Shown piece by piece: positions 1 to 64,000 of a DNA stretch of 64,000 nucleotides. Made by a program: the position numbers and the translations under genes. The notes under the pieces are model-generated. The model made no database searches. It saw nothing but the letters and a program-made list of their open reading frames with translations, and was not told where the DNA came from. The stretch's first letter is position 1; the number at the start of each line of letters is the position of its first letter. The stretch comes from an uncultured Thermoleophilia bacterium (lineage in GTDB: Bacteria; Actinomycetota; Thermoleophilia; UBA2241), in contig CAWIDR010000037.1 in assembly GCA_963834905.1 (NCBI GenBank), forward strand, positions 29,023 through 93,022, read 5' to 3'.

Positions 1-2
1 CG

Positions 3-563
3 TACGTCGGCTCCACCATGGCCGCCTCGGACAGGATCTACGAGATCACGCTCCGGCGGCCGTTCTGGAAGAGCCTGCCGCTGCGCGTCGGCCTCGCGCT
101 GCTGCTGCTCGTGCTGCTGTCGCTGACCGCGGCCGTCGTCGCGCTCGTCGGACCCTTCGGCCGCTGGGTGATGGACGTCAGCAGCATCGGCTCGGGGCCG
201 CTCCACCTCTGGACGTGGATCAAGTGGCCGCTCCTCATCGTGCTCGGGCTGCTGCTCTTCACGCTGCTGTACAAGTTCACCCCGAGCCGGCGCCAGCCGG
301 CGCTCTGGTGGCTGCTCCCCGGCGCGGCCGTGGGCGTCGCCCTGTGGATCGCCGCCTCAGCCGGCTTCAGCCTGTACCTGGACCACTTCAGCTCCTACAA
401 CCGCGTGTACGGCACGCTGGGCGCCGCGGTCGCGTTCCTCGTCTGGGCCTGGCTGCTGAACCTCGCGCTTCTGGTCGGCATGGAGGTCAACCGCGACGTC
501 GAACGGCGGCGAGGCGGGACCCGCGGGGCGGCCGCGCTCCCCGGGGATGCCGCGAGCGTATAA
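3..563 (+). CDS. YihY/BrkB-family inner-membrane protein, C-terminal part (5' end outside window)
   Basis: ORF 18..563 stays open to the window edge (in-frame YVGST upstream of the listed Met). Multi-pass hydrophobic C-terminal region with the RPFWKS...LLxL pattern typical of YihY/BrkB proteins. Confidence 0.6.
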   Translation, partial: YVGSTMAASDRIYEITLRRPFWKSLPLRVGLALLLLVLLSLTAAVVALVGPFGRWVMDVSSIGSGPLHLWTWIKWPLLIVLGLLLFTLLYKFTPSRRQPALWWLLPGAAVGVALWIAASAGFSLYLDHFSSYNRVYGTLGAAVAFLVWAWLLNLALLVGMEVNRDVERRRGGTRGAAALPGDAASV

Positions 564-623
564 TCGGGCTTCACGCCAACCGGCGAGGGCGAGCCGCCCG
601 CGCCAACGACCTTCGGTGACCCC

Positions 624-1553
624 ATGCCCGACTTCGCCGCGCTCCAACAGGAACTCCGCCGCCTCGCCTCCGAGCGGGACGTCGTGATCCTCGCCCACAA
701 CTACCAGCGCCCCGAGGTGCAGGACGCCGCCGACTTCACGGGCGACTCCCTCGAGCTCTCGCGCATCGCGCAGAAGGACCCGCACCAGACCATCCTGTTC
801 TGCGGCGTGCACTTCATGGCCGAGACGGCCTACATCCTCTCGCCCCAGAAGACGGTGCTCATGCCCGACAAGCGCGCCGGCTGCCCCATGGCCGACATGG
901 TCACCGTGGCCGGGCTGCGCAAGCTCAAAGCCGAGCATCCGGACGCCGTCGTGGTCGCCTACGTCAACACCTCGGCGGACATCAAGGCCGAGACCGACGT
1001 GTGCTGCACGAGCGCCAACGCCGTGCAGATCGTCGAGCGGTTCCCCAAGGACCAGAAGATCATCTTCGTGCCCGACAGGAACCTCGGCGACTACGTCGCC
1101 CGCCAGACCGGCCGCGAGGAGACCATGATCCTGTGGCAGGGCTGGTGCCACGTGCACGACGACTTCCGCGCCGCCGAGATCGAGGAGATCCGCGCCGCCA
1201 ACCCGGGCAGCGTGCTCATGGCCCACCCGGAGAGCCGGCGCGAGGTGCTGGAGATCGCCGACGTCGTCACCAGCACCTCCGGCATGCTGCGCTACCCGGA
1301 GACGAGCGACGCGAAGACCTTCGTCGTCGCCACCGAGACGGGGCTGCTGTACAGGCTGGGCAAGCTGTACCCCGACAGGAAGTTCATCCCGGCCTCGAAC
1401 AGGGCGGTCTGCCCGAACATGAAGCTCACCACGCTGGACAAGTGCGTGGCCACGCTGGGCGACGAGTGGGACGACGTGCTCGAGCACGAGGTGACGGTGC
1501 CGGAGCAGACCCGCGTCAAGGCGCTCCAGGCAGTCGAGCGGATGCTGGCGTGA
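624..1553 (+). CDS. nadA: quinolinate synthase NadA
   Basis: 309-aa ORF with NadA hallmarks (ILAHNYQ, CGVHFMAET, CPMADM, VAYVNTSA, MAHPES). Uninterrupted frame. Confidence 0.9.
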   Translation: MPDFAALQQELRRLASERDVVILAHNYQRPEVQDAADFTGDSLELSRIAQKDPHQTILFCGVHFMAETAYILSPQKTVLMPDKRAGCPMADMVTVAGLRKLKAEHPDAVVVAYVNTSADIKAETDVCCTSANAVQIVERFPKDQKIIFVPDRNLGDYVARQTGREETMILWQGWCHVHDDFRAAEIEEIRAANPGSVLMAHPESRREVLEIADVVTSTSGMLRYPETSDAKTFVVATETGLLYRLGKLYPDRKFIPASNRAVCPNMKLTTLDKCVATLGDEWDDVLEHEVTVPEQTRVKALQAVERMLA

Positions 1554-2911
1554 CGGACGAGCCGTGGAGCCCAGACTCCTGGCGCGCCCTGCCGGCGGAC
1601 CAGCAGCCCGACTGGCCTGATCCCGCCGCGGTCGACGCGACTCTCGCGGAGCTGCGCGCGCTGCCGCCGCTCGTGTTCGCGGGTGAGGCGCGGCAGCTGC
1701 GCCGGGCGCTGGCCGGTGTCGCCGCGGGGCAGGGCTTCCTGCTCCACGTGGGCGACTGCGCGGAGTCGTTCCGCGACCTCTCCGCTCCGCACATCCGCGA
1801 CAACCTCAAGATCATGCTGCAGATGGCGACGGTGCTGACGTACGGGGCCGCGCTGCCCGTGGTCAAGCTGGCGCGCGCGGCCGGGCAGTTCGCCAAGCCG
1901 CGCTCGAGCCCCACGGAGTTCGTCGACGGCGTCGAGTTGCCGTCGTTCCGCGGCCACCTGGTCAACGACGACATCCCGGACCCGAGCGCGCGCATCCCCG
2001 ACCCGGCCCGGATGCTGCAGGCCTACAACCAGTCCACCGCGCGGCTCAATCTCCTGCGCGCCTTCACCAAGGGCGGCTTCGCCGACCTCACCCAGGTCCA
2101 CATCTGGAACCAGGAGTTCGTCGCCCGCTCCGCTGAGGGACGCCGCTACGAGCGGATCGCCCGCGGCATCGACGACGCCCTGCGCTTCATGTCCGCCTGC
2201 GGCATCGACCTCGATCGTGAGCACCAGCTGCACGAGGTCGACCTGTACACGAGCCACGAGGGCCTCGTCCTGCCCTATGAAGAGTCCCTCTGCCGGCGCG
2301 ACAGCCTGACCGGCGACTGGTACGACTGCTCGGCCCACCTCCTGTGGATCGGCGAGCGCACGAGGGACCCGGCACACGCGCACGTCGAGTTCTTCACCGG
2401 CGTCCAGAACCCCGTGGCCTGCAAGGTCGGGCCCGGCATCAGCGCGGAGGACCTGGTCGCGCTCTGCGAGCGGCTGGACCCCGAGCGCGACCCCGGCCGG
2501 CTGACGCTCATCGCGCGCCTCGGCGCCGACCGGGTCGAGACCCTGCTGCCGCCGCTTCTCCGCGCGGTGCGGGACGCGGGGCACCCCGTGGTCTGGGCCT
2601 GCGACCCGATGCACGGGAACGGCCTGGTGACGACCGGCGGGATCAAGACCCGCCGCTTCGACGACATCATGAGCGAGCTGCGCGGGTTCTTCGCCGCCTG
2701 CCGCGCCGAGGACGTGTGGCCGGGCGGCGTCCACCTGGAGTTCACCGGCGACGACGTCACCGAGTGCGTCGGCGGCGCAGAGCCGGTGGCCGAGAGCGAC
2801 CTGGGCATCCACTACTCGTCGCTCGTCGATCCGCGCCTCAACGCGCGGCAGTCGCTCGACGTCGCCTTCCAGGTCGCGGAACTGCTCAGGCCAAGAAGCT
2901 CGCGCGGCTAG
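1550..2911 (+). CDS. 3-deoxy-7-phosphoheptulonate (DAHP) synthase, class II
   Basis: GTG 1550 overlaps the nadA stop (GTGA). About 453 aa with class II (AroH-type) motifs LLHVGDCAESF, FAKPRSSP, YTSHEGL and WACDPMHGN. The listed 636-aa ORF is an upstream out-of-gene extension of this frame. Confidence 0.85.
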   Translation: MTDEPWSPDSWRALPADQQPDWPDPAAVDATLAELRALPPLVFAGEARQLRRALAGVAAGQGFLLHVGDCAESFRDLSAPHIRDNLKIMLQMATVLTYGAALPVVKLARAAGQFAKPRSSPTEFVDGVELPSFRGHLVNDDIPDPSARIPDPARMLQAYNQSTARLNLLRAFTKGGFADLTQVHIWNQEFVARSAEGRRYERIARGIDDALRFMSACGIDLDREHQLHEVDLYTSHEGLVLPYEESLCRRDSLTGDWYDCSAHLLWIGERTRDPAHAHVEFFTGVQNPVACKVGPGISAEDLVALCERLDPERDPGRLTLIARLGADRVETLLPPLLRAVRDAGHPVVWACDPMHGNGLVTTGGIKTRRFDDIMSELRGFFAACRAEDVWPGGVHLEFTGDDVTECVGGAEPVAESDLGIHYSSLVDPRLNARQSLDVAFQVAELLRPRSSRG

Positions 2912-2940
2912 GCGCCGGCCAGCCACTGCCGCCAGGCCAG

Positions 2941-3421
2941 ATGATGCCGCCGGAGCTCCCCGAACACCTCAGCGAGTACACCGCGCGCGCGGCCTCCCGG
3001 GCAGATGCCCCCGGGGCGGCCGCGTGCGTGCATGCCGCCTACGAGCACTACGTCGCGCGCAACGGCCTCGTCCCTGTGCCGATGCGCCAGGACTACGAAG
3101 AGGTCATCCGCGACTGCCAGGTGACCGTGGTCGAGCACGGCGGGAAGATCGTCGCCGTCCTGGTCCTGGCGGTAGGCCGGCGAGGGCTTCCTGCTCGACA
3201 ACATCGCCATCGCACCAGACCAGCAGGGCAAGGGACTGGGCCGCGCCCTCCTGGAGTACGCGGAGGCGGAGGCGCGCCGCCAGGGCTTCGACTCCATCTA
3301 CCTGTACACGCAGGAGATCATGACCGAGAACCTCGCCCTGTACCGGCACATCGGCTACGTGGAGTACGCGCGCAGGGCCGAGTTCGGGCTGTCGCGCGTC
3401 TACCTGCGCAAGCCTCTGTAG
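2941..3421 (+). CDS. GNAT-family N-acetyltransferase (frame break near 3180)
   Basis: N-terminal half is in the frame of ORF 2344..3498 (MMPPELPEH...[10 protein letters not shown]). The acetyl-CoA motif A ([21 protein letters not shown]...YLYT) and C-terminus (YLRKPL*) are in the +1 frame ending at TAG 3419..3421. Confidence 0.7.
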
Positions 3422-3443
3422 CCGCGCAGGGCGCCGAGCGCGC

Positions 3444-4392
3444 TCAGAGACTCGCCGCTTCGGGCTCGGGCTCGGCGAACAGGACGGTCGAGAGGTAGCG
3501 CTCGCCGGTGTCGCACAGCACGGTGACGATGAGCTTGCCCTTGTTCTCGGGGCGGCTGCCGACGAGCTCCGCCGCGTAGGCGTTGGCGCCGGCCGAGATG
3601 CCGACGAGGATGCCCTCGGAGGCGAGCTCGCGCGCCGCCTCGAACGCCTGCTCGTTGGTCACCTGGACGACCTCGCCGTAGACCTGCGTGTTCAGGACCT
3701 TGGGGACGAACCCGGCCCCCATGCCCTGGATCTTGTGCGGGCCGGGCTGGCCGCCGCTGAGCACCGGCGAGTCCGTGGGCTCCACGGCGACGATCCTGCA
3801 CGTCGGGCTTGCGCTCCTTGAGCACCTCGCCGACGCCGGTCACGGTGCCGCCGGTGCCGACGCCGGCCACGAAGATGTCCACCGTGCCGTCGGTGTCGTT
3901 CCATACTTCTTCGGCGGTGGTGCGGCGGTGCACCTCGGGGTTGGCCGGGTTCTCGAACTGCTGCGGCACGAAGGCGCCCTCGATCTCCAGCCTGAGCTCC
4001 TCGGCCCGGGCGATCGCGCCCTTCATGCCCGCCGCTCCCGGCGTGAGGACGAGCTCGGCGCCGTACGCGCGCAGCAGGTTACGGCGCTCCACGCTCATGG
4101 TCTCCGGCATGGTCAGCACAACGCGGTACCCGCGCCCGGCGGCGACCATGGCGAGGGCGATGCCGGTGTTGCCGCTCGTCGGCTCGACGATGGTCGTCTT
4201 GTCCGGCGAGATCAGCCCGGCCTGCTCGGCCGCGTCGATCATGGCGAGGCCGATTCGGTCCTTGACGCTGCCGCCCGGGTTGAAGGACTCGAGCTTGCCG
4301 ACGATCGTCGCACCGGACCGCTCCGAGATGCCGCGCAGCTTGACGAGCGGCGTGCCGCCGATCAGGGCGGTGATGTCGTCTGCGATCTTCAC
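3444..4392 (-). CDS. cysK: cysteine synthase, CysK/CysM family (frame break near 3795)
   Basis: GTG 4392 ([19 protein letters not shown]). PLP-fold motifs SVKDR, SGNTG and GTGGT in the frame of ORF 3400..4476. The C-terminal third ([26 protein letters not shown]...) continues in ORF 3444..3785. The join is at cagGATCgtc. Confidence 0.85.
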
Positions 4393-4417
4393 TGGACTGC
4401 TCCTCTTGTCGTTGTCG

Positions 4418-4857
4418 TCAGATCTCGTAGATGGGCCCGCCGGCGCCCAGCAGCCGCTCCCGCTCGGCGAGGTCACTCACGGTCGTGCCGGCGAGCGCGC
4501 GCTCGAAGGCCTCGCCGGCCGCGCGCCAGACGGCGCCGGCAGCGGCCGCCTCCTGTAGCGTCCCAGCCCGCGGAGCCCGACTCGCTGTCGAGCGCAGCCG
4601 TCGAGCGCCTCCACGATGTCGAGCACGGTCAGCTGGTCGGGACGCCGCGCGAAGGCGAACCCGCCGCCCGCGCCACGGCGGCCCGTCAGCAGGCCGGCGC
4701 GGCGAAGGCCGGCGAAGAGCTGCTCGAGGAACTGCTCGGGGATGCCGCGCTCGCGGGCGAGGTCGGTGAGACGCACGGGTTTGCCCGTGCCCCGCGTGCG
4801 CAGGTCGAGCTCTACCAGCGCCATGAGGGCGTATCTGCTCTTCGACGAGACCTTCAT
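4418..4857 (-). CDS. Rrf2-family transcriptional regulator (CymR/IscR-like; frame break about 4555-4600)
   Basis: ATG 4857 ([18 protein letters not shown]...[20 protein letters not shown]), the wHTH of the Rrf2 family. The C-terminus ([34 protein letters not shown]...IYEI*) is in another frame ending at 4418, 26 bp upstream of the cysK start. Confidence 0.75.
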
Positions 4858-4905
4858 CTCACTCCACGCGACTGGGACCCCAAGGACCACCTGCTGAATC
4901 TCGGT

Positions 4906-4930
4906 ATTCCCGATAAGGTTTATCGGGAAT
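4906..4930. promoter_or_regulatory. perfect 25-bp palindrome ATTCCCGATAA-GGT-TTATCGGGAAT, candidate Rrf2 operator
   Basis: Read directly: 11-bp arms are exact reverse complements with a 3-bp spacer. Lies 49 bp upstream of the Rrf2 start, in the divergent region shared with the ThiS/MoaD-like gene. Locally AT-rich in a GC-rich background. Confidence 0.6.
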
Positions 4931-5053
4931 CATTCTGCGCGACTGCCGGCGGCGTCAGTGCCGCGGGGCGCCACCCTGCGAGATCGTGATGAGAAGCCCC
5001 GCGGGCATACGTGGAATAATCTGGCCGACGCCACCACTACGACGGGAGGACCC

Positions 5054-5320
5054 GTGCCCGCGATCACCGTCGGCCTGCCGGCCGCGCTCACCTCGCCGCA
5101 GCCCCCGCGCGACATCGCCTGCGAGGCCTCCACCGTCGTCGAGGCTCTGCGCGCGGTCGTCGAGCAGGCGCCGCACTACGAACAGCGCCTCTTCTACGGC
5201 GACCGCCTGCTGGTCGTCGTCACCCTGAACGGGCGCCACCTGCCGCCGAGCCAGGTCAAAGAGACCGGCCTGGCCGCCGGCGACCGCCTCGACATCCTGC
5301 TGCCGGTCGCCGGCGGCTGA
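5054..5320 (+). CDS. ThiS/MoaD-family ubiquitin-like sulfur-carrier protein (C-terminal Gly-Gly)
   Basis: GTG 5054 preceded by GGGAGGA. 88 aa ending ...DILLPVAGG*. Size, beta-grasp-like pattern and terminal GG match ThiS/MoaD/CysO carriers. The longer listed ORF (4958) has an implausible N-terminal extension. Confidence 0.6.
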   Translation: MPAITVGLPAALTSPQPPRDIACEASTVVEALRAVVEQAPHYEQRLFYGDRLLVVVTLNGRHLPPSQVKETGLAAGDRLDILLPVAGG

Positions 5321-5403
5321 GGCCCGGCCGCCCGCGTCACCGGCGCGCGCGTCGCGCCCGTCCCGACGGGGTACCGTGCGTGTGACGACCAAGGAGGGCT
5401 CGC

Positions 5404-5892
5404 ATGAAGCTGTGGGCGACGCGCGAGACGCGCGCCGAGTTGATGATGGCCTGCCTGCGCGTGGTCATGGGCGCGATCTTCCTCTCCGTCTGGTCGTACA
5501 ACCTCAGCAAGGGCTTCTACTCCCCGAGCGGCTGGGCCCACTTCGTGCAGCACTACGCCGACACGACCAAGGTGAGCCTCTACGCCGACCTGCTGAACAA
5601 GGTGATGATCCCGCACTCGACCGTCTTCGCGTACGGGCAGTTCTCGATCGAGTTCGTGGTCTTCGGCCTGTTCCTGGTGCTGGGTGCGTTCACGCCCGTC
5701 TCGGCTCTGCTCGCGGCGCTCTTCCAGCTGAACCTGCTGGTGGCGACGTCGGGGACCACGGACTGGCCCGGCACGTACATCATCATGGCCGCGCTGCTGC
5801 TCGCCATCAGCCTCTCGCAGGCGGGGCGGACGCTCGGGATCGACGCGCTGCTGGCGCGCCGGAACGCGCACCCGCGGCTGCCGGTCTACTGA
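5404..5892 (+). CDS. DoxX/DoxD-like membrane protein
   Basis: 162 aa with four predicted TM helices. The RVVMGAIFL...GxxK pattern is typical of the DoxX family. Confidence 0.6.
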   Translation: MKLWATRETRAELMMACLRVVMGAIFLSVWSYNLSKGFYSPSGWAHFVQHYADTTKVSLYADLLNKVMIPHSTVFAYGQFSIEFVVFGLFLVLGAFTPVSALLAALFQLNLLVATSGTTDWPGTYIIMAALLLAISLSQAGRTLGIDALLARRNAHPRLPVY

Positions 5893-6653
5893 CCTTCGGC
5901 CCGGGTGGCAGCACCCCGGCGGCCTGGCCCGAACCCGAGCAGGCGCAGCCGCAGCAGGCACCAGAAGATGTCGCGCACGGCGAGCGCGGACCCGCGCCAC
6001 GTGCCGGCGATCTTGGACGCGCCGGCGCGCGTGCGGTAGCGGGTGTCGCGGATCGCGATGCGCGCGCCCGTGAGACGCGCCTTCACCGCCATCTCCGTGG
6101 GGAACGCGTAGGCGCGCTCCTCCAGCCGCAGCGTCTCGAGCAGATCCGTGCGGACGGCGCGGAAAGGGCCGTCGTCGCTCAGGCGAAGGCCGAAGAAGAG
6201 CCACAGGTTGAGCGCGAGCCAGTCGTTGCCGGCCCGCTGGTGCAGCGGCATGCGGCCGGTCGCGGCGCCGCGCACCGCGCGGCGCCGCGACCCGATGACG
6301 AGGTCGGCGACGCCGGCGAGCACCGGCCCGACGAGGTACCTGGTCTGGGCCGGGTCGTCCGTGCCGTCGGCCTCCATGAAGACGACGGCGCGGGCGCCCG
6401 CCGCCGCAGCGGCGCGGGCGCCCGTCAGGCACGGGTAGCCGTAGCCCCGGCGCGGCTCGCGCAGCAGCGTCGCGCCGGCGGCGCGGATCAGCTCCGGCCC
6501 GCCGTCGGCGGAGCCGTTGTCGACGAAGACCGTGCGCCGCAGCAGGCCGAGGTCGCGGAGCTCCGCCAGGAGCGCGGGCAGGGCCTCGGCCTCGTCGAGC
6601 ACGGGCACGACGATGCAGTAGTCTGGCGCGGATGAAGTTCCTGAAGGATCCAC
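5886..6653 (-). CDS. family-2 glycosyltransferase, polyprenyl-phosphate sugar synthase-like (Dpm1/GtrB type)
   Basis: IVVPVLDEAEAL...VFVDNGSADGG...MEADGTDDP (DxD-like)...GSR...FR motifs of GT2. The only in-frame start upstream of the IVVPV strand is GTG 6653, which overlaps the divergent gene start at 6632. Confidence 0.75.
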   Translation of the reverse strand: MDPSGTSSAPDYCIVVPVLDEAEALPALLAELRDLGLLRRTVFVDNGSADGGPELIRAAGATLLREPRRGYGYPCLTGARAAAAAGARAVVFMEADGTDDPAQTRYLVGPVLAGVADLVIGSRRRAVRGAATGRMPLHQRAGNDWLALNLWLFFGLRLSDDGPFRAVRTDLLETLRLEERAYAFPTEMAVKARLTGARIAIRDTRYRTRAGASKIAGTWRGSALAVRDIFWCLLRLRLLGFGPGRRGAATRAEGQ

Positions 6654-7924
6654 GACTGCGCGCCTACCTCGGCCTCGCCATCCTCGCCGCCGGACTGCTC
6701 GGGCTCGCCCTGTCCGGCGACCTGCTCGTTCACTCGCTGCGCTTCGGCTCATTCTACGTACTTGCCGGCGGCGGGTTCGCGCTGCTGGCGACGGCGGCGA
6801 CGAGCATCCCGCTGCGCGGCGTCATCGTCGCCGCCGTGATCCTCCGGCTGCTCTTCCTGCCGCTGATGCCGAGCTTGACCACGGACTACCACCGCTACGT
6901 GTGGGACGGGCGCGTGCAGCTGGCCGGCGTCAATCCCTACAGGTACCGGCCCTACGAGCACCCGCTCGACCGCGTCCGCTACGCCGGCCGCGACCTCATC
7001 AACCACGACGAGCTGAAGACCGTCTATCCGCCGCTCACCGAGGCGGTGTTCCTCGGCGTCGCCGCCGTGACCCACGCGGCCGGACTGGAGCACGCGGTGA
7101 CGCCGCGCGCCGAAGTGATCCTCTTCAAGCTGGTGTTCGGCGCATTCGACCTCGCCACGGCGGCGGCGGTGTGGTTCCTCGCCGCGCGCAAGTTCCGCCT
7201 CCGCGCGACGGTGCTCTACCTGCTCTGCCCCGCCGTCATCCTGCAGACGTGGGCGTCGGCGCACGCGGAGGCGGCGGCGGTCTTCTTCTGCGTGCTTGCC
7301 GCCGCCCTGCTCGTGCGCCGCCGCGACGGCTGGGCCGGCGTCGCGCTCGGCCTCGCCGCGGCGCTCAAGATCACGCCGCTCGGGCTGCTCGTGCCGGCGC
7401 TGCTGGGCGGGCGCGCCTCACCCGCCCGCTTCCTCGCCGGCTTCGCCCCGGCGTTCCTCATCCCCTACGTCCCGTACCTCCTCACCGGCGGCGCGTTCGG
7501 CTCGCTGTTCCAGAGCGGGACGAGCTGGACCGGCGGCTCGCTCATCTTCACCCTCCTCGCGCTGTTCACGACTCCCCACATCGCCCGCTGGCTGGCGCTG
7601 GCTCTCTTCGTCGGCGGCGCCCTGTGGATCGCCGGCAGCTTCCGCGGCCGCGAGGAGACCGCCGAGGCCTTCGCCTGGACCTTCACGCTGCTCATCCTGT
7701 GCCTGCCCGTGGTCCACGCCTGGTACTGGCTCACGCCGCTGGCGCTGGGACTCGCCGCCGGCCTCTGGCTGCCGCTGCTGCTGGGGATGTTCTCGCCCCT
7801 CCCCGAGTCGCTGCCGCTGGCGGACTGGCTGGCGCGCGCACGGCGGCTGGCGACGGCCGGCGGCGGCATGAGAGCAGGCCTCGTGTTGTCGCTCCACCGG
7901 ACGCTCGCCATACTGAAGCGATGA
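6632..7924 (+). CDS. GT-C fold membrane glycosyltransferase, DUF2029/GT87 (PimE-like)
   Basis: 430 aa, polytopic. First periplasmic loop DYHRYVWDGRVQLAGVNPY and ELKTVYPPL resemble lipid-linked-sugar-dependent GT87/DUF2029 enzymes. Confidence 0.65.
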   Translation: MKFLKDPRLRAYLGLAILAAGLLGLALSGDLLVHSLRFGSFYVLAGGGFALLATAATSIPLRGVIVAAVILRLLFLPLMPSLTTDYHRYVWDGRVQLAGVNPYRYRPYEHPLDRVRYAGRDLINHDELKTVYPPLTEAVFLGVAAVTHAAGLEHAVTPRAEVILFKLVFGAFDLATAAAVWFLAARKFRLRATVLYLLCPAVILQTWASAHAEAAAVFFCVLAAALLVRRRDGWAGVALGLAAALKITPLGLLVPALLGGRASPARFLAGFAPAFLIPYVPYLLTGGAFGSLFQSGTSWTGGSLIFTLLALFTTPHIARWLALALFVGGALWIAGSFRGREETAEAFAWTFTLLILCLPVVHAWYWLTPLALGLAAGLWLPLLLGMFSPLPESLPLADWLARARRLATAGGGMRAGLVLSLHRTLAILKR

Positions 7925-7940
7925 GCAGACGGACCGAAGC

Positions 7941-9902
7941 ATGAGCAGCCGGACGATCGTGGTGATGGCGCGCCCGCTGGTGCGAGGCGCCGTCAAGACG
8001 CGCCTCGCGCGAGCGCTCGGCGACGACGGCGCCCTCGCCGTGTACGAGCGCCTGCTGCGCGGGACGCTGGAGAGCGCCGAGCGCGTGCCCGGCGCGGCGC
8101 TGGTCCTGGCGGAGACGCCGGCCGGCGACGCGGACGGCGCGGCGGCCGCGGACGGCGCCCACGATGACCGCACCCCCGCCGTCGACCCGCTCGCCGGCCG
8201 AGCCGGCCGCTGGATCAGGCTGGAGCAGCGAGGCGACGGCCTCGGCGAGCGGCTCGCTGCCGTCTTCGCGGATCTCTTCGCCGGCGGCTCCGACTCCGTG
8301 GTCGTCGTCAACAGCGACAGCCCCGCGCTCCCGCCGGAGTACCTGGAGCAGGCGTTCGCGGAGCTCGCGGAAGGCGGGCTGGTCCTCGGCCCGGCCGCCG
8401 ACGGCGGCTACTACCTCATCGGCGCCGGCCGGGGGACCTGGGACGCCGGCGCCGCGGCGATCACGGAGCTGCTGGCCGCCTCGCCGATGAGCAGCCCGCG
8501 GCTGCTCGACCACACGCTGCGCGCGGCGCAGGCCGCCGGCCTGCGGGTCGCGCAACTCCCGCTCTGGGTGGACGTCGACGGGCCCGCCGACCTCGGCGTC
8601 CTCGACCGCCTCACCGGCGATGCCCCGCTGCGCGGCGAGCCGCTCGGCGGCCTCCGCGAGGTCTACCTGCACGTGACGCACCGCTGCGGCCGCGCCTGCC
8701 GGCACTGCTACGACGGCGCGACGGAGGCCGACGACGAGCTGACCACTGCGGAGTGGCGCGACGCGATCGACCAGTGCGCTGCGCTCGGCGCGAACAGCTT
8801 CGTGTTCATCGGCGGCGACCCGCTGGTGCGCGACGACTTCGTCGAACTGGTCGACCACATCACCGGCGTCGCACGAGGCCCGGGCGCGGTTCTTCTTCAA
8901 CAGCCTCATCGACGACGACCTCGCCGGAGAGCTCGCCCGGGCGGGCCGCGGGCTGCTCACGCCGCTGGTGAGCGTCGACGGGCCGCGCGCGATCAACGAC
9001 GCCCTGCGCGGCCCCGGAAGCTACGACGACGTGCTGGCGTCGGTCGCAAGCCTCCTGGCGGCCGGGCTCGAGCCGGTCGCCAACACCGTGCTCGTGCGGC
9101 CGGCGCTGCCCGGCCTCTCGCAGCTCGCGCGCGAGCTGCACGCCGCCGGGGTCCACCGGCTCCACCTCATCCTGCCGCACCAGCGCGGGATGGCCTGGCG
9201 CACGCGGACGCACCGGCGCACGACCGGCTTCCACAGGCGAGCCCCGCGTCCGCGCCCGACCTGGTGCCCACGGGCGACGAACTGCTGGCCGCCGTCCGTG
9301 AGCTCCTCGCGGTCGCGGGCGAGCTCGGCCTCACCGTCGACAACCTGTCGAGCTGGCGGCGGCGCATCGGCAAGCGCAACGACCTGTGCGCGGCCGGCTG
9401 CCGCGACCTCTCCATCGACCCCGCCGGCCGCGTGCACGCCTGCGTCATCACGGCCGGCGACCCGGCGTTCGTCGCCGGCTCGCTGCGCGAGCGGCCGCTC
9501 GAGGAGATCTGGCGCACGTCCAGCAGCCTGCGGCTGCTGCGCGCGGCGCGGGCCCGCGACCGGGCCGAGTGCCTCGCCTGCCCGGTCGCCGACGCCTGCG
9601 GCGGAGAGTGCTGGGTGCAGGCGCACTACGCGGCGCGGGCCCGCGGCGAGGCCGCCGGCTACGCCGCGCCGTTCCCCTACTGCGACCTGGTGCGGCCGAT
9701 GCTCGAGGAGCTCGCCGCACAGGCGGAGGCCGCCGCCCCGGCCGAGGGCGACTGCAGTCGCCGTCGGCGCCTGGCGGCGGCCAGTCCGCGGCCGGCGCCG
9801 ACGACTACGCGCTCTTCGACTGCATATGAGGCTACTGACGGCGCGGGCGTGACCCGCGCGAGACCACGAACGGCGCGGGCGGTCAGTCCGCGGCGACCCT
9901 GA
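7941..9902 (+). CDS. fusion protein: DUF2064 (TIGR04282-like nucleotidyl/glycosyl-transferase fold) + radical SAM/SPASM domain (frame breaks near 8871 and 9190; 3' end uncertain, 9829-9902)
   Basis: - N-terminal domain: IVVMARPLVRGAVKTRL...VVVNSDSPALP...GPAADGGYYLIG (DUF2064).
- No stop before the CGRACRHC (CX3CX2C) motif at 8685..8708.
- TIM-barrel part continues in the frame of ORF 8968..9852 (SVDGPRAINDALRGPGSYDDV).
- C-terminal Cys clusters CAAGC...HAC and CLACPVADACGGECW (SPASM-like) are back in the first frame. Confidence 0.7.
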   Translation: MSSRTIVVMARPLVRGAVKTRLARALGDDGALAVYERLLRGTLESAERVPGAALVLAETPAGDADGAAAADGAHDDRTPAVDPLAGRAGRWIRLEQRGDGLGERLAAVFADLFAGGSDSVVVVNSDSPALPPEYLEQAFAELAEGGLVLGPAADGGYYLIGAGRGTWDAGAAAITELLAASPMSSPRLLDHTLRAAQAAGLRVAQLPLWVDVDGPADLGVLDRLTGDAPLRGEPLGGLREVYLHVTHRCGRACRHCYDGATEADDELTTAEWRDAIDQCAALGANSFVFIGGDPLVRDDFVELVDHITGVARGPGAVLLQQPHRRRPRRRARPGGPRAAHAAGERRRAARDQRRPARPRKLRRRAGVGRKPPGGRARAGRQHRARAAGAARPLAARARAARRRGPPAPPHPAAPARDGLAHADAPAHDRLPQASPASAPDLVPTGDELLAAVRELLAVAGELGLTVDNLSSWRRRIGKRNDLCAAGCRDLSIDPAGRVHACVITAGDPAFVAGSLRERPLEEIWRTSSSLRLLRAARARDRAECLACPVADACGGECWVQAHYAARARGEAAGYAAPFPYCDLVRPMLEELAAQAEAAAPAEGDCSRRRRLAAASPRPAPTTTRSSTAYEATDGAGVTRARPRTARAVSPRRP

Positions 9903-11015
9903 GGACCGCCGACCCGCGCACCCGATCCTCCTTGAGGTCGAGCAGCGCCTCGTTGGCCTGCTCGAGCTCGTACTCCTGCACGCGGCTCACGATGGGGATG
10001 GCGGCCGCGTCGCGCAGCAGCTCGCGCGCGTCCTGACGGGTCGAGTTGGCGACGCTGCGCACCACGCGCTCGTCGTAGATCCACGGGTACTCGATCGGAC
10101 GGGATGGGCGACGAGTAGATCCCGCCGAGGGCGACGATGCCGCCCTTGTCGAGGCGTTTGAGGGCGTCGACGGCGAGCTCGCCGGCCGGCGCGAAGACGA
10201 TCGCCGCGTCGTACAGCACGCCGGGATCGTCGCTGCTCTCGCCGGCCCACACCGCGCCGAGCTCCCGCGCCATCGCCCGATGCTCCTCGCCGCGGGCGAT
10301 GCCGTAGACCTCCCAGCCGCGCCAGATCGCGACCTGCGTGCAGAGCGAGGCGGCCGAGCCGAAGCCGTAGATGGCGAGGCGCTTGGGCGCCGGCGGTTCC
10401 GGCGGAGCTCCGGCCGCGGCAGCCGCGGTGACGCGGCCGGGCAGCCCGGCGTCGTCACCGACGATCCCGACCAGCCGCAGGCAGCGGTAGCCGATGATGC
10501 CGGCGCAGAGCAGCGGAGCTGCCGCCATCGCCGTCATGCCGGCCGGGAGACGGTAGACGAACCCGGCCGGCGCCAGCGTGTACTCGGCGAAGCCGCCGTC
10601 CACGTCCCAGCCGGTGAAGAGCGCGTGCTCGCAGAGGTTCTCCTGCCCGCGCCGGCAGAAGCGGCAGGTCTCGTCGGTCTGGTGCAGCCACGGCACGCCG
10701 ACGCGGTCGCCCACGGCGAGCGGCGGCGCTCCCGGCTCGCCGCCCGGCGCGACGAGCTCCGCACCGGGACCGAGCGCCACGACCTCGCCGACGATCTGAT
10801 GGCCGGGAACGACGGGCGAGCGGTGCGGCGGCAGCTCGCCCTCGAGGATGTGCAGGTCGGTGCGGCAGACGCCGCAGGCCAGCACCCGCAGGAGGACCTG
10901 GCCGCGGACCCGGCTCGGGCACCGGAAGCTCGACGAGCCGGAGCGGCGCCTCCGCCACAGGAGCGGGCGCCGCCAGCTGCATCGCGCGCATCGTCTCGGG
11001 GATCGGCTGTGACAT
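9883..11015 (-). CDS. zinc-dependent alcohol dehydrogenase (frame breaks near 10095 and 10905)
   Basis: ATG 11015 after GGAGG. Motifs ACGVCRTDLH, GHQIVGEV, structural-Zn CRFCRRGQENLC and YGFGSAA. C-terminus IEYPWIYDERVVRSVANSTRQD...VLRVAAD* is in ORF 9883..10458. Confidence 0.8.
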
Positions 11016-11061
11016 CGTCAACCTCCAGGTCGATCGGGCGTCATCATGACTCGGCCCAACC

Positions 11062-12156
11062 CTACGACAGCACGTCCTTGCGCCGGAAGACCAGGTACGC
11101 GGCGAACGTCAGCACGCCGCTCCACAGGGCGAACACGCCGAGTCCCTTGAGGATCGGCCGCCAGTAGATCGGGTCGCGGAAGAAGTTGGTGAACTCCTGC
11201 AGGTAGGTCGGGAACACCCACGGCTTCAGCCAGTCGAACCAGCTGAACTGGATGAGGACGGTGATGACGATGTAGATGACGATCGTCCCGATCAGCGCGG
11301 TAAGGCTCGAATCCGTGAGGGTGCTGAAGAACAACGACATGGAGACGATGCAGGCCATCGCCGCCAGGCCGTAGAGCATGGACAGCGAGATGAGCACGAG
11401 GCCGTGGGGCACGCTCACCGTGGTGCCGGAGAACGTCACCAGCGGGTGCAAGCCGAAGAAGATGCCGCCGAACAGCAGGCCGGAGGCGAACATCAGCAGG
11501 AAGCCGACGCCGAGGTACGCCATGGCGATCGTCCACTTGGCGAGGACGAACGAGCCGCGCCGGACGGGCCGGAGCAGGATGATGCGCAGCGTGCCCAGCT
11601 CCGCCTCGCCGGCGATCATGTAGCCGGCCACCATGGCCGCCGCCAGGGGCAGGAGGAAGCCGATGAGGAAGAACAGGGCGGCCAAGGTGACGAACATGCC
11701 GTTGCTCGTGATCCGCTCGACGAAGGGCGGAGCGCCGCCACCGCTCTCCGGGTTGTGGCGCGTCAGGTAGAAGGCGAGCGCGATCAGGAACGGGATGGCG
11801 AACGCGCCGCCCCAGATGAGATAGCTGCGGCGCTGGAAGAGGAGCTTGATCCACTCGCGGCGGAGGGCGCCCCATCGGTGGCCGCGCATGCCGCCCGAGG
11901 TGCTGCCGTGGGCGTGCGCCGGCGAGGAGCCGGCGGCGGATGAGCCGGCCGCTTGCGTCGACGGCGGGGAGCCGGCGGACGAGGCCGCGCCGGATGAGGC
12001 GACCGCGACCGACGCGGCGCGCGGACCCTCGCCGGGGCCCCAGATGGGCTCGCCGGACGTGGTCGAGTACTCCGGGCCGCCGGCCTTGGGCACGGGCCCG
12101 GGGCCCTTGGGGTCGGCCGGGCCGGTGGGCGGGCAGGCGCAGCCGGCGGGGCTCAT
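11062..12156 (-). CDS. ABC-2 type exporter permease with Ser/Ala/Gly/Pro-rich N-terminal extension
   Basis: ATG 12156 overlaps the ATPase stop (ATGA). About 90 aa of low complexity, then a 6-TM ABC-2 permease body (WIKLLFQRRSYLIWGG...). The alternative start at 11889 would remove the extension. Confidence 0.7.
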   Translation of the reverse strand: MSPAGCACPPTGPADPKGPGPVPKAGGPEYSTTSGEPIWGPGEGPRAASVAVASSGAASSAGSPPSTQAAGSSAAGSSPAHAHGSTSGGMRGHRWGALRREWIKLLFQRRSYLIWGGAFAIPFLIALAFYLTRHNPESGGGAPPFVERITSNGMFVTLAALFFLIGFLLPLAAAMVAGYMIAGEAELGTLRIILLRPVRRGSFVLAKWTIAMAYLGVGFLLMFASGLLFGGIFFGLHPLVTFSGTTVSVPHGLVLISLSMLYGLAAMACIVSMSLFFSTLTDSSLTALIGTIVIYIVITVLIQFSWFDWLKPWVFPTYLQEFTNFFRDPIYWRPILKGLGVFALWSGVLTFAAYLVFRRKDVLS

Positions 12157-13211
12157 CGCCGGCCTCCGGGAAGCAGGCGGGCGAGGCCGGCGCGGCGTTT
12201 GCCGCGCGCCGGCTCGCCGGGGTCGTACGTGAGCTCGAGGAAGAAGTCCTCGAGCCCCTGCTCCGACGCCGGCACCACGGCGCGCACCTCGACGCCGTCG
12301 GCGACCAGGCGCCGGACCATCTCGGGCACGGCGTCCTGGTCGGCCTCGACGACGAGGAACTCCTCGTCTTCTTTGACGCCGGCGGCGCCGAACTGGCCGC
12401 GCAGCACTTCGCCGGCGCGGCCCTGGTCGCCGGTCAGTACCTTGATCGCGTCGTTCTGGGGCCGCAGCTCGCTGACCGGCCCCTGCACCACGACGCGTCC
12501 CTTGTTGATGATCACCGCGCGCGTGCACACCTGCTCCACCTCGTGCAGCAGGTGCGAGCTCAGGAACACGGTCGTGCCGGCCGCCCCCAGCTCGCGGATC
12601 AGCTCGCGCACGTCCTTCATGCCGCGCGGGTCGAGGCCGCTGGTGGGTTCGTCGAGCACGATGAGCTCCGGGCTGTGGAGGAGCGCCTGGGCGATGCCGA
12701 GCCGCTGCTTCATGCCGTGGCTGAAGCCGCCGACGCGATCCTCGGCCCGGTCGCTGAGCGCGACGATCTCGAGCACCTCGTCGATGCGCTCCTCGCTCAC
12801 CGGGCCCGTCATGCTCCCGAGGAGGCGCAGGTTCCGGCGCGCGCTCATCAGCGGGTAGAACGTCGGGTCGTCGACGAAGCCGCCGACGTGGCGGAGCGCG
12901 CCCTGCAGCTCGCCGGGCACGCGGTGGCCGCAGACCTCGGCGTAGCCGCTCGTGGGGTGGATCAGCCCGAGGACGAGGCGGATGACCGTCGTCTTGCCGG
13001 CGCCGTTCGGCCCCAGGAACCCGAACACATCGCCCTTGCAGACCTCGATCTCCAGGCCGTCGACCGCGCGCAGGCCGCCGAACTGCTTGGTGAGCGCGTG
13101 GGTGGTCAAGATGGGGGCGCGGCCGTCGCAGCTCTGCTGCCCGGGCCGCGCCCCCTCCGGTTCACTCAGGCTCTGCGCTTCCGCGACGTCGTGCGTCTCG
13201 CCGGATTCCAC
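12153..13211 (-). CDS. ABC transporter ATP-binding protein
   Basis: Walker A GPNGAGKTT, signature FSHGMKQRL, Walker B LIVLDEPTSGLD and H-loop SSHLL. Uninterrupted. Confidence 0.9.
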   Translation of the reverse strand: MESGETHDVAEAQSLSEPEGARPGQQSCDGRAPILTTHALTKQFGGLRAVDGLEIEVCKGDVFGFLGPNGAGKTTVIRLVLGLIHPTSGYAEVCGHRVPGELQGALRHVGGFVDDPTFYPLMSARRNLRLLGSMTGPVSEERIDEVLEIVALSDRAEDRVGGFSHGMKQRLGIAQALLHSPELIVLDEPTSGLDPRGMKDVRELIRELGAAGTTVFLSSHLLHEVEQVCTRAVIINKGRVVVQGPVSELRPQNDAIKVLTGDQGRAGEVLRGQFGAAGVKEDEEFLVVEADQDAVPEMVRRLVADGVEVRAVVPASEQGLEDFFLELTYDPGEPARGKRRAGLARLLPGGRR

Positions 13212-13212
13212 G

Positions 13213-14603
13213 TCAGCGAACGGAACTTGCGAACGCCTCCAGATCGCTCATGGGCACCATTCCGCCGGCGACGAGCGTGGTTCCGCCCTGCTGCCACACG
13301 ACGATGCCGCCGAGCGGCGTGCCGACGACCTGCGCCTTCACGTTGCCGACGGTGGTTGTGCCGAGGATCTGCGAGGTCTTCTGCAGCGTCTGGAGCTGCT
13401 TCGCGAGGTCGGGGGTGGTCTTGGTCTGCGCCAGGGCGATGGTGCCGAAGCCCTGGCCGTAGAGCAGCACGCTGCTCGGGCCCATGGTCGCCGTCTTCGA
13501 CCCCGAGGGCAGCGCGGGCTGCTGCCCCATGCCGAGACTCATGCCGGTCGCGGCGCCGAGCGCCTGCATCAGCGGAGTCCCCGAGGACGTCAGCGGGCCG
13601 CCCTCGCCGAGCACGTAGCCCCACTGGAACGGCCGCGCGGTGTAGTCGCGCGCCCAGGCGAGCTGGTACGGGACGAGCTTGGCGACCTGGCCGCGAGTGA
13701 GCAGCGCGCCCTGGACCGCCTGCTGCGCCTGCGTGCTTCTGCGCCTTCGTGGGCGCGGCCTTGCCGGCCTGCGCCTGCTGCGCCTGCGTCGATCTTGGCC
13801 TTCACGGCGTTGGCGTCGACCGTCTTGGTGGTCACCTTGGCCCCGGCGGGCGGCGTGAAGGCGAACGTCGCCGGGTCGATGGAGCCGTAGCTGACCGAGT
13901 CGAAGCCGAAGCGGAGGACCGGCGCGGTACCGCCCTTCGCGAACACCTGGACCTGCAGCGGCACCATGGTCTTGCCGTCGATGGCCGCCTGGACGTAGCC
14001 GAGGGCGCTGTCCTTGGCCACCGGGGTCATGCGGAGCAGGTAGGCGTCCTGGCCGGCGACCTTGGCCTGCCCGGCCACCTCGACGGTGGCGAAGCGGGCG
14101 ACCTGCTGCAGGTACAGAGTGATCGCCTCAGGGGTCATGAACGTGGCGGAGGGCGCCGGAGACGCAGTCTCCGCCGGCGCCTTGCCCGTCACGACGACCT
14201 TCTTGACGGTGTTCTGCGCGTAGTCGTAGACCCAGGCGGTGCGCGCGGCCTTGTCCACGACGACCACCTGGTCGCCGCCGGAGCCCTGCGACTCGACCTT
14301 GGCGCCGGCGTCGCTCACCCAGATGCGGCCGGAGCCGTCGCTCGTGAGCGGCGACTGAGCCGGAGCCTGCGCCATGCCGCTCCCGGCCACCGAACCGAGG
14401 TCGCCGAAGAGGCCGTTGTGCCACGAGACGTCACCGCTGACGGCGGTCACGTCCTGGGTCTGCGCCATCTTCGCCAGCAGGTCCGGAGCCGAGATGGCCG
14501 GCAACGGATCGGTCTGGTCGGCGCCCGCGACGGCGACGCCGACGACCAGGGCGATCGCCGCCAGGACGACGAGAGATACGAGGATCAGGGCTCTGGACCG
14601 CAT
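13213..14603 (-). CDS. secreted LolA-fold / DUF4367-like protein (frame break(s) about 13730-13790)
   Basis: ATG 14603 after GAAGGAG. Signal/anchor MRSRALILVSLVVLAAIAL. The body resembles lipoprotein-carrier-like (LolA/RseB-fold) proteins. A Gln/Ala-rich linker is followed by a C-terminal domain in the frame of ORF 13213..13614. The stop abuts the ABC ATPase start. Confidence 0.5.
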
Positions 14604-14853
14604 GGGGTCTCCTTCCGAAGTGGTGACGCTACGTAGGGTGTACCCCCCAGCGGCGGGGGCCGCAACCTTACGGAGGTACGTACGCAGGACCGGCACGCCC
14701 AGCCCGCGGCCGCCCCACCCGGTGTCGCCAGCCCTGACAACGGCAGAGGCGCCGGAAGGTTGCGTACGAGAAGGTCGTCGCCGCGTGCCAGCGTGTGCTA
14801 CGCCGCGGCGTCGTCGACCTCACCGAGCTCCGTCGTCTGAGGCGGGCGCTCCC

Positions 14854-16108
14854 TACGGGAGCGTCTGCACGAAGGCCGTCCAGCCCGCGCGCAGATCGTC
14901 CCAGCTGACGCCCACGCTCCGGCGCGACGCCTGGTCGAGCCCCTCGGCGGTCAGGTCGGAATCGCTGACGGCCGTGACGAAGCTCCTCAGGCCGCGCAGG
15001 TCCCAGCGGTCCATCACGTAGAGGACGAGCGAAGCACCCTCCAGGTACGCCAGCCGGACCTTGTCGATGCGGTTGCCCTTCCAGAGGCTCTTGGCGCGCA
15101 GCGCCTTCTCCAGCGGGAACGCCGAACTGATCGGCGGCCAGGTCGTCGCGCAGCGGCTGGAACGCGCGGCCGCCCTCGACCGCCGTCGCCAGACCCTCCG
15201 CGAGCAGCGTCGGCGCGTGCCTGGTCCCCTCGAACCAGCGCGCCGTGTACGCGTGCGTCAGCTCGTGCGCCAGCATCTGCGGCGCCCAGGACTCCTTGCC
15301 GGCGAGCGCGGGGCCGAGCACGCCGATGTCACGCGTCCAGCTGGGAGCGTCGCCCAGGTGAGCCGGCGGGTGCGAGAAGAAGCGGATGCGCGGCTCGCCC
15401 GGGTCTTCGCCGAGGGAGCGGACCAGCTCGGCTCGCGAGGAGTAGTAGTAGACCACGACCGGCTTGCGCGAGGCGATGCCGAGCAGCGACAGGCGCTCGC
15501 GCGCCGGACCGCCCGCCTTGGCCAGCGCCTCGGCGCCGGACTGCTCGCTCTTGTCGGCGATCACGATGAGCCCGTTGCGCCGCACCGCCATCGGGCGCTG
15601 AAAGGCCATGACCCCCTGTCCGCGCACGTCGCGCGGCGTCACGTCGTGCAGCAGCACCAGACCGCCGCCGCGCAGGGAGACGTCGAAGACGCGGCGGGCC
15701 ATGATGCGGTCGGCCGGGTCGGCTCCGCCGAGCTCGCCGACCGCGCCGACGTAGAAGCGGCCGGGGTGGCCGCGCACCGGCTCGGCGACGAGGCGCACGC
15801 TTGTCCACGGCAGCCGCACCAGGTGGCGGTACAGGGCGTCGACCGCGCGGCGGGCGTCGCCGCCCTCCGCGGGAAGCGCCGCCTTCCACGCGGCAAGGTC
15901 GCGCGCGCTCGAGCGCCTGCGTCGCGCGCGTCATCGCGGCGTCGACGTCGGCGACCGTCACCGTCCGGGCGGCCGGGCGCGTCTCGGCCTTGTCCTCCGT
16001 GAGCGCCGGCAGCAGCGCGCCGAACGCCACGAGCGCCGCCACGGCGACGGCGAGGGCCGCACCGGCGAGGAGGAGGAGCGGACGGGTCCTTCGGGAGGCG
16101 GGAGTCAT
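14854..16108 (-). CDS. MA-clan HExxH metallopeptidase-like protein, paralog A (frame breaks near 15120 and 15900)
   Basis: N-terminal anchor (MTPASRRTRPLLLLAGAALAVAV) in ORF 15329..16108, core in ORF 14668..15819 with HELTHAY...LLAEGLATAVEG (HExxH + EG, PF13485-like). The C-terminus (FPLEKALRAKSLW...FVQTLP*) in a third frame ends at 14854. Confidence 0.55.
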
Positions 16109-16206
16109 CGGTCGATTGTACGGTCCGGATCAGCGCCGCGGCTCCCCGGCGGGCTCCGGGTCCCTCAGCCCTCGCCGCGCTCGCGGTCGAGCCACGCCGT
16201 CCCGCT

Positions 16207-17478
16207 TCAGCCTCCGGCGAGCACGAAGCGGCGCCAGCCGGCGTAGAACTGGCTCCACGTCACGCCCAGCGCGCCGCCGAGCGCCTCGTCCATGCCGGCC
16301 TCCGTCGGCTCGCCGGCCGCGACCGCCTGGACGAACGGGCGCAGCTTGCCGGCGCCCCAGCGCGAGACGACGTAGGAGACGAGAGAGCCGCCGACCTCGT
16401 AGCCCAGACCGACCTCCTCCGAGCCCGCGTTCTCCCACACATCGGCCGAGGCGAACGACTCGGGCAACGGCCACAACTGATCACCGGTGAGCGACCTCAT
16501 CGCGCAGCGAAGAAGCCTCCGGGAGGCCCTCGGCCGCCTCGGCGATCCCCTCGATGAGCAGGGACGGCGGGTGCTCGACCCCAGCGAACCAGCGCACCGT
16601 GTAGGCGTGGGCCAGTTCGTGCGTGAGGACGTCGTCCATGGACATGCCGAGGTCGCGAAGCCAGGGACCCATGACGCCGACGTCGTACGTGGGCCAGTCC
16701 TCGTCGGCGACCCGCAGTGACGGGTGCGCGAAGAAGACGAGGCGCGAGGTGTCGGCGCTGAACCCCAGCGCGTCGCGAACGTCCTCGACCGAGCCGTAGA
16801 CGGTGACGAGCACGGTGGGGCGCGCGCCGATACCGAGGGCGGCGAGCCGCGGCCGCGCGCGTACCGCCGCGGCCATCACCTCGCCGGCGCGACCGCGCGC
16901 CCAGCGGTCGGCGAGCACGATCAGGCCGGGGCGCTGCAGCACGACGGGGTCGTGCAGCGCCATCAGGTAGCGCCGGCGCAGATCTTCCGGCGTCACGTCG
17001 CCGCTGACCACGGCCGCGTCGTTCACCGGGCTCAGCTTGAGATAGCGGACGACCGCCAGCCGGTCCGGCGGCCCTGCCGCCCCCAGCTGCCCCGAACCGA
17101 CCACGCGGTAGACGCCGGGTTGCGCGTCGATGGGCGTGACCTTGAACTCGAACGAGCGCCACGGCAGGCGAGAAAGCGTATCGAAGACGGCGGCGAGGCC
17201 GTCCTGCGCCTTGACCGCCGCCGGGCTTCCATCGGCGGGCAGCCAGCTGCAAGAAGGCGTCCCGATCGCCCTCGCGCAGCGCGTCGGCCGCCTCCGCGAA
17301 CTGGTGACTGGCAAGGTCGAGAGTCCGCGGCTGGTCCGCGGCCGGATCGGCGGCTGGTGGGGAGGCTGCAAGCCGACAAGACCAGGGCAAGGGTGGCGAC
17401 GAGGCACAGCGACGCCACCGCGATGGTGACGGCCAGGATGCTGCTGATGCGCCGCGCTGCGGGCACGTTGCCCCCCAA
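16207..17478 (-). CDS. MA-clan HExxH metallopeptidase-like protein, paralog B (frame breaks near 16490, 17235 and 17350)
   Basis: Same architecture as paralog A. N-terminal anchor with an LSAC lipobox-like motif, then RLPWRSFEFKV, HELAHAY...LLIEGIAEAAEG and the C-terminal domain in ORF 16207..16500. Colinear similarity to A is visible by eye. Confidence 0.55.
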
Positions 17479-17594
17479 TGCATGACGGACCCCCGGTCAT
17501 CTTATCGCCCGGCGGGTCGGTCACCTGAAGCGGTCGTCGGGCGAGGCGGGCGGCTGGGGCGAACGCGGCGGCGGGGGCGCGCGTGTACTATGGG

Positions 17595-18924
17595 ATGCCG
17601 ATGAGCACGCCGCCCAGACACGACAGGCCGTACACGGTGTATCGCGCCGGAGACGCCCCGCCCGCCGGCGGCCCGGCGCCGCCGCCGGGCGGCGAGAGGC
17701 CGCCTGGAGGCAGCCGCGGCAGCGGCGGCCGCCGCAGGCGGAGAGGCGGCGGCCTGCTCTTCCTCCTCATCGTGCTGGCCCTCATCGTGGCCGCGGCCGC
17801 CGGCGTGGCCGCCGCGGCCGGCTGGGGGCCCTTCGGCAGCGGCGACAAGACAGCGGATGGCGGCGCCCCGGCCGCGACCGTCGCGGCCACGCCGGCTCCT
17901 TCCGCTTCTGCATCCGCCGCCGAGCCGTCACCGACGTCGTCACCGAGCCCGACGCCCAGCGCCGCTCCGAGCTTCTCGGTCACCGCGGGCGGCGACACGA
18001 TGGGCGGCTTCGGCGTCAGCGGGGTGGTCGCCAGCATGGGCAGCAGCCTCTTCAAGAGCATCGCGCCGACCTTCGAGAAGAGCGACTTCGGCTTCGTGAA
18101 CCTGGAGAGCCCGCTCACCACCGGCGGCGACCCCCAGGGCTGGAAGGACGTCGTCATCAAGGGCAATCCGGACCTCGCGCCGGCGATGGCCAAGAGCGGG
18201 ATCAACGTCGTCACGATGGCCAACAACCACGCCGGCGACATGGGCGACAGCGGCCTCCTCGACAGCATCAAGTACTGCAAGCAGAACGACATCGCCGTGG
18301 TGGGCGCCGGCAAGGACCTCAAGCAGGCCATGGGCGGCTCCGTGCTCAAGACCAAGGACGGCGCCAAGGTCGCCTTCCTCGGCTTCTCCGACGTGCTGCC
18401 GGTGGGCTACCCGGCGACGTCGACCAGCCCGGGCACGGCGCCGGGCCGCGCGGACATCGGCGCCGTCAAGGCGGCGATCAAGGCGGCCAAGAAGAAGGCC
18501 GACTACGTGATCGTCGGCTGGCACTGGAACTTCGAGTACAAGCGTGCCCCGACGTACCTCGAGGAGAGCGAGGGCAAAGCGGCGATCGACGCGGGGGCGG
18601 ACATCGTGTTCGCGCACCACCCGCACCTGCTCGACGGCGTCGAGGCCTACCACGGCGGCCTGATCTTCTACAGCTTGGGCAACCTCGTGTTCAGCGGCTT
18701 CAGCGGCGAGACCGCCGAGACCATGCTCGTGCGCGCCAAGGTCTCGGAGGACGGCATCGACGCGCAGCTCGTCCCGGTGGTCGGCGGCGGGTCCGGCGTG
18801 CCGTCCCTGGCCACGGGCTCCGAGGCCGACAACATCCTGCAGCGCGTGCAGGGCTTCTCGGCGGCGCTCGACACGAAGGTGAAGATCTCCGCACGGCAAA
18901 GGGTACGTGCACGTCAAGCGCTGA
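17595..18924 (+). CDS. CapA/PgsA-family metallophosphoesterase-like protein, membrane anchored (frame break near 18893)
   Basis: Pro/Gly/Arg-rich cytoplasmic tail, one TM, then CapA motifs (FGFVNLESPL, VVTMANNHAGD, HWNFEY, FAHHPHLL, YSLGNLVF). The natural end KGYVHVKR* (TGA 18922..18924) is in the +1 frame. Confidence 0.8.
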
Positions 18925-18957
18925 GGCGCCGCTCAAGCTCGCCGACCCGGGAGGGTC

Positions 18958-19912
18958 ATGACCCTCGTCATCTGCCCCAATCTCGCCATCGACCGCATGC
19001 TCGCCGCCGAGTGCGTGCGGCCCGGCGGCACGACGCGCTGCCGGGCGCTGCGCACGCAGGCGGGCGGCAAGGGAGCGAACGTCGCCCGCGCCACCAGGGC
19101 CCTGGGCGGCGAAGCGCTGCTCACCGGCTTCGCCGGCGGCCGCGGCGGGCGGCTCATCGCCGAGCTGGCGCAGGACGAGGGGCTGGAGCTCGAGGTGGTC
19201 GTGACGGACGGGGAGGCGCGCGTCTCGACCGTCGTCCTCGGGGACGACGGCTCCGTCACGCGCCTGTACGAGTTCGGCCCGGAGGTCTCGCCCGCCGGCG
19301 AGCGGGCGCTGCTGGAGCTCGCCGGCGCCCGGCCGGCCGCGACCCGGCGAGTGGGCCGTAGTCACCGGGGCGGCGCCCCCGGGCGTCTCGCCCGGCTTCT
19401 ACGCCGCCCTCGTCGGCGCCGCCCGGGCCGCGGGCTACCGGACGCTGGTCGACGCCGCCGGCGAGCAACTCGCCGGCGCGCTCGCCCAGCGTCCGGACCT
19501 CGTCAAGGTGAACCTGGCGGAGGCGTGCTCCGCCGTCGGCGCCCCGGAGATGCACTGCGACGACGAGAAGACGGCCGCCGCGGACGAACTGGTGGCCGAG
19601 GGCCTCGTGCTCTGCCGGCGGCTGGTCGCGGCGGGAGCCGCCGGCGCCGTGCTCACGCTGGGCGCCGCCGGCGCCGTGGCCCTCCTCGACGGCGCCGAAT
19701 GGCGGACCTCCACGCGGCCGGTCAAAGCGGTGAACCCGGTAGGCTCCGGCGACTGCTTCGCCGCCGGCCTGACGCTCGCGCTGCAGCGCGGCGAGGGCGC
19801 GGCCGCGGCGCTGCGCCTGGCCGCGGGCGCCGGCGCCGCCAACGCCGTCTCGCCGTACAACGGCGACGTGGACCCGGCGCTGGCAGAGGAACTGGCGGGC
19901 GCGGCGCCCTGA
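18958..19912 (+). CDS. PfkB-family sugar kinase, 1-phosphofructokinase/tagatose-6-P kinase type (frame break near 19348)
   Basis: MTLVICPNLAIDR...AGGKGANVARA N-terminal motif. The C-terminal half (VVTGAAPPG...NPVGSGDCFAAG...) is in the frame of ORF 19508..19912. Confidence 0.8.
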
Positions 19913-20018
19913 CGCCGAGCCCGCCCGTCAGCCTGATCCCGAGCGACTCCTGCCGGCGTCCACGCTACGTCTCGGCGTGGCCGCCTCCGGCGCGGCGAAC
20001 GCCCTACACTGACGACGC

Positions 20019-20975
20019 ATGCGACCCATCCTCTTCCAGATCGGCGACTTCCGCTTCTACAGCTTCGGCCTCATGGCGGCGCTGGCGCTCATCGTGCCCG
20101 GCCTCACCATCGTGCGGGCGCTGGTGCGCCGCCGCGGCGTGCCCGAGGAGTTCGCCTACGAGCTGATCATCGCCGCCGGAATCGGCGGCTTCGTCGTCGC
20201 GCGTATCTACTACCTCATCGAGAACTACGCCGCCATCAAGGCCGACTTCTGGCACGTCGCCTTCAGCGGCGCCGGGTTCGTCTGGTACGGCGGCCTCATC
20301 GGAGGATTCCTCGGCGTCGTGGGCTGGACGCTCGTGCGGCGCTATCCGCTGGACGTCATCGCCAACGCTATGGCGCCCGCCACCGCCATGGGCTACGCGA
20401 TCGGTCGCATCGGTTGCCAGCTCGCCGGCGACGGCGACTACGGCAAGGTCAGCACGCTGCCCTGGGCGATGGGCTACCCCAACGGCACCGTACCCACCCC
20501 GCCCGGCGTGCGCGTCCAGCCCACACCGCTCTACGAGATCGCCGCCATGCTGTTCGTCACGTGGATCCTCTGGCGGCTGGCGACACGCTACGACAAGTCC
20601 GGCTGGTGGACGTTCGGCTGGTTCCTCGTGCTCTCCGGCGTCGAGCGCATCCTGGTGGAGTTCGTGCGCCGCAACCCCATCTGGTTCTGGCACCTCACGC
20701 AGCCGCAGTGGGTGAGCATCCTGAGCGTCATCATCGGCGTCGCGCTCATCGCGGTGTACGGCAAGAAGGCGGCGGTGCTGACCGGCGACGCAGCGAAGCC
20801 AAAGCCGGCCGGACGCCAGACGGGCGGCACGGGCCACGTAGCCACCCGCGCCTCGCGCGAACCGGGACTGCGACTTCCCCGGCGCGCCAACGCGCACCTA
20901 CTGATCGGCGACCGCAAGGCCTACGGCGTAATCCTCGCTCGTGGCGAAGTCCCAGCCGGCACCACCGTCCATTGA
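20019..20975 (+). CDS. lgt: prolipoprotein diacylglyceryl transferase
   Basis: FRFYSFGLM, YGGLIGG, GRIGCQLAGD and PTPLYE motifs of Lgt. The hydrophilic tail past about 20770 overlaps the convergent gene by 78 bp and may be partly spurious. Confidence 0.85.
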   Translation: MRPILFQIGDFRFYSFGLMAALALIVPGLTIVRALVRRRGVPEEFAYELIIAAGIGGFVVARIYYLIENYAAIKADFWHVAFSGAGFVWYGGLIGGFLGVVGWTLVRRYPLDVIANAMAPATAMGYAIGRIGCQLAGDGDYGKVSTLPWAMGYPNGTVPTPPGVRVQPTPLYEIAAMLFVTWILWRLATRYDKSGWWTFGWFLVLSGVERILVEFVRRNPIWFWHLTQPQWVSILSVIIGVALIAVYGKKAAVLTGDAAKPKPAGRQTGGTGHVATRASREPGLRLPRRANAHLLIGDRKAYGVILARGEVPAGTTVH

Positions 20976-22403
20976 GACCAGCACCATGCGATGCCGGAAT
21001 CGGTTGGCAGCGCGCAGGCGCTTGGGGTAGTCCGCCGGCCTGAAGTAGCTCAGCGAAAGGTACAGGCGGCCCAGCCTGTCCACCGTCAGCTTCTGATGGT
21101 AGATCGCGTAGCCTGGGCGATCGGCGCACACCAGGCGCATGGCCTCGCCCCATTCCCCGTCCGGAGACCGGAGCTGGCAGCACAGCGCCTCATACCCGGC
21201 ACCGTCAAAGTCCGGATCGACGCCGCGGCGCGCCTGGCGAAAGACGGTCACGAGGCTGTCGTCGGGCAGGCACGCCAGCGACAGGTAGGTCTGCCTCGCG
21301 GTCCCCGGTGGTTCCGCGCCGCCGGCAACGTATCCTCCGGTCAAGACCTCCTGCGGGGTGGTCCACGCGCTCGTGTCGAACGGCGCGAGACTGTGCGCGT
21401 ACAGGAAGGGAGCGTTGTGTGCCCCCGTCAGCACGTGAAGGTAGCCGTTGCCGTCGCGGACGATGCCGGGATCGTCGTGGTCGTCGTTGCGCGGCCTCGC
21501 CAGGGCGAGCAGGACCGGCCTGGTTATCGTCCGTGACGCGTGGTCGAACGAGCAGACGTAGGTAGGCGCGCCGCGCTGGCCGCTGCGGGCCACCTCGGGC
21601 CAGACGATGTAGGACGTCTTGCTCGTCGAAGCGGCAAACGAGGAACCGCCCGCGCCGTACGTCTGCCCGATGAACCGGGTGCTCACCAGTGTGGGCCGGT
21701 GAAGCCTTAGTCGCCGCCCGGAGAAGTACGGCTTGACCACGTACAGCAAGCTGCGCGACGCACGCGAGCCGGGCCAGTCGGACACCGGCCGCCAGACGGC
21801 GATCAGGGGTGGTCTCCCGCTCACGTTCCAGCCGGCGTACTGCTCCATCTCCGCCGTCCCGTTGTCACGCCCGTCGTAGAACTTGGGCTTGCCGCCAAAC
21901 GGCAGCTTCACGAGCCGCCACGTACGACAGCCGTCACGCGAATAGAGGATGACGTTGTAGTGCGAGCCGCCGCGCACCCTGATCTCGAGCAGCGTGTAGG
22001 CACGGCCGCGACTGTCGAACTCGACGCGCTCGCTCACGTAGCCGCCGGCATTCACGGTCCTCGAGAAGGTCGGGAACGCCTTGCGCACAGCGGTGATCAG
22101 AGAAGAGGAGACCCAGCGGCTGTCGTCGCCGAGGTCGAACACCGACCGTGTCAGGTCCTGTGACGCGGTGCGGGTGCGGACGAACGGGCGATTCCGCGCG
22201 TCGAACGACGGGATGTTAAGAGGATAGCCGGGGTCGTATCCGTACTGCTCGAGGAGTGTCGAGACGGGGTCGATCCGAATGGGCAGGTCGAGGGCACGCG
22301 CGGGAAGAGCACCCCACGCGCCGAGGAGCGCGAGTACGGCCACGACGAACAACCCGCCTACGGCGAGCATGCCCCACCGGATCCCCACCGCCGCGCGCCC
22401 CAT
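20898..22403 (-). CDS. secreted hypothetical protein, BNR_4-like beta-propeller family
   Basis: 501-aa uninterrupted ORF with an N-terminal signal/anchor. The pattern (VNAGGYVSERVEFDS, YNVILYSRDGCRTW, GYLHVLTGAHNAPF, SMDGGAGW) resembles the BNR_4 family. Function unknown. Confidence 0.45.
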   Translation of the reverse strand: MGRAAVGIRWGMLAVGGLFVVAVLALLGAWGALPARALDLPIRIDPVSTLLEQYGYDPGYPLNIPSFDARNRPFVRTRTASQDLTRSVFDLGDDSRWVSSSLITAVRKAFPTFSRTVNAGGYVSERVEFDSRGRAYTLLEIRVRGGSHYNVILYSRDGCRTWRLVKLPFGGKPKFYDGRDNGTAEMEQYAGWNVSGRPPLIAVWRPVSDWPGSRASRSLLYVVKPYFSGRRLRLHRPTLVSTRFIGQTYGAGGSSFAASTSKTSYIVWPEVARSGQRGAPTYVCSFDHASRTITRPVLLALARPRNDDHDDPGIVRDGNGYLHVLTGAHNAPFLYAHSLAPFDTSAWTTPQEVLTGGYVAGGAEPPGTARQTYLSLACLPDDSLVTVFRQARRGVDPDFDGAGYEALCCQLRSPDGEWGEAMRLVCADRPGYAIYHQKLTVDRLGRLYLSLSYFRPADYPKRLRAANRFRHRMVLVSMDGGAGWDFATSEDYAVGLAVADQ

Positions 22404-22508
22404 AGGAGCAGTCTGTCAACTGGCGGCGAGCGGTGTCAAACCGGGCGCGGCCGCGCGGGGACCGCGATCGTCAACGACGTCGGTCGACGCGGCTGCGGTG
22501 CAGGCTGT

Positions 22509-23312
22509 TCACGCGGCACCGGGCGCCGGAGCGTCGCTGGGCACGAGCAGGAGCGGGCAGGGCGCCGTGGTCAGAAGCTCTTTGATCACGGAGCCGTGGC
22601 CGCTCTTGAAGCTCCCGCTCCACGACAGCACGATGAGCTCGGCGCCGTTCTTGCCGGCCTCCTCGGCGACGATGCCGGCAGGCTGCCCGACGCGCACGGC
22701 CACGCGGTGGCGACCGCCCTCAGGGCAGGTCGAGAAGCGCATCGTGAACTCGTCCTGCCAGGCGCTCCACTCGTAGTGCTCCTGGTCCGTCATGCGCGGC
22801 GCCGGCAGGCTGCCGACCTCCGCCGGCGTGTCTCCGGTGACCACGTGCAGCATGACGATCTCCCGGCCGCGTGCGCACAAGGCGTCATCTGCGGCGCGCA
22901 TGGCGGCCGAGGTCGACGGGCTGCCCTCGAGCGGCACGTACAGGCGTTTGAGGGTCGCGACCGGGCGCATGCCCGGGCGGACGAGAAGCACGGGGGCGAC
23001 CTGGCCGTTGAGCAGAGCCTCAGCGACGTGGCCCATCCCCGGCGCCGCACCGGCACCGCACGAGCAACTCAGGCCGAACGCAAAGGCGTCGACCGCAGCG
23101 CCGCCGGCGAGCCTGGTGAGCGCCTCGACGGGGTCGCCATCGATGGTCGTGAGTTCGAGGCCCTCGAGATCGGCGCTCCCGGGCTCCGGAAGGCCGGGCT
23201 CGCGCACGTGGACGCCGCGCACCTCCCAGCGAGCGGCTGCCGCGAGCGCCTTTGCCGACGCGACCAGCTCCTGGTCCGCGGCTGCGTCTGCGACTGCAAC
23301 GAGAAGCGTCAT
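22509..23312 (-). CDS. tandem-domain universal stress protein (UspA family)
   Basis: ATG 23312 overlaps the upstream stop (ATGA). Two Usp-like halves, the second ending GSVIKELLTTAPCPLLLVP. Confidence 0.7.
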   Translation of the reverse strand: MTLLVAVADAAADQELVASAKALAAAARWEVRGVHVREPGLPEPGSADLEGLELTTIDGDPVEALTRLAGGAAVDAFAFGLSCSCGAGAAPGMGHVAEALLNGQVAPVLLVRPGMRPVATLKRLYVPLEGSPSTSAAMRAADDALCARGREIVMLHVVTGDTPAEVGSLPAPRMTDQEHYEWSAWQDEFTMRFSTCPEGGRHRVAVRVGQPAGIVAEEAGKNGAELIVLSWSGSFKSGHGSVIKELLTTAPCPLLLVPSDAPAPGAA

Positions 23313-26300
23313 CCGGCGTCCACCTGCCAAGGTCGTCCGTTGCGCCGCCGCAGCTTGTGACGGCCGGGCCGGAGCTCGCGCTCCTCCCCGTCCAGCTGCA
23401 AGGTGACCGGCGCCTTCTCGACGGTTATACCCACGTCCACGCCGCCCTTTCTGGCGCGAAGGTCCAACTGCAGGTGCGCGCCGCGGAACCGCAGGGGCAT
23501 ACGGACCCGCTCCCAGGCCTCCGGCAGCTGCGGGTCCAGACGCAGCGCCTCGCCGCGGCGCATCACGCCGCAGAAGCCCATGACGGCCGCCTGCCAGAGG
23601 CCACCCATGGTGGCCATGTGCAGGCCGGCGGCCGCGTTGCCCATGTTGTCGGCGAGGTCGATCGCCGCCGCCATCTTGAAGTACGCCGTCGCCTCGGGCA
23701 CATCGTGCAGCCTCGCCGCCACGGCGGCGTGGATACCGGGGCTGAGCGAACTGCCGTGGCAGGTGATGGGCTCGTAGTAGTCGTAGTTGGCGCGCGTCGT
23801 CCTCTCGTCGATCTCGTCGGCGAGCACGTGGCAGAGCATCACGACGTCCGCCTGCTTGACCACCTTGCTGATGAGGGTGACGTCGCGGCCGAGCAGCAGG
23901 TCGGCGGCCATCGGCCGCGGCCGAAGCTTCTCGATCGGCACGTCGTCCATGTCGTAGAACCCGGCGAACTGCTCGTAGAGCAGCGTCTCCGGGTCGTGGC
24001 CGTCCACGTAGCCGTCGATGACCTTGCGCCAGCCGAAGAGCTCAGTGACCGTGAGCTCCAGACGCTTCTTGAGCTCGTCGGCGTATGCGTCGTCCACCGT
24101 CTCCAGCCAGGCGAGCGCCTCGATGGCGCGCTTGATGTTCCAGCGCGCGAGGACGTTGGTGTACGCGTTGTCGTCCACGCCCTCGTGGTACTCGTCCGGG
24201 CCCACGACGACGCGCACGTGGTAGCGGCCCTCGCGGTCCCGCGCCGCGCGCGAGACCCAGAACCGCGCCGTCTCCAGCATCATCTCGACGCCCATGCCCG
24301 CCATGAACGCGTCGTCGCCGGTCGCCTTCCAGTACTCCCACGTCCCCCAGGCCACGTCTGCCGAGATGTGGTGCTCCATGAGGCCGGAGAGGATGGGGAC
24401 CTGCTCGCCGCTGGGGCCGTAGCCGTACGGCGGCGTCGTCTCGACGCCCTTGTCCGCCGACTCCCAAGGGTACAGCGCGCCGCGGAAGCCCATCTGCGCC
24501 GCCTTCTGCCGCGCCCCCGGCAGGTTGCGGTACCGGTACTTGAGCAGCGTGCGCGCCGTCTCCGGCTGGGTGTAGATGAAGAACGGCAGCACGAAGATCT
24601 CAGTGTCCCAGAAGACGTGCAGGAAGTAGGACATGCCGCCCAGCCCACGGGCGCCGACCGAGACGGTGTCCTTGGTGGGGTGCGCCGTGCTGATCATGTG
24701 GTAGATGGCGAAGCGCAGCGCGTGCTGGTCGTCGGCGTCGCCGTCCACGCGCAGGTCGGCGGCGTCCCAGGCGGCGTCCCACGCCGCGCGGTGCCGCCGC
24801 AGCAGCTCGTCGTAAGCCGACGTCGCGGGCGCGCTGGAGGGCTCGCCGCGCGACCTCCGGCGACGGTACCTTGGTGCGCGCGGAGGAGATCGTGGCGAGC
24901 CGGTCGACCGTGGCCGGGTCGCCCGGCTCGAGGCGCCCGCCGATGACGTCGCGCGCCTGCTGCGGCGTGCGCGCGACGGGCGACCCGGGCGCCGGGTTGG
25001 TCGTCACCGCGAGCACGTGCCCGCCACCGTTGCGTCCGCGGGTGCTCGGCGATCAGACCCGGGGGATCGTCGAGCACTTCGAACTCGCGTCTCCTTGGTC
25101 GGCCCGCCGGCGTGCGAGACTCCGATGGCGCTCTGCCAGACGAGCGAGCCGGAGAAATCCTCCGGCGTGGCCTCGGCGCGCGCGGCCATCACCTGACGGT
25201 CGGCGAGCGAGGCGAACCGTGCCGTGCGGACGCGGACGCTGCGTCCGCTGCGCAGTCGCTGCCGCCACAGCGGAAGACGATGCCGTGGCGCATGTCCAGC
25301 ACGCGCTCGTGGTCGATGATCTCGCCGTTCGAGAGCGTCATCGCAGCGCCGGCCACCATGAGCCGGAGGCCCGCCCAGTCCGGCGCGGGGACCGGCTGGC
25401 GGAAGGACGGGTCGCCGGTCCCGTCGCCGTAGACGCCGGCGACGAACGTGGCCGGCGTCGAGATCGCCGAGCCCTCCGCCAGCGCCCCGCGCGTGCCGGT
25501 CTCGCCGTTGGCCACCGTGAGCCACGTCTCGACTTCGCGCTCGCGGAACGGGTCGAAGCCCTTGACCTCGAACCGCCAGGCCGGGTCGGGGTTCGGCTCC
25601 GGGAAGCTCTCGCAGGGCGACGATCTCGCGCATCGCGAGCTGGTCGTGCAGGATGTCGAGGAACGAGGTCGGGCCGCCGCCGGCATGCAGCACCTGCGGC
25701 GGCACGCCGGCCGACTCCGGGCCGACGCTGACGTAGACGGCTCGGCGCAGCTCCGGGATGAGCATGGCCGAGTCGGTGCCTTGCCCGTCGGCGACGGGAC
25801 CGAAGGTGTCGCCGAGCACCAGCAGGTCCTGCGGCCGGCGACCGCGCCCCGTCACGAGCCCGCGCGACACCGCGTGCATCGAGTCGCTCTTGCCGGTCAG
25901 GCCGATGTCGATGTGCCTGACGTCGCTCGTGATGGCGGGGTAGGCGAGGCCGGCCTCCCGGCCCAGCTCGCGCGCCAGCTCCATGCAGTCGTGCAGGCCG
26001 TCACGGAACCCGGCGGCGCGCAGGCGCGCGTCGACCTCCCGCTGCAGCTCGCCGACCGCCGTCCCCGGCGGTTCCGTCCAGCCGGGGCACAAGTCGATGG
26101 ACAGCCGGTTGAGGTGCTCCTGGACGAGCGCGACGTCGAGCCCCGCCGCCGTCAGCCGCTCGCGGAGGGCCTCCGCCGTGGCGGCCAGCTGCTCCTCCTC
26201 GAGTGAGCTGGCCTCGCGGCGCTCGAGGAGGCGCGGCCCGGCCGGGCCGACGACGTAGACCTCGGAGCCGCGCGACAGGTAGAGGAAGAGACGGCCCTCG

Positions 26301-26530
26301 ACGCCGGGCCGCGCGCGCAGCTGCTCGTCCACGTCGGCGACGTCGGCGCTGCTGACGACGGCGATGTCCACGCCCAAGGCCGCGAGCCGCTCCACGCGGC
26401 TGCGCACCGCCGAGGCGTCAGCGTCCCGGCGAGGCACGGCGGTACCGTCCCACGCGAAGCAGATGACGGGGAACTCGCGGTCGAGCGCGCGCTCCAGTCT
26501 CCTGTCGCGCGCGCTGTCGGCCTCACTCAT
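23309..26530 (-). CDS. HAD-like domain fused to glycoside hydrolase family 65 phosphorylase (at least 5 frame breaks: about 25620, 25270, 25085, 25030 and 24865)
   Basis: - N-terminus (MSEADS...FPVICFAWDGTAV...LVLGDTFG) is HAD-like.
- GH65 N-domain (WRFEVKGFDPFREREVETWLTVANGETGTRG) is in ORF 25189..25686.
- Catalytic (alpha/alpha)6 and C-terminal domains (DADDQHALRFAIYHM, WDTEIF, GPDEYHE, LWQAAV) are in ORF 23309..24748.
- Start could also be 26557 or 26623. Confidence 0.75.
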
Positions 26531-26643
26531 CGTTGCATTGTCGCCGCTCGTCGGCATCGTCCTACCATCCTGCCCCACGCGCGCCTTTCCTGCACCGGGA
26601 CGGTACACTTGTCTTCCTGCCACGATCGGCCCGAGGTGAGCTC

Positions 26644-27916
26644 ATGTCCCCGTTCGACGTCGCCTACGTCCGCAGCCAGTTCCCCGCGCTCAGGCGGACG
26701 GTCGACGGCCAGCCCGCAGCCTACCTCGACGGCCCCGGGGGCACGCAAACGCCCCAGCGCGTGCTGGACGCGGTGCTCGACTACCTCACCAACCACAACT
26801 GCAACATCCACGGCGCCTTCGCCACCTCGGAGGAGACGGACGCCGTCATCCAGGCCGCGCAAGAAGCGGGCGCCGACCTCCTCGGCTGCGCCTGGGACGA
26901 GGTCGCCTACGGCGCCAACATGACGACGCTCGCCTTCCTGCTCAGCGACGCGATCGCGCGCGACATCCGCCCCGGCGACGAGGTGGTGGTCACGGAGCTC
27001 GACCACGAGGCCAACCGCGGCCCGTGGATGCGGCTGGCCGAGCGCGGCGCGGTCGTCCGCGAGGTCCCCGTCGACCTCGAGACCTGTACCCTCGACTGGG
27101 ACGCCTTCGAGCGGCTCGTCGTGCCCGGCAAGACCAAGGTCGTCGCCGTCGGCTACGCCTCCAACGCCGTGGGCACCGTGAACGACGTCGCGCGCGCGGC
27201 TGCAGCTGGCGCGCGAAGCCGGCGCGCTCAGCGTCATCGACGCGGTGCACTACGCGCTGCACGGGCCGATCGACGTCAAGGCCATCGGCTGCGACTTCCT
27301 GCTCTGCTCGGCCTACAAGTTCTTCGGCCCCCACGTCGGCCTCATGTACGCGCGCCGCGAGACGACGGAGCTGCTCGAGCCGGTCCGCCTCTCCACGCAG
27401 GACCCGGACCCGCCGTTCGTGTGGCAGACGGGCACGCTGAACCACGAGGGCATGGCCGGCACCGCCGCGGCCGTCGACTTCATCGCCGACCTCGGCGAGC
27501 GGCACCTCACGATGGTGGAGGACCGCCTCCCCGCCGGCCTGCAGGGCCGGCGCAGGGCGGTCGTCGCGGGAATGCTGGCCGCGGAGGCCTACGAGCAGCC
27601 CCTGGCGAAGCGGCTGCGCGAGCAGCTCGCCGGCATCCCCGGCCTCACGATCTACGGGCCGCCGGAGGGCAGCCCGCGCACGTCGACCGTGTCGTTCACG
27701 CTCGACGGCTTTCAGGCCGGAGAGGTGTGCCGCGCGCTCGGCGCGCGCGGCCTCTTCACCTGGGACGGGGACTTCTACGCCCAGCGCCTCGTCGAGAGGC
27801 TCGGGCTGCAGGACCGCGGCGGCCTGGTGCGCGTGGGGCTCGCCCCGTACACCACCGAGGGCGAGCTCGAGCGGCTCGTCGCGGCCGTCGGCGACCTCTC
27901 GCGCTCGGTGCGATGA
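26644..27916 (+). CDS. class-V aminotransferase, cysteine-desulfurase-like (Csd/VC1184-type; frame break near 27197)
   Basis: ATG 26644 (MSPFDVAYVRSQFPAL). HEANRGPW, then the PLP-lysine motif SAYKFFGPHVG and the C-terminus in the frame of ORF 27245..27916. Confidence 0.8.
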
Positions 27917-29130
27917 CGGCCGGCCCCGCTGGTCCTCGACGTCCGAGCCTGTCCGCGGGCTCGGCGCCGGCCGGCGCCCCCCGCGACGTCAGCATCTCCC
28001 TGCTCGGCTTCGACGACCAGCCTGCCCCCTTGGACGGTCCGCGCGAGGTCAAGCTCTGCCTGCTCGGCTTCGGCAGCGTCGCGCGCGCGCTCTGCGAACT
28101 GCTGGCCGCCCAGGAGCGGGTGCTCGCCGAACGCCACGGGCTGCGCGTGCTGGTCGCTGCGGCCGGCACGCGCCACGGCAGCCTGCTCGACCCCGCCGGC
28201 CTGACGCCGGCGGAGGTGCTCGCGGCGGTCGGCGACGGGCCGGCCCCGCCGCAGGCGGCCCGGCCGGCCCACGAACTCTCGCCGCCTCCAAGGCGGACGT
28301 GCTCGTCGAGCTCACGGTGATGGGCGACCTCTCGGGCGTAGCGGCCGGCGCCACGTCGTACACGCCGGCGGCGACGAAGCACGTCCTCGAGGCGTTCCGC
28401 CTCGGCATGGACGTGGTCACGGCCAACAAGGGACCCATCGCCTGGAGCTGGCCGGAGGTCGCGGCTGCCGCCGCCGCAGCCGGCCGCCGCATCCGCTTCG
28501 AGAGCACCGTCATGGACGGCCTGCCCGTGTTCAGCCTCCTCGAGTACGCGCTGCCCGACTGCACGCTGCTCGGCTTTGACGCCGTGTTCAACGCCACGAC
28601 CAACTTCATCATCGACGCCATGGGAACGGGGCGGAGCTACCAGGACGCCCTCGCGCAGGTGCAGGCCGAGGGCTACGCCGAGGCAGACCCGAGCAACGAC
28701 GTGGACGGCTGGGACGCAGCCAGCAAGGCCGCCGCGCTCGCCAACGTCGTCATGGACGCGGGCATCACCCCGGCCGACGTCGAGCGGGAGAGCCTGGCGG
28801 AGGTGCCGCTCGAGCGCATCGTGCGGGCGCGCGAGCAGGGCCGGCGCCTGCGGCTCGTCTCGAGCGTCTGGCGGGAAGCGCGCCGCGCCGGGAGAGGCTT
28901 CGCCGCCCGGCCCGGGTGGCGCCGTTCCCACCGGCCCGGTCCGCGCCCGGCTGCGGGCCGAGGAACTCGACATCGAGCACCCGCTGGCGGCCGTGAGCGG
29001 AGAGTCGCTCGGCGCGCTGCTCCACACCGACCTCATGGCCGACGTGCTCGTGAGCGAGCGGCACGCGCTCGTGCCGCAGACGGCCTACGGCGTCTACGCG
29101 GACCTGCTGCACCTGTGCCGGACGAGCTGA
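27913..29130 (+). CDS. homoserine dehydrogenase-family protein (frame breaks near 28275 and 28880)
   Basis: ATG 27913 overlaps the upstream stop (ATGA). Rossmann motif LLGFGSVARAL, then VVTANKGP, FESTVMDGLPV, GYAEADPSNDVDGWDAASKAAALAN and C-terminal HPLAAVSGES...TAYGVYADLL in three frames. Confidence 0.7.
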
Positions 29131-30264
29131 CCAGCCGGCCGGGACCGGCGGACGGCGCGGCCGCCGCGCCGGCGCCGCCCATCGCGCCTCCGGCGGCGCC
29201 GGCGACGGCTGCGGCGCCCGCGCAGGGGGAAGGCTCACGCCCGCCGCGCCGGCCCTCCTGGCTGCGCGCGGCGATCATCTCGCTGGTCATCATCTTCGCC
29301 GGCGGCGCCCTCGGGGCCGCCGGCTACCGCCTCGAGCGCACCTATTCAGTCCAGCCGCCGGCGATCGAGAAGACGGCCGCCGGCTGGACCATCACCGGCC
29401 AGCCCGGCCGCGTGTTCAGCGGCGTGGCGCTCAACGGCCCGCGCCTCATCTGGCAGGACGGAGCCTCCATCGAGTACGTCCAGCTCGGCGAAGGCACCAT
29501 CCGCCTGCTCGGGTCCCGGCCCCGGCATGCGCACCACCTGGGACCCCGCGATCGGCGAGCGCTACGCGATCTGGTTCGAGGCCGAGCGGCAGGAGAGCCT
29601 TGCCGCCCAGGCCGTCGCCTACGACACGCAGAGCGGCCGCCGCTGGACCCTGGGCGACGTCGGCGCCGTCTACTCCAACCCCGCGATCTCCGGGGACGTC
29701 GCCGTCTGGTGTTCGGCCAGCCGGCTCGGCGAGCCGGCCATCTGGGGAGCGCGCATCTACGGCGAGTGGGGCTTTCAGATAGCTGCCCAGAGCGGCGCGC
29801 CGGTGGTCTCTGGTGGCCTGGTGGTCTGGTCGCACAGCTGGACAGGACCCTTCACGGCCGAGGAGCGCGCCAGCGGCGCGAGCTGGGCCGTGACGGCGGA
29901 CCTGACCGGCGACCGGCTCACGAGCATCGCCTTGGCCGGCCGCACTCTTGTCTGGGGCCAGGGCTCGGACACGCCCGGCAGCGGCGTGGTCGCCGCCGTC
30001 AGCGTGGACGGCGGCGGGACGACGAAGCTCGCCACCGGCCTGACCGGCCTCGCCGGGCCCGCCTACGACGGGAAGACGGTCGTCTGGGGCGAGAAGACGG
30101 CGGCCGGCTCCCGCATCATGGGTCGCCGGCTCGCTGGCGCCGCGTTCCTCATCGCGACCGTCGACGGCGACGTCAAGGAGGTCGCCGTCAGCGGCGACAG
30201 CGTCGCCTGGATCGTCTCGTCCGCCGGCGCGTACAGCATCGTGACCTCGAGGCTGGCGCGATGA
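29115..30264 (+). CDS. membrane-anchored protein with about 7 G-x-x-hydrophobic-hydrophobic-W repeats (beta-propeller-like), unknown function (frame break near 29510)
   Basis: GTG 29115, Pro/Ala-rich tail, TM (LRAAIISLVIIFAGGALGAAG). Repeats GPRLIWQDG, ERYAIWFEA, GDVAVWCSA, GGLVVWSHS, GRTLVWGQG, GKTVVWGEK and GDSVAWIVS are spaced about 35-45 aa apart. Confidence 0.45.
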
Positions 30265-30610
30265 GCTTCCCGCGGCGGCACAGGACGCTGGCGTACCCGA
30301 GCGAGTCGCGAGACCGGCTGCTCCTGCTTCTCCTCATCGAACTGTGGGTGCTCAACGTCGCGGACCTCGCCCTGACGCGGTACTCCCTGTGGCTGGGGTT
30401 CGCCACCGAGTCCAACGGGGTGATGGACTACTTCCTCCGCGCCGGCACGGTGCCGGCCCTCGCGTTCAAGGTGGGCATCGTCACGGTCGGCGCACTCCTG
30501 CTCTGGCGCCTGCGCGTGTACCGCTTCGCGACCGTCGCGGCGGCGCTGCTGCGGGCGTGCTCGCCACCGTCGTCGCCTATCAGGCGTTCTGGGTGCTCAG
30601 CCTGCGCTAG
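30261..30610 (+). CDS. small DUF5658-like membrane protein (frame break near 30555)
   Basis: ATG 30261 overlaps the upstream stop (ATGA). LLLLLIELWVLNVADLALTRY...ESNGVMDYF pattern. The last helix (VLATVVAYQAFWVLSLR*) is in the frame of ORF 30344..30610. Confidence 0.4.
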
Positions 30611-30690
30611 AGGAGCTGGCCGCAGGCCGCCGATGCCGCGGGCTCTTCCCAAGCGCACGCAGTGCGGAGAGACACGCCGTTGCAGAAACG

Positions 30691-30736
30691 CCGAGGGGCG
30701 CCCGGCCGCCGCTACGGCGGGCCGGGCGCCCCTCGG
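30691..30736. terminator. GC-rich hairpin between convergent genes (candidate bidirectional terminator)
   Basis: Perfect 17-bp stem: ccgaggggcgcccggcc (30691..30707) pairs with ggccgggcgcccctcgg (30720..30736), with a 12-nt loop. No U-tract, which is common in high-GC genomes. Confidence 0.5.
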
Positions 30737-30759
30737 ACGCACGAAGCGTGTGTGCGGGC

Positions 30760-32124
30760 TCAGACCCCTTCGGGCAGCGTGCTGAGCCGCGTCTTGACGA
30801 TCTTCGTCGCCTCGGCGATCACCTCGAGGCTGCGGTCGACCTCGGACTTGGTGTGCGCGGTGCTCGCGAAGAAGCGCTCGAAGTTGAAGTTGTGGAAGTA
30901 CACGCCGCGCATCTGGCACTCGGTCTGCAGCATGCCGAAGAAGCGCGTGTCGCTGGCGCGCGCCTGGCGGTACTTCGTCACCGGCTCCTCGTGGCCGAAG
31001 AACACCTGCCACATCGGGCCGACCTGGCTGATGTACGCCGGCACGCCGTTCTCGGCGAAGATGCCGCGCATGCCCTGCACCATCGCGTTGGCGATCGTGT
31101 TGAGGTGCCCGTAGACGCGCTCGCGGTCGTTGATGAGGATGTCGAGCGCGGCGTTCATGCCGGCCAGCGTCAGCGGGTTGCCGCTGTAGGTGCCGCCGTG
31201 GAGCACGACGCCGTCGGCCTCCAGCTGCATGATCTCCTTCTTGCCGCCGAACGCGGCGGCGCCCGGCGTGCCGCCGCCGACGGCCTTGGCGATGCAGGTG
31301 ATGTCCGGGATGACCCCGTACAGCTCCTGGGCGCCGCCCAGCGAGACGCGGAAGCCGGTGATGATCTCGTCGAAGATCAGCACCACGTCGTTCTCGTCGC
31401 AGATGCGCCGCAGCCCCTCGAGGAAGCCCGGGACCGGCGGGATGATGCCGGCGTCGCCGAGGATCGGCTCGGCCAGCACGCAGGCCAGCTGGTCGCGGTT
31501 GCGCTTGATGAGCACCTCGACCGCGTCGATGTCGTTGAACGGCGCGATGATGACGGTGTCCGCGAAGGCCTTGGGGATGCCGGCCTGCGACGGCAGCGTG
31601 CGCGGGAACTTCTCGGTGCCCGCGGCCTCGAGCGCCGGCACGTGCGAGAACGCGTGGCAGTCCAGGAAGCCGTTGTAGCTCCCCTCCCACTTCATGATCT
31701 TGTCCTTGCCGGTGTAGGCGCGCGCGAGGCGGATGGCCGCCTGCGTCGCCTCGCTGCCGGAGTTGGCGAACCGCACCTGGTCGATGCCGGGCACCGCCTG
31801 GACGATCTTGCGTCCGACCTCGTAGTCGAGCTCGTGCGGGAACGTGTACAGCATGCCGCCCTGCGTGATCTGGGCGACGATCGAGTCGAGGATGGGCTTG
31901 GGGCGGTGGCCGAAGATCATGGGCCCGTAGCCGATGCACCAGTCCACGTAGGCGTTGCCGTCGACGTCGTAGAAGTAGGCGCCCTCGCCGCGCTCCATGA
32001 CGATCGGCCGCGTCCCGATGAGGCGTGCATAGCTGGACTCGCCGCCGGAGACGACCTCCTGACACTTGGCGAACATCTCCTGGGTCTTCTTGAGTCGACT
32101 CTCGTCGATGAGGTTGTCTGCCAT
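30760..32124 (-). CDS. class-III (GSA-aminomutase-like) PLP aminotransferase
   Basis: 454-aa uninterrupted ORF with YGPMIFGH, ANSGSEATQAAIRLAR, DEIITGFR, CIAKAVGGG and GTYSGNP. It lacks the canonical HemL GGVNSPVRAF N-terminal motif, so it is not called hemL. Confidence 0.85.
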   Translation of the reverse strand: MADNLIDESRLKKTQEMFAKCQEVVSGGESSYARLIGTRPIVMERGEGAYFYDVDGNAYVDWCIGYGPMIFGHRPKPILDSIVAQITQGGMLYTFPHELDYEVGRKIVQAVPGIDQVRFANSGSEATQAAIRLARAYTGKDKIMKWEGSYNGFLDCHAFSHVPALEAAGTEKFPRTLPSQAGIPKAFADTVIIAPFNDIDAVEVLIKRNRDQLACVLAEPILGDAGIIPPVPGFLEGLRRICDENDVVLIFDEIITGFRVSLGGAQELYGVIPDITCIAKAVGGGTPGAAAFGGKKEIMQLEADGVVLHGGTYSGNPLTLAGMNAALDILINDRERVYGHLNTIANAMVQGMRGIFAENGVPAYISQVGPMWQVFFGHEEPVTKYRQARASDTRFFGMLQTECQMRGVYFHNFNFERFFASTAHTKSEVDRSLEVIAEATKIVKTRLSTLPEGV

Positions 32125-32287
32125 CGGCTCGGATCTCCTTGACGAACGGCCGGGCTCGGCACGGCTTCCCGCGGGTGCGGGGCCGGGTCCCCGGAAGGTC
32201 GGCCCAGTCTACCGGATGCAGAACGCCGGGTTAACGTGTGCTCGTTGCGGGGAGCGGCGGGAGCGAGCGCCGCAGGCGCCCGCCGCC

Positions 32288-33117
32288 TCACACCACCAGC
32301 GGCCAGCAGGCTCACGCCGACGATCGTGCAGGCGATGCCGACCCACTGGTTCGGCTTGGGGCGCTCGTGAAGGAGCACGAAGCCGAGGACCACGGCAAAG
32401 GTGCCGAACTGCGTCGTGGTCACACCGGCGACCGTCGGCGGGCCAAGCGCGAACGTGATCGTGAGCAGGAGGACGCCAGACAACTCGAGGATGGCCGCTC
32501 CCACGGCGCGGACGCGCAACTCGCGCGGCACCGCGACGCTGCCGGTGAGCAACGCGACGGGGAGAGTGATCAGCAGGGACACCGAGCGCGAGATGGCCAC
32601 CTGCGAGAGCCAGGAGATGTCGCCGTAGGCGTAGCACAACATGGCGCCGGCGAAGAGGGCGCCGGCGGCGAGCGCCCAGGGCGCACCGCGCGCCGACCGG
32701 GCGCGGCCCTCGAACGATGTGAACACCGCCCCGAAGGCGCACAAGGCCGAGGGCGACCGCCAGCGGCACGGTGACAGGGGCGCCGAGCAGGATCACCGCC
32801 ACCGCCACGTACGCCCCCTGCAGTGCGGTGAGCGCAGATACGAGGCCAAGGTCGCCGACCTGGAGTCCATGCAGCAGACAGAAGAAGGCGCCGAAGTAGA
32901 GAGCGCCGGCGAGCGCCGCCAATCCGGCGCCGCGCCACTCGTCGCCCTGCGGGAGCCCATCGACGAGGAGCGCCACCGGCACGATGATCACCGCGCCCGT
33001 GACGAGCACCCAGACCATCTGCGTGAGTGGCCGCGTGCCGCGGGCGACGCGCTGCGAGAACATGTCGCTGGTCGCGTAGGAGAGGGAAGTCAGCAGGCCT
33101 GTGAGGACGGTGAGCAC
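32288..33117 (-). CDS. EamA/DMT-family transporter (frame break near 32750; 3' end uncertain)
   Basis: GTG 33117. Ten-TM DMT pattern split between ORF 32209..33513 (N-terminal half) and ORF 31917..32744 (C-terminal half). Read literally, the C-terminal frame runs 200 nt into the aminotransferase gene. A stop at 32288 in the third frame follows the last TM, so another indel is likely. Confidence 0.6.
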
Positions 33118-33178
33118 GCGGCCAAGTCTACTCGACGGCGGTTTGCATCCGTCCGTGCGGGCCGGGGAGGATGACGCC

Positions 33179-33976
33179 ATGGATGGTACGCCGCAGCTCC
33201 CCGTCGCCGCCGACTGGTTCAGCCTCACGTGGGTGACCGGCCGGACGGCCGTGCTCACTGAACCCCACATGGACGAGCTCCTGCGCGCCGGCCTCTGGTA
33301 CCTGCGCGGGCGCGACCGCGACCTGCTCGTCGACACCGGCAACGGCGTCGGGGCGCTGGCGCCCGTGCTCGCGCGACTCGCGCGCGGCGGGCGCGCCCGG
33401 GAGATCGTCTGCGTGTGCACGCACGCGCACATCGACCACATCGGCGGCTTCCACGAGTTCGAGCGGAGGCTGCTGCACCCGGCCGAACAGGAGTTGGCCC
33501 TGCAGATCCGCAACGGCGCGCCGCTGGCCCCGGCGATGTGGTCGGAGGAGATCCTCGCCCAGCTCGCCGAGAGCGGGTTCGTGCCGCCGCCCGTCCTCGT
33601 CGACGCGATCCCCTACCCGGGCTTCGACCCGATGGACTTCCGGCCGGAGCGCGCCGCCCCGACGCACTTCGTGCAGGGCGGCGACGAGATCGACCTCGGC
33701 GACCGGCGCTTCACGGTGGTCGACCTGCCCGGGCACACGCCGGGCAGCATCGGGCTGATCGACCACGAGGAGCGCGCCCTCATCTCCGGCGACGCGGTCT
33801 ACGACGGCGGCCTGATCGACACGCTGCCCGAGTCCGACGTCGAGACGTATCTGGGGACGATGGAAGTGCTGCGCCGGCTGGACGTCGACGTCGTCTACCC
33901 CGGCCACGGGTGGCCGTTCGACCGGGCCCGGCTGCGGGAGATCGCCGAAGGCTACCTGGGAGACCGCGGCGCCTGA
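33179..33976 (+). CDS. MBL-fold metallo-hydrolase
   Basis: ATG 33179 after GGGGAGGA. THAHIDHIGG (HxHxDH), LPGHTPG and GDAVY motifs. Confidence 0.8.
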   Translation: MDGTPQLPVAADWFSLTWVTGRTAVLTEPHMDELLRAGLWYLRGRDRDLLVDTGNGVGALAPVLARLARGGRAREIVCVCTHAHIDHIGGFHEFERRLLHPAEQELALQIRNGAPLAPAMWSEEILAQLAESGFVPPPVLVDAIPYPGFDPMDFRPERAAPTHFVQGGDEIDLGDRRFTVVDLPGHTPGSIGLIDHEERALISGDAVYDGGLIDTLPESDVETYLGTMEVLRRLDVDVVYPGHGWPFDRARLREIAEGYLGDRGA

Positions 33977-34009
33977 GGGCCCCGGGCCGCGGCCGCACGG
34001 AGAGTCCGC

Positions 34010-34959
34010 CTAGCTGATCGCGAGCAGCGTGCAGGCCACGCAGGTGCAGGCCACGCCCACGTACTGCAGCCGCGACAGCCGCTCGTGCAGCACGAGGTAG
34101 CCCAGCAGGACCGCCATCGTCCCGCCCTGGGCGATGACCACCGAGGCGACCGCCAGCGGTCCGATCGCGATCGCCGCGGCGAAGAGGACGAATGCCGAAG
34201 CGTCGAACACGCCGGCGATCCCGCAGCGCCCGGCGAGCCGGCGCGGAAGCCGGAGCCCGCCGAGCAGCAGGGCCACCGGCAGCAGCACCAGCATGGTGCC
34301 CAGCCGGCCGAAGGCGGCGATGGCCACCGGATGCAGGGCGCCGGCCTCCGCCAGCAGCAGGATGACCACCGCGAACAGCGCCGACGACAGCAGGGCCCAG
34401 CCGGCTCCGGACGTGCCGCGGGCGCGACGAACGGGAGCGGCGGGCTCCACGCTCGCGACGGCAGCCGGCGCCCCCGGGGCGACGGCGCCGGCAGCGCCGC
34501 GATCGCCTCCGGCGCGCCCAGACCGAACACCTCCTCGGCCGGCGCCTTCTCGACGGAGGCGAGCAGGCCGCCGGCCACGGCGAGCGGCAGGCCGACCATC
34601 GCCGGCGTGGAGAGCGCCTCGCCGCCGATGATCGCGATCACCGCGACGATGCCGCCGGCCAGCGACGCCAGCGGCGTGACGATCGAGAGGTTGCCGGTGA
34701 CGAGGCCGCGGAGCAGACACGCCAGGGCCGCGGCCTCGCACAGGCCACCGGCCATGGCGAAGGCGACGGCCCGCCACTCGGCGGCTCCGGCGGGCGGACC
34801 GTACAGCACCAGGGCGAGCGGCAGAAGGATGAGGAGTCCCACGGCCATGGACCAGGACATCGCGGTCCAGAGGGCCACGGCGCGCACGACCTTGACCATG
34901 AGGAAGTCGTGGAGCGCGTAGCCGAGGGCCGAGCCCAGGCCGAGGACGACGGTGAGCAT
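34010..34959 (-). CDS. EamA/DMT-family transporter (frame break near 34480)
   Basis: N-terminal EamA half in ORF 33952..34959 and C-terminal half (GWALLSSALFAVVILLL...LLAIS*) in ORF 34010..35044. Confidence 0.7.
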
Positions 34960-35091
34960 GCGCGTACTCTACTCGACCCGCTTTGGCGCCGAAGGGTCCG
35001 AGTCCCGCGGACAGGGCGCCATGGCCGGGCCGGACCGTACGCACGAGGGCGCGCCCGGTCGGCAGACCCGGCGCGCCCCGTCAGCTCGTGG

Positions 35092-36308
35092 TCAGTCGTC
35101 GGTGCGGCAGACCGTGAGGTCGGCGAAGTTGCGCGGCGCCAGGCCCTGGTGCTTCTCGGCGATGGTGTCGGCGAGCGCGTCGAGGCGCGCGTAGTCGTTC
35201 GTCGCGCGGCATGCCCTTGGCCAGCACCGGCTCGAGGAACTCGACCTTGAGCTTGGGCATCATGCCGGCCAGCGTCTCGACGGTCTTGCCGGCCCAGCCG
35301 TAGCTGCCGATCACGGTCGCGTACTTGGTGCGCGGCTTCAGCGCGTTCGCGAGCACGGCCGCGTACGGCGCCAGCGGATGCGGCCCGGTGAGCACCGTCG
35401 GCGTACCGAGGACGATGGTGCCGGCGTGCACCAGCGAGCTGGCGAGCTCGCCGGCGTCCAGCGTCGTGAGGTCGAAGCGCTCGATCGCGACGCCGCGGTT
35501 CGTGAGGGCCGCGGTGAGGTGGTCGACCATCTTGAGCGTGCTGTCGTGCATGCTGACGAACGGCAGGCAGACGATGTTCTGCGGCTCGCCGCCGGCCCAG
35601 TCCCGGTAGGCCTCGATGATGAACGCCGGGGTCGTCGTAGACGGGTCCGTGGCTCGGCCCGATGAACCTGATCGGGTACTGCGTCACCTTCTCGATGTTC
35701 TTCAGCACCTGGCTGCCGAACGGCATCATGATCTCGGCGTAGTAGCGCTTGGCGCCGTCGTAGACCTCGTGCTTGTCGGCGAAGACGTCGTTGGTGGCGT
35801 AGTGCGAGCCGAAGAAGTCGCAGCTGAAGAGGATCTGGTCCTCGCCCAGCCAGGTGCTCATCGTCTCGGGCCAGTGCACCCACGGCGTGAACAGGAACGT
35901 GAGCGTCTTGTCTCCGAGGCTCAGCGTGTCGCCGTCGGCCACGACCTGGAAGCGCGCGTCGTCCACGTGCAGGTGGTCGATCAGCATCGCCCTGCGCCTT
36001 CTCGTTGCAGACGATCGGTCAGATCGGGGTAGCGCTGCGAGGAGCTGCGGCGTGCAGCCCGAGTGGTCCTGCTCCACGTGGTTGATGACCAGGTAGTCGG
36101 GCGCCGGCAGCTCGTCGAGCTGCGCCATGAGCGTCGAACACCGGGCCGGGTCGCAGGTGTCGACCATCACGTTCTTCTCACTGCCCACGACGAAGTACGC
36201 GTTGTAGCTCGTGCCGTGGGGAAGGGGGATGAGCGCGTCGAACAGCCGGCGGTCCCAGTCGACGGCGCCGATGAGGTAGACGTTCTCGCGGATGATGCGT
36301 GGCTTCAT
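35092..36308 (-). CDS. FprA-type flavodiiron protein (MBL-like diiron domain + flavodoxin domain; frame breaks near 35200, 35625 and a scrambled stretch at 35985-36035)
   Basis: ATG 36308 after GAGG. YLIGAVDWDRRLFD, SYNAYFV, NHVEQDHSG and FSCDFFGSH (diiron site). Flavodoxin part in ORF 35081..35551 (IVLGTPTVLTGPHP, IGSYGWAG). Natural end DLTVCRTDD* at 35092. Confidence 0.8.
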
Positions 36309-36696
36309 GGTCACCTCGCGTGAGGTCGTGGCAAAGCGTTCTCGCCTCCGAGTATAACCACGCGCTGACGGGGTTCAGGGCCACGAGCGCGTCCGGATGG
36401 CGGAAATGGCCGGGGTCTGTGTGGACAGCGTATCGGGACTCGCCTCCTCGCTCCGCCGAGACCACGCGACCGGCGTGGTCGCGGGCCTCGACACGACGAG
36501 GTGACAGCAGACGGGCCTGCGCCCGACCCGACGGACTGTCCACGGTCCGGCTCACTCAAACGCCCAGGGGCACTGTCCCGCCTTGGAGGCTGGTACTAGG
36601 ATGCGGGGAGACGACGTCGAGGCCGAGGGAGGGCGTCGCCATGTCGAGGGGCGTGGCGGGGATGGTCTGCTCGTGTGAGTCATACGGGGCGGTGTG

Positions 36697-39600
36697 ATGC
36701 ACGCCTGCCCCGCCTGTAGCGCCGCCACACCAGAGGGCGCCCGATTCTGCCCCGCCTGCGGCAGGCCTCTGATCGTCCCGGAGACGCCCGCCGAGCGTAA
36801 GGTCGTCACGACCTTGTTCTGCGACCTCGTCGGCTTCACCCGACTGTCTGAGAACGCCGACCCGGAGGACGTCGACAGCATGCTGCGGCAGTACGCGGCC
36901 GCGGCCAGCCACGCCGTGGAGATCCACGGCGGCGTCGTGGAGAAGTTCGTCGGTGACGGGGTCGTCGCGGTGTTCGGCGTGCCGGCGGCCCACGAAGACG
37001 ATGCGGAGCGGGCCATCCACGCCGCGCTCCGCCTCTGCCGGGATGTGAGTGCCGTGACCGGTCCCGACGGAGCTCCCGTCAGCGTCCGTATCGGCATCAA
37101 CACCGGTGAAGCCCTCGCGCGTCTGGACCTTGCCCCCACCACCGGCGACGGCTTCCTCGCCGGCGACGCCGTCAACACGGCGGCACGCCTTCAGTCCGCC
37201 GCCCCGCCGGGCGGTATCCTGGTCGGTCCAGCTACCTATGCACTCACGAGCAGGCTGTTCCGTTTTGAGGAGCAGGAGCCCGTTGCGCTCAAGGGCAAGG
37301 CCGAGCCGCTACCTGTGTGGCTTGTCCTGGCGCCGGTGTCCCGCACTGGGGCCGACCACGCATCCTTCTCCTCGATCTTCGTGGGCCGGCGGGACGAGAT
37401 CGCCCGCCTCGAAGCGCTCCTCGAACAAGCGATCCGGCGACGGTCCGCGGGCGTGGCGCTCATCTCGGGCGAGCCGGGGATAGGCAAGTCACGCCTTCTG
37501 GCGGAGTTCTTCAGGCTGCTCGACCAACGGTCGCACGACGTCACGTGGCGACAGGGTCGGTGCCTCCCCTACGGCGAGGGCATCGCGTTCTGGCCCTTGG
37601 GCGAGATCGTCAAAGCACAGGCGGGCATCTTGGATACAGACAGTGTCGCGGCGACCGAACGCAAGCTCGCCAGGTCCCTGACCGAGCGCTCCGACACGAA
37701 GTGGATCCAGGAAAGGCTGCGACCCCTCGTGGGGCTCAGGGGGGCCGCCGCGCCGCAAGAGGAGAGCTTCTCGGCCTGGAACAGGTTCATCGAACAACTC
37801 GCGGCGCGGCGCCCGCTAATCCTGGTGGTGGAAGACCTGCATTGGGCGGACGACGCCATGCTGACGTTCCTGCGGCAGTTCACGGCAAGGGACTGGGGTG
37901 TCCCCCTCCTGCTCCTCATGACGGCCCGGACACACTTCTTCCAGGACGAGACCACCTTCGTCTCGTCGCTCCCCGCGGAAGGGCTCATCGCGCTGCCGCC
38001 ACTCGCCGCGGCGCAGATCAAGGAACTGCTGGCCGATCTGGTGGACGATCAGACGGTACTCCACCAGCTGGCTGCGTCGATCCTGGAGCGCTGTGGCGGT
38101 AATCCGCTGTACGCCGAGGAGTTGCTTCGACTGCTGAGAGAGCGCGGACTCCTCTCGACACCGGGGGACCTGGGGCAAGAAGTCGCCGCCGCGCTTCCAC
38201 AATCACTGCAGGCGGTCATCGCCGCCCGCATCGACGCGCTGCCCCCCCGTCTCAAGGAGTACCTCACCAACGCCGCCGTGGTGGGCCGGCGTTTCTGGGA
38301 CGGCGCCGTCGCGGCGCTTGCCGGCGACGGCGAGGCGCTCGATCAGGGCCTGCGGCGCCTCGCCGCGGCCGAACTCATACGCGTCGCGCCCAGCTCTTCG
38401 ATGTCGGGTCAGCGCGAGTACGTCTTCTGGCACGCGCTGACACGCGATGTGGCCTACAGTCAACTGACGCGTGGCCTGAGGGCAGAGAAGCACGAGCGCG
38501 TCGCCCGCTGGCTTGAAGAGCAGACCGGTGAGCGGGCAGAGGACCTGGCCGACGTGCTCGCTCATCATTACGTCACGGCTCTGGAGATGCGCTGCGAGCT
38601 CAAGGACGAAGCCGGGGCCGACGCGCTCCGCCGGCCTGCGGCAAGCGCACTGCACCTCGCCGGGAGCCGCGCGCTCGGCCTCAACGCGGGGGCCGCGGAG
38701 CGTCATCTTGCCCGGGCCGCGGCCCTTCTGCCCAAAGGAGCCGAGGACCGACCGAAGCTGCTCTTCGCGTGGGGCGAGGCCCTGATCGAGAGCAGCGAGC
38801 TTACGAAGGCGATCACCGCCCTGGAGGAGGGCATCCGTGAGGCCCGCGAGATGGGCGACGACAGAAGTGCGGCGATGGCCCTGCCACGGCTCTCATACGC
38901 GCATTGGCTGCGAGGTGACGCCAAGGGCTTGGAGGGGTCGGCGGAAGCCGTGGCGCTGCTGGAGAGGTACGGGCCGACACAGGAGCTCGTGAGGGCGCTG
39001 GAGAGCTGGGCCGCTGACTTGGCGCACGTCCCCGCATGTCTCCCTGCCATCGCGGCCTCCGATCGGGCCATCGCCATGGCTGCGGAGCTCGACCTCCCGG
39101 AGAGGCCCGCGGGCTTCGCCTCTCGCGGCATGGCTCACTGCAGCCTGGGGAACGCCGACGGGCTGACCGATCTGAAGTCCTCGGTCGACTTGGCTCTTGC
39201 GCTCGACGAGCCCCGCTGGGCCATCGCCTGCCGTTGCAATCTGGGCGACAACCTCTGCATCTTCGAGGGGCCCCGGGCCGCCCGCACCGTCCACACTGCC
39301 GCGCTGGACTCGTCGGTGCGCTTCGGCGGTCAACTGGCGAGCTGCTACTGCCACGAGGTGCTGTTCATCGACCTGGTGATCAGCGGCGAGTGGGACGAAG
39401 CGTTGCACGGAATGGCCGCTCTCGACCGCGAGCTCAACGGCCACGGGGACGCGTGGGATCTCGTGCACTTCAGGGCGACTGCCGCCTTGCTGCTGGCGCT
39501 CACGGGCGGTTCGGCTGCAGCCGAGTGCTATGCGCGTTTCGCAGAGACGAGCAGTCGCACGACACCTATGCTGGGCACCCGTGCCGCCGCGCTCGCGGGG

Positions 39601-40095
39601 CTCGCACAGGTGCTGTTCGCCTCGGGCCACCCCGAAGGCGCCGGGCGGTGGCTCCGCGACTGCGAGCGGCTGTCTGGCGACGTGCGCGGGCACTTCGACT
39701 ACGTCCTACGCCTACCCCACATGGTCCGTCTCGCCCACGAACTGGGAGACCCAACGCTCGCCGAGCGACTCATCGCGCGGGTGCCGCGTGGTTCCCGGTA
39801 TGCGGACCTGGCGCTGGCCGGGGCAGAAGCGCGTGGCGCCGAGACACGGTCGGAAGTACAGACTGCAGCAGCGCTCTGGCAAACGACGGCAGAGGGGTGG
39901 AACGACCTTGGAGTGCCGTTCGAGCACGCGCAGGCGTTGCTCGGCTACGGCCGGTGCCTGTTGCGGGCCGACGATCGGTCACGGGCGGAGACCGCCCTCC
40001 TGCAGGCCGACGCGGTGTTCGAGCGCCTCGGCGCCAAGCCCGTCCGTGAGGAGGTACGGAGACTCCTCGAGTTCACGCGGGGCGAGCCTCGATAG
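36697..40095 (+). CDS. STAND signalling protein: zinc-ribbon + class III adenylate/guanylate cyclase + AAA(P-loop) ATPase + TPR-like C-terminal region
   Basis: - Uninterrupted frame of about 1132 aa.
- Zinc ribbon: CPAC...CPAC.
- Cyclase core: VTTLFCDLVGFT, EKFVGDGVVAVFG, RIGINTGEA, GDAVNTAARL.
- Walker A: GEPGIGKSRL.
- Walker B-like: LILVVEDLHWAD.
- Long helical-repeat tail, with no C-terminal LuxR HTH seen. Confidence 0.85.
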   Translation: MHACPACSAATPEGARFCPACGRPLIVPETPAERKVVTTLFCDLVGFTRLSENADPEDVDSMLRQYAAAASHAVEIHGGVVEKFVGDGVVAVFGVPAAHEDDAERAIHAALRLCRDVSAVTGPDGAPVSVRIGINTGEALARLDLAPTTGDGFLAGDAVNTAARLQSAAPPGGILVGPATYALTSRLFRFEEQEPVALKGKAEPLPVWLVLAPVSRTGADHASFSSIFVGRRDEIARLEALLEQAIRRRSAGVALISGEPGIGKSRLLAEFFRLLDQRSHDVTWRQGRCLPYGEGIAFWPLGEIVKAQAGILDTDSVAATERKLARSLTERSDTKWIQERLRPLVGLRGAAAPQEESFSAWNRFIEQLAARRPLILVVEDLHWADDAMLTFLRQFTARDWGVPLLLLMTARTHFFQDETTFVSSLPAEGLIALPPLAAAQIKELLADLVDDQTVLHQLAASILERCGGNPLYAEELLRLLRERGLLSTPGDLGQEVAAALPQSLQAVIAARIDALPPRLKEYLTNAAVVGRRFWDGAVAALAGDGEALDQGLRRLAAAELIRVAPSSSMSGQREYVFWHALTRDVAYSQLTRGLRAEKHERVARWLEEQTGERAEDLADVLAHHYVTALEMRCELKDEAGADALRRPAASALHLAGSRALGLNAGAAERHLARAAALLPKGAEDRPKLLFAWGEALIESSELTKAITALEEGIREAREMGDDRSAAMALPRLSYAHWLRGDAKGLEGSAEAVALLERYGPTQELVRALESWAADLAHVPACLPAIAASDRAIAMAAELDLPERPAGFASRGMAHCSLGNADGLTDLKSSVDLALALDEPRWAIACRCNLGDNLCIFEGPRAARTVHTAALDSSVRFGGQLASCYCHEVLFIDLVISGEWDEALHGMAALDRELNGHGDAWDLVHFRATAALLLALTGGSAAAECYARFAETSSRTTPMLGTRAAALAGLAQVLFASGHPEGAGRWLRDCERLSGDVRGHFDYVLRLPHMVRLAHELGDPTLAERLIARVPRGSRYADLALAGAEARGAETRSEVQTAAALWQTTAEGWNDLGVPFEHAQALLGYGRCLLRADDRSRAETALLQADAVFERLGAKPVREEVRRLLEFTRGEPR

Positions 40096-41913
40096 CCAGG
40101 CTCAGGCAGCGATCCCCGATCCGGGCCATCAGGCGCCGCCTCACGAACGCCTTCAGACAGCGGTCCACCTGGTCGTGGTCGCACCCGAGCTGACGACTCG
40201 CCTGATCGTACACATCACCCACGGACGCAATGTCGGCACAAGCTCGATACACCAGTCGCTCGAGAGCGGTCAAGCGGATGTCGCGTACCGGAGCACGGGG
40301 ACGATCATCCACGAGCGACAGTCTCTCCTCGCCGTCTTCGCTCATCCAGAGAGCCTCGTGGGTGAAGTCGCGCTGCCAGGCGCGGACCTGATCTCGAAGG
40401 CGTTCGCGAAGCCCCCGACCGATGGCGACCGGACTACAACTGTACTGAAAGGCGTAGGCGATGCGGGCCAGCGCGGGCTCCGGGAAGGGGTAGAGGTAGC
40501 GATAGGGAGTCAGGGATCTGATATCCCGAAAGCCGTATCGCTCTGGCTGTTCGAAGAAGGGGCTGTACCTGTCGAGGCTGACCGGGCCGCAGCACCGCGG
40601 CGGGACCAGGAAGGTGAGCGACGGCACCAGGTCCAGCATCTCCTGGTAGTCCTCGGCCGTCTCGCCGGGAAACCCATACACGATGTTCCAGTGGGGGATG
40701 GCGCCGTACTGCCTGCACCACTTGAGCAGACGCACGTTCTCGAGCGCCCCCACGCCTTTGTGCATCAGGGCGAGGACCCCGTCGCTGAAGCTTTCGATGC
40801 CTGGCTGGAACTGCACGTCCAGCTCACCCATGAGGCGCACCTGCTCGCGGGTCACGGTCGGCCGCGTGTTGAAGAACAGCGGCAGGCGTGGAGGGTCGGC
40901 GGCAAGCGCCGGCAGGACCTCGGTCAGGAACGAGGGGGCGACAACGTTGTCCACGAGAAACAGCCTGCCTCCTCGCCATGCTCGGGCCAGCTCATGCAGC
41001 TCCCGCACCACCCTTGCTGGACTCTTGGTGCGGAAGACGCGCTCGTCGGCGTCCAGCCCACAGAAGCCACAGGGGTGCCGTTCACCCCACCAGCATCCCC
41101 TGCTGGACTCCATGGGCACGGAGGGCAACGGCCCCCTGGCTCTCGGCCACGCTTTGAGCGCCGCGAAGTAGTCGCCATGGTCCGGGTACGGCCAGAGCAT
41201 CGAGATCGCCGTAGGGCCCAGCGCTGCCCGTGCTCACAGATGCGCCGTTCGCGCGATAGACGATGCCGGCGATCCCCTGCAGTGCCTCAGGATGTCCATC
41301 GAGCGCGGCGACGGCGGCAGGCAGGGATGCGTCGGCGTCGCCCGAGAACGCGAGGTCGACAAACGAGAAGCGACGGTGGAAGCTCCAGCCCCATCTCTCC
41401 CTGCCAGTTGGCGCCGCCGAACGCGATGCGAATCGATGGAAACCGCTCCTTCACCAGTCGTGCGAGGGCGAGCGACCCGATGTTCTGGGCCGTGCTCGAG
41501 CTGAACCCAACGAGGTCATAGTCGGCCCAAGGCGTCGCCTCCAGGGCCCGGCGAAGGAATCGACCGCCCATTGCCCGGGCCTCGAGGACGATCTCGACGT
41601 CGTCATCCTCGAGCCCCCACGTATCGAGCAGAACGTCGTCGACGTAGCCTTCATCCGGAGCGGCCCCGGAGCCGTACAGGGCGGGTGTGAAGACCCACTC
41701 TCCGGCGAGGGCGGCGAAGGGGATCCCGTCGGAGATGCGATCGTAGAGCGGCCGCGACAGCAGATGCGCGAACTCGACGTTCAGGTACATGACGTCGCAA
41801 CGCACCCCGCGGGCCAGGAGGAGTGCCTTCAGCGTGCTCACGCCGATGGCAGGGCGCTCCACCGACACGAACGGCATGCAGACGAGAAGGACCTTCACCG
41901 GCTCCCTCCGCAC
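40073..41913 (-). CDS. B12-binding-domain radical SAM enzyme, RiPP-maturase type (TIGR03975-like; frame breaks near 41200 and 41380)
   Basis: N-terminal cobalamin-binding-like domain (KVLLVCMPFVS...) in ORF 41287..41913. The middle piece (HRRFSFVDLAFSGDADASLPAAV...IVYRANG) is in a second frame. The rSAM core in ORF 40073..41200 carries SRGCWWGERHPCGFCGL (Cys triad at 41060..41095). Alternative start GTG 41898 follows GGAGGGAG. Confidence 0.8.
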
Positions 41914-41934
41914 CCCGTCAGATGGATAGGCCGC

Positions 41935-42267
41935 TCAGCTCTTCTGGTCCTGCGTCATCGTGTGATGCTGGGGCACGATGTCTCTGAGCGTCGTCTTCAC
42001 AATGTCGATCGAGAACGCCGGCATCGTGACGGTCTTCACCTTGCCTTCCAGCGCGAGATACATGTCGAGGGCGAGCGCCTTGTCCGCGGATGGAAGAGAG
42101 CCGATGGCGACGTAGTCGTGCTCCCCCATCGTGACGCAGAACTCCCTGAGCTGCCCTCCGAGCTCCGTCTCCCAGATCCGCTTGATCTCCTTGTGAAAGT
42201 GCGGCGCCAGCTCGAGCTCGCGTGCGCCTTCTCCGGTCAACTTCATGAGCAGGACGTAGTCAGACAT
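41935..42267 (-). CDS. GYD-domain protein
   Basis: ATG 42267 after GGAGGGAAGC. 110 aa: MSDYVLLMKLTGEGA...MGEHDYVAIGSLPSADKALAL, the GYD-family pattern, plus a 12-15 aa polar tail (VPQHHTMTQDQKS). The stop is 22 bp (or 37 bp) upstream of the rSAM start. Confidence 0.75.
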   Translation of the reverse strand: MSDYVLLMKLTGEGARELELAPHFHKEIKRIWETELGGQLREFCVTMGEHDYVAIGSLPSADKALALDMYLALEGKVKTVTMPAFSIDIVKTTLRDIVPQHHTMTQDQKS

Positions 42268-42380
42268 GCTTCCCTCCCTTTCCACCGGCGCCTTCGATTC
42301 GCGCCGCCGCCAGAAGCCTACCGCCGCCACGCGACGCACTACTACTGTTTGCAGACTGTCCGTCTGCCCGGCGTGCGACC

Positions 42381-42813
42381 ATGAGCAAGATGACGGTCGC
42401 GTTCCTCCTCACGCCTTTCAGCGCCAAGGCCGCCGGCGACGAGAAGCCGGCGACGTTTCGCAGCGTGCAGAAGGCGGTTCGGGACGCCCGCCGCAGCGGG
42501 GGTGGAGCTGCGCCGGGCCGACAGTATCTTCAAGGCCGGCGTCATCGTGGAGCAGGTCCGCGAGGAGATCGAGCATGCCGATATCATCATCGCGATCTGC
42601 ACCGGCAAGAACGCGAACGTGTTCTATGAGCTGGGGCTGGCTGAGGCACTCGGCCACGAGCCCATCCTGATCGCGCCCGACGCGTCACATCTGCCGTTCG
42701 ACAAGGCGCACTGCCGCTGCAACATGTACGGCGGCAAACGGCAGACGGTCAAGAACCTGGCGCCGAGGCTGGCCAAGGTGATCGAGGAGACCCTGGCAGC
42801 GAGGAGGTCATGA
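42381..42813 (+). CDS. small Rossmannoid protein, TIR-like / nucleoside 2-deoxyribosyltransferase-like (frame break in the G5 run near 42497)
   Basis: About 143 aa: MTVAFLLTPF...(shift)...ADSIFKAGVIVEQVREEIEHADIIIAICTGKNANVFYELGLAEALGHEPILIAPD...LPFD. The (T/D)x(N)xNVxYELGxAxAxG motif is shared by COG4271/PF10137 TIR-like and PF05014-like domains. Confidence 0.5.
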
Positions 42814-42891
42814 TGCGGACGGCGGGCGACTGCGTCCGACGACAGCGGCGGCGTTCGCGGCGTGCGCATGCAGCGGATCCGCCGCCGTGCT

Positions 42892-44115
42892 CTATCGCGT
42901 CAGCTCGTCCGCCAGCTGCTCGACGAAGAGGCCGACGTCGGTGACGATGCCGATGGCCTGGAACGAGCCGCGGTCGGCCAGCTTGGTGACGACCGCGGGG
43001 TTGATGTCGGCGCAGACGGTACGCACACTGGCCGGCAGCATGTTGCCGACGGCGATGCTGTGCAGCATCGTGCTGAGCATGAGGCAGGCGCCGGCCTGCT
43101 GCGCGTAGCGCCGCATCTCGCGCTGCGCCTGCATCACGTCGGTGATCACCTCGGGCATGGGGCCGTCGTCGCGGATGCTGCCGGCGAGCACGTACGGCGT
43201 GTCGGTCTGCGTGAGCGTGTACATGAGGCCGCCGGTCAGGATGCCCTTGTCGACGGCGGCCCGGATGCTCCCGGCGCGCCGGATGGTGTTGATGGCGCGC
43301 AGGTGGTGCTCGTGCCCGCCCGGCACAGCCGCTCCCGACTTGAGGTTGATGCCGAGCGACGTGCCGTAGAGGTTGCTCTCGATGTCGTGGGTGGCGACGG
43401 CGTTGCCGCCGAACACGCAGCCCACGAAGCCGGCCTCGATGAGGCGGGCCAGCTGCGGCGCCGCCCCCGTGTGCACCACGGCGGGGCCGACCACCGCGAT
43501 CGTGAGCCGGCCCTCCTCTTTGACCTGGCGCAGGATGTGGGCCACTTCGTGGACGATCTGCGCCTTGGGCTTCTCGCTGCTCACGGCGCTGGCCATGAAC
43601 TCGAACGGCTGGCTCTCGCGCGGCCGTTCGAGCGGCAGCACGCGGATGCCTCTGTGGCCGGTGACGAAGAGGTCGCCGGCCCGCACGTCGCTCATCGCCA
43701 CGGTCTCCGCGGAGACCTCTTCGGGGTCGACGCGGATGCCGCAGTCCATCTCGGGGTGTCCGACGCGGATCCACTCGCCGCCGACGCGGACGAACGTGGT
43801 CAGGTTGGTCGTGGAGTAGAAGCGCTCGGGGAAGACGCCGTCGACGTCCGCCGCCTCGAGGATGGCGTCTTGCGGCTTGACGGCGACGACGCCGAACTCG
43901 GTGATCGCCGTCATCAGCTCGTCGAGGTGCGCGGCGTCGCGGCCGAAGATGCGCATCACGGCGTGCGAGGGGTCGTCCTTCATGCGCCCGACCTCGAAGG
44001 TGAGCATCTCGAACTCCCCGTCGAGGTCCATCACCTGGTCCATGATGTGCGGCATCATGAGCGAGTCGATGAGGTGGCCCTCGATCTCGACGTCTTCGTA
44101 TGGCATGTCGGGCAT
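42892..44115 (-). CDS. TIGR00300 / LOR-SDH-domain family protein (ornithine-cyclodeaminase-like)
   Basis: 407-aa uninterrupted ORF. It has an N-terminal ACT-like part and a C-terminal Rossmann-like part (VVGPAVVHTGAAP, FGGNAVATHD, GHEHHLRAIN) characteristic of the archaeal/bacterial TIGR00300 family. Confidence 0.7.
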   Translation of the reverse strand: MPDMPYEDVEIEGHLIDSLMMPHIMDQVMDLDGEFEMLTFEVGRMKDDPSHAVMRIFGRDAAHLDELMTAITEFGVVAVKPQDAILEAADVDGVFPERFYSTTNLTTFVRVGGEWIRVGHPEMDCGIRVDPEEVSAETVAMSDVRAGDLFVTGHRGIRVLPLERPRESQPFEFMASAVSSEKPKAQIVHEVAHILRQVKEEGRLTIAVVGPAVVHTGAAPQLARLIEAGFVGCVFGGNAVATHDIESNLYGTSLGINLKSGAAVPGGHEHHLRAINTIRRAGSIRAAVDKGILTGGLMYTLTQTDTPYVLAGSIRDDGPMPEVITDVMQAQREMRRYAQQAGACLMLSTMLHSIAVGNMLPASVRTVCADINPAVVTKLADRGSFQAIGIVTDVGLFVEQLADELTR

Positions 44116-44195
44116 GGTGCCTCCCGTAGGCGTGAGCGCGACTGGGGCAGGACCGGCCCTCCGGGCCCCGCCCGCCCCAGTCTCCCAGCCGTCCC

Positions 44196-44224
44196 TTGAC
44201 GCCTCTCCGGCCGGTCCCTATCGT
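44196..44224 (+). promoter_or_regulatory. candidate sigma-A-type promoter for the SBP gene (TTGACG-17-TATCGT)
   Basis: -35 TTGACG at 44196..44201 and -10 TATCGT at 44219..44224 with a 17-nt spacer, about 60 nt upstream of ATG 44283. Sequence-only prediction. Confidence 0.35.
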
Positions 44225-44282
44225 CTGGCAACACGGAAGCAGCGCCTGGCGACGCCGCTCCATCCGCACCAGGGGGATCTGC

Positions 44283-46124
44283 ATGACAGCTCGCACCCGG
44301 CCGGCAGGCCTGCTCGTCAAGGTATCGATGGTCCTGCTTCTCTTGCTGCTGGCCGCGGCGGTGGTGGGCGTCGCCCGTGCCGGCGCGTCCTCCAGCCCCG
44401 TCCCCGCCGAGAAGGTCACGCTGCATATCGGCTGGGTCCAGGAGCCGGACAACCTGAACCCGTTCATCGGCATCCAGGGCACCGACTACATGCTCTGGCA
44501 CATGAACTACGACTTCCTCGTCGGGTTCGACGCCAAGACGCTGGAGCCGCGGCCGGAGCTCGCCACGGCCTGGGAGGTCTCGCCGGACGGCAAGGTCTGG
44601 ACCTTCACCATCCGCAGTGACTCGACGTGGCAGGACGGCGTGCCGGTCACGGCCCGCGACGTCGCCTTCACCTTCAACTACATCAACGACAACCAGCTGC
44701 TGAACCTCTCGACCTACACCAACGGCATCACCAAGGCCGAGGTCGTCGACGACACGCACGTCAAGATCTACACCAAGGCGCCCAAGGCGAACATGCTGCG
44801 CATGGTCGTTCCGATCCTGCCCGAGCACATCTGGAGCAAGGTCACCGGCAAAGAGGCGACCACCAGCTACCAGAACAAGCCGCCGATCGTCGGCGACGGT
44901 CCCTTCCAGGTCGTCGAGTGGAAGAAGGGCAAGTTCGTCCGCCTCGCCGCCAACCCGACCTACTGGGGCGGCAAGCCGAAGGTGGACGAGGTCATCCTCG
45001 AGCTCTACACCAACCCGGACACGATGGCCCAGGACCTCAAGCTCGGGACCCTCGACGGCGCCGTCGACATCCCGCCGGCCCAGTTCAAGCCCCTGAACGG
45101 CCAGGACGGCATCACCACCAGCCAGTCGACCTCGTGGAACTTCATCGAGCTGGCCATGAACAGCTACGACTCGCCGGACTCCAAGGGCAATCCGGTCCTC
45201 AAGGACCAGCAGTTCCGCACCGCCGTCAACTGGGCCGTCGACCGCCAGAAGGTCGTCGACGTCGCGTACCAGCAGTACGCCACGCTCGGCTCCTCGCTCG
45301 TCGTGCCGTACTCCAAGTACCACTGGGAGCCGCCGGCCGGCGAGGCGTTCGGCTACGACCCGGAGAAGGCCAAGCAGATCCTCGACGCCGCGGGTTACAA
45401 GGACGTCAACGGCGACGGCTTCCGCGAGACCAAGGACGGCAAGAAGCTCGTCCTGCGCTTCTACGCCACCACCGACTCCACGCAGAACCAGACCGCCGGC
45501 AAGCTCATCGTCGGGTGGCTCAAGGACGTGGGCATCAAGCTGGACTACCAGGTCATCGACGCCGGCGCGCTCATCAACTACCAGTACGAGTACACCGGCA
45601 ACACCTACACGCCCGACTGGGACATGTTCATCTGGTACTGGGTGCAGGACGTCGACCCCAACTTCATCATGGACATCTACACGCCCCAGCAGATCGAGGG
45701 CTGGAACGACTGCCTGTGGACCGACCCGGAGTACACGAAGCTGAACGCCCAGCAGGCGACGACGATCGACGAGGCCAAGCGCATCCCGATCGTCCAGCAG
45801 ATGCAGCAGATCTTCTACCAGGGCGCCGCCTACGCGATCCTCGCCTACCCCTACCAGCTCGAGGCGTACAACACCGACAAGTGGCAGGGCTGGGTGCACG
45901 TGCCGGGCGAGGCGCCGGGCGGGCAGCAGGGCGCCGTCATCTACAACTACAACAACATCGACACGTACCGGTTCGTCGAGCCGAAGGCCGCCGCCGCGAC
46001 GACCGCCAAGAAGCCCCTCGTCAATTGGGGATGGCTGGCGGCCGGGCTCGGCGGCGTGCTCGTCATGCTCGGCGTCATGTTCTGGCTGTCGCGGCACATC
46101 AAGCCGCGGCAGGAAGAGGACTGA
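44283..46124 (+). CDS. ABC transporter substrate-binding protein, family 5 (peptide/nickel type) with C-terminal TM anchor
   Basis: Signal peptide (MVLLLLLLAAAVVGVARA). SBP_bac_5 pattern (NLNPF, ATAWEVSPDGKVWTFTIR, YWGGKP). The last about 35 aa form a hydrophobic helix (WGWLAAGLGGVLVMLGVMFWL). No cognate permease or ATPase genes are adjacent. Confidence 0.85.
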   Translation: MTARTRPAGLLVKVSMVLLLLLLAAAVVGVARAGASSSPVPAEKVTLHIGWVQEPDNLNPFIGIQGTDYMLWHMNYDFLVGFDAKTLEPRPELATAWEVSPDGKVWTFTIRSDSTWQDGVPVTARDVAFTFNYINDNQLLNLSTYTNGITKAEVVDDTHVKIYTKAPKANMLRMVVPILPEHIWSKVTGKEATTSYQNKPPIVGDGPFQVVEWKKGKFVRLAANPTYWGGKPKVDEVILELYTNPDTMAQDLKLGTLDGAVDIPPAQFKPLNGQDGITTSQSTSWNFIELAMNSYDSPDSKGNPVLKDQQFRTAVNWAVDRQKVVDVAYQQYATLGSSLVVPYSKYHWEPPAGEAFGYDPEKAKQILDAAGYKDVNGDGFRETKDGKKLVLRFYATTDSTQNQTAGKLIVGWLKDVGIKLDYQVIDAGALINYQYEYTGNTYTPDWDMFIWYWVQDVDPNFIMDIYTPQQIEGWNDCLWTDPEYTKLNAQQATTIDEAKRIPIVQQMQQIFYQGAAYAILAYPYQLEAYNTDKWQGWVHVPGEAPGGQQGAVIYNYNNIDTYRFVEPKAAAATTAKKPLVNWGWLAAGLGGVLVMLGVMFWLSRHIKPRQEED

Positions 46125-46164
46125 CGCTTCCTGTAGCCGGGGAAGCTCAGGCCGTCGAGGAAGC

Positions 46165-47217
46165 TCAGGCCTCCTCGTCGGCCGGCGGTACCCGCCGTCC
46201 AGTGCTCGTGCGCGAGACGCGGCCGGACGGCCGGGTCCGTGGAGTCGCGCTGGTCACGGCGCCGTCCCTTCTTCCGCCTCGATCTCCTCCACGACGTCCT
46301 TGCTCCGACGGCAGCAGCTCCACGATGAACACGCCGGTGAGCATCAGCGACCCGCCGACGAGCAGCCGCACCGTCACGGTGTCCATCCCGGCGATGATGC
46401 CGGCGAGGGCGGCGAACACGCTCTCGAAGCCGAGCAGGATGGCGGCGTGCGTCGAGGTCGTGTAGCGCTGGGCCCAGCTCTGGATGAAGAACGCGTAGAT
46501 GGTGCCGCTGACGGCCGTCCACACCACGGCCGCCCACACCTGCCACGGCAGGTCGAGCGTGACGTGCACGAAGAAGGGAGTGACGACGACCAGGATGAGC
46601 GTGGAGACCGCCATCTGCGTGACGGCGAGCGTCGTCGGCTTGACCTTGGGCGCGAAGAAGCCGGTGGTCATGATGTGCAGCGCGTAGAAGAGGCTGCCGA
46701 GCAGGGTGAGCGCGTCGCCCCATTTGAGCGTGAAGTCACCTTGCAGGCTGAGCGCGCCGAGGCCGACGGTGGCGATGACCGCGCCGATGATCTGCCAGCG
46801 ACCGGGGGACCGGCGCGCGACGAACCAGTACAGGAAGGGGACCATGGCCACGCTCATCCCGGTGATGAAGCCGCTGACGCCGGGTGAGGTGCGCTGCAGG
46901 CCGATGGTCTGGAGGATGAGGGCGGTCAGGTAGAAGACGCCGAGCAGACCGCCCCGGGCCCAGTCGCCGCGCGAGGACCCGAGCCAGCTCCTGGGCTGCG
47001 CCACGGCGAAGATGCCCGTGGCGACCACGTAGCGGAGCACCAGATACAGCATCGTGCCGGCGACGATGCTGCCGGCGGCGATCTCCGTGGTGCGCGCGAC
47101 GACATCCTTGATGAAGACGAAGTTGCTGCCCCAGAAGATGGCGACGCTGAAGAGCAGCACGTCGGCGACGAGCGCCTTGCGGCGCGAAGCGTGCGTGCTG
47201 CCGAGGGGCGTCGCCAT
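46165..47217 (-). CDS. EamA/DMT-family transporter
   Basis: ATG 47217. LLFSVAIFWGSNFVFIK, 10 TM. Clear paralog of 49059..50039, with colinear motifs TIGLQ(R/W)T(S/T)PG(V/K)SGFIT and MVPFLYW(F/I)V(A/T)RRSPG. Confidence 0.75.
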   Translation of the reverse strand: MATPLGSTHASRRKALVADVLLFSVAIFWGSNFVFIKDVVARTTEIAAGSIVAGTMLYLVLRYVVATGIFAVAQPRSWLGSSRGDWARGGLLGVFYLTALILQTIGLQRTSPGVSGFITGMSVAMVPFLYWFVARRSPGRWQIIGAVIATVGLGALSLQGDFTLKWGDALTLLGSLFYALHIMTTGFFAPKVKPTTLAVTQMAVSTLILVVVTPFFVHVTLDLPWQVWAAVVWTAVSGTIYAFFIQSWAQRYTTSTHAAILLGFESVFAALAGIIAGMDTVTVRLLVGGSLMLTGVFIVELLPSEQGRRGGDRGGRRDGAVTSATPRTRPSGRVSRTSTGRRVPPADEEA

Positions 47218-47290
47218 CCCGGCAATCCTATCGGACGCGGGCGCGGCGGCGAGGGCCCGGCGCGGACGCCGCCCGGACGCCCGCGCGAGG

Positions 47291-48358
47291 TCAGGGGGCC
47301 GGCTGGGCCGCCACGGCGGCGATGGAGGTGAGCGGCTGGGCCGGGGTGCCGCCGCCGCCGAAGGCCGGCCACGTGGCGCCGCCGTCGGCCGTGGCGAGGA
47401 TGGCCGGAAGCTGCGTCGTCGCCAGCACGTGCTGCTCGTCCGCGGCCGCAATGGCCTGCGGCAGCCCGGCCGCGACCTTCTGCAGCTCCCAGGTCTTGCC
47501 GCCGTCGGTCGTGGCCAGCACCCCGGCGTCGCAGGTCAGCCAGAGGCGCGACCCGCCGGCGGCGGCGATCCGCCTCGTCTGCAGGGCGCCGGGCTTGGGC
47601 GCCGGCACGTCGATGCGCAGCCGGCGCCAGGTGGCGCCGCCGTCGCGCGTGGCCCAGACGAGCGGCGCGCCGTCCTGGGTGCCCCAGCCGGCGACCCAGG
47701 CCTGCCGGCCGTCGCCGGCCGCAACGCTCGTCAGCACCGTCATGGGGAACTGCTTGCGCAGACTCCAGGTGCGGCCGCCGTCCCGGGTGCTCCAGATCCT
47801 GTCCAGCGCGACGAGCACGCCGTGCCGGCGGTCGGAGAAGGCGACGTCCGCGAGCAGGGCGTCGCCGAACGCGGTCCGCGTCCACGTCTTGCCGCCGTCG
47901 GTGGTGCGGAGGACGGCGGAGACGCCCGGCTCGCCGGCCGCGCCGACGGCATTGCCGGCGATCCACGCGGTGCGGGAGTCAGTGGCGGCGATCGCCTTCA
48001 CGTCCAGCTTGACCTTCTCGACGACGGTCCAGCCGGCGCCGCCGTCGGCGGTCGCGAGCACGGTCCCGGCGTCGGTGACGAGCCAGCCGCTCTGCGGGTC
48101 CGAGAAGGTCACGTCGACGGCGCGCTGCGGCAGGAAGAACTTCTGACGCTTCCAGGTGGCGCCGCCGTCGGAGGTGACGAGGAGGTCGCCGCTCTCGCCG
48201 GCGGCCCAGGCGTGGATACCGGCGGCGGCGGCCGGCGGACTCCCGAAGGGGTGCTCCGGCGCCTCCGTCCCGCCGCCTCCTCCGCAGCCGGCGAGGAGGC
48301 TGAGCCCGGCGAGCGCGGCCACGAGCGCCAGCGCCGCCGGAAGCCTCTTCGGCCTCAC
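47291..48358 (-). CDS. Ycf48-like BNR/Asp-box beta-propeller lipoprotein
   Basis: GTG 48358 overlaps the upstream stop (GTGA). Lipobox LLAGC. Seven Asp-box repeats (TSDGGATW, TADGGAGW, TTDGGKTW, TRDGGRTW, TRDGGATW, TTDGGKTW, TADGGATW). Confidence 0.7.
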   Translation of the reverse strand: MRPKRLPAALALVAALAGLSLLAGCGGGGGTEAPEHPFGSPPAAAAGIHAWAAGESGDLLVTSDGGATWKRQKFFLPQRAVDVTFSDPQSGWLVTDAGTVLATADGGAGWTVVEKVKLDVKAIAATDSRTAWIAGNAVGAAGEPGVSAVLRTTDGGKTWTRTAFGDALLADVAFSDRRHGVLVALDRIWSTRDGGRTWSLRKQFPMTVLTSVAAGDGRQAWVAGWGTQDGAPLVWATRDGGATWRRLRIDVPAPKPGALQTRRIAAAGGSRLWLTCDAGVLATTDGGKTWELQKVAAGLPQAIAAADEQHVLATTQLPAILATADGGATWPAFGGGGTPAQPLTSIAAVAAQPAP

Positions 48359-48932
48359 GGTCGCTCCGGGCCCACCAGGAGACGTCCGTCCACGAAGACC
48401 ATGCCGAGGGCCGTCGTCGCGGCGGCGGCATCGGACCCGCCACACCCACGCACGACGAGGACCACGATCAGCACGACGATCGCGATGAGGATCGCCAGAG
48501 CAACGAGCCGGCGGCGGCGAAGCTGGCGGCGGCGCTGCTCCCGGCGTGCCGCGCGATCCTGCGTGGAGCGCGGCCGGCGCTCGTAGCCGTCGTCAGGATC
48601 GCGGGCGCCGGCGACCGCCGCGCGCTCAGCGGCTTCGATCGTCCTCGTCCATGGGCGCTCGAACTCGGCGCTCGGCGCGGGGCGCCCGGTCTCGGTGCGG
48701 TCGGGGAGGACGTATTCGGGAGACGGCGGATGCGGTGCAGGCTCATCCGGCGATTGTTCTCGCCCCTGCTCCCACACGGCTTCGGCCGAGAACACCTGCG
48801 TCACGGACTCGTCCAGGGGCTCCGGCCGCTCCGGCGGCGGCGGCCCGGGATCTGCCGCCGGTGCGGGCTCATCGGCGCGCGCCGAGGCGGTGGGTCGTCG
48901 CTCGGCGGCCCGTCTTCCCAGTCCCAGTCCAT
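48355..48932 (-). CDS. hypothetical Pro/Glu/Arg-rich protein with C-terminal TM anchor (probable frame break near 48885)
   Basis: ATG 48932 (MDWDWEDGPPSDD) follows GGAG. The body is in the frame of ORF 48355..50148 (PEPLDESVTQVFSAEAVWEQG...RRRRLVALAILIAIVVLIVVLVV). No recognisable family. Confidence 0.35.
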
Positions 48933-49058
48933 CTGGTCTCCGACCTTGGTGTGGCCCTGCCGTACCCGTCAAGGGTACCAGAGGGAATCCGTCGCGCCAG
49001 AGGGAGCCGTGAGTCAGCCGGCGCAAGAACGGCGCACGGAACTCGTGGGGCGGAGCGA

Positions 49059-50039
49059 TCAGTCGGCGCGCGGCAGGATGTCGGCCGGGTTGGGCGCGCC
49101 GCGCCGGGCCGGGAAGGTCTCGATGACGATCACGCCTGCGAGGATCAGCACCGCGCCGGCGGCGAACCGCCAGTTCAGCACGTCCATGCCGAAGAGGAGG
49201 CCGAACACGGCCGCGAACAGGCCTTCCAGGCCGAGGATGACGGCCGCCCGCGTCGAGGTCGTGGACTTCTGCGCCCATGCCTGGACCATGAACCCGAAGA
49301 CGGTGCCGGAGAGCGCCGTCCAGACGATCGCCGCCCACGCCTGCCAGCCGAAGTCCCAGGTGATGTGCTCCACGAACGGCGTCACGACGACGAAGAGGAC
49401 GGCCGCCGCGGCGATCTGCGTGAGCGCCAGCACGGCCGGCTTGGTGCGCGGCGCGAAGAAGCCGGTGGCGGCGATCTGCGCCGCGAACCCGAGCGCGCCG
49501 ACCAGCGTGAGCAGGTCGCCCTTGGACATGCCGAGGCCACCGCGGAAGCTCAAGAAGCCGAGGCCGACGGTGGCGAGGACCGCGCCGCCGATCTGCGCCC
49601 AGCCGGGCGAGCGGCGCGTCACGATCCAGTACAGGAACGGCACCATCACGATGTACAGGCTCGTGATGAAGCCGCTCTTGCCGGGCGTCGTCCACTGCAG
49701 GCCGATCGTCTGGGTGACGAAGGCGATGAAGAGGAAGAGGCCGAGCACCGCGCCGTACAGCCAGTCGCGGCGGGTGGTCTGCCGGACGGTCCGCGGCATG
49801 ACCACGGCCAGCAAGATGGCCGCCAGGATGTGCCGCCACAGCAGGTAGGTCATGGGGCCGGTGTCGGCGATGGCGTCCTTGATGACGACGAAGTTGAGGC
49901 CCCAGACGATGGCGACGCTGAGGAGCGCCGCGTCGGCGAGCAGGGCGCGGCGCCGGTCGCGGGCCGGCGGCGGCGCAGCCGCCCCGCCGGCATCCGCCGG
50001 CCCCCGCTCTCCCGGCGCCTCTGCGGCCGGGTCGCTCAC
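49059..50039 (-). CDS. EamA/DMT-family transporter
   Basis: GTG 50039 overlaps the upstream stop (GTGA). 326 aa, 10 TM, paralog of 46165..47217. Confidence 0.8.
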   Translation of the reverse strand: MSDPAAEAPGERGPADAGGAAAPPPARDRRRALLADAALLSVAIVWGLNFVVIKDAIADTGPMTYLLWRHILAAILLAVVMPRTVRQTTRRDWLYGAVLGLFLFIAFVTQTIGLQWTTPGKSGFITSLYIVMVPFLYWIVTRRSPGWAQIGGAVLATVGLGFLSFRGGLGMSKGDLLTLVGALGFAAQIAATGFFAPRTKPAVLALTQIAAAAVLFVVVTPFVEHITWDFGWQAWAAIVWTALSGTVFGFMVQAWAQKSTTSTRAAVILGLEGLFAAVFGLLFGMDVLNWRFAAGAVLILAGVIVIETFPARRGAPNPADILPRAD

Positions 50040-50170
50040 GCGCCGGCGTCGCGCGGCGGGAGCTGCTCGAGCACGAGCACGTCGCGGTCGCGCAGGTGTC
50101 CGGCGGTCGCGAGCCCGGAGACGCCGGCGCCCACGACGATGACGTCACGGCGCTCGCTCTCCACCGTCAC
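50036..50170 (-). pseudogene. 44-codon relic of an FAD/NAD(P)-binding oxidoreductase N-terminus
   Basis: VTVESERRDVIVVGAGVSGLATAGHLRDRDVLVLEQ is a complete beta-alpha-beta dinucleotide-binding motif (GxGxxG + acidic end), but the ORF stops after 44 aa. GTGA overlaps occur at both ends. Confidence 0.45.
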
Positions 50171-50448
50171 ACCTCCTCGAGAAAGAAGCCCTCTACCTCC
50201 GCCGCCTCCCACTCGTCGAACGGGTCGTCCGCGACGGCGGCGCGCATGGCCTCCACCCCGGCGCGCCACGACGCCTCGTCCTCCCAGCGCGCCATCCCCA
50301 CCAGACGCCCGGTACGCGCGTCGCGCAGCGTCTGCGCGCCGATGAACCCCGGTTGGCCGGCGCCGGCCGCGCCGAAGCGGTGCATGGAGTCGATGAGGTC
50401 CTGCTCCTTCCCCGGCCTCGGGGTGTGGATGGACACGTGGACGATCAA
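50167..50448 (-). CDS. antibiotic-biosynthesis-monooxygenase (ABM) domain protein
   Basis: TTG 50448 overlaps the M20 stop (TTGA). 93 aa (MIVHVSIHTPRPGKEQDLIDSM...GMARWEDEASW...) with ferredoxin-like ABM pattern. Confidence 0.7.
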   Translation of the reverse strand: MIVHVSIHTPRPGKEQDLIDSMHRFGAAGAGQPGFIGAQTLRDARTGRLVGMARWEDEASWRAGVEAMRAAVADDPFDEWEAAEVEGFFLEEV

Positions 50449-51755
50449 GACGAGACCCCGCACCAGCGCAGGATAGTGAGCGCGATCGCGGCGCTGAAGT
50501 CCACCAGCCCGCCGACGCTGACGCGCTCGTTGACGGCGTGCGCCGTGTCGATGCCGTCCGGGCCGAAGCTGAACGTCGGCGTGCCGGCGCGCGTGAACGT
50601 GGCCGCGTCGTGCCAGCTGTTCAGGCCGGCCGGCTCGCCGCGGTGGCCGAGCGCGGCGGCGCAGCCGAGCGCGGTCGTCACCAGCGGATGGTCGGCCGGC
50701 ATCTCCGCCGGCACGACGTCGTCCGACCACTTGAAGACGAGCGGGTGCTCCGCGAACCACGGGTCGCCCGCCACCGCCTTGCTGAGGCGGTCGATCACCT
50801 CTGCCTCGACCGCCCTGCCCGTCCCGTCCGCATCGACGTGCTGCGGCAGGTACGTGATGTCGGCGGTCACGGCGCAGGACGCCGGGATGGTCACCATCCA
50901 GGTACCGCCGTGGACGATGGTCGGGACGATGTCGCCGGGCGCGAGCAGCGGGTGGACGTGGTCGGGGCGCGCCTTCCACTCCTCGCGCAGCGCGCCCATG
51001 CCGTTGATGACGGCGACGAGCTTCTCGATAGCGTTGACGGCGCCGCCGTCCTGCCAGTCCGGCTGCGGCATCTCGGCGTGTCCGGCGCGGCCGGCGACGG
51101 TGATCGTCGGCGTCACCGTGCCGCGGCAGCTCACCCAGGCGTCGAAGTCGGTGGCCTCGGCGGCGATGCCGGCGTCGGCCTTGACGCCGTGCGCCACCGC
51201 CGCCCGTCCGCCGGCGCCCGAGGACTCCTCGTCGGTGACCGTGCAGAAGACGACGTCCCCGGCGAGGCGGACGCCCTGGCGGCGCAACGTCTCCAGGGCG
51301 ATCACCAGGCCGGCGACCCCGCCCTTCATGTCGTTCGCGCCGCGGCCGAAGAGGTAGCCGTCGCGCTCGGTGAGGGCGAACGGGTCGCTGAGCCACTGCT
51401 CGCGCGGCTCCACGTCCACGGCGTCGATGTGGCCGTTGAGCAGGATGCTGCGGCCGCCGCCGGAGCCGCGGAGGGCGGCGGCGAGCTGGGGCCGGCCGGC
51501 GAAGTCGAGACCGGCCGGCACGAACCGGTCGCCGTCCCCGGTCGGCTCCGGCTCCCACAAATGGGCGTCCGCGCCGAGGGCCTCGAGCCGCGCGGCCAGC
51601 AGCCGCTGCAGCTTCTCCTCGTCGCGCGCCGGGTCGCCGGGAAGGCGTGCGGTCGTATCGCAGGCGACCAGTTCCGCGGCGAGGCCGACCAGCTCATCCT
51701 TCGCGTCGCGCACGGCCTGGACGACGCGTTCCTCGAGCCCCGACTGCAGTTCCAC
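50445..51755 (-). CDS. M20-family metallopeptidase (ArgE/DapE/ACY1-like)
   Basis: 436-aa uninterrupted ORF with LNGHIDAV, GRGANDMKGG and TVTDEESSG motifs. Confidence 0.85.
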   Translation of the reverse strand: MELQSGLEERVVQAVRDAKDELVGLAAELVACDTTARLPGDPARDEEKLQRLLAARLEALGADAHLWEPEPTGDGDRFVPAGLDFAGRPQLAAALRGSGGGRSILLNGHIDAVDVEPREQWLSDPFALTERDGYLFGRGANDMKGGVAGLVIALETLRRQGVRLAGDVVFCTVTDEESSGAGGRAAVAHGVKADAGIAAEATDFDAWVSCRGTVTPTITVAGRAGHAEMPQPDWQDGGAVNAIEKLVAVINGMGALREEWKARPDHVHPLLAPGDIVPTIVHGGTWMVTIPASCAVTADITYLPQHVDADGTGRAVEAEVIDRLSKAVAGDPWFAEHPLVFKWSDDVVPAEMPADHPLVTTALGCAAALGHRGEPAGLNSWHDAATFTRAGTPTFSFGPDGIDTAHAVNERVSVGGLVDFSAAIALTILRWCGVSS

Positions 51756-51910
51756 GAGCGACCTCCTCCGGCGACGGACAGTGTGGCGCCGCGGGCGTAC
51801 AATCGCAGCGCCGGAGCGACGTCGCGATTGAACGGCGCAGCCGGTTCAACTGCCGGTGCCCCGCAGGCGCACCGGCTATTCTAAGTCGTCGCAGACGATC
51901 AGGAGGGGGC

Positions 51911-52309
51911 ATGGGCGACCTGAGCGACACGAAGATCCGCGTCATCAAGGCCGACGAGGTGATCTGGGAGGAGGCCATGGCCGGGTCCGAGGAGACGGAC
52001 CCGCCGGGCAAGGAGTGCACGGCGGCGATGTCGATGGACGACAAGTTCAGCTTCGGGCTGTGGAAGCGTGACGTGCAGCGGCGCCACTTCGAGCGCGCCT
52101 ACCACGAGGTCGCCTACATCATCGAGGGCGAGGTAGAGGTCACCGACGACGACGGCGAGGTCCACGTGGCCGGCCCGGGCGACATCCTCATCACGCCCAA
52201 GGGCAGCACCGGCTACTGGAAGAACCTCTCGCCGGTGAAGAAGGTGTGGGGCATCTACGAAGAGGACGCCGTCGGCCTCAACGCGTACATCGGACCCGGC
52301 GGGTTCTGA
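51911..52309 (+). CDS. cupin-domain protein (DUF861/EutQ-like)
   Basis: ATG 51911 after AGGAGGGGG. 132 aa with the cupin motif YIIEGEVEVTDDDGEVHVAGPGDILITPKG. Confidence 0.7.
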   Translation: MGDLSDTKIRVIKADEVIWEEAMAGSEETDPPGKECTAAMSMDDKFSFGLWKRDVQRRHFERAYHEVAYIIEGEVEVTDDDGEVHVAGPGDILITPKGSTGYWKNLSPVKKVWGIYEEDAVGLNAYIGPGGF

Positions 52310-52358
52310 GCCGCCGCCAGGCGCGCGAGCGGCGGCGCGGCGCAGGCGCGCGCCGCCG

Positions 52359-53923
52359 TCAGCGTACGGAGACCGCGAAGCGGTCGATGCCGCGGCCGCC
52401 GTCCCCGTCCGTCACGCACAGCGTGACGGTGCGGCGGCGGCCGCGCGGCCCCGCGAAGCGGTGCGACAGCAGGAACGTCTTGTCGGCGCGGAGACGCAGC
52501 GCCCGCCGCGCCGTCCCGTCGCCGTAGCTGACCCAGCCCTTCCAGACGTCCGCGCCCGGATCGCGGAACGAACAGGTCCGCGTGAGGCGCGCGCCGGCGC
52601 GGACCCTCCCATCCGGGCCGCCGGCGACCTTGGGAGCGACGTTGCGCACGGTGACGGCCACCGTCGCCGCCGCCGTTCGCGCCAGCTCGTTCGTGACCGC
52701 GACCCGCACGGCGTGGCGCCCGTCGTCCGGCCAGGTCCGGCCGAGCGAGAAGGCGCCGCTCTGGCCCTCGCCGCCGGCCGTGAGCGCCAGCGGCTCGTCG
52801 CCCGCGCCGCCCGCGTAGTCCACCGTCGCGGTCCAGAGCGCGCCGGCTCCGTCGAAGAACCCGCCGGCGCACGTCCAGCGCGCCCCCTCGCGCACAGTCG
52901 CCGTCGCCGGCAGGCTGACGGAGAAGGCGCCGGACTGCAGTGCGCGCGAGTCGACCACCTCGAAGTCGCGCCCGGTCACGCCGTCCAGGGCGTGCAGCGC
53001 CTCATCGTTCCAGCGCGAGTCGGGCGCTCCGCCCACGTACCAGTCGGAGCCGTTGTCGGCGACCATCATCCCGTACTTCTTCAGCCCCCTGAGGATCGTC
53101 TGGACCAGCGGCGGGAACCGGCTGATGTCGAAGTCCGCCTTGAGCCGCACGCGCAGCCCCATCGGCGGCAGGTCCGTGTCGGTGGAGGAGCTCGCGATAG
53201 TGCGTCGCCGGATAGACGTAGGCGCGCTGGGTGTCGGCGACGGTGAAGCGCAGCGCGTGGTCGAGCACGCCCTCGCCGACGATCTCGTCGTACCGCGCGA
53301 GGCCGGGCAGGATCGGGAGGCCGGCCGCGTCCGCCGAGGTCCAGCCGTCCGGGCGCAGCGCGTTGCTCGTGAGGTCGAAGACCGCGCCGGAGCCGGCCTT
53401 CCACGAGCCGTCGGCCTGCTTGTGCGCGTCGTACACCTCATAGAGCTTCTCGTTGTCGGCGTCGAGCACGAGCACGTGACGGTCGCCGTCGGCGTAGGGT
53501 CCGCCGGCGCCCTCGACGGGCGCGTCGGGCGGGATCGGGTAGGGGCCGGGATCGCTCTCGTCGGGGTAGGAGAACGAGATCGGCACCTTGGGCTGCGTGC
53601 CCGGCACGACCACGTAGGGGATGCCGATGCGCGCGCCCTCCCACACCGTCCCGAAGTCCGGGTGCAAGCGGGTCGCAGGGTTCATGTGGGCGATGTAGGC
53701 AGCGGAGTTCGGATCCAGCGGCAGCGTGTCGACCGGCGTGTTCCAGGGATTGTCCGCCGGCAGGAGCAGGAACGGGATGGCGGCGCCGGCGCCGTACGCG
53801 GCCGCGCGCGCCGGCGCCGCGAGCGACCGCGACGAGCAGGAGCGCCGCCGCGAGCACGCAGACGAGCGCGGCGGCGTCCTCAGCGCCGCGCGCGCCGCAC
53901 GCGCGCGGCCGGCGCGGGCGCAT
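52359..53923 (-). CDS. secreted protein: conserved N-terminal domain of unknown function + two PKD/Ig-like repeats (frame breaks near 53197 and 53810)
   Basis: Signal peptide (MRPRRPRACG...LVCVLAAALLLVAVA). LPADNPWNTPVDTLPLDPNSAAYI, GIPYVVVPG, SADAAGLPILPGL, HALRFT, PPMGLRVRLKADFDIS and YGMMVADNGSDWY across three frames. C-terminal repeats carry V(D/S)Y(A/G)(G/D)G PKD-like motifs. Alternative start at 53962. Confidence 0.55.
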
Positions 53924-54106
53924 CGTCTGTACGGCCTGGCTGACGGTGCGGTCGGCGTTCATGCCGTCAGTATCGGCCGGGCGCCGAGCCGGGTGAGCGA
54001 CAGGCGTCGCCCGGACCGGCCACGCTGCGAGTACGTATCGCGCCATCATGGACTCCGCCCACCGCCGCCCGCGAAGTCCACGGCGACGGCGACGTAGCTC
54101 GGCGGC

Positions 54107-55321
54107 ATGGCATCTGCGCGCCGCTGGATCGCACAGCTCCGCACGCTCGACCCGAACGTGCGCACGCTGGGCCTCGTCAGCCTGCTCGCCGACCTCGGCT
54201 CGGAGATCGCCTACCCGCTGTTCCCGATCTTCGTCACCACGGTGCTCGGCGTGCCGGTCGCGCTCCTCGGGCTGATCGAGGGCATCGCCGAGGCGACGGC
54301 GAGCATCGCCAAGTACCCGTTCGGCCAGGCCGCCGACTACACCGGACGCCGCAAGCCCTTCGTGCTCGGCGGCTACTCACTCGGCGCGCTCGGCAAGCTC
54401 ATCATCGCCGTCTCACCGGGCTGGGGGATGGCGCTGGCAGGCCGCTTCACCGACCGCTTCGGCAAGGGCATGCGCACGGCGCCGCGCGACGACCTCATCG
54501 CGGCGAACACCAAGCCCGGCCAGCAGGGCCTCGCGTTCGGCCTGCACCGGACCATGGACACCATGGGCGCCGTCCTCGGCCCTCTGGTCGCACTCGCGCT
54601 CGTGGAGGCCCACGTCTCGCTGCGCTGGATCTTCGCCATCGCCGTCATCCCAGGGGTCCTCAGCGTCGTGGCCATCGTGTTCCTGGTGAAGGAGCACCGG
54701 GAGGAGCCGCAGAAGCGCGCCTTCAGACTCTCGCTGCCTCGATCGACCGCGTTCCGCTGGCTCCTCGTCGGGTCGCTGCTGTTCGCCGTCGGCAACTCCA
54801 GCGACACCTTCATCCTGCTGAAGGCCAAGGACGTCGGGATGAGCACGGCGGCGGTCATCCTGCTGTACGTGCTCTACAACCTCGTGTACGCATCCGGATC
54901 GCTGCCGCTCGGCGGGCTGAGCGACCGCGTCGGGCAGTACCCTGTGGTCATCGCCGGCTACGTCGTGTTCGCGGCGGTGTACGCAGGCTTCGCCGCCGCC
55001 GGGTCCGGCTGGACGCTCGCGGCGCTCTTCGCGGCCTACGGCCTCTACATCGCCGCGACCGAGGGCACCAGCAAGGCGCTGATCGGGCGCGCCATCCCCA
55101 CGGGGGAGCGCGCCTCCGCGCTCGGCCTCTACTACACGGCGACGGGCCTCGCGGCCTTCGCCGCCAGCACGGTCGGCGGCCTGCTCTGGACCGCCTTCGG
55201 CGCGTGGGCGACGTTCGCCTACGGCGCCGCCGCGGCGCTCGCCGCCGCCGCCCTCATGCTCGCCGGCCACGGGCGTGTGAGGCGCGCGCTCGCCGACGAG
55301 CAGCCTGCCCGCGCCGCCTGA
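54107..55321 (+). CDS. MFS transporter
   Basis: 404-aa uninterrupted ORF, 12 TM, with an MFS loop motif GRFTDRFGKG. Confidence 0.85.
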   Translation: MASARRWIAQLRTLDPNVRTLGLVSLLADLGSEIAYPLFPIFVTTVLGVPVALLGLIEGIAEATASIAKYPFGQAADYTGRRKPFVLGGYSLGALGKLIIAVSPGWGMALAGRFTDRFGKGMRTAPRDDLIAANTKPGQQGLAFGLHRTMDTMGAVLGPLVALALVEAHVSLRWIFAIAVIPGVLSVVAIVFLVKEHREEPQKRAFRLSLPRSTAFRWLLVGSLLFAVGNSSDTFILLKAKDVGMSTAAVILLYVLYNLVYASGSLPLGGLSDRVGQYPVVIAGYVVFAAVYAGFAAAGSGWTLAALFAAYGLYIAATEGTSKALIGRAIPTGERASALGLYYTATGLAAFAASTVGGLLWTAFGAWATFAYGAAAALAAAALMLAGHGRVRRALADEQPARAA

Positions 55322-55547
55322 GCACGGCGGCAGGACCCCACCGGGGAGCCGCCGGCCCCATCCGGCATTTCCCCTGTCCCGCTGGCCGTTCAGCCGATAC
55401 GGCGGCGACTCGACGACGCTCGTCAAAGGAGCGCTCTCTCCCGTCTGGGCGCCGAAGGCCGCCGGGTCCCTGCAGACGTCACCGAGCCCCTGAGGCCGGC
55501 CGGCCGCAGGCTGCCACGCTCGTGCCTCCGGCCACGCTCTCTCTCGG

Positions 55548-56228
55548 TCAGTCCAGCGAGATCATGCCCGTGCGGATGGCGTACTTGACCACCTCGGTCA
55601 CGTCGTGGAGGTCGAGCTTGCGCATCGCGTTGGCGCGGTGGCTGTCTACCGTCTTGCGGCTCAACCCCAGCCGCTCCGCGATCTCCTGGCTGGAGTTGCC
55701 GTCCGCGATCAGCCTGAGCACCTCACGCTCCCGGGCCGTGATGACCTCACCAGCGGCCGGAATGCCGCCACGCTCCCCGACCGTCACGCGCAGGTAGTCT
55801 CCGATGAGCGTGGCGGCGATCGGTGGATACAGGAACGACTCGCCGGCGTACACCTCATGGATGGCGCGCACCAGGTCTTCTGTCACCACGCGCTTGAGCA
55901 CGTAGCCGGACGCGCCGGCCTGGATGATCTGGACGACGTACTCGTGGTCGTCGTACATACTCAGGATGAGCACGCGCACGTGCGGATACTGCTCCCTGAT
56001 GAGCCGCGTGGCCTCGAGGCCATTCATGCGCGGCATCACGATGTCCATGATCACGACGTGCGGGCTTAGCCGGGGCACCAGCTCGAGAGCCTCCCGGCCG
56101 TCTCCCGCCTCCCCCACCACGGTGATGTCGGGCTCGCGGGCGAGCAGCGCGTGGACTCCCTCGCGGAGAATCGCGTGATCGTCGACGAGCAGTACCTTGA
56201 TCTGCTCCCGGCTCTTGGCGGCGTTCAT
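55548..56228 (-). CDS. NarL/LuxR-family response regulator
   Basis: ATG 56228 overlaps the HK stop (ATGA). Receiver (VLLVDDH...VIMDIVMP...) plus C-terminal LuxR HTH (REREVLRLIADGNSSQEIAERLGLSRKTVDSHR). Confidence 0.9.
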   Translation of the reverse strand: MNAAKSREQIKVLLVDDHAILREGVHALLAREPDITVVGEAGDGREALELVPRLSPHVVIMDIVMPRMNGLEATRLIREQYPHVRVLILSMYDDHEYVVQIIQAGASGYVLKRVVTEDLVRAIHEVYAGESFLYPPIAATLIGDYLRVTVGERGGIPAAGEVITAREREVLRLIADGNSSQEIAERLGLSRKTVDSHRANAMRKLDLHDVTEVVKYAIRTGMISLD

Positions 56229-57271
56229 GTCATCTCCTCGCCACGCTCTTCGCTGACCAACGGTACGACGACGTACAACCTGGTCCCCCTGCCGACCGCC
56301 GACTCGATGTTGAGCGAGCCTCCGGCGAGCTCGACGCGCTCCTTGATCGAGAGCAGACCGACGCCGAGGTGCCCGTTGCCGTGCAGAGCGGCGTCCTGGT
56401 CGAAGCCCGTGCCGTTGTCGATGACGGCCAGGCTGACGAACCCCGGCTTGGTGACCAGCCGCACGTGGATCTTCGTCGCGTCCGAGTGCTTCACGGCGTT
56501 GGCGAGTGCCTCCTGGGTCACTCGGTACAAGGCCGTCTCGACATCGCCGGGCAACCTGAGGCCGGCCTCGTCGAAGTCGGTGACGATCTCCGGCCCCGCG
56601 CCCTGGAGATGCGACTGGATGTACCAGCGCAGCGTTGGGACCAGGCCGAAGTCGTCGAGCATGACCGGTCGCAGATCGTAGACGATCAGCTTGATCTCGT
56701 CGATGGTGTGGGCGACCAGGGTCTTGCAGTTCAGCACCTGGGCGTGTGCGCCCGCCGCGTCGTTGTCCTGGAGGGCCTGATCGCACAGGTCGAGACGCAC
56801 GAGGGTCGCCGTGAGCGTCTGGCTGGTCTCGTCGTGGAGCTCGCGGCCTATGCGTCTGCGCTCCTCCTCCACACCACCGAGCTGCCGCTCGGCGTACGAG
56901 AGCGACTCGCGGCCGAGCCGATGACACATCGCGTTGAAGGAAGCCGTCAGGCGCCGGAGTCCGCCGTCTCCCCGGCCCTCCTCCAGGTGACAGTCGAGAC
57001 TCCCCTTGTGCATGGTGTCCATCGCCTGCTGGAGATCGGCAAGGACTCTGCCGGCCGCCCCCACGACGAGGAGGTTGGCGACGACGGTCACGGCCAGCCC
57101 GCCGACGACGAGGCCGACTGCGGCGGCGGCCCCGACGCCGCCCTCCCGAAGCTGCAGCGCGAGTGCCGCAGCGAGCACGGCGGCCACGGCGGCGGCGTTG
57201 ACGAGCACGACGCGACCCACCAGCGGGCGAGCCCCACGACGGGCCTTCGTCGCATTCTGGGGCGCGGTCAT
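56225..57271 (-). CDS. membrane sensor histidine kinase, HisKA_3 (NarX/DesK) type with HAMP-like linker
   Basis: ATG 57271 overlaps the upstream HK stop (ATGA). Two TM segments, RIGRELHDETSQ (H-box), and HATPase N/G boxes (EALANAVKHS, DNGTGF, GVGLLSIKER). Confidence 0.85.
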   Translation of the reverse strand: MTAPQNATKARRGARPLVGRVVLVNAAAVAAVLAAALALQLREGGVGAAAAVGLVVGGLAVTVVANLLVVGAAGRVLADLQQAMDTMHKGSLDCHLEEGRGDGGLRRLTASFNAMCHRLGRESLSYAERQLGGVEEERRRIGRELHDETSQTLTATLVRLDLCDQALQDNDAAGAHAQVLNCKTLVAHTIDEIKLIVYDLRPVMLDDFGLVPTLRWYIQSHLQGAGPEIVTDFDEAGLRLPGDVETALYRVTQEALANAVKHSDATKIHVRLVTKPGFVSLAVIDNGTGFDQDAALHGNGHLGVGLLSIKERVELAGGSLNIESAVGRGTRLYVVVPLVSEERGEEMT

Positions 57272-58569
57272 CCGGACGGGAGGTCGAGGGGCTGGGCGAG
57301 TTCGAAGGAGAACTCGGCCCACTTGCCGGGTTCGGAGCGCGCCCGGATACGCCCGTTGTGAAGCTGGAGGATCCGCCAGGAAGTGTAGAGACCCACGCCC
57401 GTCCCGCGTTTGTTCGCGCCGCCGGAGGACCGCAGCCGAGAGAACCGCTGGAACAGCCGGCCCCGATCCTCCGGCATGAAGCCCTCGCCCTCGTTCCACA
57501 CCGAGACCTGGAGACGGTCCTGCTCGCGCACGACGCGGAGACGGATCTCACCCTCGGGCTGCCCGTACTTGACGGCGTTGCCCAGGAGGTTGACGAGCAC
57601 GATCCGCAGCAGCGCAGGGTCGCACTCCGCCGTGGCGACGCTCGGCGGCAGGTCCAGAAGCAGGCGCATCTTCGCCTGGTCGATCTGGGCGCGCACGAGG
57701 TCGATGGACGGGGCGACGATCTCCTCCACGACGTCCACGCCGGTGCAGCGCACCAGTTCGAGCCCGCCCCCGTCGATGCGCGCCAGGTCGAGGTAGTCCT
57801 GGACGAGGCCCAGGAGGTACTGGCCCTTGGCGATCACGTGCTCCATCTTCTCCACCTGCTGCGGCTCCAGCGGACCCAGATAGCCGTCCGCGAGCAGTCG
57901 CGTATCGGTCACGAGCGAGGCGATGGGGTTCTTGATCTCATGGCTCACGAACGCGAGCATCTCCAGGTACGCGTGGTTCGCGGCGGTGAGCTGCTCGATG
58001 CGCCAGGCCTTCTCCACCGCCTGGCTCAGGCGCTCCGATATCGCCATCTCCAGCTGGACGTGATGTCCGTCGAACGCTCCCACACGGCACGAATCCCGGA
58101 ACAGGAAGCCGACGACACGACCTTCGACCACCAGGGGGCACGTGAGGCTCGAGCGCACGCCCTCCCTCACCAGCAGCCCCGACGAATGGCTGCTGGGGTG
58201 TTCGCGGGCATGCGCCTCAAGGTCATCGATGATGCGCGGCTCGCCGCACTTGATGACGTGCTCGAGCGAGCCGCCCTTGAGATCGCCGGCGTACCCCTTC
58301 GTCAGGAGCAGCGGCTCGTACTCGGCACGCGCGTAGTGAGCGAAGAGGCGCCGGCCGCTGTCGTCCACGAAAGCCAGGCCGATGCGGTCGCAAGGGATCA
58401 GCGCCCGAGTGCCCTCGAACAGGAAGTCGGCCAGGTCGTTGAGCGACTGTTTCGCGGCGACCTTCTGGTTGATCATGCGTAAGGTCGCGCGCTCGGAGTC
58501 GCTGATGCGCCGGCGAGCCGCGCGCCCGCGAAACGGGTCGAGGTAGCGAAGTGTGGACTGCAGGCTCAC
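57268..58569 (-). CDS. cytoplasmic GAF-domain sensor histidine kinase (HisKA type)
   Basis: GTG 58569 after GGAGGGG. GAF-like region (CDRIGLAFVDDSG...LTCPLVVEGRVVGFLF), H-box FVSHEIKNP and HATPase (NLLGNAVKYG, GTGVGLY). The longer listed ORF start (58809) lies in the low-GC regulatory region. Confidence 0.8.
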   Translation of the reverse strand: MSLQSTLRYLDPFRGRAARRRISDSERATLRMINQKVAAKQSLNDLADFLFEGTRALIPCDRIGLAFVDDSGRRLFAHYARAEYEPLLLTKGYAGDLKGGSLEHVIKCGEPRIIDDLEAHAREHPSSHSSGLLVREGVRSSLTCPLVVEGRVVGFLFRDSCRVGAFDGHHVQLEMAISERLSQAVEKAWRIEQLTAANHAYLEMLAFVSHEIKNPIASLVTDTRLLADGYLGPLEPQQVEKMEHVIAKGQYLLGLVQDYLDLARIDGGGLELVRCTGVDVVEEIVAPSIDLVRAQIDQAKMRLLLDLPPSVATAECDPALLRIVLVNLLGNAVKYGQPEGEIRLRVVREQDRLQVSVWNEGEGFMPEDRGRLFQRFSRLRSSGGANKRGTGVGLYTSWRILQLHNGRIRARSEPGKWAEFSFELAQPLDLPSG

Positions 58570-58620
58570 GGCCGCCCCTCCAGAGGACGACTGCCCCAAG
58601 CAAGATCCCAGGGGCAGCAC

Positions 58621-58636
58621 TAGGATATCCACCCTA
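58621..58636. promoter_or_regulatory. 16-bp operator-like motif copy 1: TAGGATATCCACCCTA
   Basis: Matches copy 2 at 13 of 16 positions, with imperfect inverted arms TAGGAT/ACCCTA. Its right arm doubles as a TAGGGT -10 hexamer for a minus-strand TTGGCA(58654..58659)-17-TAGGGT promoter upstream of the HK-HK-RR operon. Confidence 0.45.
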
Positions 58637-58776
58637 GACGGGAACTCATGTGATGCCAAGCACGATATCCCGCTCGGGCGGGTCTGGCAACACCGCCTGT
58701 GCCTCGAATGGAGCTCCCCGACGACGCGAGACGGGGTCCCGTCGACCCATCGCGAGCCTGAAGCAACACGAGCGTC

Positions 58777-58792
58777 TAGGGTGTCTACCCTA
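58777..58792. promoter_or_regulatory. 16-bp operator-like motif copy 2: TAGGGTGTCTACCCTA (perfect 6-4-6 palindrome)
   Basis: Read directly: TAGGGT and ACCCTA are exact reverse complements around GTCT. Lies in the about 350-bp lower-GC divergent region between the two-component operon and the Hdr/Qmo-like cluster. Confidence 0.5.
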
Positions 58793-58809
58793 TTTGTGCT
58801 CAGATTCAC

Positions 58810-58837
58810 TTGACGCCTTCTAGGGCCTCGCTAGTAT
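58810..58837 (+). promoter_or_regulatory. candidate sigma-A-type promoter of the Hdr/Qmo-like cluster (TTGACG-16-TAGTAT)
   Basis: -35 TTGACG at 58810..58815 and -10 TAGTAT at 58832..58837, about 80 nt upstream of ATG 58917. The -10 sits inside a third, degenerate motif-like element (TAGTATCCACTA, 58832..58843). Confidence 0.4.
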
Positions 58838-58916
58838 CCACTACAGGGTGTTCTGACCGACGACGGGGGCGCTCCACGGGATGGCCCGGGCCGCGCTCGC
58901 GGTGATGGAGGATCTT

Positions 58917-60724
58917 ATGAGGATCGGGGTCTACATCTGCCGGGTGGGTGCGGAGAGCGGCGCCAACCTGGAGTCCGTGGGTCACTACGTGGCGAACCTG
59001 CCGCAGGTGGAGTCGGTGCGGTCGCTCGGCCTCCTGCCGCGGCTCGACCCGGAGGCGCTCGCCGACGAGATCGCCGCCGACCAGCTGGACAGGATCGTCA
59101 TCGCCGGCGACTCACCCGGCTTCTTCAAGCCGGCCTTCACCCGGGCCATGTCCCTGGCCGGGCGCGAGCCGGACGAAGTGCGGCTCGCGTCCTTCCGCGA
59201 GCATGGCGTGAGCGGCGACGGCGCGACGGAGCGCGCCAAGGCGATCGCCGCCTGCGCCGTCTACGGCGTCCCGTTCACGCTGGCGGCGCGGCCGAGCGAC
59301 GCGAAGTGGACCTCGGCCACGCTCGTCATCGGCGGCGGCATCGCCGGCATCCAGGCGGCGCTCGAGATCGCCGATGGCGGCAAGAAAGTGTACCTCGTCG
59401 AGCGCACCGGCACGATCGGCGGCCACATGGCCATGTTCGACAAGACCTTCCCCACCCTCGACTGCGCCGCCTGCATCCTGACGCCCAAGATGGTCGCCGT
59501 CGGGCAGCACCCGATGATCGAGATGCTCACCTACTCCGAGGTCGAGTCCATCAGCGGCGTGCCCGGCTCGTTCCGCGTCACGGTGCTCCGTCATGCGCGG
59601 CGCGTCGACGAGGACGCCTGCGTGGCCTGCAACATCTGCAGCGACGCGTGCCCGGTCAGGGTCCCGAGCGAGTTCGACGCCGGAATCGCCGAGCGCAAGG
59701 CGATCTACATCCCCTTCCCCCAGGCGGTGCCCAACGCGTACCTCGTCGACGAGGCGTCGTGCACGTACGTGCAGACCAACGGGAAGAAGTGCGGCGTCTG
59801 CGCCAAGAAGTGCCCCAAGGAGTGCATCGACCTCGACGCCCGCGGCGACGTGCTGCAACTCGACGTCGGCAGCGTCATCGTCGCCACCGGCTACGAGACG
59901 CTCGACGCCTCGCGGCTCGAGCGCTACGGCTACGGGGTGCAGCCCAACGTGCTCACCGCCCTCGAGTTCGAGCGGCTGACCAACGCATCGGGTCCCACGG
60001 GCGGGCAGGATCGTCACCAAGTCCTTGCGCCACAACAAGCGCAAGAAGATCGACGAGTGGGTGTTCGACCCCGAGGGCGAAGTCGCCGCGCAGCGTCGCG
60101 ATCATCCACTGCGTCGGCTCCCGGGACTCGAACTACAACGCCTACTGTTCGCGCGTGTGCTGCATGTACTCGCTGAAGTTCGCGCACCTGGTGCGTGAGA
60201 AGCTGCCGGACGCCGCGTGCTACGAGTTCTACATCGACATGCGCGCGTTCGGTAAGGGCTACGAGGCGTTCTTCGAGCGCATCCGGGAGGAGGGGACGTT
60301 CATCGTCCGCGGCCGGACGGCGTCGGTGACCGACCATGACGGCCAGATGGTCGTGAAGGGCGAGGACATCCTCAGCGACAGCGTCGTGGAGTTCCCGGTC
60401 GACATGGTCCTGCTCGCCGTCGGGCTCGTGCCGGCGGACCGCTCGGACGAGCTGGCGCGCATGCTCGGCGTGCCGCGGGACGAGGACGGGTGGTTCACCG
60501 AGGCCGACTACAACGGCGATCCCACCGGGACCGAGCGCGGGGGCGTGTACGTCGCCGGCGTGTGCCAGGGCCCGAAGGACATCCCCGACACGGTGGCGCA
60601 GGCGTCCGCGGTGGCAGCCCGGGCGCTCGAGGGCGCCATGACCGGACGCGGGCTCCAGAGTCTCGCGAGCCTGAGTCTCTCCGACATCGAGGCCCGCGCA
60701 AAGAGCCTCGTCCCGGCGCCCTAG
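58917..60724 (+). CDS. HdrA/QmoA-like FAD- and FeS-containing oxidoreductase, copy 1 (frame breaks near 60008 and 60085)
   Basis: ATG 58917 after [41 protein letters not shown], ferredoxin CVACNICSDACP...CGVCAKKCP, FERL, then IIHCVGSRD...[12 protein letters not shown] and GVYVAGVCQGPKDIPDTV in the frame of ORF 59306..60724. The N-terminal about 130-aa domain is Cys-poor. Confidence 0.8.
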
Positions 60725-60733
60725 GAGGTGGCG

Positions 60734-61897
60734 ATGGCGATCAGGGCCAACCCCAAACTGATCGAAGAACTCGAGCCTTACGGGGCCGAGGACGTGATGA
60801 AGTGCTACCACTGCGGCAACTGCTCCGCGGTGTGTCCCTTCTCCGCGGATCCCTACGTCTTCCCTCGCAAGCCGATGCGCTATCTGCAGATGGGCCTCGA
60901 GGAGAAGCTCGAGGGCCAGCTCGACCCCTGGCTCTGCTACTACTGCGGCGAGTGCTCCGACCAGTGCCCGCGCGACGCCGAGCCGGGCGAGACGATGATG
61001 AGCCTGCGGCGGTGGCTCACGGCGCGCTACGACTGGACGGGGATATCGCGCCTGTTCTACCGCTCGTGGCGCTGGGAGCTCGGCGCCATCCTCCTGGTCG
61101 CCGTGCTCACGGCGATCGCTTCACGCTGTTCGGGCTGTCGCAGGGCAGCCTTGCCAGCTACGACGGGCCCAACGCCTTCCTGCCCAGCTCGAGCATCCAC
61201 ATCTTCGACTGGGCGCTCGCCATGGTGCTGCTGGCGTTCCTGCTCAGCAACGCGGCCCGCATGTGGTGGTTCACCATGGGCCGCGACAAGACCTTGCACC
61301 CGAGCGTGGGCAGCTACCTCAGCAGTCTCTGGATGCTGCCCGCCCACTTCATCACGCAGGCGCGCTACAGCCAGTGCGAGCGCAAGCGCCCGTGGCTGAC
61401 CCACCTCGTGCTCATGCTGAGCTACGTGACCATGCTGGTGCTGATCATGTTCTTCCTCGCGGAGATGGCGAGCGGGCCCGCCATCGACTGGCGGGTGCAC
61501 GTGCTCGGCTATCTCGCCACGGCCGGCCTCGTGGTCTCCACGATCCTCTTCCTGCGCAACCGCGTGAAGAAGTCGGCGACCGCAGTACCGGCACTCGCAC
61601 GAGTCCGACTGGATCTTCCTCGTCCTGATCCTGATGGTCGCGCTGACCGGGATCCTGCAGCACATCCTGCACCGCAGCGGTCTCGACGTGGCCGCCAACG
61701 TCACCTACATCGTGCACCTCTCGCTGGTCGTCCCGATGCTCGCCCTCGAGGTGCCCTTCAGCAAGTGGTCGCACCTGGCATACCGCCCGCTGGCCATCTA
61801 CCTCGCGAGGTCAGGGCGACCGCCCTGGCCCGCTCGCACCAGGGCGAGGCGGCGCAGCGCGGCGCCGAACCGGCCACGCCCGCTCCGTGCGGCCTGA
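60734..61897 (+). CDS. QmoC-like fusion: HdrC-type 2x[4Fe-4S] domain + HdrE/DsrM/NarI-type heme-b membrane domain (frame breaks near 61115 and 61580; C-terminus uncertain)
   Basis: ATG 60734 after AGGAGG. CYHCGNCSAVCP and CYYCGECSDQCP. Six predicted TM segments across three frames with conserved His (HIFDW, HLVLML, ILQHILH) and PFSKWSHLAYRP, typical of DsrM/HmeC/QmoC membrane subunits. Confidence 0.7.
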
Positions 61898-61910
61898 GGA
61901 GGTGGGCGCC

Positions 61911-63634
61911 ATGGCTGAGCCGCGAACGGGCGTGTTCATCTGCAACTGCGGCACCAACATCGCCAAGGTGGTCGACTGCGACGCGGTCGCGGAAGCCGCG
62001 TCGTCCATGCCCGGCGTCGTGGTGTCGCGCTCGTACAAGTACATGTGCTCCAACCCGGGGCAGGAGATGATCGCCCAGGACATCGCCGACCACGAGCTCG
62101 AGCGCGTGGTGGTCGCCGCCTGCAGCCCCCGCATGCACGAGCCCACGTTCCGCCGCGCCGCGGAGACGGCGGGCCTCAACCCCTATCTCGTCGAGATGGC
62201 CAACATCCGCGAGCAGTGCAGCTGGGTGCACGACGACGGGGTCGCGGCGACGGAGAAGGCCGAGGACCTGGTGCGCGCGGCCGTCCTGCGCGTCGCGCGC
62301 CACGAGCCGCTGGAGCGCCTCTCCGTCGACATGTGCCCCAACACGCTGGTCATCGGCGGCGGCATCGCCGGGCACCACGGCCGCACTCGAGCTGGCCGAC
62401 GCGGGCAAGCTCGTCTACCTGGTCGAGCGCCAGCCGGGCCTCGGCGGCAACGTCGCCCGCGTCGATCTCACGGCCCCGTACCTGGACTCGGCGCGCGACA
62501 TGCTCACCGACCGGATCACCCGGGTCGTCGAACACCCGGACATCGACGTGATGGTGAACAGCGAGCTCAAGCGCCTGGACGGCTTCGTCGGCAACTTCAA
62601 GGCCACGATCGCCGTCACGGGCCGGACGGCGCCGAGGAGGAGCGGCAGGTCGACGTCGGCAGCGTCATCGTCTGCACCGGCTACCGCGAGTTCGACGCCG
62701 CGCGCGCGACGCACCTCGGATACGGCAAGCTGCCCAACGTCATCACGTCCTTCGAGTTCGAGCGCATGCTCCGGCCGGGACGGATCGAGACCAAGGAGGC
62801 AAGCTGCCGCAGTACGTCGCCGTCATCCACTGCGTCGGCAGCCGCAGCGAGGAGTTCCACGGCTACTGCTCTCGCGTCTGCTGCATGACCGCCCTCAAGT
62901 ACGCGCACGAGGTCAAGTCGGCCCTGCCCGGCAGCTACGTCTCCGACGTCTACGTGGACATGCACGCCTTCGGCAAGGGATGCGAGGACTTCTACCGCCG
63001 CAGCGCCGAGGTCAAGACGCTGTTCCTCATGTACGGCAAGGGCGAGCACCCGGTGGTCAGGCGAGCCGACCCCGGCGACGACTGCGAGATGCTCATCACG
63101 GTCGACGAGCAGCTCTCCGGAGAGACCATCGAACTGCCCGCCGACCTCATCATCCTCATGGTCGGCATGGAGCCGCGCGAGGACGCCGACTCGGTCGCGC
63201 ACCTCGTCAACATCAGCCAGGACAAGGACGGCTGGTTCATCGAGAGCCACCCCAAGCTGGACCCGGTGGCGACCACGACCGACGGCGTCTACATCGCCGG
63301 CGCCTGCCAGGCACCGAAGGACATCCCGGACTCGGTCGCGCAGGCGCGCGCCGCGGCAGGCCGGATCCTCGGCAAGATCTCCAAGGGCAAGCTCGAGATC
63401 GACGCCATGTTCGCCGAGGTCGACGAGGACCGCTGCTCGGGCTGCCGCATGTGCAACGAGATCTGTCCGTACTCCGCCATCGAGTTCGACGCGGTCGAGC
63501 GCCGCAGTCACGTGATCAGCGCGTTGTGCAAAGCGTGCGGCGCCTGCGTCGCCACCTGTCCGTCGGCGGCGATCAAGGCCAGGCACTTCACCGACGAGCA
63601 GATCTTCGCCGAGATAGCGGGGGTGCTGGGATGA
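61911..63634 (+). CDS. HdrA/QmoB-like FAD- and FeS-containing oxidoreductase, copy 2 (frame breaks near 62372, 62620 and 62805)
   Basis: ATG 61911 after GAGGAGG. Cys-rich HdrA N-domain ([10 protein letters not shown]...YKYMCS...[10 protein letters not shown]...REQCSWVH), VIGGGIAG(T)[15 protein letters not shown]...[30 protein letters not shown] and C-terminal ferredoxin [12 protein letters not shown]...[12 protein letters not shown]. Confidence 0.8.
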
Positions 63635-64000
63635 CGTTCGAACCCAAGATCGTCGGCTTTCTGTGCAACTGGTGCTCCTACTCCGGGGCCGACCTCGCCG
63701 GGACCAGTCGCATCCACTACGCGCCCAACGTCCGCGTGATCCGCGTGATGTGCTCGGCGCGCATCGACCCGACCTTCGTCATCAAGGCGCTCGCCGAAGG
63801 AGCCGACGGCGTCCTCGTGTGCGGCTGCCACCCCGGCGACTGCCACTACTCCGAGGGCAACTACAAGACGATGCGGCGGATGCCGCTGCTCAAACGCATG
63901 CTCGCCGACTTCGGCATCGAGGACGAGCGCGTCCGGCTCGAGTGGGTGAGCGCCAGCGAGGGCAAACGCTTCGCCGACATCGTCGACGACATGACCGAGC
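63631..64000 (+). CDS. MvhD-like (methyl-viologen-reducing hydrogenase delta subunit family) FeS protein, 3' end outside window
   Basis: ATG 63631 overlaps the upstream stop (ATGA). [11 protein letters not shown]...[12 protein letters not shown]...[17 protein letters not shown] is the MvhD/FlpD signature. Confidence 0.8.

Follow-up and report, generated by a model that had tools for sequence, protein, structure and literature searches.

Cobalamin-dependent radical-SAM enzymes of the TIGR03975 family, which includes the proteusin-type C-methyltransferases (PoyB/PoyC-like), are of class-I layout (a B12 domain preceding the radical-SAM core), and the candidate substrate gene adjoins the enzyme gene. 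In NHLP precursors, a C-terminal segment comes after a large, structured N-terminal domain (PMC12537861, PMC5682303), and structured, protein-like leaders are established for the NHLP RiPPs (PMC12537861). Cobalamin radical-SAM enzymes can also act on a protein, not on a cleaved peptide, as do QCMT, the MCR glutamine C-methyltransferase (TIGR04014, PDB 9CCB), and Mmp10; the targets of both are buried active-site residues of a large enzyme. QCMT is a class I enzyme; Mmp10, whose B12 domain is C-terminal, belongs to class II (PMC12931638). Contiguous enzyme-precursor-sensor blocks occur in the comQXPA locus of Bacillus, where close relatives differ deeply in the block but have conserved flanks and a conserved output domain (PMC4408185); like staphylococcal agrBDCA, this system has a membrane histidine kinase as receptor. 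A cyclase, a STAND/AAA_16 ATPase and a helical-repeat region follow each other in TIGR03903 (TOMM system kinase/cyclase fusion), a family named for a peptide-modification system. In actinobacteria, cyclase-ATPase-TPR proteins of the Mycobacterium tuberculosis Rv0386 type are found.

The window analysed here, a stretch of 64,000 nucleotides from an uncultured Thermoleophilia bacterium, contains a TIGR03975-type enzyme gene between two other genes with which it forms a conserved module:

41935..42267, minus strand: gene for a GYD-domain protein of 110 aa with a PF08734 match, the first gene of the operon
41938..41970, minus strand: C-terminal extension Q100-S110 (QHHTMTQDQKS) of this protein, past the canonical GYD end ...IVP99, a candidate modification site or 'core'
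40073..41898, minus strand: TIGR03975-type cobalamin/radical-SAM gene, about 607 aa after repair of two frameshifts
36694..40095, plus strand: gene for a convergent Zn-ribbon/class III cyclase/STAND (AAA_16) ATPase/TPR-like protein of 1133 aa, the third module member
40073..40095, both strands: overlap of 23 nt between the 3' ends of the radical-SAM and cyclase genes

The likeliest start of the radical-SAM gene is GTG 41898, which has GGAGG 6 nt upstream and agrees with the V[RK]VLLV start of the relatives; an alternative GTG lies at 41913, and the stop codon is at 40073-40075. This places the gene 36 or 21 nt after the GYD stop, in agreement with the 22-37 bp given in the initial annotation. 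The frame-repaired protein of 612 aa matches TIGR03975 with 556.2 bits (cut-off 281.85) over profile positions 1-606 of 606, the alignment spanning residues 8-607, and PF04055 with 55.8 bits. The enzyme is a bona fide, full-length member of the family to which it had been assigned. The radical-SAM Cys cluster SRGCWWGERHPCGFCGL recognised in that annotation is present, and in the CxxxxxxxCxxC cluster CWWGERHPCGFC residues C273, C281 and C284 are unchanged in 25 relatives. The PF02310 B12-binding match is weak (19.9 bits, cut-off 32.1); by profile, the N-terminal region aligns to the B12 domains of TokK, OxsB and CysS, in line with the class-I layout of the family. TokK and QCMT are the nearest solved structures. 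Homology with QCMT is detectable, though distant (TIGR04014 38.8 bits; structure-profile E=5.5e-10). Mmp10, which had been cited as a precedent, does hold as a B12 radical-SAM enzyme acting on a protein, but the class I QCMT is closer than the class II Mmp10. Unlike in the proteusin enzymes, ten residues within the radical-SAM core or active-site region are specific to the clade of the window enzyme, and the C-terminal third is the most variable part of the protein. C-methylation would be the chemistry assumed from the family name and the PoyB/PoyC-type members; the residues close to the active site differ in this clade.

As read, the enzyme gene is interrupted by two frame breaks, which had been noticed near 41200 and 41380 and are indeed found there:

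41380..41381, minus strand: frameshift 1, an extra T, with GAGCTTCCAC here and GAGCTCCAC in relatives
41182..41183, minus strand: frameshift 2, an extra G, with CCCGGACC here and CCCGACC in relatives

Both are 1-nt homopolymer insertions (TT at 41381/41380 and GG at 41183/41182) relative to two intact relatives. The gene might be a true pseudogene and the locus a decaying remnant, which could then yield no more than two fragments, one of 208 aa with the B12 domain and one of 375 aa with the radical-SAM part. With 198 nt between them, the two insertions fail to restore the frame, leaving open reading frames at 41287..41913 and 40073..41200. However, the changes are of the +1 homopolymer kind, and four further such breaks are present within 9 kb in three unrelated, otherwise well-conserved genes, i.e., two in the oxygen-diiron/lactamase-B (ODP) gene and one each in the EamA and NDT-like genes. 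With a local rate of about 1 per 2 kb, two breaks in 1.8 kb are unremarkable. In addition, the three segments of the enzyme are all ~70% identical to the intact orthologue (P0004, 609 aa, 72% identical to the window enzyme), the corrected frame is without stops, and the related locus L007 has the same kind of split genes. Since three other nearby genes are also frameshifted, assembly error is the likelier cause of the two insertions, and decay of the gene is improbable.

The GYD gene was found as annotated, with 110 codons and a Shine-Dalgarno sequence (GGAAAGGGAGGGAAGC) ahead of its ATG; residues 4-90 match PF08734 with 62.1 bits against a cut-off of 31.4. NCBIfam models give no match to the protein, and no signal peptide is seen in its sequence by eye. 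G48 and D51 of the G-x-x-D motif are invariant. The AF2 model (pLDDT 88) shows a ferredoxin-like b-a-b-b-a-b fold followed by a C-terminal helix, with weak ferredoxin-like structural neighbours only. An identical protein is already on record, as are relatives with 83% and 78% identity. The partner of the L008 type is a divergent member of the family, under threshold at 21.4 bits for PF08734.

For a comparison of neighbourhoods, about 160 TIGR03975 loci were fetched. A GYD gene lies directly upstream of the enzyme gene in the window, in L001-L008, L024, L088, L089, L093, L100, L101, L171 and L172 and on the P0138 contig; the adjacency occurs in at least 15 independent loci and is not due to chance. 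In a neighbour-joining tree of the enzymes, which carries no bootstrap support values, the enzymes with an upstream GYD gene form one TIGR03975 clade (14 loci and 84 protein clusters), inside which no TIGR03975 locus without GYD is found. The adjacency is kept throughout this clade at enzyme identities of 42-72%, and the other TIGR03975 loci, about 150 in number, are all without a GYD gene. The cyclase gene follows the same pattern. A protein of about 1130 aa is encoded convergently, with overlapping 3' ends, in every locus of the clade that has downstream DNA (overlaps of 32-91 nt in L004, L005, L007 and the P0138 contig), and this cyclase is found in none of the about 150 other loci. The two-gene operon proposed in the initial annotation, closed by a divergent gene starting at 42381 and a convergent 1133-aa gene ending at 40095, is thus real in its pairing and its boundaries, but the conserved unit is a triad that includes the convergent cyclase-STAND-TPR gene.

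Only these three genes are conserved across the loci of the clade; no other small ORF, protease or exporter is. In other TIGR03975 clades, the enzyme gene has Nif11/NHLP-type genes or other candidate precursors close by on its upstream or downstream side, whereas no NHLP (TIGR03793) or Nif11 (TIGR03798) precursor gene is present beside the window enzyme, nor is there room for one: unassigned DNA at the locus amounts to just 113 nt and 78 nt, and in L001 only 98 nt separate GYD from the ornithine cyclodeaminase (OCD) gene upstream of it. The earlier statement that a conventional precursor is lacking is therefore upheld, and no canonical precursor was found nearby in any relative. The anatomy of the locus would fit a RiPP cluster in that a GYD domain with an appended tail, as candidate precursor, stands beside the enzyme, with tandem-repeat and free-peptide variants in relatives. 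Unlike in proteusin clusters, a GG-type cleavage motif is absent, as are a C39 peptidase/ABC exporter and any other protease, and the N-terminal domain has the GYD instead of an NHLP/Nif11 fold.

The tail itself distinguishes the enzyme-linked GYD proteins. Ordinary GYD proteins, which have no radical-SAM or cyclase neighbour, end with "...LP", whereas the enzyme-linked ones extend 3-56 aa past ...LP in a segment rich in His and Pro. Enrichment over the first 8 residues of the extensions is 4.9-fold for His (Fisher p about 1e-11) and 3.2-fold for Pro. In the window protein the junction reads IVP|QHHTMTQDQKS, and pLDDT is low over the last ~10 residues of the model. The 12-residue tail core I97-Q108 is unchanged in three relatives, while the GYD bodies of these proteins differ by 17-22% (17-23 of 94 codons). 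The tail of L172 consists of tandem repeats (EETRHNVK[RF]P x3 and EPPAPEPP x2) and contains His. L073, a single MAG locus, is without GYD; in the position of the missing gene is an ORF of 43 aa that contains three PH motifs and follows a strong Shine-Dalgarno sequence. Because extensions are confined to linked GYD proteins, and in view of the invariant core, the repeats of L172 and the free peptide of L073, the wholly computational evidence leans to the tail as substrate among the roles, substrate or partner, that had been offered for the GYD protein, which itself is probably the substrate or 'precursor' of the enzyme. A single conserved target residue is not universal, since four tails (L089, L093, L024 and L100) lack His and that of L100 is only about 6 residues long.

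These exceptions bear on a different role, in which the GYD protein is an accessory of the enzyme, either a PqqD/RRE-like recognition or chaperone subunit or a partner that handles metal or cobalamin through its His tail, and the true substrate is the cyclase protein, an unrecognised peptide or a small molecule. The GYD protein is a compact fold of a family without an assigned function and has weak ferredoxin-like neighbours, certain tails are very short or without His, and the cyclase co-diverges with the enzyme. His-containing and His-rich tails resemble those of metallochaperones, and tails such as QHH, QFHTHHHEP and HAHR are present; the His motif could have a role in binding, or in ligating metal or cobalamin, instead of being a modification target. 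Yet the majority of tails have one His and no metal-binding cluster, the tandem repeats of L172 are what one would look for in a multi-core substrate, not in a chaperone, and the short peptide preceded by a Shine-Dalgarno sequence in L073 is hard to square with an essential accessory. Moreover, the clade loci offer no other conserved small ORF as substrate, nor has L001 room for one. An accessory role is on balance unlikely.

The convergent protein matches Guanylate_cyc (PF00211, 81.7 bits), AAA_16 (88.7 bits) and Zn_Ribbon_1, with weak TPR matches in the C-terminal region, all under threshold, and without matches to membrane-domain Pfam models. The motifs FxDLVGFT, KFxGDA, NTAxR, GxGKS and hhhhEDxHWA are kept in 9 alleles, so that the metal Asp, the N/R motif and Walker A/B expected of a class III cyclase and STAND NTPase are all in place. 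Residues 26-652 align to TIGR03903 positions 276-905 with the same domain order. At 238.1 bits, against a cut-off of 705.75, and without a kinase domain the protein is not a member of that family; it also lacks the LuxR HTH of cyclase-ATPase-TPR types, and unlike in the TOMM system it is partnered with a B12 radical-SAM enzyme and a GYD protein, not with a cyclodehydratase. The C-terminal TPR part is the most diverged between alleles, with about 30% identity compared to about 52% for the cyclase domain, and in the comparison with L004, identity is about 72% up to residue ~650 and about 35% after it. The gene lies on the opposite strand, and only synteny and co-divergence appear to tie it to the module; the best reading of these patterns is a sensor that co-evolves with the GYD-enzyme pair.

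The three genes are contained in an island that differs sharply from its surroundings:

36373..42885, both strands: hypervariable island of 6.5 kb with the NDT/TIR-like, GYD, radical-SAM and cyclase genes, between near-identical flanks
42381..42813, plus strand: divergent nucleoside-2-deoxyribosyltransferase/TIR-like (NDT/TIR-like) gene, about 145 aa after repair, variable cargo of the island
42315..42349, minus strand: conserved upstream element, AACAGTAGTA (42340-42349) with TAGGCT (42315-42320)

The flanks are 92-97% identical between genomes, whereas the trio shows 33-57% identity in every pair, so that each closely related genome sampled has a different, highly diverged version. Nucleotide alignments (blastn) to L008 and L093, at 94-96% identity, stop at 42876-42886 and resume at 36372 with sharp boundaries. 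Among 8 syntenic loci, pairwise identities are 85-99% for OCD, 40-54% for the radical-SAM enzyme and 33-57% for the cyclase. The GC content of 36373..42885 is 0.679 compared to 0.715 for the rest of the window, and GC3 is 0.81-0.87 for the GYD, radical-SAM and cyclase genes compared to 0.966 for the flanking OCD and substrate-binding-protein (SBP) genes. An earlier remark on lower GC is thereby borne out, but its bounds are those of the island and not 36.7 to 44 kb. Overall, the initial interpretation is supported in part: what it named as refuting was seen neither in the family of the enzyme, nor in the conservation of the adjacency, nor in a nearby precursor gene, but it was incomplete as to the triad, the hypervariable allelic island, the broken state of the enzyme gene and the closer QCMT precedent. 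In the upstream region, the window, L001 and L002 share AACAGTAGTA and TAGGCT unchanged, while the rest of the DNA has diverged. The 10-mer AACAGTAGTA occurs nowhere else in the fetched loci and TAGGCT fits the -10 pattern TAnnnT; a scan for the sigma-70 consensus found nothing. The element is probably the promoter or operator of the GYD-radical-SAM operon.

A deeply diverged allele at one conserved site per genome, with sharp boundaries and lower GC3, would also be in line with a conflict system for anti-phage defence or kin discrimination, in which the STAND sensor detects an invader by its hypervariable TPR region, the end that is the most variable part of the cyclase, and the cyclase signals, sometimes to a TIR-like effector, with GYD and radical-SAM proteins as effector, decoy or regulator of the sensor. 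The cyclase domain matches PycC models of Pycsar with 63 bits, but no more strongly than the generic PF00211. The neighbouring small gene, which has one frameshift near 42490 (a frame switch relative to the L008 orthologue), matches the PADLOC Pycsar 'TIR effector' model (E=4e-6); at 23 bits it is under the cut-off of PF05014, and it is present in only three alleles (the window, L008 and L088), on differing sides of the triad. A class III cyclase, a TIR-like gene in some alleles and a hypervariable locus are thus shared with Pycsar. Membership of Pycsar was rejected, as the PycC match is generic, the cyclase domain shares one protein with a STAND sensor, and the TIR/NDT-like gene has no cNMP-binding domain, such an effector not being conserved. 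PADLOC gives no match for the GYD or radical-SAM proteins, and the flanks of the island are free of phage and mobile-element genes. A conflict function is a doubtful explanation, which leaves the role of these two proteins unexplained and is compatible with the reading preferred here.

That preferred reading, in which the GYD tail is the substrate of the enzyme and the cyclase the sensor of a clade-confined three-gene module, we consider to have about an even chance of being correct. The folded GYD domain would act as a large structured leader, like the NHLP/Nif11 leaders of other TIGR03975 enzymes, and the short, disordered His/Pro-rich tail as the 'core'. The radical-SAM enzyme, presumably co-transcribed with GYD from 36 nt downstream, would alkylate the tail, with C-methylation as the likeliest reaction and a site that is probably the recurrent P-x(0-3)-H histidine or next to it. 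The tails can be as short as 3-6 residues, unlike the proteusin substrates, and in contrast to those of QCMT and Mmp10 the target would lie in a disordered tail of a 110-aa protein encoded next door. Given the lack of a conserved protease or exporter, the product would probably remain inside the cell as a modified small protein or tail. There it would probably be the cognate ligand or partner of the STAND cyclase, acting via the hypervariable TPR end to switch cNMP synthesis, and the three genes would diversify jointly as allele-specific sets at a fixed chromosomal site. The obligate convergent cyclase-STAND neighbour and the hypervariable locus set the module apart from proteusin systems. As in comQXPA and agrBDCA, the enzyme, the precursor and the sensor region are co-polymorphic between conserved flanks; the components are not homologous, however, there is no signal peptide or exporter, and the candidate receptor is a cytoplasmic STAND cyclase. 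Against this reading, an intracellular ligand-receptor pair offers no obvious reason for such extreme diversification.

Should the two insertions be real, the module would be inactive in this genome. For the clade as a whole, the strict co-occurrence of the three genes and their divergence in each closely related genome sampled suggest that they constitute an undescribed protein-modification and sensing system.

The GYD-domain protein is encoded directly upstream of a radical-SAM enzyme of the TIGR03975 type (rSAM), as the initial annotation had proposed. The GYD protein matches PF08734 with 62.1 bits (cut-off 31.4), and the frame-joined conceptual rSAM protein of 612 residues matches TIGR03975 with 556.2 bits (cut-off 281.85), covering profile positions 1-606 of 606. 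The gene layout described there, with a divergent gene at 42381 and a convergent gene ending at 40095, is accurate as well. The window has a G+C content of ~70%, and its relevant genes are the following.

Genes of the GYD-rSAM locus and its surroundings (window coordinates)
34013-34959 (-): EamA transporter gene; one frame break relative to syntenic relatives
35095-36308 (-): oxygen-diiron/lactamase-B (ODP) gene; two frame breaks relative to syntenic relatives
36694..40095 (+): cyclase-STAND-TPR gene, 1133 aa; convergent with the rSAM gene, with a 23-nt overlap of the 3' ends
41898 (start GTG) to 40073 (end) (-): rSAM gene; GGAGG 6 nt upstream of the GTG
41935..42267 (-): GYD gene, 110 aa; strong Shine-Dalgarno sequence in front
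42381-42813 (+): small NDT/TIR-like gene, divergent, upstream of GYD; weak NDT/TIR likeness; frameshifted, with one frame break relative to a syntenic relative
42892..44115: nickel-pincer-dependent ornithine cyclodeaminase (OCD) gene, past the NDT/TIR-like gene

The rSAM start codon lies 36 nt past the GYD stop codon, with an alternative GTG at 41913. The rSAM protein carries the SRGCWWGERHPCGFCGL cluster and a radical-SAM core (PF04055, 55.8 bits), and its B12-binding domain gives a weak Pfam match (19.9 bits). The closest solved structures are class-I B12 radical-SAM enzymes (PMC12931638), with TokK at E=8e-14; the MCR glutamine C-methyltransferase 9CCB, of the same class (PMC12931638), matches with E=5.5e-10. 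In itself, the enzyme is an unexceptional member of the known family TIGR03975. NCBIfam contains no model for the GYD subgroup of the window.

Between its start and position 40073 the rSAM reading frame switches twice. Alignment to two relatives traces each of these breaks, which had been noted before, to the insertion of a single base into a short homopolymer (TT 41381/41380 and GG 41183/41182), and the rSAM genes of the related loci L001 (enzyme 72% identical) and L002 are uninterrupted. The two switches could mean that the gene is truly inactivated in the genome of the window, but each of the three rSAM segments is still ~70% identical to the intact orthologue, and comparison with the syntenic contig L004 and with L008 reveals similar breaks in the ODP, EamA and NDT/TIR-like genes. 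A pseudogene signal specific to this locus is not the leading reading, given these four more homopolymer-type breaks in three unrelated neighbours. Since these genes are also broken, the assembly appears to have a general indel problem; with six breaks in total in ~12 kb of coding sequence, two in the 1.8-kb rSAM gene are unremarkable. The related contig L007 has similarly split genes. The rSAM breaks are thus probably assembly errors. A GC3 frame-plot for counting frameshifts over the whole window was uninformative, because operon gene junctions mimic frameshifts.

Close homologues of the window GYD protein are rare, with just three among 5.8 billion sequences, and both relatives with genomic context have the enzyme gene immediately downstream. 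Enzyme homologues at ~50% identity (loci L004, L005 and L007) show the same arrangement. Among 80 genomic and 79 metagenomic TIGR03975 loci, an iterated GYD profile finds matches in only 12 distinct loci, each directly upstream of the enzyme gene; the match in one of them, L008, is a marginal, divergent GYD-like protein. In a neighbour-joining tree the GYD-linked loci form one clade, together with L073, which has no GYD gene, and L152, which has no upstream DNA. Addition of the best 120 protein hits brings the clade to 98 tips, with no GYD-less locus inside. Within the clade, ten radical-SAM core positions reach a conservation of 90% or more, and outside it they are rare. The enzyme clade comprises at least 84 protein clusters, mainly from soil metagenomes and uncultured Thermoleophilia, and further GYD-enzyme pairs are present on the P0138 contig and in L171 and L172. 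The adjacency seen in the window is therefore conserved in relatives within one enzyme clade, and the GYD-enzyme system is no one-off.

The operon had also been described as lacking a conventional precursor peptide, which is borne out by the neighbouring DNA. All-against-all clustering of ORFs from the neighbourhoods of the ~160 TIGR03975 loci, and of all ORFs of the clade loci, yields no canonical precursor or other conserved small ORF and recovers GYD, rSAM, cyclase and flank genes only. The unassigned DNA around the operon, 113 and 78 nt, is too short for an NHLP or Nif11 gene.

Other neighbours are found in other parts of the family. In 44 sister-clade loci (L009, L090, L116, L025 and others) the gene upstream of the TIGR03975 gene encodes a ~600-residue S8-peptidase-like protein (e.g., L116:672-2501 and L009:5981-7894), which ends in Pro-rich tandem repeats (PIRPTPILPTPIRPTP..., REPIQPRQPIQP...) followed by an acidic tail. 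These proteins may be a further class of TIGR03975 substrates, so far unrecognised, in which a folded protein carries a repeat tail. In 21 loci (L038, L044, L121, L165 and 17 more) a Ser/Thr kinase-TPR protein of 900-1100 residues is encoded upstream, so that big signalling proteins recur beside TIGR03975 enzymes across several clades. A few loci of other clades have Nif11/NHLP-like peptides as neighbours.

Generic GYD proteins have ~97 residues, end in '...vkkLP' and are encoded next to neither the enzyme nor the cyclase. The enzyme-linked GYD proteins run on past the canonical end proline, with an appended His/Pro-rich tail.

Tails of enzyme-linked GYD proteins (canonical end, then extension)
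Window: IVP, then QHHTMTQDQKS
L004: IMP, then FHR
L005: GP, then KVHGTLTHEDPGS
L088: TP, then KLHKIF...
L007: KP, then LKHN
L008-type: (V/L)P, then NIHKTGGLLHD...
L171: ...LLVHYGNKK
L089, L093, L024, L100: different tails, without His

The tail motif P-x(1,2)-H is not universal: the subclade of the window has it, L089, L093, L024 and L100 do not, and because of these four alleles it is given here as an enrichment and not as a rule. A profile search against 1.8 billion representatives identifies 1588 GYD relatives, and 68 of the 163 nearest extend at least three residues beyond the canonical end. Over the first eight residues of the tails the strongest enrichment is that of His (4.9-fold, Fisher p ~1e-11), with Pro next (3.2-fold). 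In the three closest relatives of the window protein the stretch I97-Q108 is invariant, although the bodies differ at 17-23 of 94 codons. The AF2 model (pLDDT 88) shows a ferredoxin-like domain and a C-terminal helix, with low confidence for the last ten residues; a fold search with this model returns weak generic ferredoxin-like matches only (E ~1e-3) and no functional lead. Three extended GYD representatives, P0143, P0151 and P0174, end in other tandem repeats (RRDEDDGRPS three times, GKLRG five times, and GGKFGGG).

The GYD protein might act as an accessory or chaperone of the enzyme. Two variant loci fit a substrate instead. At the same OCD locus, L172 encodes a GYD protein, with an enzyme N-terminus downstream, whose tail consists of tandem repeats (EETRHNVK[RF]P three times, EPPAPEPP twice). 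In L073 the GYD gene is absent and its slot is occupied by a 43-residue ORF, MAHDNTLRPSPHRPPEPPEPPEPGRPNPHRPPEPPEPPEPHEG, which has GAGGAGG in front and lies 38 nt upstream of the enzyme start. Tails with repeats, and tail-like peptides able to stand alone, are as expected of a substrate, not of an accessory subunit.

The third member of the triad is the convergent cyclase-STAND-TPR gene, which is present in every clade locus having downstream DNA, usually with a 3' overlap with the enzyme gene, and in none of the other ~150 TIGR03975 loci. The triad is thus clade-specific and its members strictly co-occur; GYD, enzyme and cyclase are the only genes conserved across the clade loci, which share no conserved protease or transporter. 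The 1133-residue protein contains a zinc ribbon, a class III nucleotide cyclase domain (81.7 bits) and a STAND-type AAA_16 ATPase domain (88.7 bits), and its C-terminal region gives TPR matches, all of them sub-threshold. It also aligns partially to TIGR03903, the TOMM-associated kinase/cyclase fusion, with 238 bits, which is below the cut-off. Each of the nine aligned alleles retains the cyclase's metal-binding Asp residues, NTAxR and Walker A/B, and on the strength of these motifs the protein is likely active.

The triad lies in a hypervariable island (36373..42885) between well-conserved flanks, which include the OCD, ODP and substrate-binding protein (SBP) genes.

Identity of the window to L004, L008 or L093
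OCD, flank: 97% aa
SBP, flank: 90-96% aa
ODP, flank: 86-91% aa against L004; ~94% nt against L008 and L093
GYD, module: 38-46% aa (L004, L093)
Enzyme, module: 45-54% aa
Cyclase, module: 37-57% aa

Nucleotide similarity of 94-96% ends at window position 42876-42886 and restarts at 36372, with essentially none between. Over all pairs of eight syntenic loci, OCD identity is 85-99%, compared with 40-54% for the enzyme and 33-57% for the cyclase; between L024 and L171 the OCD is 99% identical, the enzyme 45% and the cyclase 42%. The module members therefore show extreme co-divergence at a fixed locus. Within the cyclase protein the C-terminal TPR part is most diverged (~30%) and the cyclase domain least (~52%), and against L004 the identity steps from ~72% to ~35% near residue 650. 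The C-terminal third is the most variable part of the enzyme. Owing to the convergent arrangement of the enzyme and cyclase genes, the parts that vary most adjoin each other on the DNA and form one uninterrupted stretch of GYD, enzyme and cyclase C-terminus. The island has a GC content of 0.679 versus 0.715, and a GC3 of 0.81-0.87 versus 0.966 in the flanks. The same pattern is known from pherotype loci, comQXPA among them, in which an enzyme, the precursor it modifies and the receptor's sensor part are polymorphic together (PMC4408185).

Upstream of GYD, the 10-mer AACAGTAGTA is conserved in three diverged alleles (window 42340-42349 (-), L001:86 and L002:103), and the same alleles share the hexamer TAGGCT/TACGCT (window 42315-42320, -). 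These two elements may be a promoter or operator; a scan of the GYD-rSAM operon for consensus promoters and terminators found nothing. Other alleles have looser TAGTAC/TAGACT/TAGAAT-like strings upstream of GYD.

The NDT/TIR-like gene is found inside the island in three alleles (window 42381-42813 (+), L008:9079-9588 (-) and L088:5678-5974 (-)), but not on the same side of the triad: it is beside GYD in the window and beside the cyclase start in L008 and L088. The accessory cargo of the island varies, as L004:4698-5498 and L007:4700-5302 have in its place, between OCD and GYD, unrelated predicted membrane proteins (266 and 200 residues) without Pfam match. The OCD-GYD interval of L171 (2566-3886) contains an AAA_14/DUF4143 gene and a duplicated OCD C-terminus fragment, which suggests insertion or recombination activity at the left boundary of the island. 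In L073:5981-7432, between OCD and the 43-residue peptide, lies a second stretch with 67% nucleotide identity to the SBP_bac_5 gene, which is a duplicated or diverged copy at the island boundary. The island might be a defence or kin-discrimination system. The PADLOC defence models, however, match only the generic cyclase domain and, marginally, the TIR-like gene ('Pycsar TIR effector', E=4e-6), and call no known system.

The strict tie to a STAND cyclase that is catalytically intact by its motifs, together with the pherotype-like pattern, in which each genome has a single, deeply diverged allele flanked by near-identical DNA, points to a system that provides specificity, not to a housekeeping modification. 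In the mechanism proposed here, GYD would be a structured domain that functions like a leader, and the rSAM enzyme would alkylate the tail of GYD; the known chemistry of the TIGR03975 family is C-methylation (PMC5682303). The modified product would stay protein-bound, and the STAND cyclase would recognise it through its TPR end. We give about even chances to the tail being the substrate and the triad a functional unit, and less to the cyclase being the reader of modified GYD. In its most complete form, the triad would be a self-contained system, specific to each allele, of a modified-protein ligand and its receptor in the cytoplasm: the B12 radical-SAM enzyme would mark the GYD tail, the cognate STAND cyclase alone would read the mark via its TPR domain and give a cyclic-nucleotide signal, and balancing or diversifying selection (phage mimicry, kin discrimination or incompatibility) would keep the alleles diverse, so that soil Thermoleophilia would have dozens of alleles, incompatible with one another, at a single site in the chromosome. 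That all these steps hold jointly is unlikely.

The GYD domain (PF08734) is widespread, and we know of no function for it. In a full-text literature search a single paper mentions the domain and none links it to radical-SAM enzymes, and TIGR03975 is named only in passing, in BGC surveys. New here are a candidate substrate class, an obligate partner and the population-genetic behaviour. Besides NHLP/Nif11 peptides, the candidate substrates of TIGR03975 enzymes now include a folded protein to which a short tail is appended, and the free-peptide and tandem-repeat variants suggest how folded proteins may give rise to new RiPP precursors or shed them. The association with the enzyme provides a concrete, testable handle on the GYD family; if the ligand-receptor system is real, it would be the first function for this family and a new RiPP-like, non-secreted form of signalling.

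Follow-up and report, generated by a model that had tools for sequence, protein, structure and literature searches.

A probable membrane-anchored hydrogenase operon of the Mvh-Hdr type, with paired HdrA-like proteins and a QmoC-like subunit, in a Thermoleophilia genome and its bacterial relatives

The last four genes of the window (the whole 64,000-nt stretch of DNA that was analysed) are probably the 5' half of an operon with the order A1, QmoC-like, A2, MvhD, MvhG, MvhA and maturation protease, with hypFCDE as a possible extension. The reading favoured here, with somewhat better than even confidence, is that the operon encodes a bifurcating hydrogenase of the Mvh-Hdr type that is anchored in the membrane, with QmoC and a quinone taking the place of HdrBC and the heterodisulfide; bifurcation, the nature of the acceptors and the direction in which the reaction runs are all inferred. 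The searchable literature yielded no published description of this operon, and a literature search found no biochemistry on any family member. The operon is widespread yet, it appears, undescribed.

All four genes lie on the forward strand and are closely packed, with intergenic gaps of 9 and 13 nt. Gene 1 (A1, 58917..60724) and gene 3 (A2, 61911..63634) encode HdrA-like flavoproteins (HdrA/HdrA2 matches at E = 5e-167 and 6e-187), and gene 2 (C, 60734..61897) encodes a QmoC-like protein (NCBIfam qmoC, E = 4e-59). Gene 4, mvhD (63631..64000), encodes the [2Fe-2S] subunit of an Mvh-type hydrogenase, matching PF02662 (FlpD/MvhD) at E = 1e-53 and VhuD at E = 2e-36. It overlaps gene 3 by an ATGA at 63631-63634, and only its first 123 codons precede the window end, which falls inside the gene. 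The initial annotation had described four co-directional, tightly linked genes, with mvhD coupled by an ATGA overlap; all are present at essentially those coordinates. Its guess of an actinobacterial genome is also probable, the closest relatives being Thermoleophilia metagenome-assembled genomes.

Relatives whose sequence extends further show what follows mvhD. Loci L001-L003 are 87.6% identical in nucleotide sequence over the 6.7 kb up to the window end (91% for QmoC); together with L089 (91.9% nucleotide identity), they continue as mvhD-mvhG-mvhA-hycI. The L001 orthologue of gene 4 is 144 aa long, and after it come mvhG, mvhA, a hycI-type protease and hypFCDE; hyp genes occur throughout L001-L003 and in L086 and L090. 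Every relative that extends past mvhD continues in the order mvhD-mvhG-mvhA-protease, and mvhG and mvhA are inferred for this genome from that synteny. The hydrogenase subunits of the relatives match the NCBIfam models VhuA, VhuG and VhuD, and the large subunit is closest to MvhA/VhuA (PDB 9sw2_F, 4.5e-114; 5odc_F, 6e-110). Typed by these profile and structure-database matches, the partner of the A1-C-A2 core is an Mvh-type [NiFe]-hydrogenase. The initial annotation had named no partner and had regarded MvhD as split off from QmoB; mvhD reads better as the opening gene of mvhDGA. Its suggestion to look for a hydrogenase downstream was borne out in the relatives, where no canonical Flx-Hdr or sHdr locus was found.

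The A1-C-A2 core adjoins mvhDGA in 47 of 80 species-level loci from at least 7 phyla, with carriers in the Actinomycetota, Acidobacteriota, Bacteroidota, Latescibacterota, Chrysiogenota, Ignavibacteriota and others. The A-C-B order pointed out initially is thus correct but not peculiar to this genome, being fixed across a large family, and the actinobacterial setting is no peculiarity either. In Desulfovibrio, FlxABCD-HdrABC exemplifies the exchange of the electron-input module on an Hdr-type core. The variant L019 follows the same logic: ahead of the same A1-C-A2 core it has a Flx-like set of genes, coding for an MvhD/FlxD-like protein, a pair of FeS proteins and an NAD(P)H/FAD/[2Fe-2S] protein. 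This swap parallels the pairing of HdrABC with either MvhADG or FlxABCD, although FlxABCD-HdrABC ends in soluble HdrBC, whereas the core described here ends in the QmoC-like membrane subunit.

The two HdrA-like proteins divide the elements of HdrA between them. Gene 1 aligns to 5odc_A residues 5-562 (E = 1e-139) and retains the FAD domain, the HA4 motif, the equivalents of Cys194/197 and the inserted 2x[4Fe-4S] ferredoxin domain; four of the five N-domain cysteines and the C-terminal ferredoxin are missing. Gene 3, which aligns to residues 1-234 and 318-649, retains the Cys-rich N-domain, the FAD domain, the HA4 motif and a C-terminal 2x[4Fe-4S] ferredoxin, and has neither the inserted ferredoxin domain nor the Cys194/197 pair. 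These alignments agree with what had been noted initially, namely a gene 1 N-domain stripped of most cysteines and a gene 3 with the full Cys-rich N-domain and a C-terminal ferredoxin. Among the A2 orthologues, the four N-domain cysteines are kept in 53/53, the C-terminal ferredoxin cysteines in 52-53/53, and cysteines at positions 194/197 in 0/53. The A1 orthologues have lost the N-domain cysteines, while the Cys194/197 equivalents and the inserted-ferredoxin cysteines are both present in 57/57. Because the cysteine and domain losses are strictly reciprocal in 53-57 orthologue pairs, the pattern is the signature of an obligate A1-A2 heterodimer with one input, one ferredoxin and one membrane branch. 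It agrees with the complementarity rule formulated for HdrA paralogues in tandem, whereby one copy has the N-domain ligands and lacks Cys197 while the other has Cys197 and lacks the N-domain ligands (PMC9012536). The tandem or fused paralogues of ANME archaea and Moorella follow this same rule, with ferredoxin domains that are likewise complementary; the pair described here differs in being bacterial, in flanking a qmoC-like gene and in its link to a membrane module and a hydrogenase (PMC9012536). Either flavin may be the bifurcating one, and either HdrA-like subunit may dock QmoC.

Gene 2 joins an HdrC-type 2x[4Fe-4S] domain with two CxxCxxCxxxCP motifs to a roughly six-helix membrane domain that includes PFSKWSHLAYRP. 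The HdrC-like N-terminus matches PDB 7bkb_C and 5odc_C. The qmoC model NF038018 aligns over positions 4-358 of 360, an end-to-end match that upholds the HdrC-cytochrome-b fusion proposed initially, at 200.8-202.8 bits against a cutoff of 300 bits. Across 68 sequences reaching down to 24% identity, all eight FeS cysteines and three transmembrane histidines (H224 68/68, H347 67/68, H328 66/68) are kept at 97-100%, so that conserved candidate haem ligands are present after frame correction; a fourth histidine, H156, occurs in 34/68. The membrane domain has pLDDT values of 80-97 in an AF2 model, and a Foldseek search gave no significant match, only weak recurrent ones to NarI. One or more haems b and a quinone site are predicted for this subunit.

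In the proposed electron path, MvhA would oxidise H2, and the electrons would travel via the MvhG clusters and the [2Fe-2S] cluster of MvhD into the C-terminal ferredoxin of A2, from which they would reach a flavin of the predicted A1-A2 heterodimer, a route drawn by analogy with the solved Mvh-Hdr structure. One electron would then follow the high-potential branch, from the HA4 cluster into the HdrC-like 2x[4Fe-4S] part of the QmoC-like protein, across the haem(s) b of that protein and to menaquinone. The other would follow the low-potential branch through a single interface cluster, formed by the A2 N-domain cysteines and one cysteine of A1, to the inserted ferredoxin domain of A1 and then to ferredoxin. 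The net reaction, 2 H2 + MK + Fd(ox) -> MKH2 + Fd(red) + 2 H+, in principle reversible, would be that of the methanogen MvhADG-HdrABC with the heterodisulfide exchanged for a quinone. With that complex (PDB 5ODC, 8RVU, 9SW2) the operon shares the MvhD type, in relatives also the MvhG and MvhA types, and the HdrC-like 2x[4Fe-4S] domain; A1 and A2 together hold every HdrA element (N-domain cluster, FAD, HA4, inserted and C-terminal ferredoxins). In contrast, HdrB has no counterpart, since the operon contains no CCG-domain gene, and the HdrC-like domain is joined to a cytochrome-b-like membrane domain, making quinone rather than CoM-S-S-CoB the predicted acceptor. Furthermore, two paralogues with reciprocal losses stand in place of an HdrA homodimer, and the carriers are non-methanogenic bacteria.

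The operon adjoins a divergently oriented two-component system, which had been noticed initially and is conserved in relatives. On the reverse strand it comprises a NarL/LuxR-type response regulator of 224 aa (55548..56222; NCBIfam best matches MctR at E = 6e-59, MadR and NarL), with an orthologue at the same position in L001-L006 and L021; a membrane histidine kinase of the HisKA_3 type (56225..57271; NCBIfam MctS/LiaS/UhpB-type kinase core); and a GAF-domain histidine kinase of the HisKA type (57268..58566). The start of the HisKA_3 kinase at 57271 is a putative one, an ATG overlapping the upstream stop codon; its L001 and L004 orthologues carry Pfam HisKA_3 and HATPase_c, and there is no net frameshift relative to L001. 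The GAF kinase is intact relative to its L001 orthologue, which carries Pfam GAF, HisKA and HATPase_c. Two candidate operators lie between the kinase and gene 1: TAGGATATCCACCCTA (58621..58636), with one mismatch to TAGGGT-N4-ACCCTA, and the perfect palindrome TAGGGTGTCTACCCTA (58777..58792), the putative target of the neighbouring response regulator. They are the only matches to this motif in the window, where 0.01 are expected by chance. L001-L006 and L086 have the motif ahead of the operon as well; in L004 and L005 it also precedes a second, canonical hdrCBA-mvhDGA operon, and it is absent from the remainder of 1.46 Mb of loci. Because the palindrome is found only before these operons, the adjacent GAF kinase/kinase/NarL-type system probably controls the operon through it. 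A promoter-like site upstream of gene 1 on the forward strand (TTGACG, 16-nt spacer, TAGTAT; 58810..58837), a consensus match, lies in a block conserved with L001; the pattern occurs at 2 sites versus 0.1 expected in shuffles.

None of genes 1-3 is an intact ORF, and their frames are restored only by correcting nine 1-bp indels, located by a GC3 frame plot and alignment to two intact relatives. Gene 1 has two insertions (about 60006 and 60081), gene 2 four indels (61120, 61579, about 61808 and 61881) plus an in-frame 3-bp deletion, and gene 3 three indels (about 62373, 62616 and about 62804). It is conceivable, if improbable, that the locus is a dead remnant in this genome: these are nine window-specific indels in 4.7 kb, compared with zero frameshifts in about 4.3 kb of neighbouring genes aligned to the same relative, L001. 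The rest of the window holds about 24 candidate frame switches in 59 kb, a density about four times lower than in genes 1-3, but their patchy distribution (e.g. about 53181, 8.9-9.2 kb and 27-30 kb) fits uneven assembly quality. Moreover, dN/dS in the operon is 0.03-0.18 (gene 1 0.087, gene 2 0.182, gene 3 0.061), at or below the 0.119 of the intact GAF kinase except in gene 2, and nine independent inactivating indels under selection that is not visibly relaxed would need extremely recent decay. Since both intact relatives (87.6% and 91.9% nucleotide identity) lack the indels, dN/dS is low and the corrected frames contain no in-frame stops, the indels appear to be either errors in the sequence or very recent changes, most likely the former.

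For a functional complex, the main competing reading is a plain H2:menaquinone oxidoreductase without ferredoxin, in which the HdrA-like pair merely wires a cytoplasmic Mvh hydrogenase to a QmoC-type quinone site and the respiratory chain. Menaquinone reduction by H2 is strongly exergonic and can proceed without coupling, the operon has no conserved gene for ferredoxin or another acceptor, and many carriers belong to soil and peat phyla with respiratory lifestyles. This reading is nevertheless rather unlikely: across at least 7 phyla, 53-57 of 53-57 orthologues have all eight cysteines of the A1 inserted ferredoxin and all interface-cluster ligands. The solved Mvh-Hdr complex has its ferredoxin-reducing branch made of these elements, and an unused branch would be expected to decay, as has happened in HdrA relatives that do not bifurcate; one example, 6tjr_A (349 aa), is devoid of those domains. 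A little less probable still is the same complex in reverse, confurcating electrons from menaquinol and reduced ferredoxin to evolve H2, for reductant disposal in hypoxia or fermentation and possibly with energy conserved by quinol oxidation on the outer side of the membrane. Group 3 [NiFe]-hydrogenases are regarded as bidirectional (10.1101/197269, PMC8092238), confurcation was suggested for Qmo by Ramos et al., who counted a hydrogenase among its potential partners (PMC3333476), and control by a GAF-domain sensor kinase fits a conditional role such as a redox or hypoxia response. However, MKH2 (about -75 mV) and Fd(red) (about -400 to -450 mV) average out at a potential well above that of H+/H2 at 1 atm, and calculation from standard potentials makes H2 evolution feasible only at very low H2 partial pressure.

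A rearranged canonical QmoABC serving APS reductase in dissimilatory sulfur metabolism is very improbable. The QmoABC of sulfate reducers and sulfur oxidisers shares two HdrA-like flavoproteins, a QmoC-type HdrC/HdrE fusion and an MvhD module, and it has long been suspected of having a third partner and of bifurcating or confurcating (PMC3333476). The end-to-end qmoC alignment and the JGI annotation of many homologues as 'QmoC' point the same way. Against this, the qmoC score falls short of the equivalog threshold (203 versus 300 bits), the genes run A-C-B with MvhD encoded separately, and a hydrogenase with maturation genes is hard-wired into the operon in the 47 hydrogenase-linked loci. A1, with its inserted ferredoxin domain, has about 600 aa, and canonical QmoA is a shorter protein. 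A survey of about 30 ORFs in the window, where Apr and Dsr had already been reported as not in view, and of the 20-kb flanking regions in L001 and L004 turned up no apr (aprBA), sat or dsr genes. The initial description was right on gene content, but as a name 'Qmo' fails on several membership features, and the operon stands nearer to an Mvh-Hdr complex that carries a membrane module of the QmoC type.

The initial view that the complex is quinone-linked and possibly bifurcating is supported at that general level. For quinone and ferredoxin as high- and low-potential acceptors there is a precedent in FixABCX (cited in PMC6085437). That system differs in its unrelated, Etf-type proteins, in NADH rather than H2 as donor and in its membrane link. 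In carriers of the operon, electrons from H2 would probably reach both the membrane quinone and ferredoxin through the HdrA-like pair and the QmoC-like protein.

The plus strand between 58917 and 64000 carries four co-directional and tightly spaced genes, as the initial annotation described them, and gene positions, matches to HdrA2, qmoC and PF02662, and the ATGA overlap all bear that description out. Gene 1 (A1, 58917-60724) encodes an HdrA-type flavo-iron-sulfur protein (NCBIfam HdrA2, E = 5e-167), gene 2 (C, 60734-61897) a protein in which two CxxCxxCxxxCP motifs precede a multi-helix membrane domain, and gene 3 (A2, 61911-63634) a further HdrA-type flavo-iron-sulfur protein (HdrA2, E = 6e-187). 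Gene 4, which runs from 63631 to the window end, encodes MvhD/FlpD (PF02662, E = 1e-53; VhuD, E = 2e-36); mvhD is a separate gene, the start of which lies within an ATGA overlap with gene 3 (63631-63634). An ATGA start/stop overlap also joins the two kinase genes (57268-57271), and the presence of such overlaps in both operons is consistent with translational coupling.

The window copy is truncated and frameshift-laden, and its interest rests with the family to which it points. None of genes 1-3 forms an intact ORF, and a GC3 frame plot and a frame HMM detect at least seven internal frame switches. Alignment to the intact locus L001 of a relative (87.6% nucleotide identity over 57279-64000) locates nine 1-base indels, at ~60006, 60081, 61120, 61579, 61808, 61881, 62373, 62616 and 62804. 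The same nine are returned by comparison with the closer relative L089 (91.9% identity), which makes them specific to the window sequence. In the reading frame of the relatives, genes 1-4 contain no in-frame stop codons, and dN/dS is 0.087, 0.182, 0.061 and 0.034, respectively, as compared to 0.119 for the neighbouring intact GAF kinase. Old pseudogene decay is unsupported by the dN/dS values and by the indel comparison with the two relatives. A purely window-wide artefact is supported in part: elsewhere in the window there are ~24 candidate internal frameshifts in 59 kb, but they are denser in the operon, and the neighbouring genes for which L001 permits a comparison (~4.3 kb) contain no frameshifts. 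The ~24 sites, same-strand switches of coding frame without a nearby stop codon, are patchy across the window (examples are ~3173, 3793, 8870-9234, 10094, 13787, 15118-15901, 18890-19344, 24813, 25612, 27189, 28919-29540, 32232-32743, 34415-35622 and 53181) and suggest scattered single-base indels throughout the sequence. An uncharacterised protein gene on the minus strand (52359-53685) is visibly split at ~53181, and long stretches, among them 36.7-40.1 kb and 43-52 kb, appear free of such switches. For the operon indels, errors of sequence or assembly in a sequence of patchy quality are the most likely cause; a very recent inactivation, which would make this a dead locus in the window's strain, is possible. 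Functional inference is based on the frame-corrected genes and on intact orthologues.

The two HdrA-like proteins were aligned to the structurally characterised HdrA, 5ODC chain A. A1 aligns to residues 5-562 and retains the thioredoxin-reductase fold, the HA4 motif (CxGxRD...CSxxCC), the Cys194/Cys197 pair and the inserted ferredoxin domain; four of its five N-domain cysteines are gone and it has no C-terminal ferredoxin. A2 aligns to residues 1-234 and 318-649 and retains the N-domain cysteines, HA4 and the C-terminal ferredoxin; it has no inserted ferredoxin and carries Ser/Asp at the positions of Cys194/197. In the solved complex, the partner HdrA supplies Cys197 to complete the N-terminal cluster, which is part of the path towards the inserted ferredoxin domain and ferredoxin, and MvhD feeds the flavin via the C-terminal ferredoxin domain (Chadwick et al., PMC9012536). 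Tandem HdrA paralogues with complementary losses have been inferred to be obligate heterodimers (PMC9012536), and the present pair follows this rule, with N-domain ligands and Cys197 being reciprocal and the ferredoxin domains complementary. Analysis of 53 A2 and 57 A1 orthologues from the relatives' loci showed that the four N-domain cysteines are present in 53/53 A2 sequences and lost in A1, and that cysteines at the 194/197 positions occur in none of the 53 A2 and in all 57 A1 sequences. The eight cysteines of the C-terminal ferredoxin are found in 52-53 of 53 A2 proteins, the domain being absent from A1, and the eight of the inserted ferredoxin in 57/57 A1 proteins, this domain being absent from A2. 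Only HA4 is kept in both (53/53 and 57/57); all other features are reciprocal between A1 and A2 and essentially invariant. It takes A1 and A2 together to make up an FAD-containing HdrA with all its FeS domains. There is thus strong comparative evidence that A1 and A2 would form an asymmetric heterodimer, in which a single interface cluster is combined with one branch for input and one to ferredoxin.

Homologues of the QmoC-like protein number more than 3000; they are typically ~381 aa long and intact, and the closest come from Thermoleophilia MAGs. The protein aligns end to end with the qmoC model NF038018 (positions 4-358 of 360), with scores of 200.8 bits for the window copy and 202.8 bits for the intact homologue P0001, both below the 300-bit cutoff of this NCBIfam equivalog. 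The N-terminal domain matches HdrC of solved complexes (7bkb_C, 1.9e-13); sequence searches returned no solved structure matching the membrane domain and no solved QmoC. Each of the eight FeS cysteines is kept in 67-68 of 68 family representatives, down to 24% identity, as are H224 (68/68), H347 (67/68) and H328 (66/68), and D292, R277, K344 and R351 are likewise conserved. H156 occurs in 34 of the 68 representatives, and within the window's subfamily in at least 90%; the window copy has all four histidines. In an AlphaFold model, the membrane domain is predicted confidently, with pLDDT values of 80-97. Foldseek searches of the PDB with the QmoC-like model gave no match at E <= 0.001, and among the weak matches only NarI chains (probability 0.44-0.80, TM 0.36-0.46) turn up repeatedly. 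A NarI/HdrE-type dihaem cytochrome b membrane domain is characterised by a NarI-like fold and four transmembrane histidine ligands; in the present family, three such histidines are 97-100% conserved. QmoC itself contains two haems b that are reduced by quinols (PMC3333476). The conserved histidines, the confident membrane-domain model, the weak but recurrent NarI matches and the homology to QmoC make a haem-b-containing, quinone-interacting subunit plausible, with putative haem(s) and a putative quinone site.

The initial annotation had left the partner reaction of this module unassigned, and loci of relatives now provide a candidate. In L001-L003, genes for a GAF-HK, an HK and an RR are located on the minus strand, and the plus strand encodes A1 (603 aa), the QmoC-like protein (388 aa), A2 (574 aa) and MvhD (144 aa), followed by a [NiFe] small subunit (321 aa), a large subunit (488 aa), a HycI-type protease, HypF, HypC, HypD and HypE. 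The core is the same in L004-L006 (QmoC identity 71-74%), and the loci L086-L090, retrieved from metagenome contigs through exact matches to a 30-mer taken at the window end, run on as MvhD-MvhG-MvhA in every case. The window's own contig beyond 64000 was sought by exact look-ups of the RR, HK and MFS proteins and by a 51-mer scan of metagenome contigs, neither of which gave a match. Genes for MvhG and MvhA are found directly downstream in L001-L007 and L086-L090, and alongside the core in 47 of 80 genome loci. The large subunit contains both [NiFe] ligand motifs, RxCGxCxxxH and DPCxxCxxH, and its best matches are MvhA/VhuA (PDB 9sw2_F, 4.5e-114; 5odc_F, 6e-110; NCBIfam VhuA, 354 bits); the relatives' small subunit matches VhuG and their MvhD matches VhuD. 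This mvhGA continuation and the MvhA/VhuA matches point to H2 oxidation or evolution by an Mvh-type hydrogenase (group 3c-like, as classed by best match) as the partner reaction, which for the window genome is inferred by synteny. The operons of L001-L003 contain no CCG-domain (HdrB) gene, and in L004/L005 such a gene is present only in a separate, divergent canonical hdrCBA-mvhDGA operon.

The wider surroundings differ between the genomes. The brkB/nadA and rrf2/thiS/doxD genes adjoin the two-component operon in L001 (1715-3217, 2-1614); in the window they lie ~50 kb away from it and inverted (3-1549, 4417-6018), which implies an inversion or a ~49-kb insertion between them and the two-component operon in this genome. 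The window also contains an intact 1133-aa ORF on the plus strand (36694-40095), with an adenylate/guanylate cyclase domain followed by an AAA_16 ATPase domain, which looks like a large signalling or regulatory protein.

QmoC-like relatives are present in more than 580 genomes of a species-representative genome scan, the patterns for which were derived from closer sequences, the 68-sequence alignment being too diverse; the best 80 are all MAGs. Local tblastn mapping of these best 80 of more than 580 divides the loci by architecture. The order A1-C-A2-MvhD-G-A is found in 32 loci, plus L059 by inspection, mainly in Bacteroidota, Acidobacteriota, Actinomycetota, Latescibacterota, Chrysiogenota and Ignavibacteriota. 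MvhD-G-A-A1-C-A2 is found in 13 loci, plus L052 by inspection, mainly in Bacteroidota, and MvhD-A1-C-A2 without an adjacent hydrogenase in six, mainly from Acidobacteriota, Myxococcota and Geobacteraceae. In these types (I-III), the A1-C-A2 order is constant. A further 16 loci, mainly from Actinomycetota, Myxococcota and Chloroflexota, have distant HdrA-like genes upstream and C as the last gene, and the remaining loci are truncated by contig ends.

Two of the mapped loci illustrate variants of the input side. In L019 (4683-12879), the A1-QmoC-A2 core follows MvhD, two FeS proteins and an NAD(P)H/FAD/[2Fe-2S] protein, with no hydrogenase subunits; similar arrangements occur in L022, L025, L027, L032 and L044. 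The composition of the L019 input genes is that of an Flx-type NAD(P)H module, which suggests that NAD(P)H drives this version of the machine. The C-last loci with distant HdrA-like genes, having the order A-B-C, were suspected to be canonical Qmo; L008 (3664-11158) instead encodes TusA, an HdrL-like NAD(P)H flavoprotein (972 aa), an HdrA-like protein (579 aa), DsrE2 and a QmoC-like protein of ~65% identity, in an order similar to that of L012, L014, L017 and L024 (Actinomycetota), possibly a sulfur-carrier-linked module without hydrogenase. From the architecture survey and the L019 and L008 loci it follows that the A-C-B order is a fixed trait of the family and that the A1-C-A2 core takes interchangeable input modules, as HdrABC does with MvhADG or FlxABCD.

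The GAF-HK, the HisKA_3-type HK and the NarL/LuxR-type RR beside the operon are conserved in actinobacterial-type loci. The divergent intergenic region of 350 bp contains a perfect palindrome, TAGGGTGTCTACCCTA, at 58777-58792 and a second copy with one mismatch at 58621-58636, the only two matches in the window (0.01 expected by chance), and a promoter-like site at 58810-58837 lies just downstream of them. Among 1.46 Mb of loci, TAGGGT-N4-ACCCTA with at most one mismatch is found only in L001-L006 and L086 (for example, at 7884 and 8039 in L001, at 5983, 7898 and 7999 in L004, and at 7978 in L006), in each case upstream of a hydrogenase operon; in L004/L005 these include the canonical hdrCBA-mvhDGA operon. 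The palindrome is confined to intergenic DNA upstream of hydrogenase operons in loci with an adjacent HK/RR pair, and is a good candidate for the operator of the adjacent NarL/LuxR-type regulator. In L004-L006, the additional canonical hdrC-hdrB-hdrA-mvhD-mvhG-mvhA operon (~1-5714, minus strand) is divergent from the QmoC-type operon, with the HK/RR genes and a palindrome copy between the two; these genomes thus have both a soluble and a membrane-linked Mvh system, possibly under common control. The conserved candidate operator and the two-component system provide a handle on the regulation of the operon.

The operon resembles two known systems. Like QmoABC, it encodes two HdrA-like flavoproteins and an HdrC/cytochrome-b fusion subunit; however, QmoB carries a fused MvhD-like domain and the order is qmoA-qmoB-qmoC, whereas here MvhD is separate and the order is A1-C-A2. 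Neither a survey of ~30 ORFs from the whole window nor the L001-L005 gene tables showed a link to aprBA/sat (dissimilatory sulfur metabolism), and the earlier remark that no AprAB or Dsr genes are in view holds. The canonical QmoABC reading was rejected on the qmoC score, the lack of an apr link in the genes surveyed, the gene order and the separate MvhD. The operon works most like MvhADG-HdrABC, with which it shares the MvhD [2Fe-2S] subunit, but it is without HdrB and ends in a membrane module. Because of these differences, it is assigned to neither family. No description of a QmoC-like subunit, an HdrA pair and mvhDGA as one operon was found in the searchable literature, although a prior mention is possible, two relevant reviews being outside its reach.

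The mechanism proposed here is based on gene content, domain and ligand complement, conservation and synteny. By analogy to Mvh-Hdr, H2 would be oxidised at MvhA and the electrons passed via MvhG and MvhD to the C-terminal ferredoxin of A2 and on to a flavin. In the high-potential branch, electrons would then flow from the flavin via HA4 to the FeS clusters of the QmoC-like subunit, to haem b and to menaquinone; in the low-potential branch, they would flow from the flavin via the interface cluster to the inserted ferredoxin of A1 and to ferredoxin. The interface cluster is predicted to be formed by the A2 N-domain and Cys185/188 of A1, and the input chain and both branches are predicted to be continuous, with cofactors less than ~14 angstroms apart. 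Since the potential of menaquinone is ~ -75 mV, as compared to ~ -140 mV for the heterodisulfide (established knowledge; PMC3333476), the energetics of the quinone version resemble those of the methanogen reaction. Quinone and ferredoxin as an acceptor pair in bifurcation have a precedent in FixABCX (PMC6085437). It is conceivable, if a little short of probable, that the operon family represents an unrecognised class of membrane-bound, flavin-based electron-bifurcating [NiFe]-hydrogenase, which would reduce menaquinone and ferredoxin simultaneously with H2 via an asymmetric HdrA heterodimer and a QmoC-type cytochrome b. The same genes could alternatively encode a simple H2:quinone oxidoreductase, or a confurcating, H2-evolving enzyme that is physiologically reversed.

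This operon type is widespread, conserved and testable, and it bears on two questions, what bacterial group 3c hydrogenases do and which third partner Qmo-type complexes have. Metagenomic surveys routinely assign such enzymes to 'group 3c, heterodisulfide-reductase-linked'. To our knowledge, bacteria with hydrogenases so named make neither CoM nor CoB, which calls the real acceptor into question. The combination of an Mvh hydrogenase with a Qmo-like membrane module and without HdrB suggests that the high-potential acceptor is quinone. What QmoB does has been under debate since 2003-2012, as has the identity of a third partner of Qmo complexes, and the operon offers a genetically defined complex for a direct test of hydrogenase-Qmo coupling.

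If the family is indeed a bifurcating class, it would account for what many 'heterodisulfide-reductase-linked' group 3c hydrogenases do in non-methanogenic bacteria of at least seven phyla, and would provide a natural example of a Qmo-type complex with its third partner encoded in the same operon. Respiring and facultative bacteria would gain low-potential ferredoxin from H2 at the cost of quinone reduction, and could spend it on the fixation of CO2 or N2 or on reductive biosynthesis. Such bifurcation would matter for the cycling of H2 in soils, peat and sediments, habitats in which the carrier phyla are abundant.
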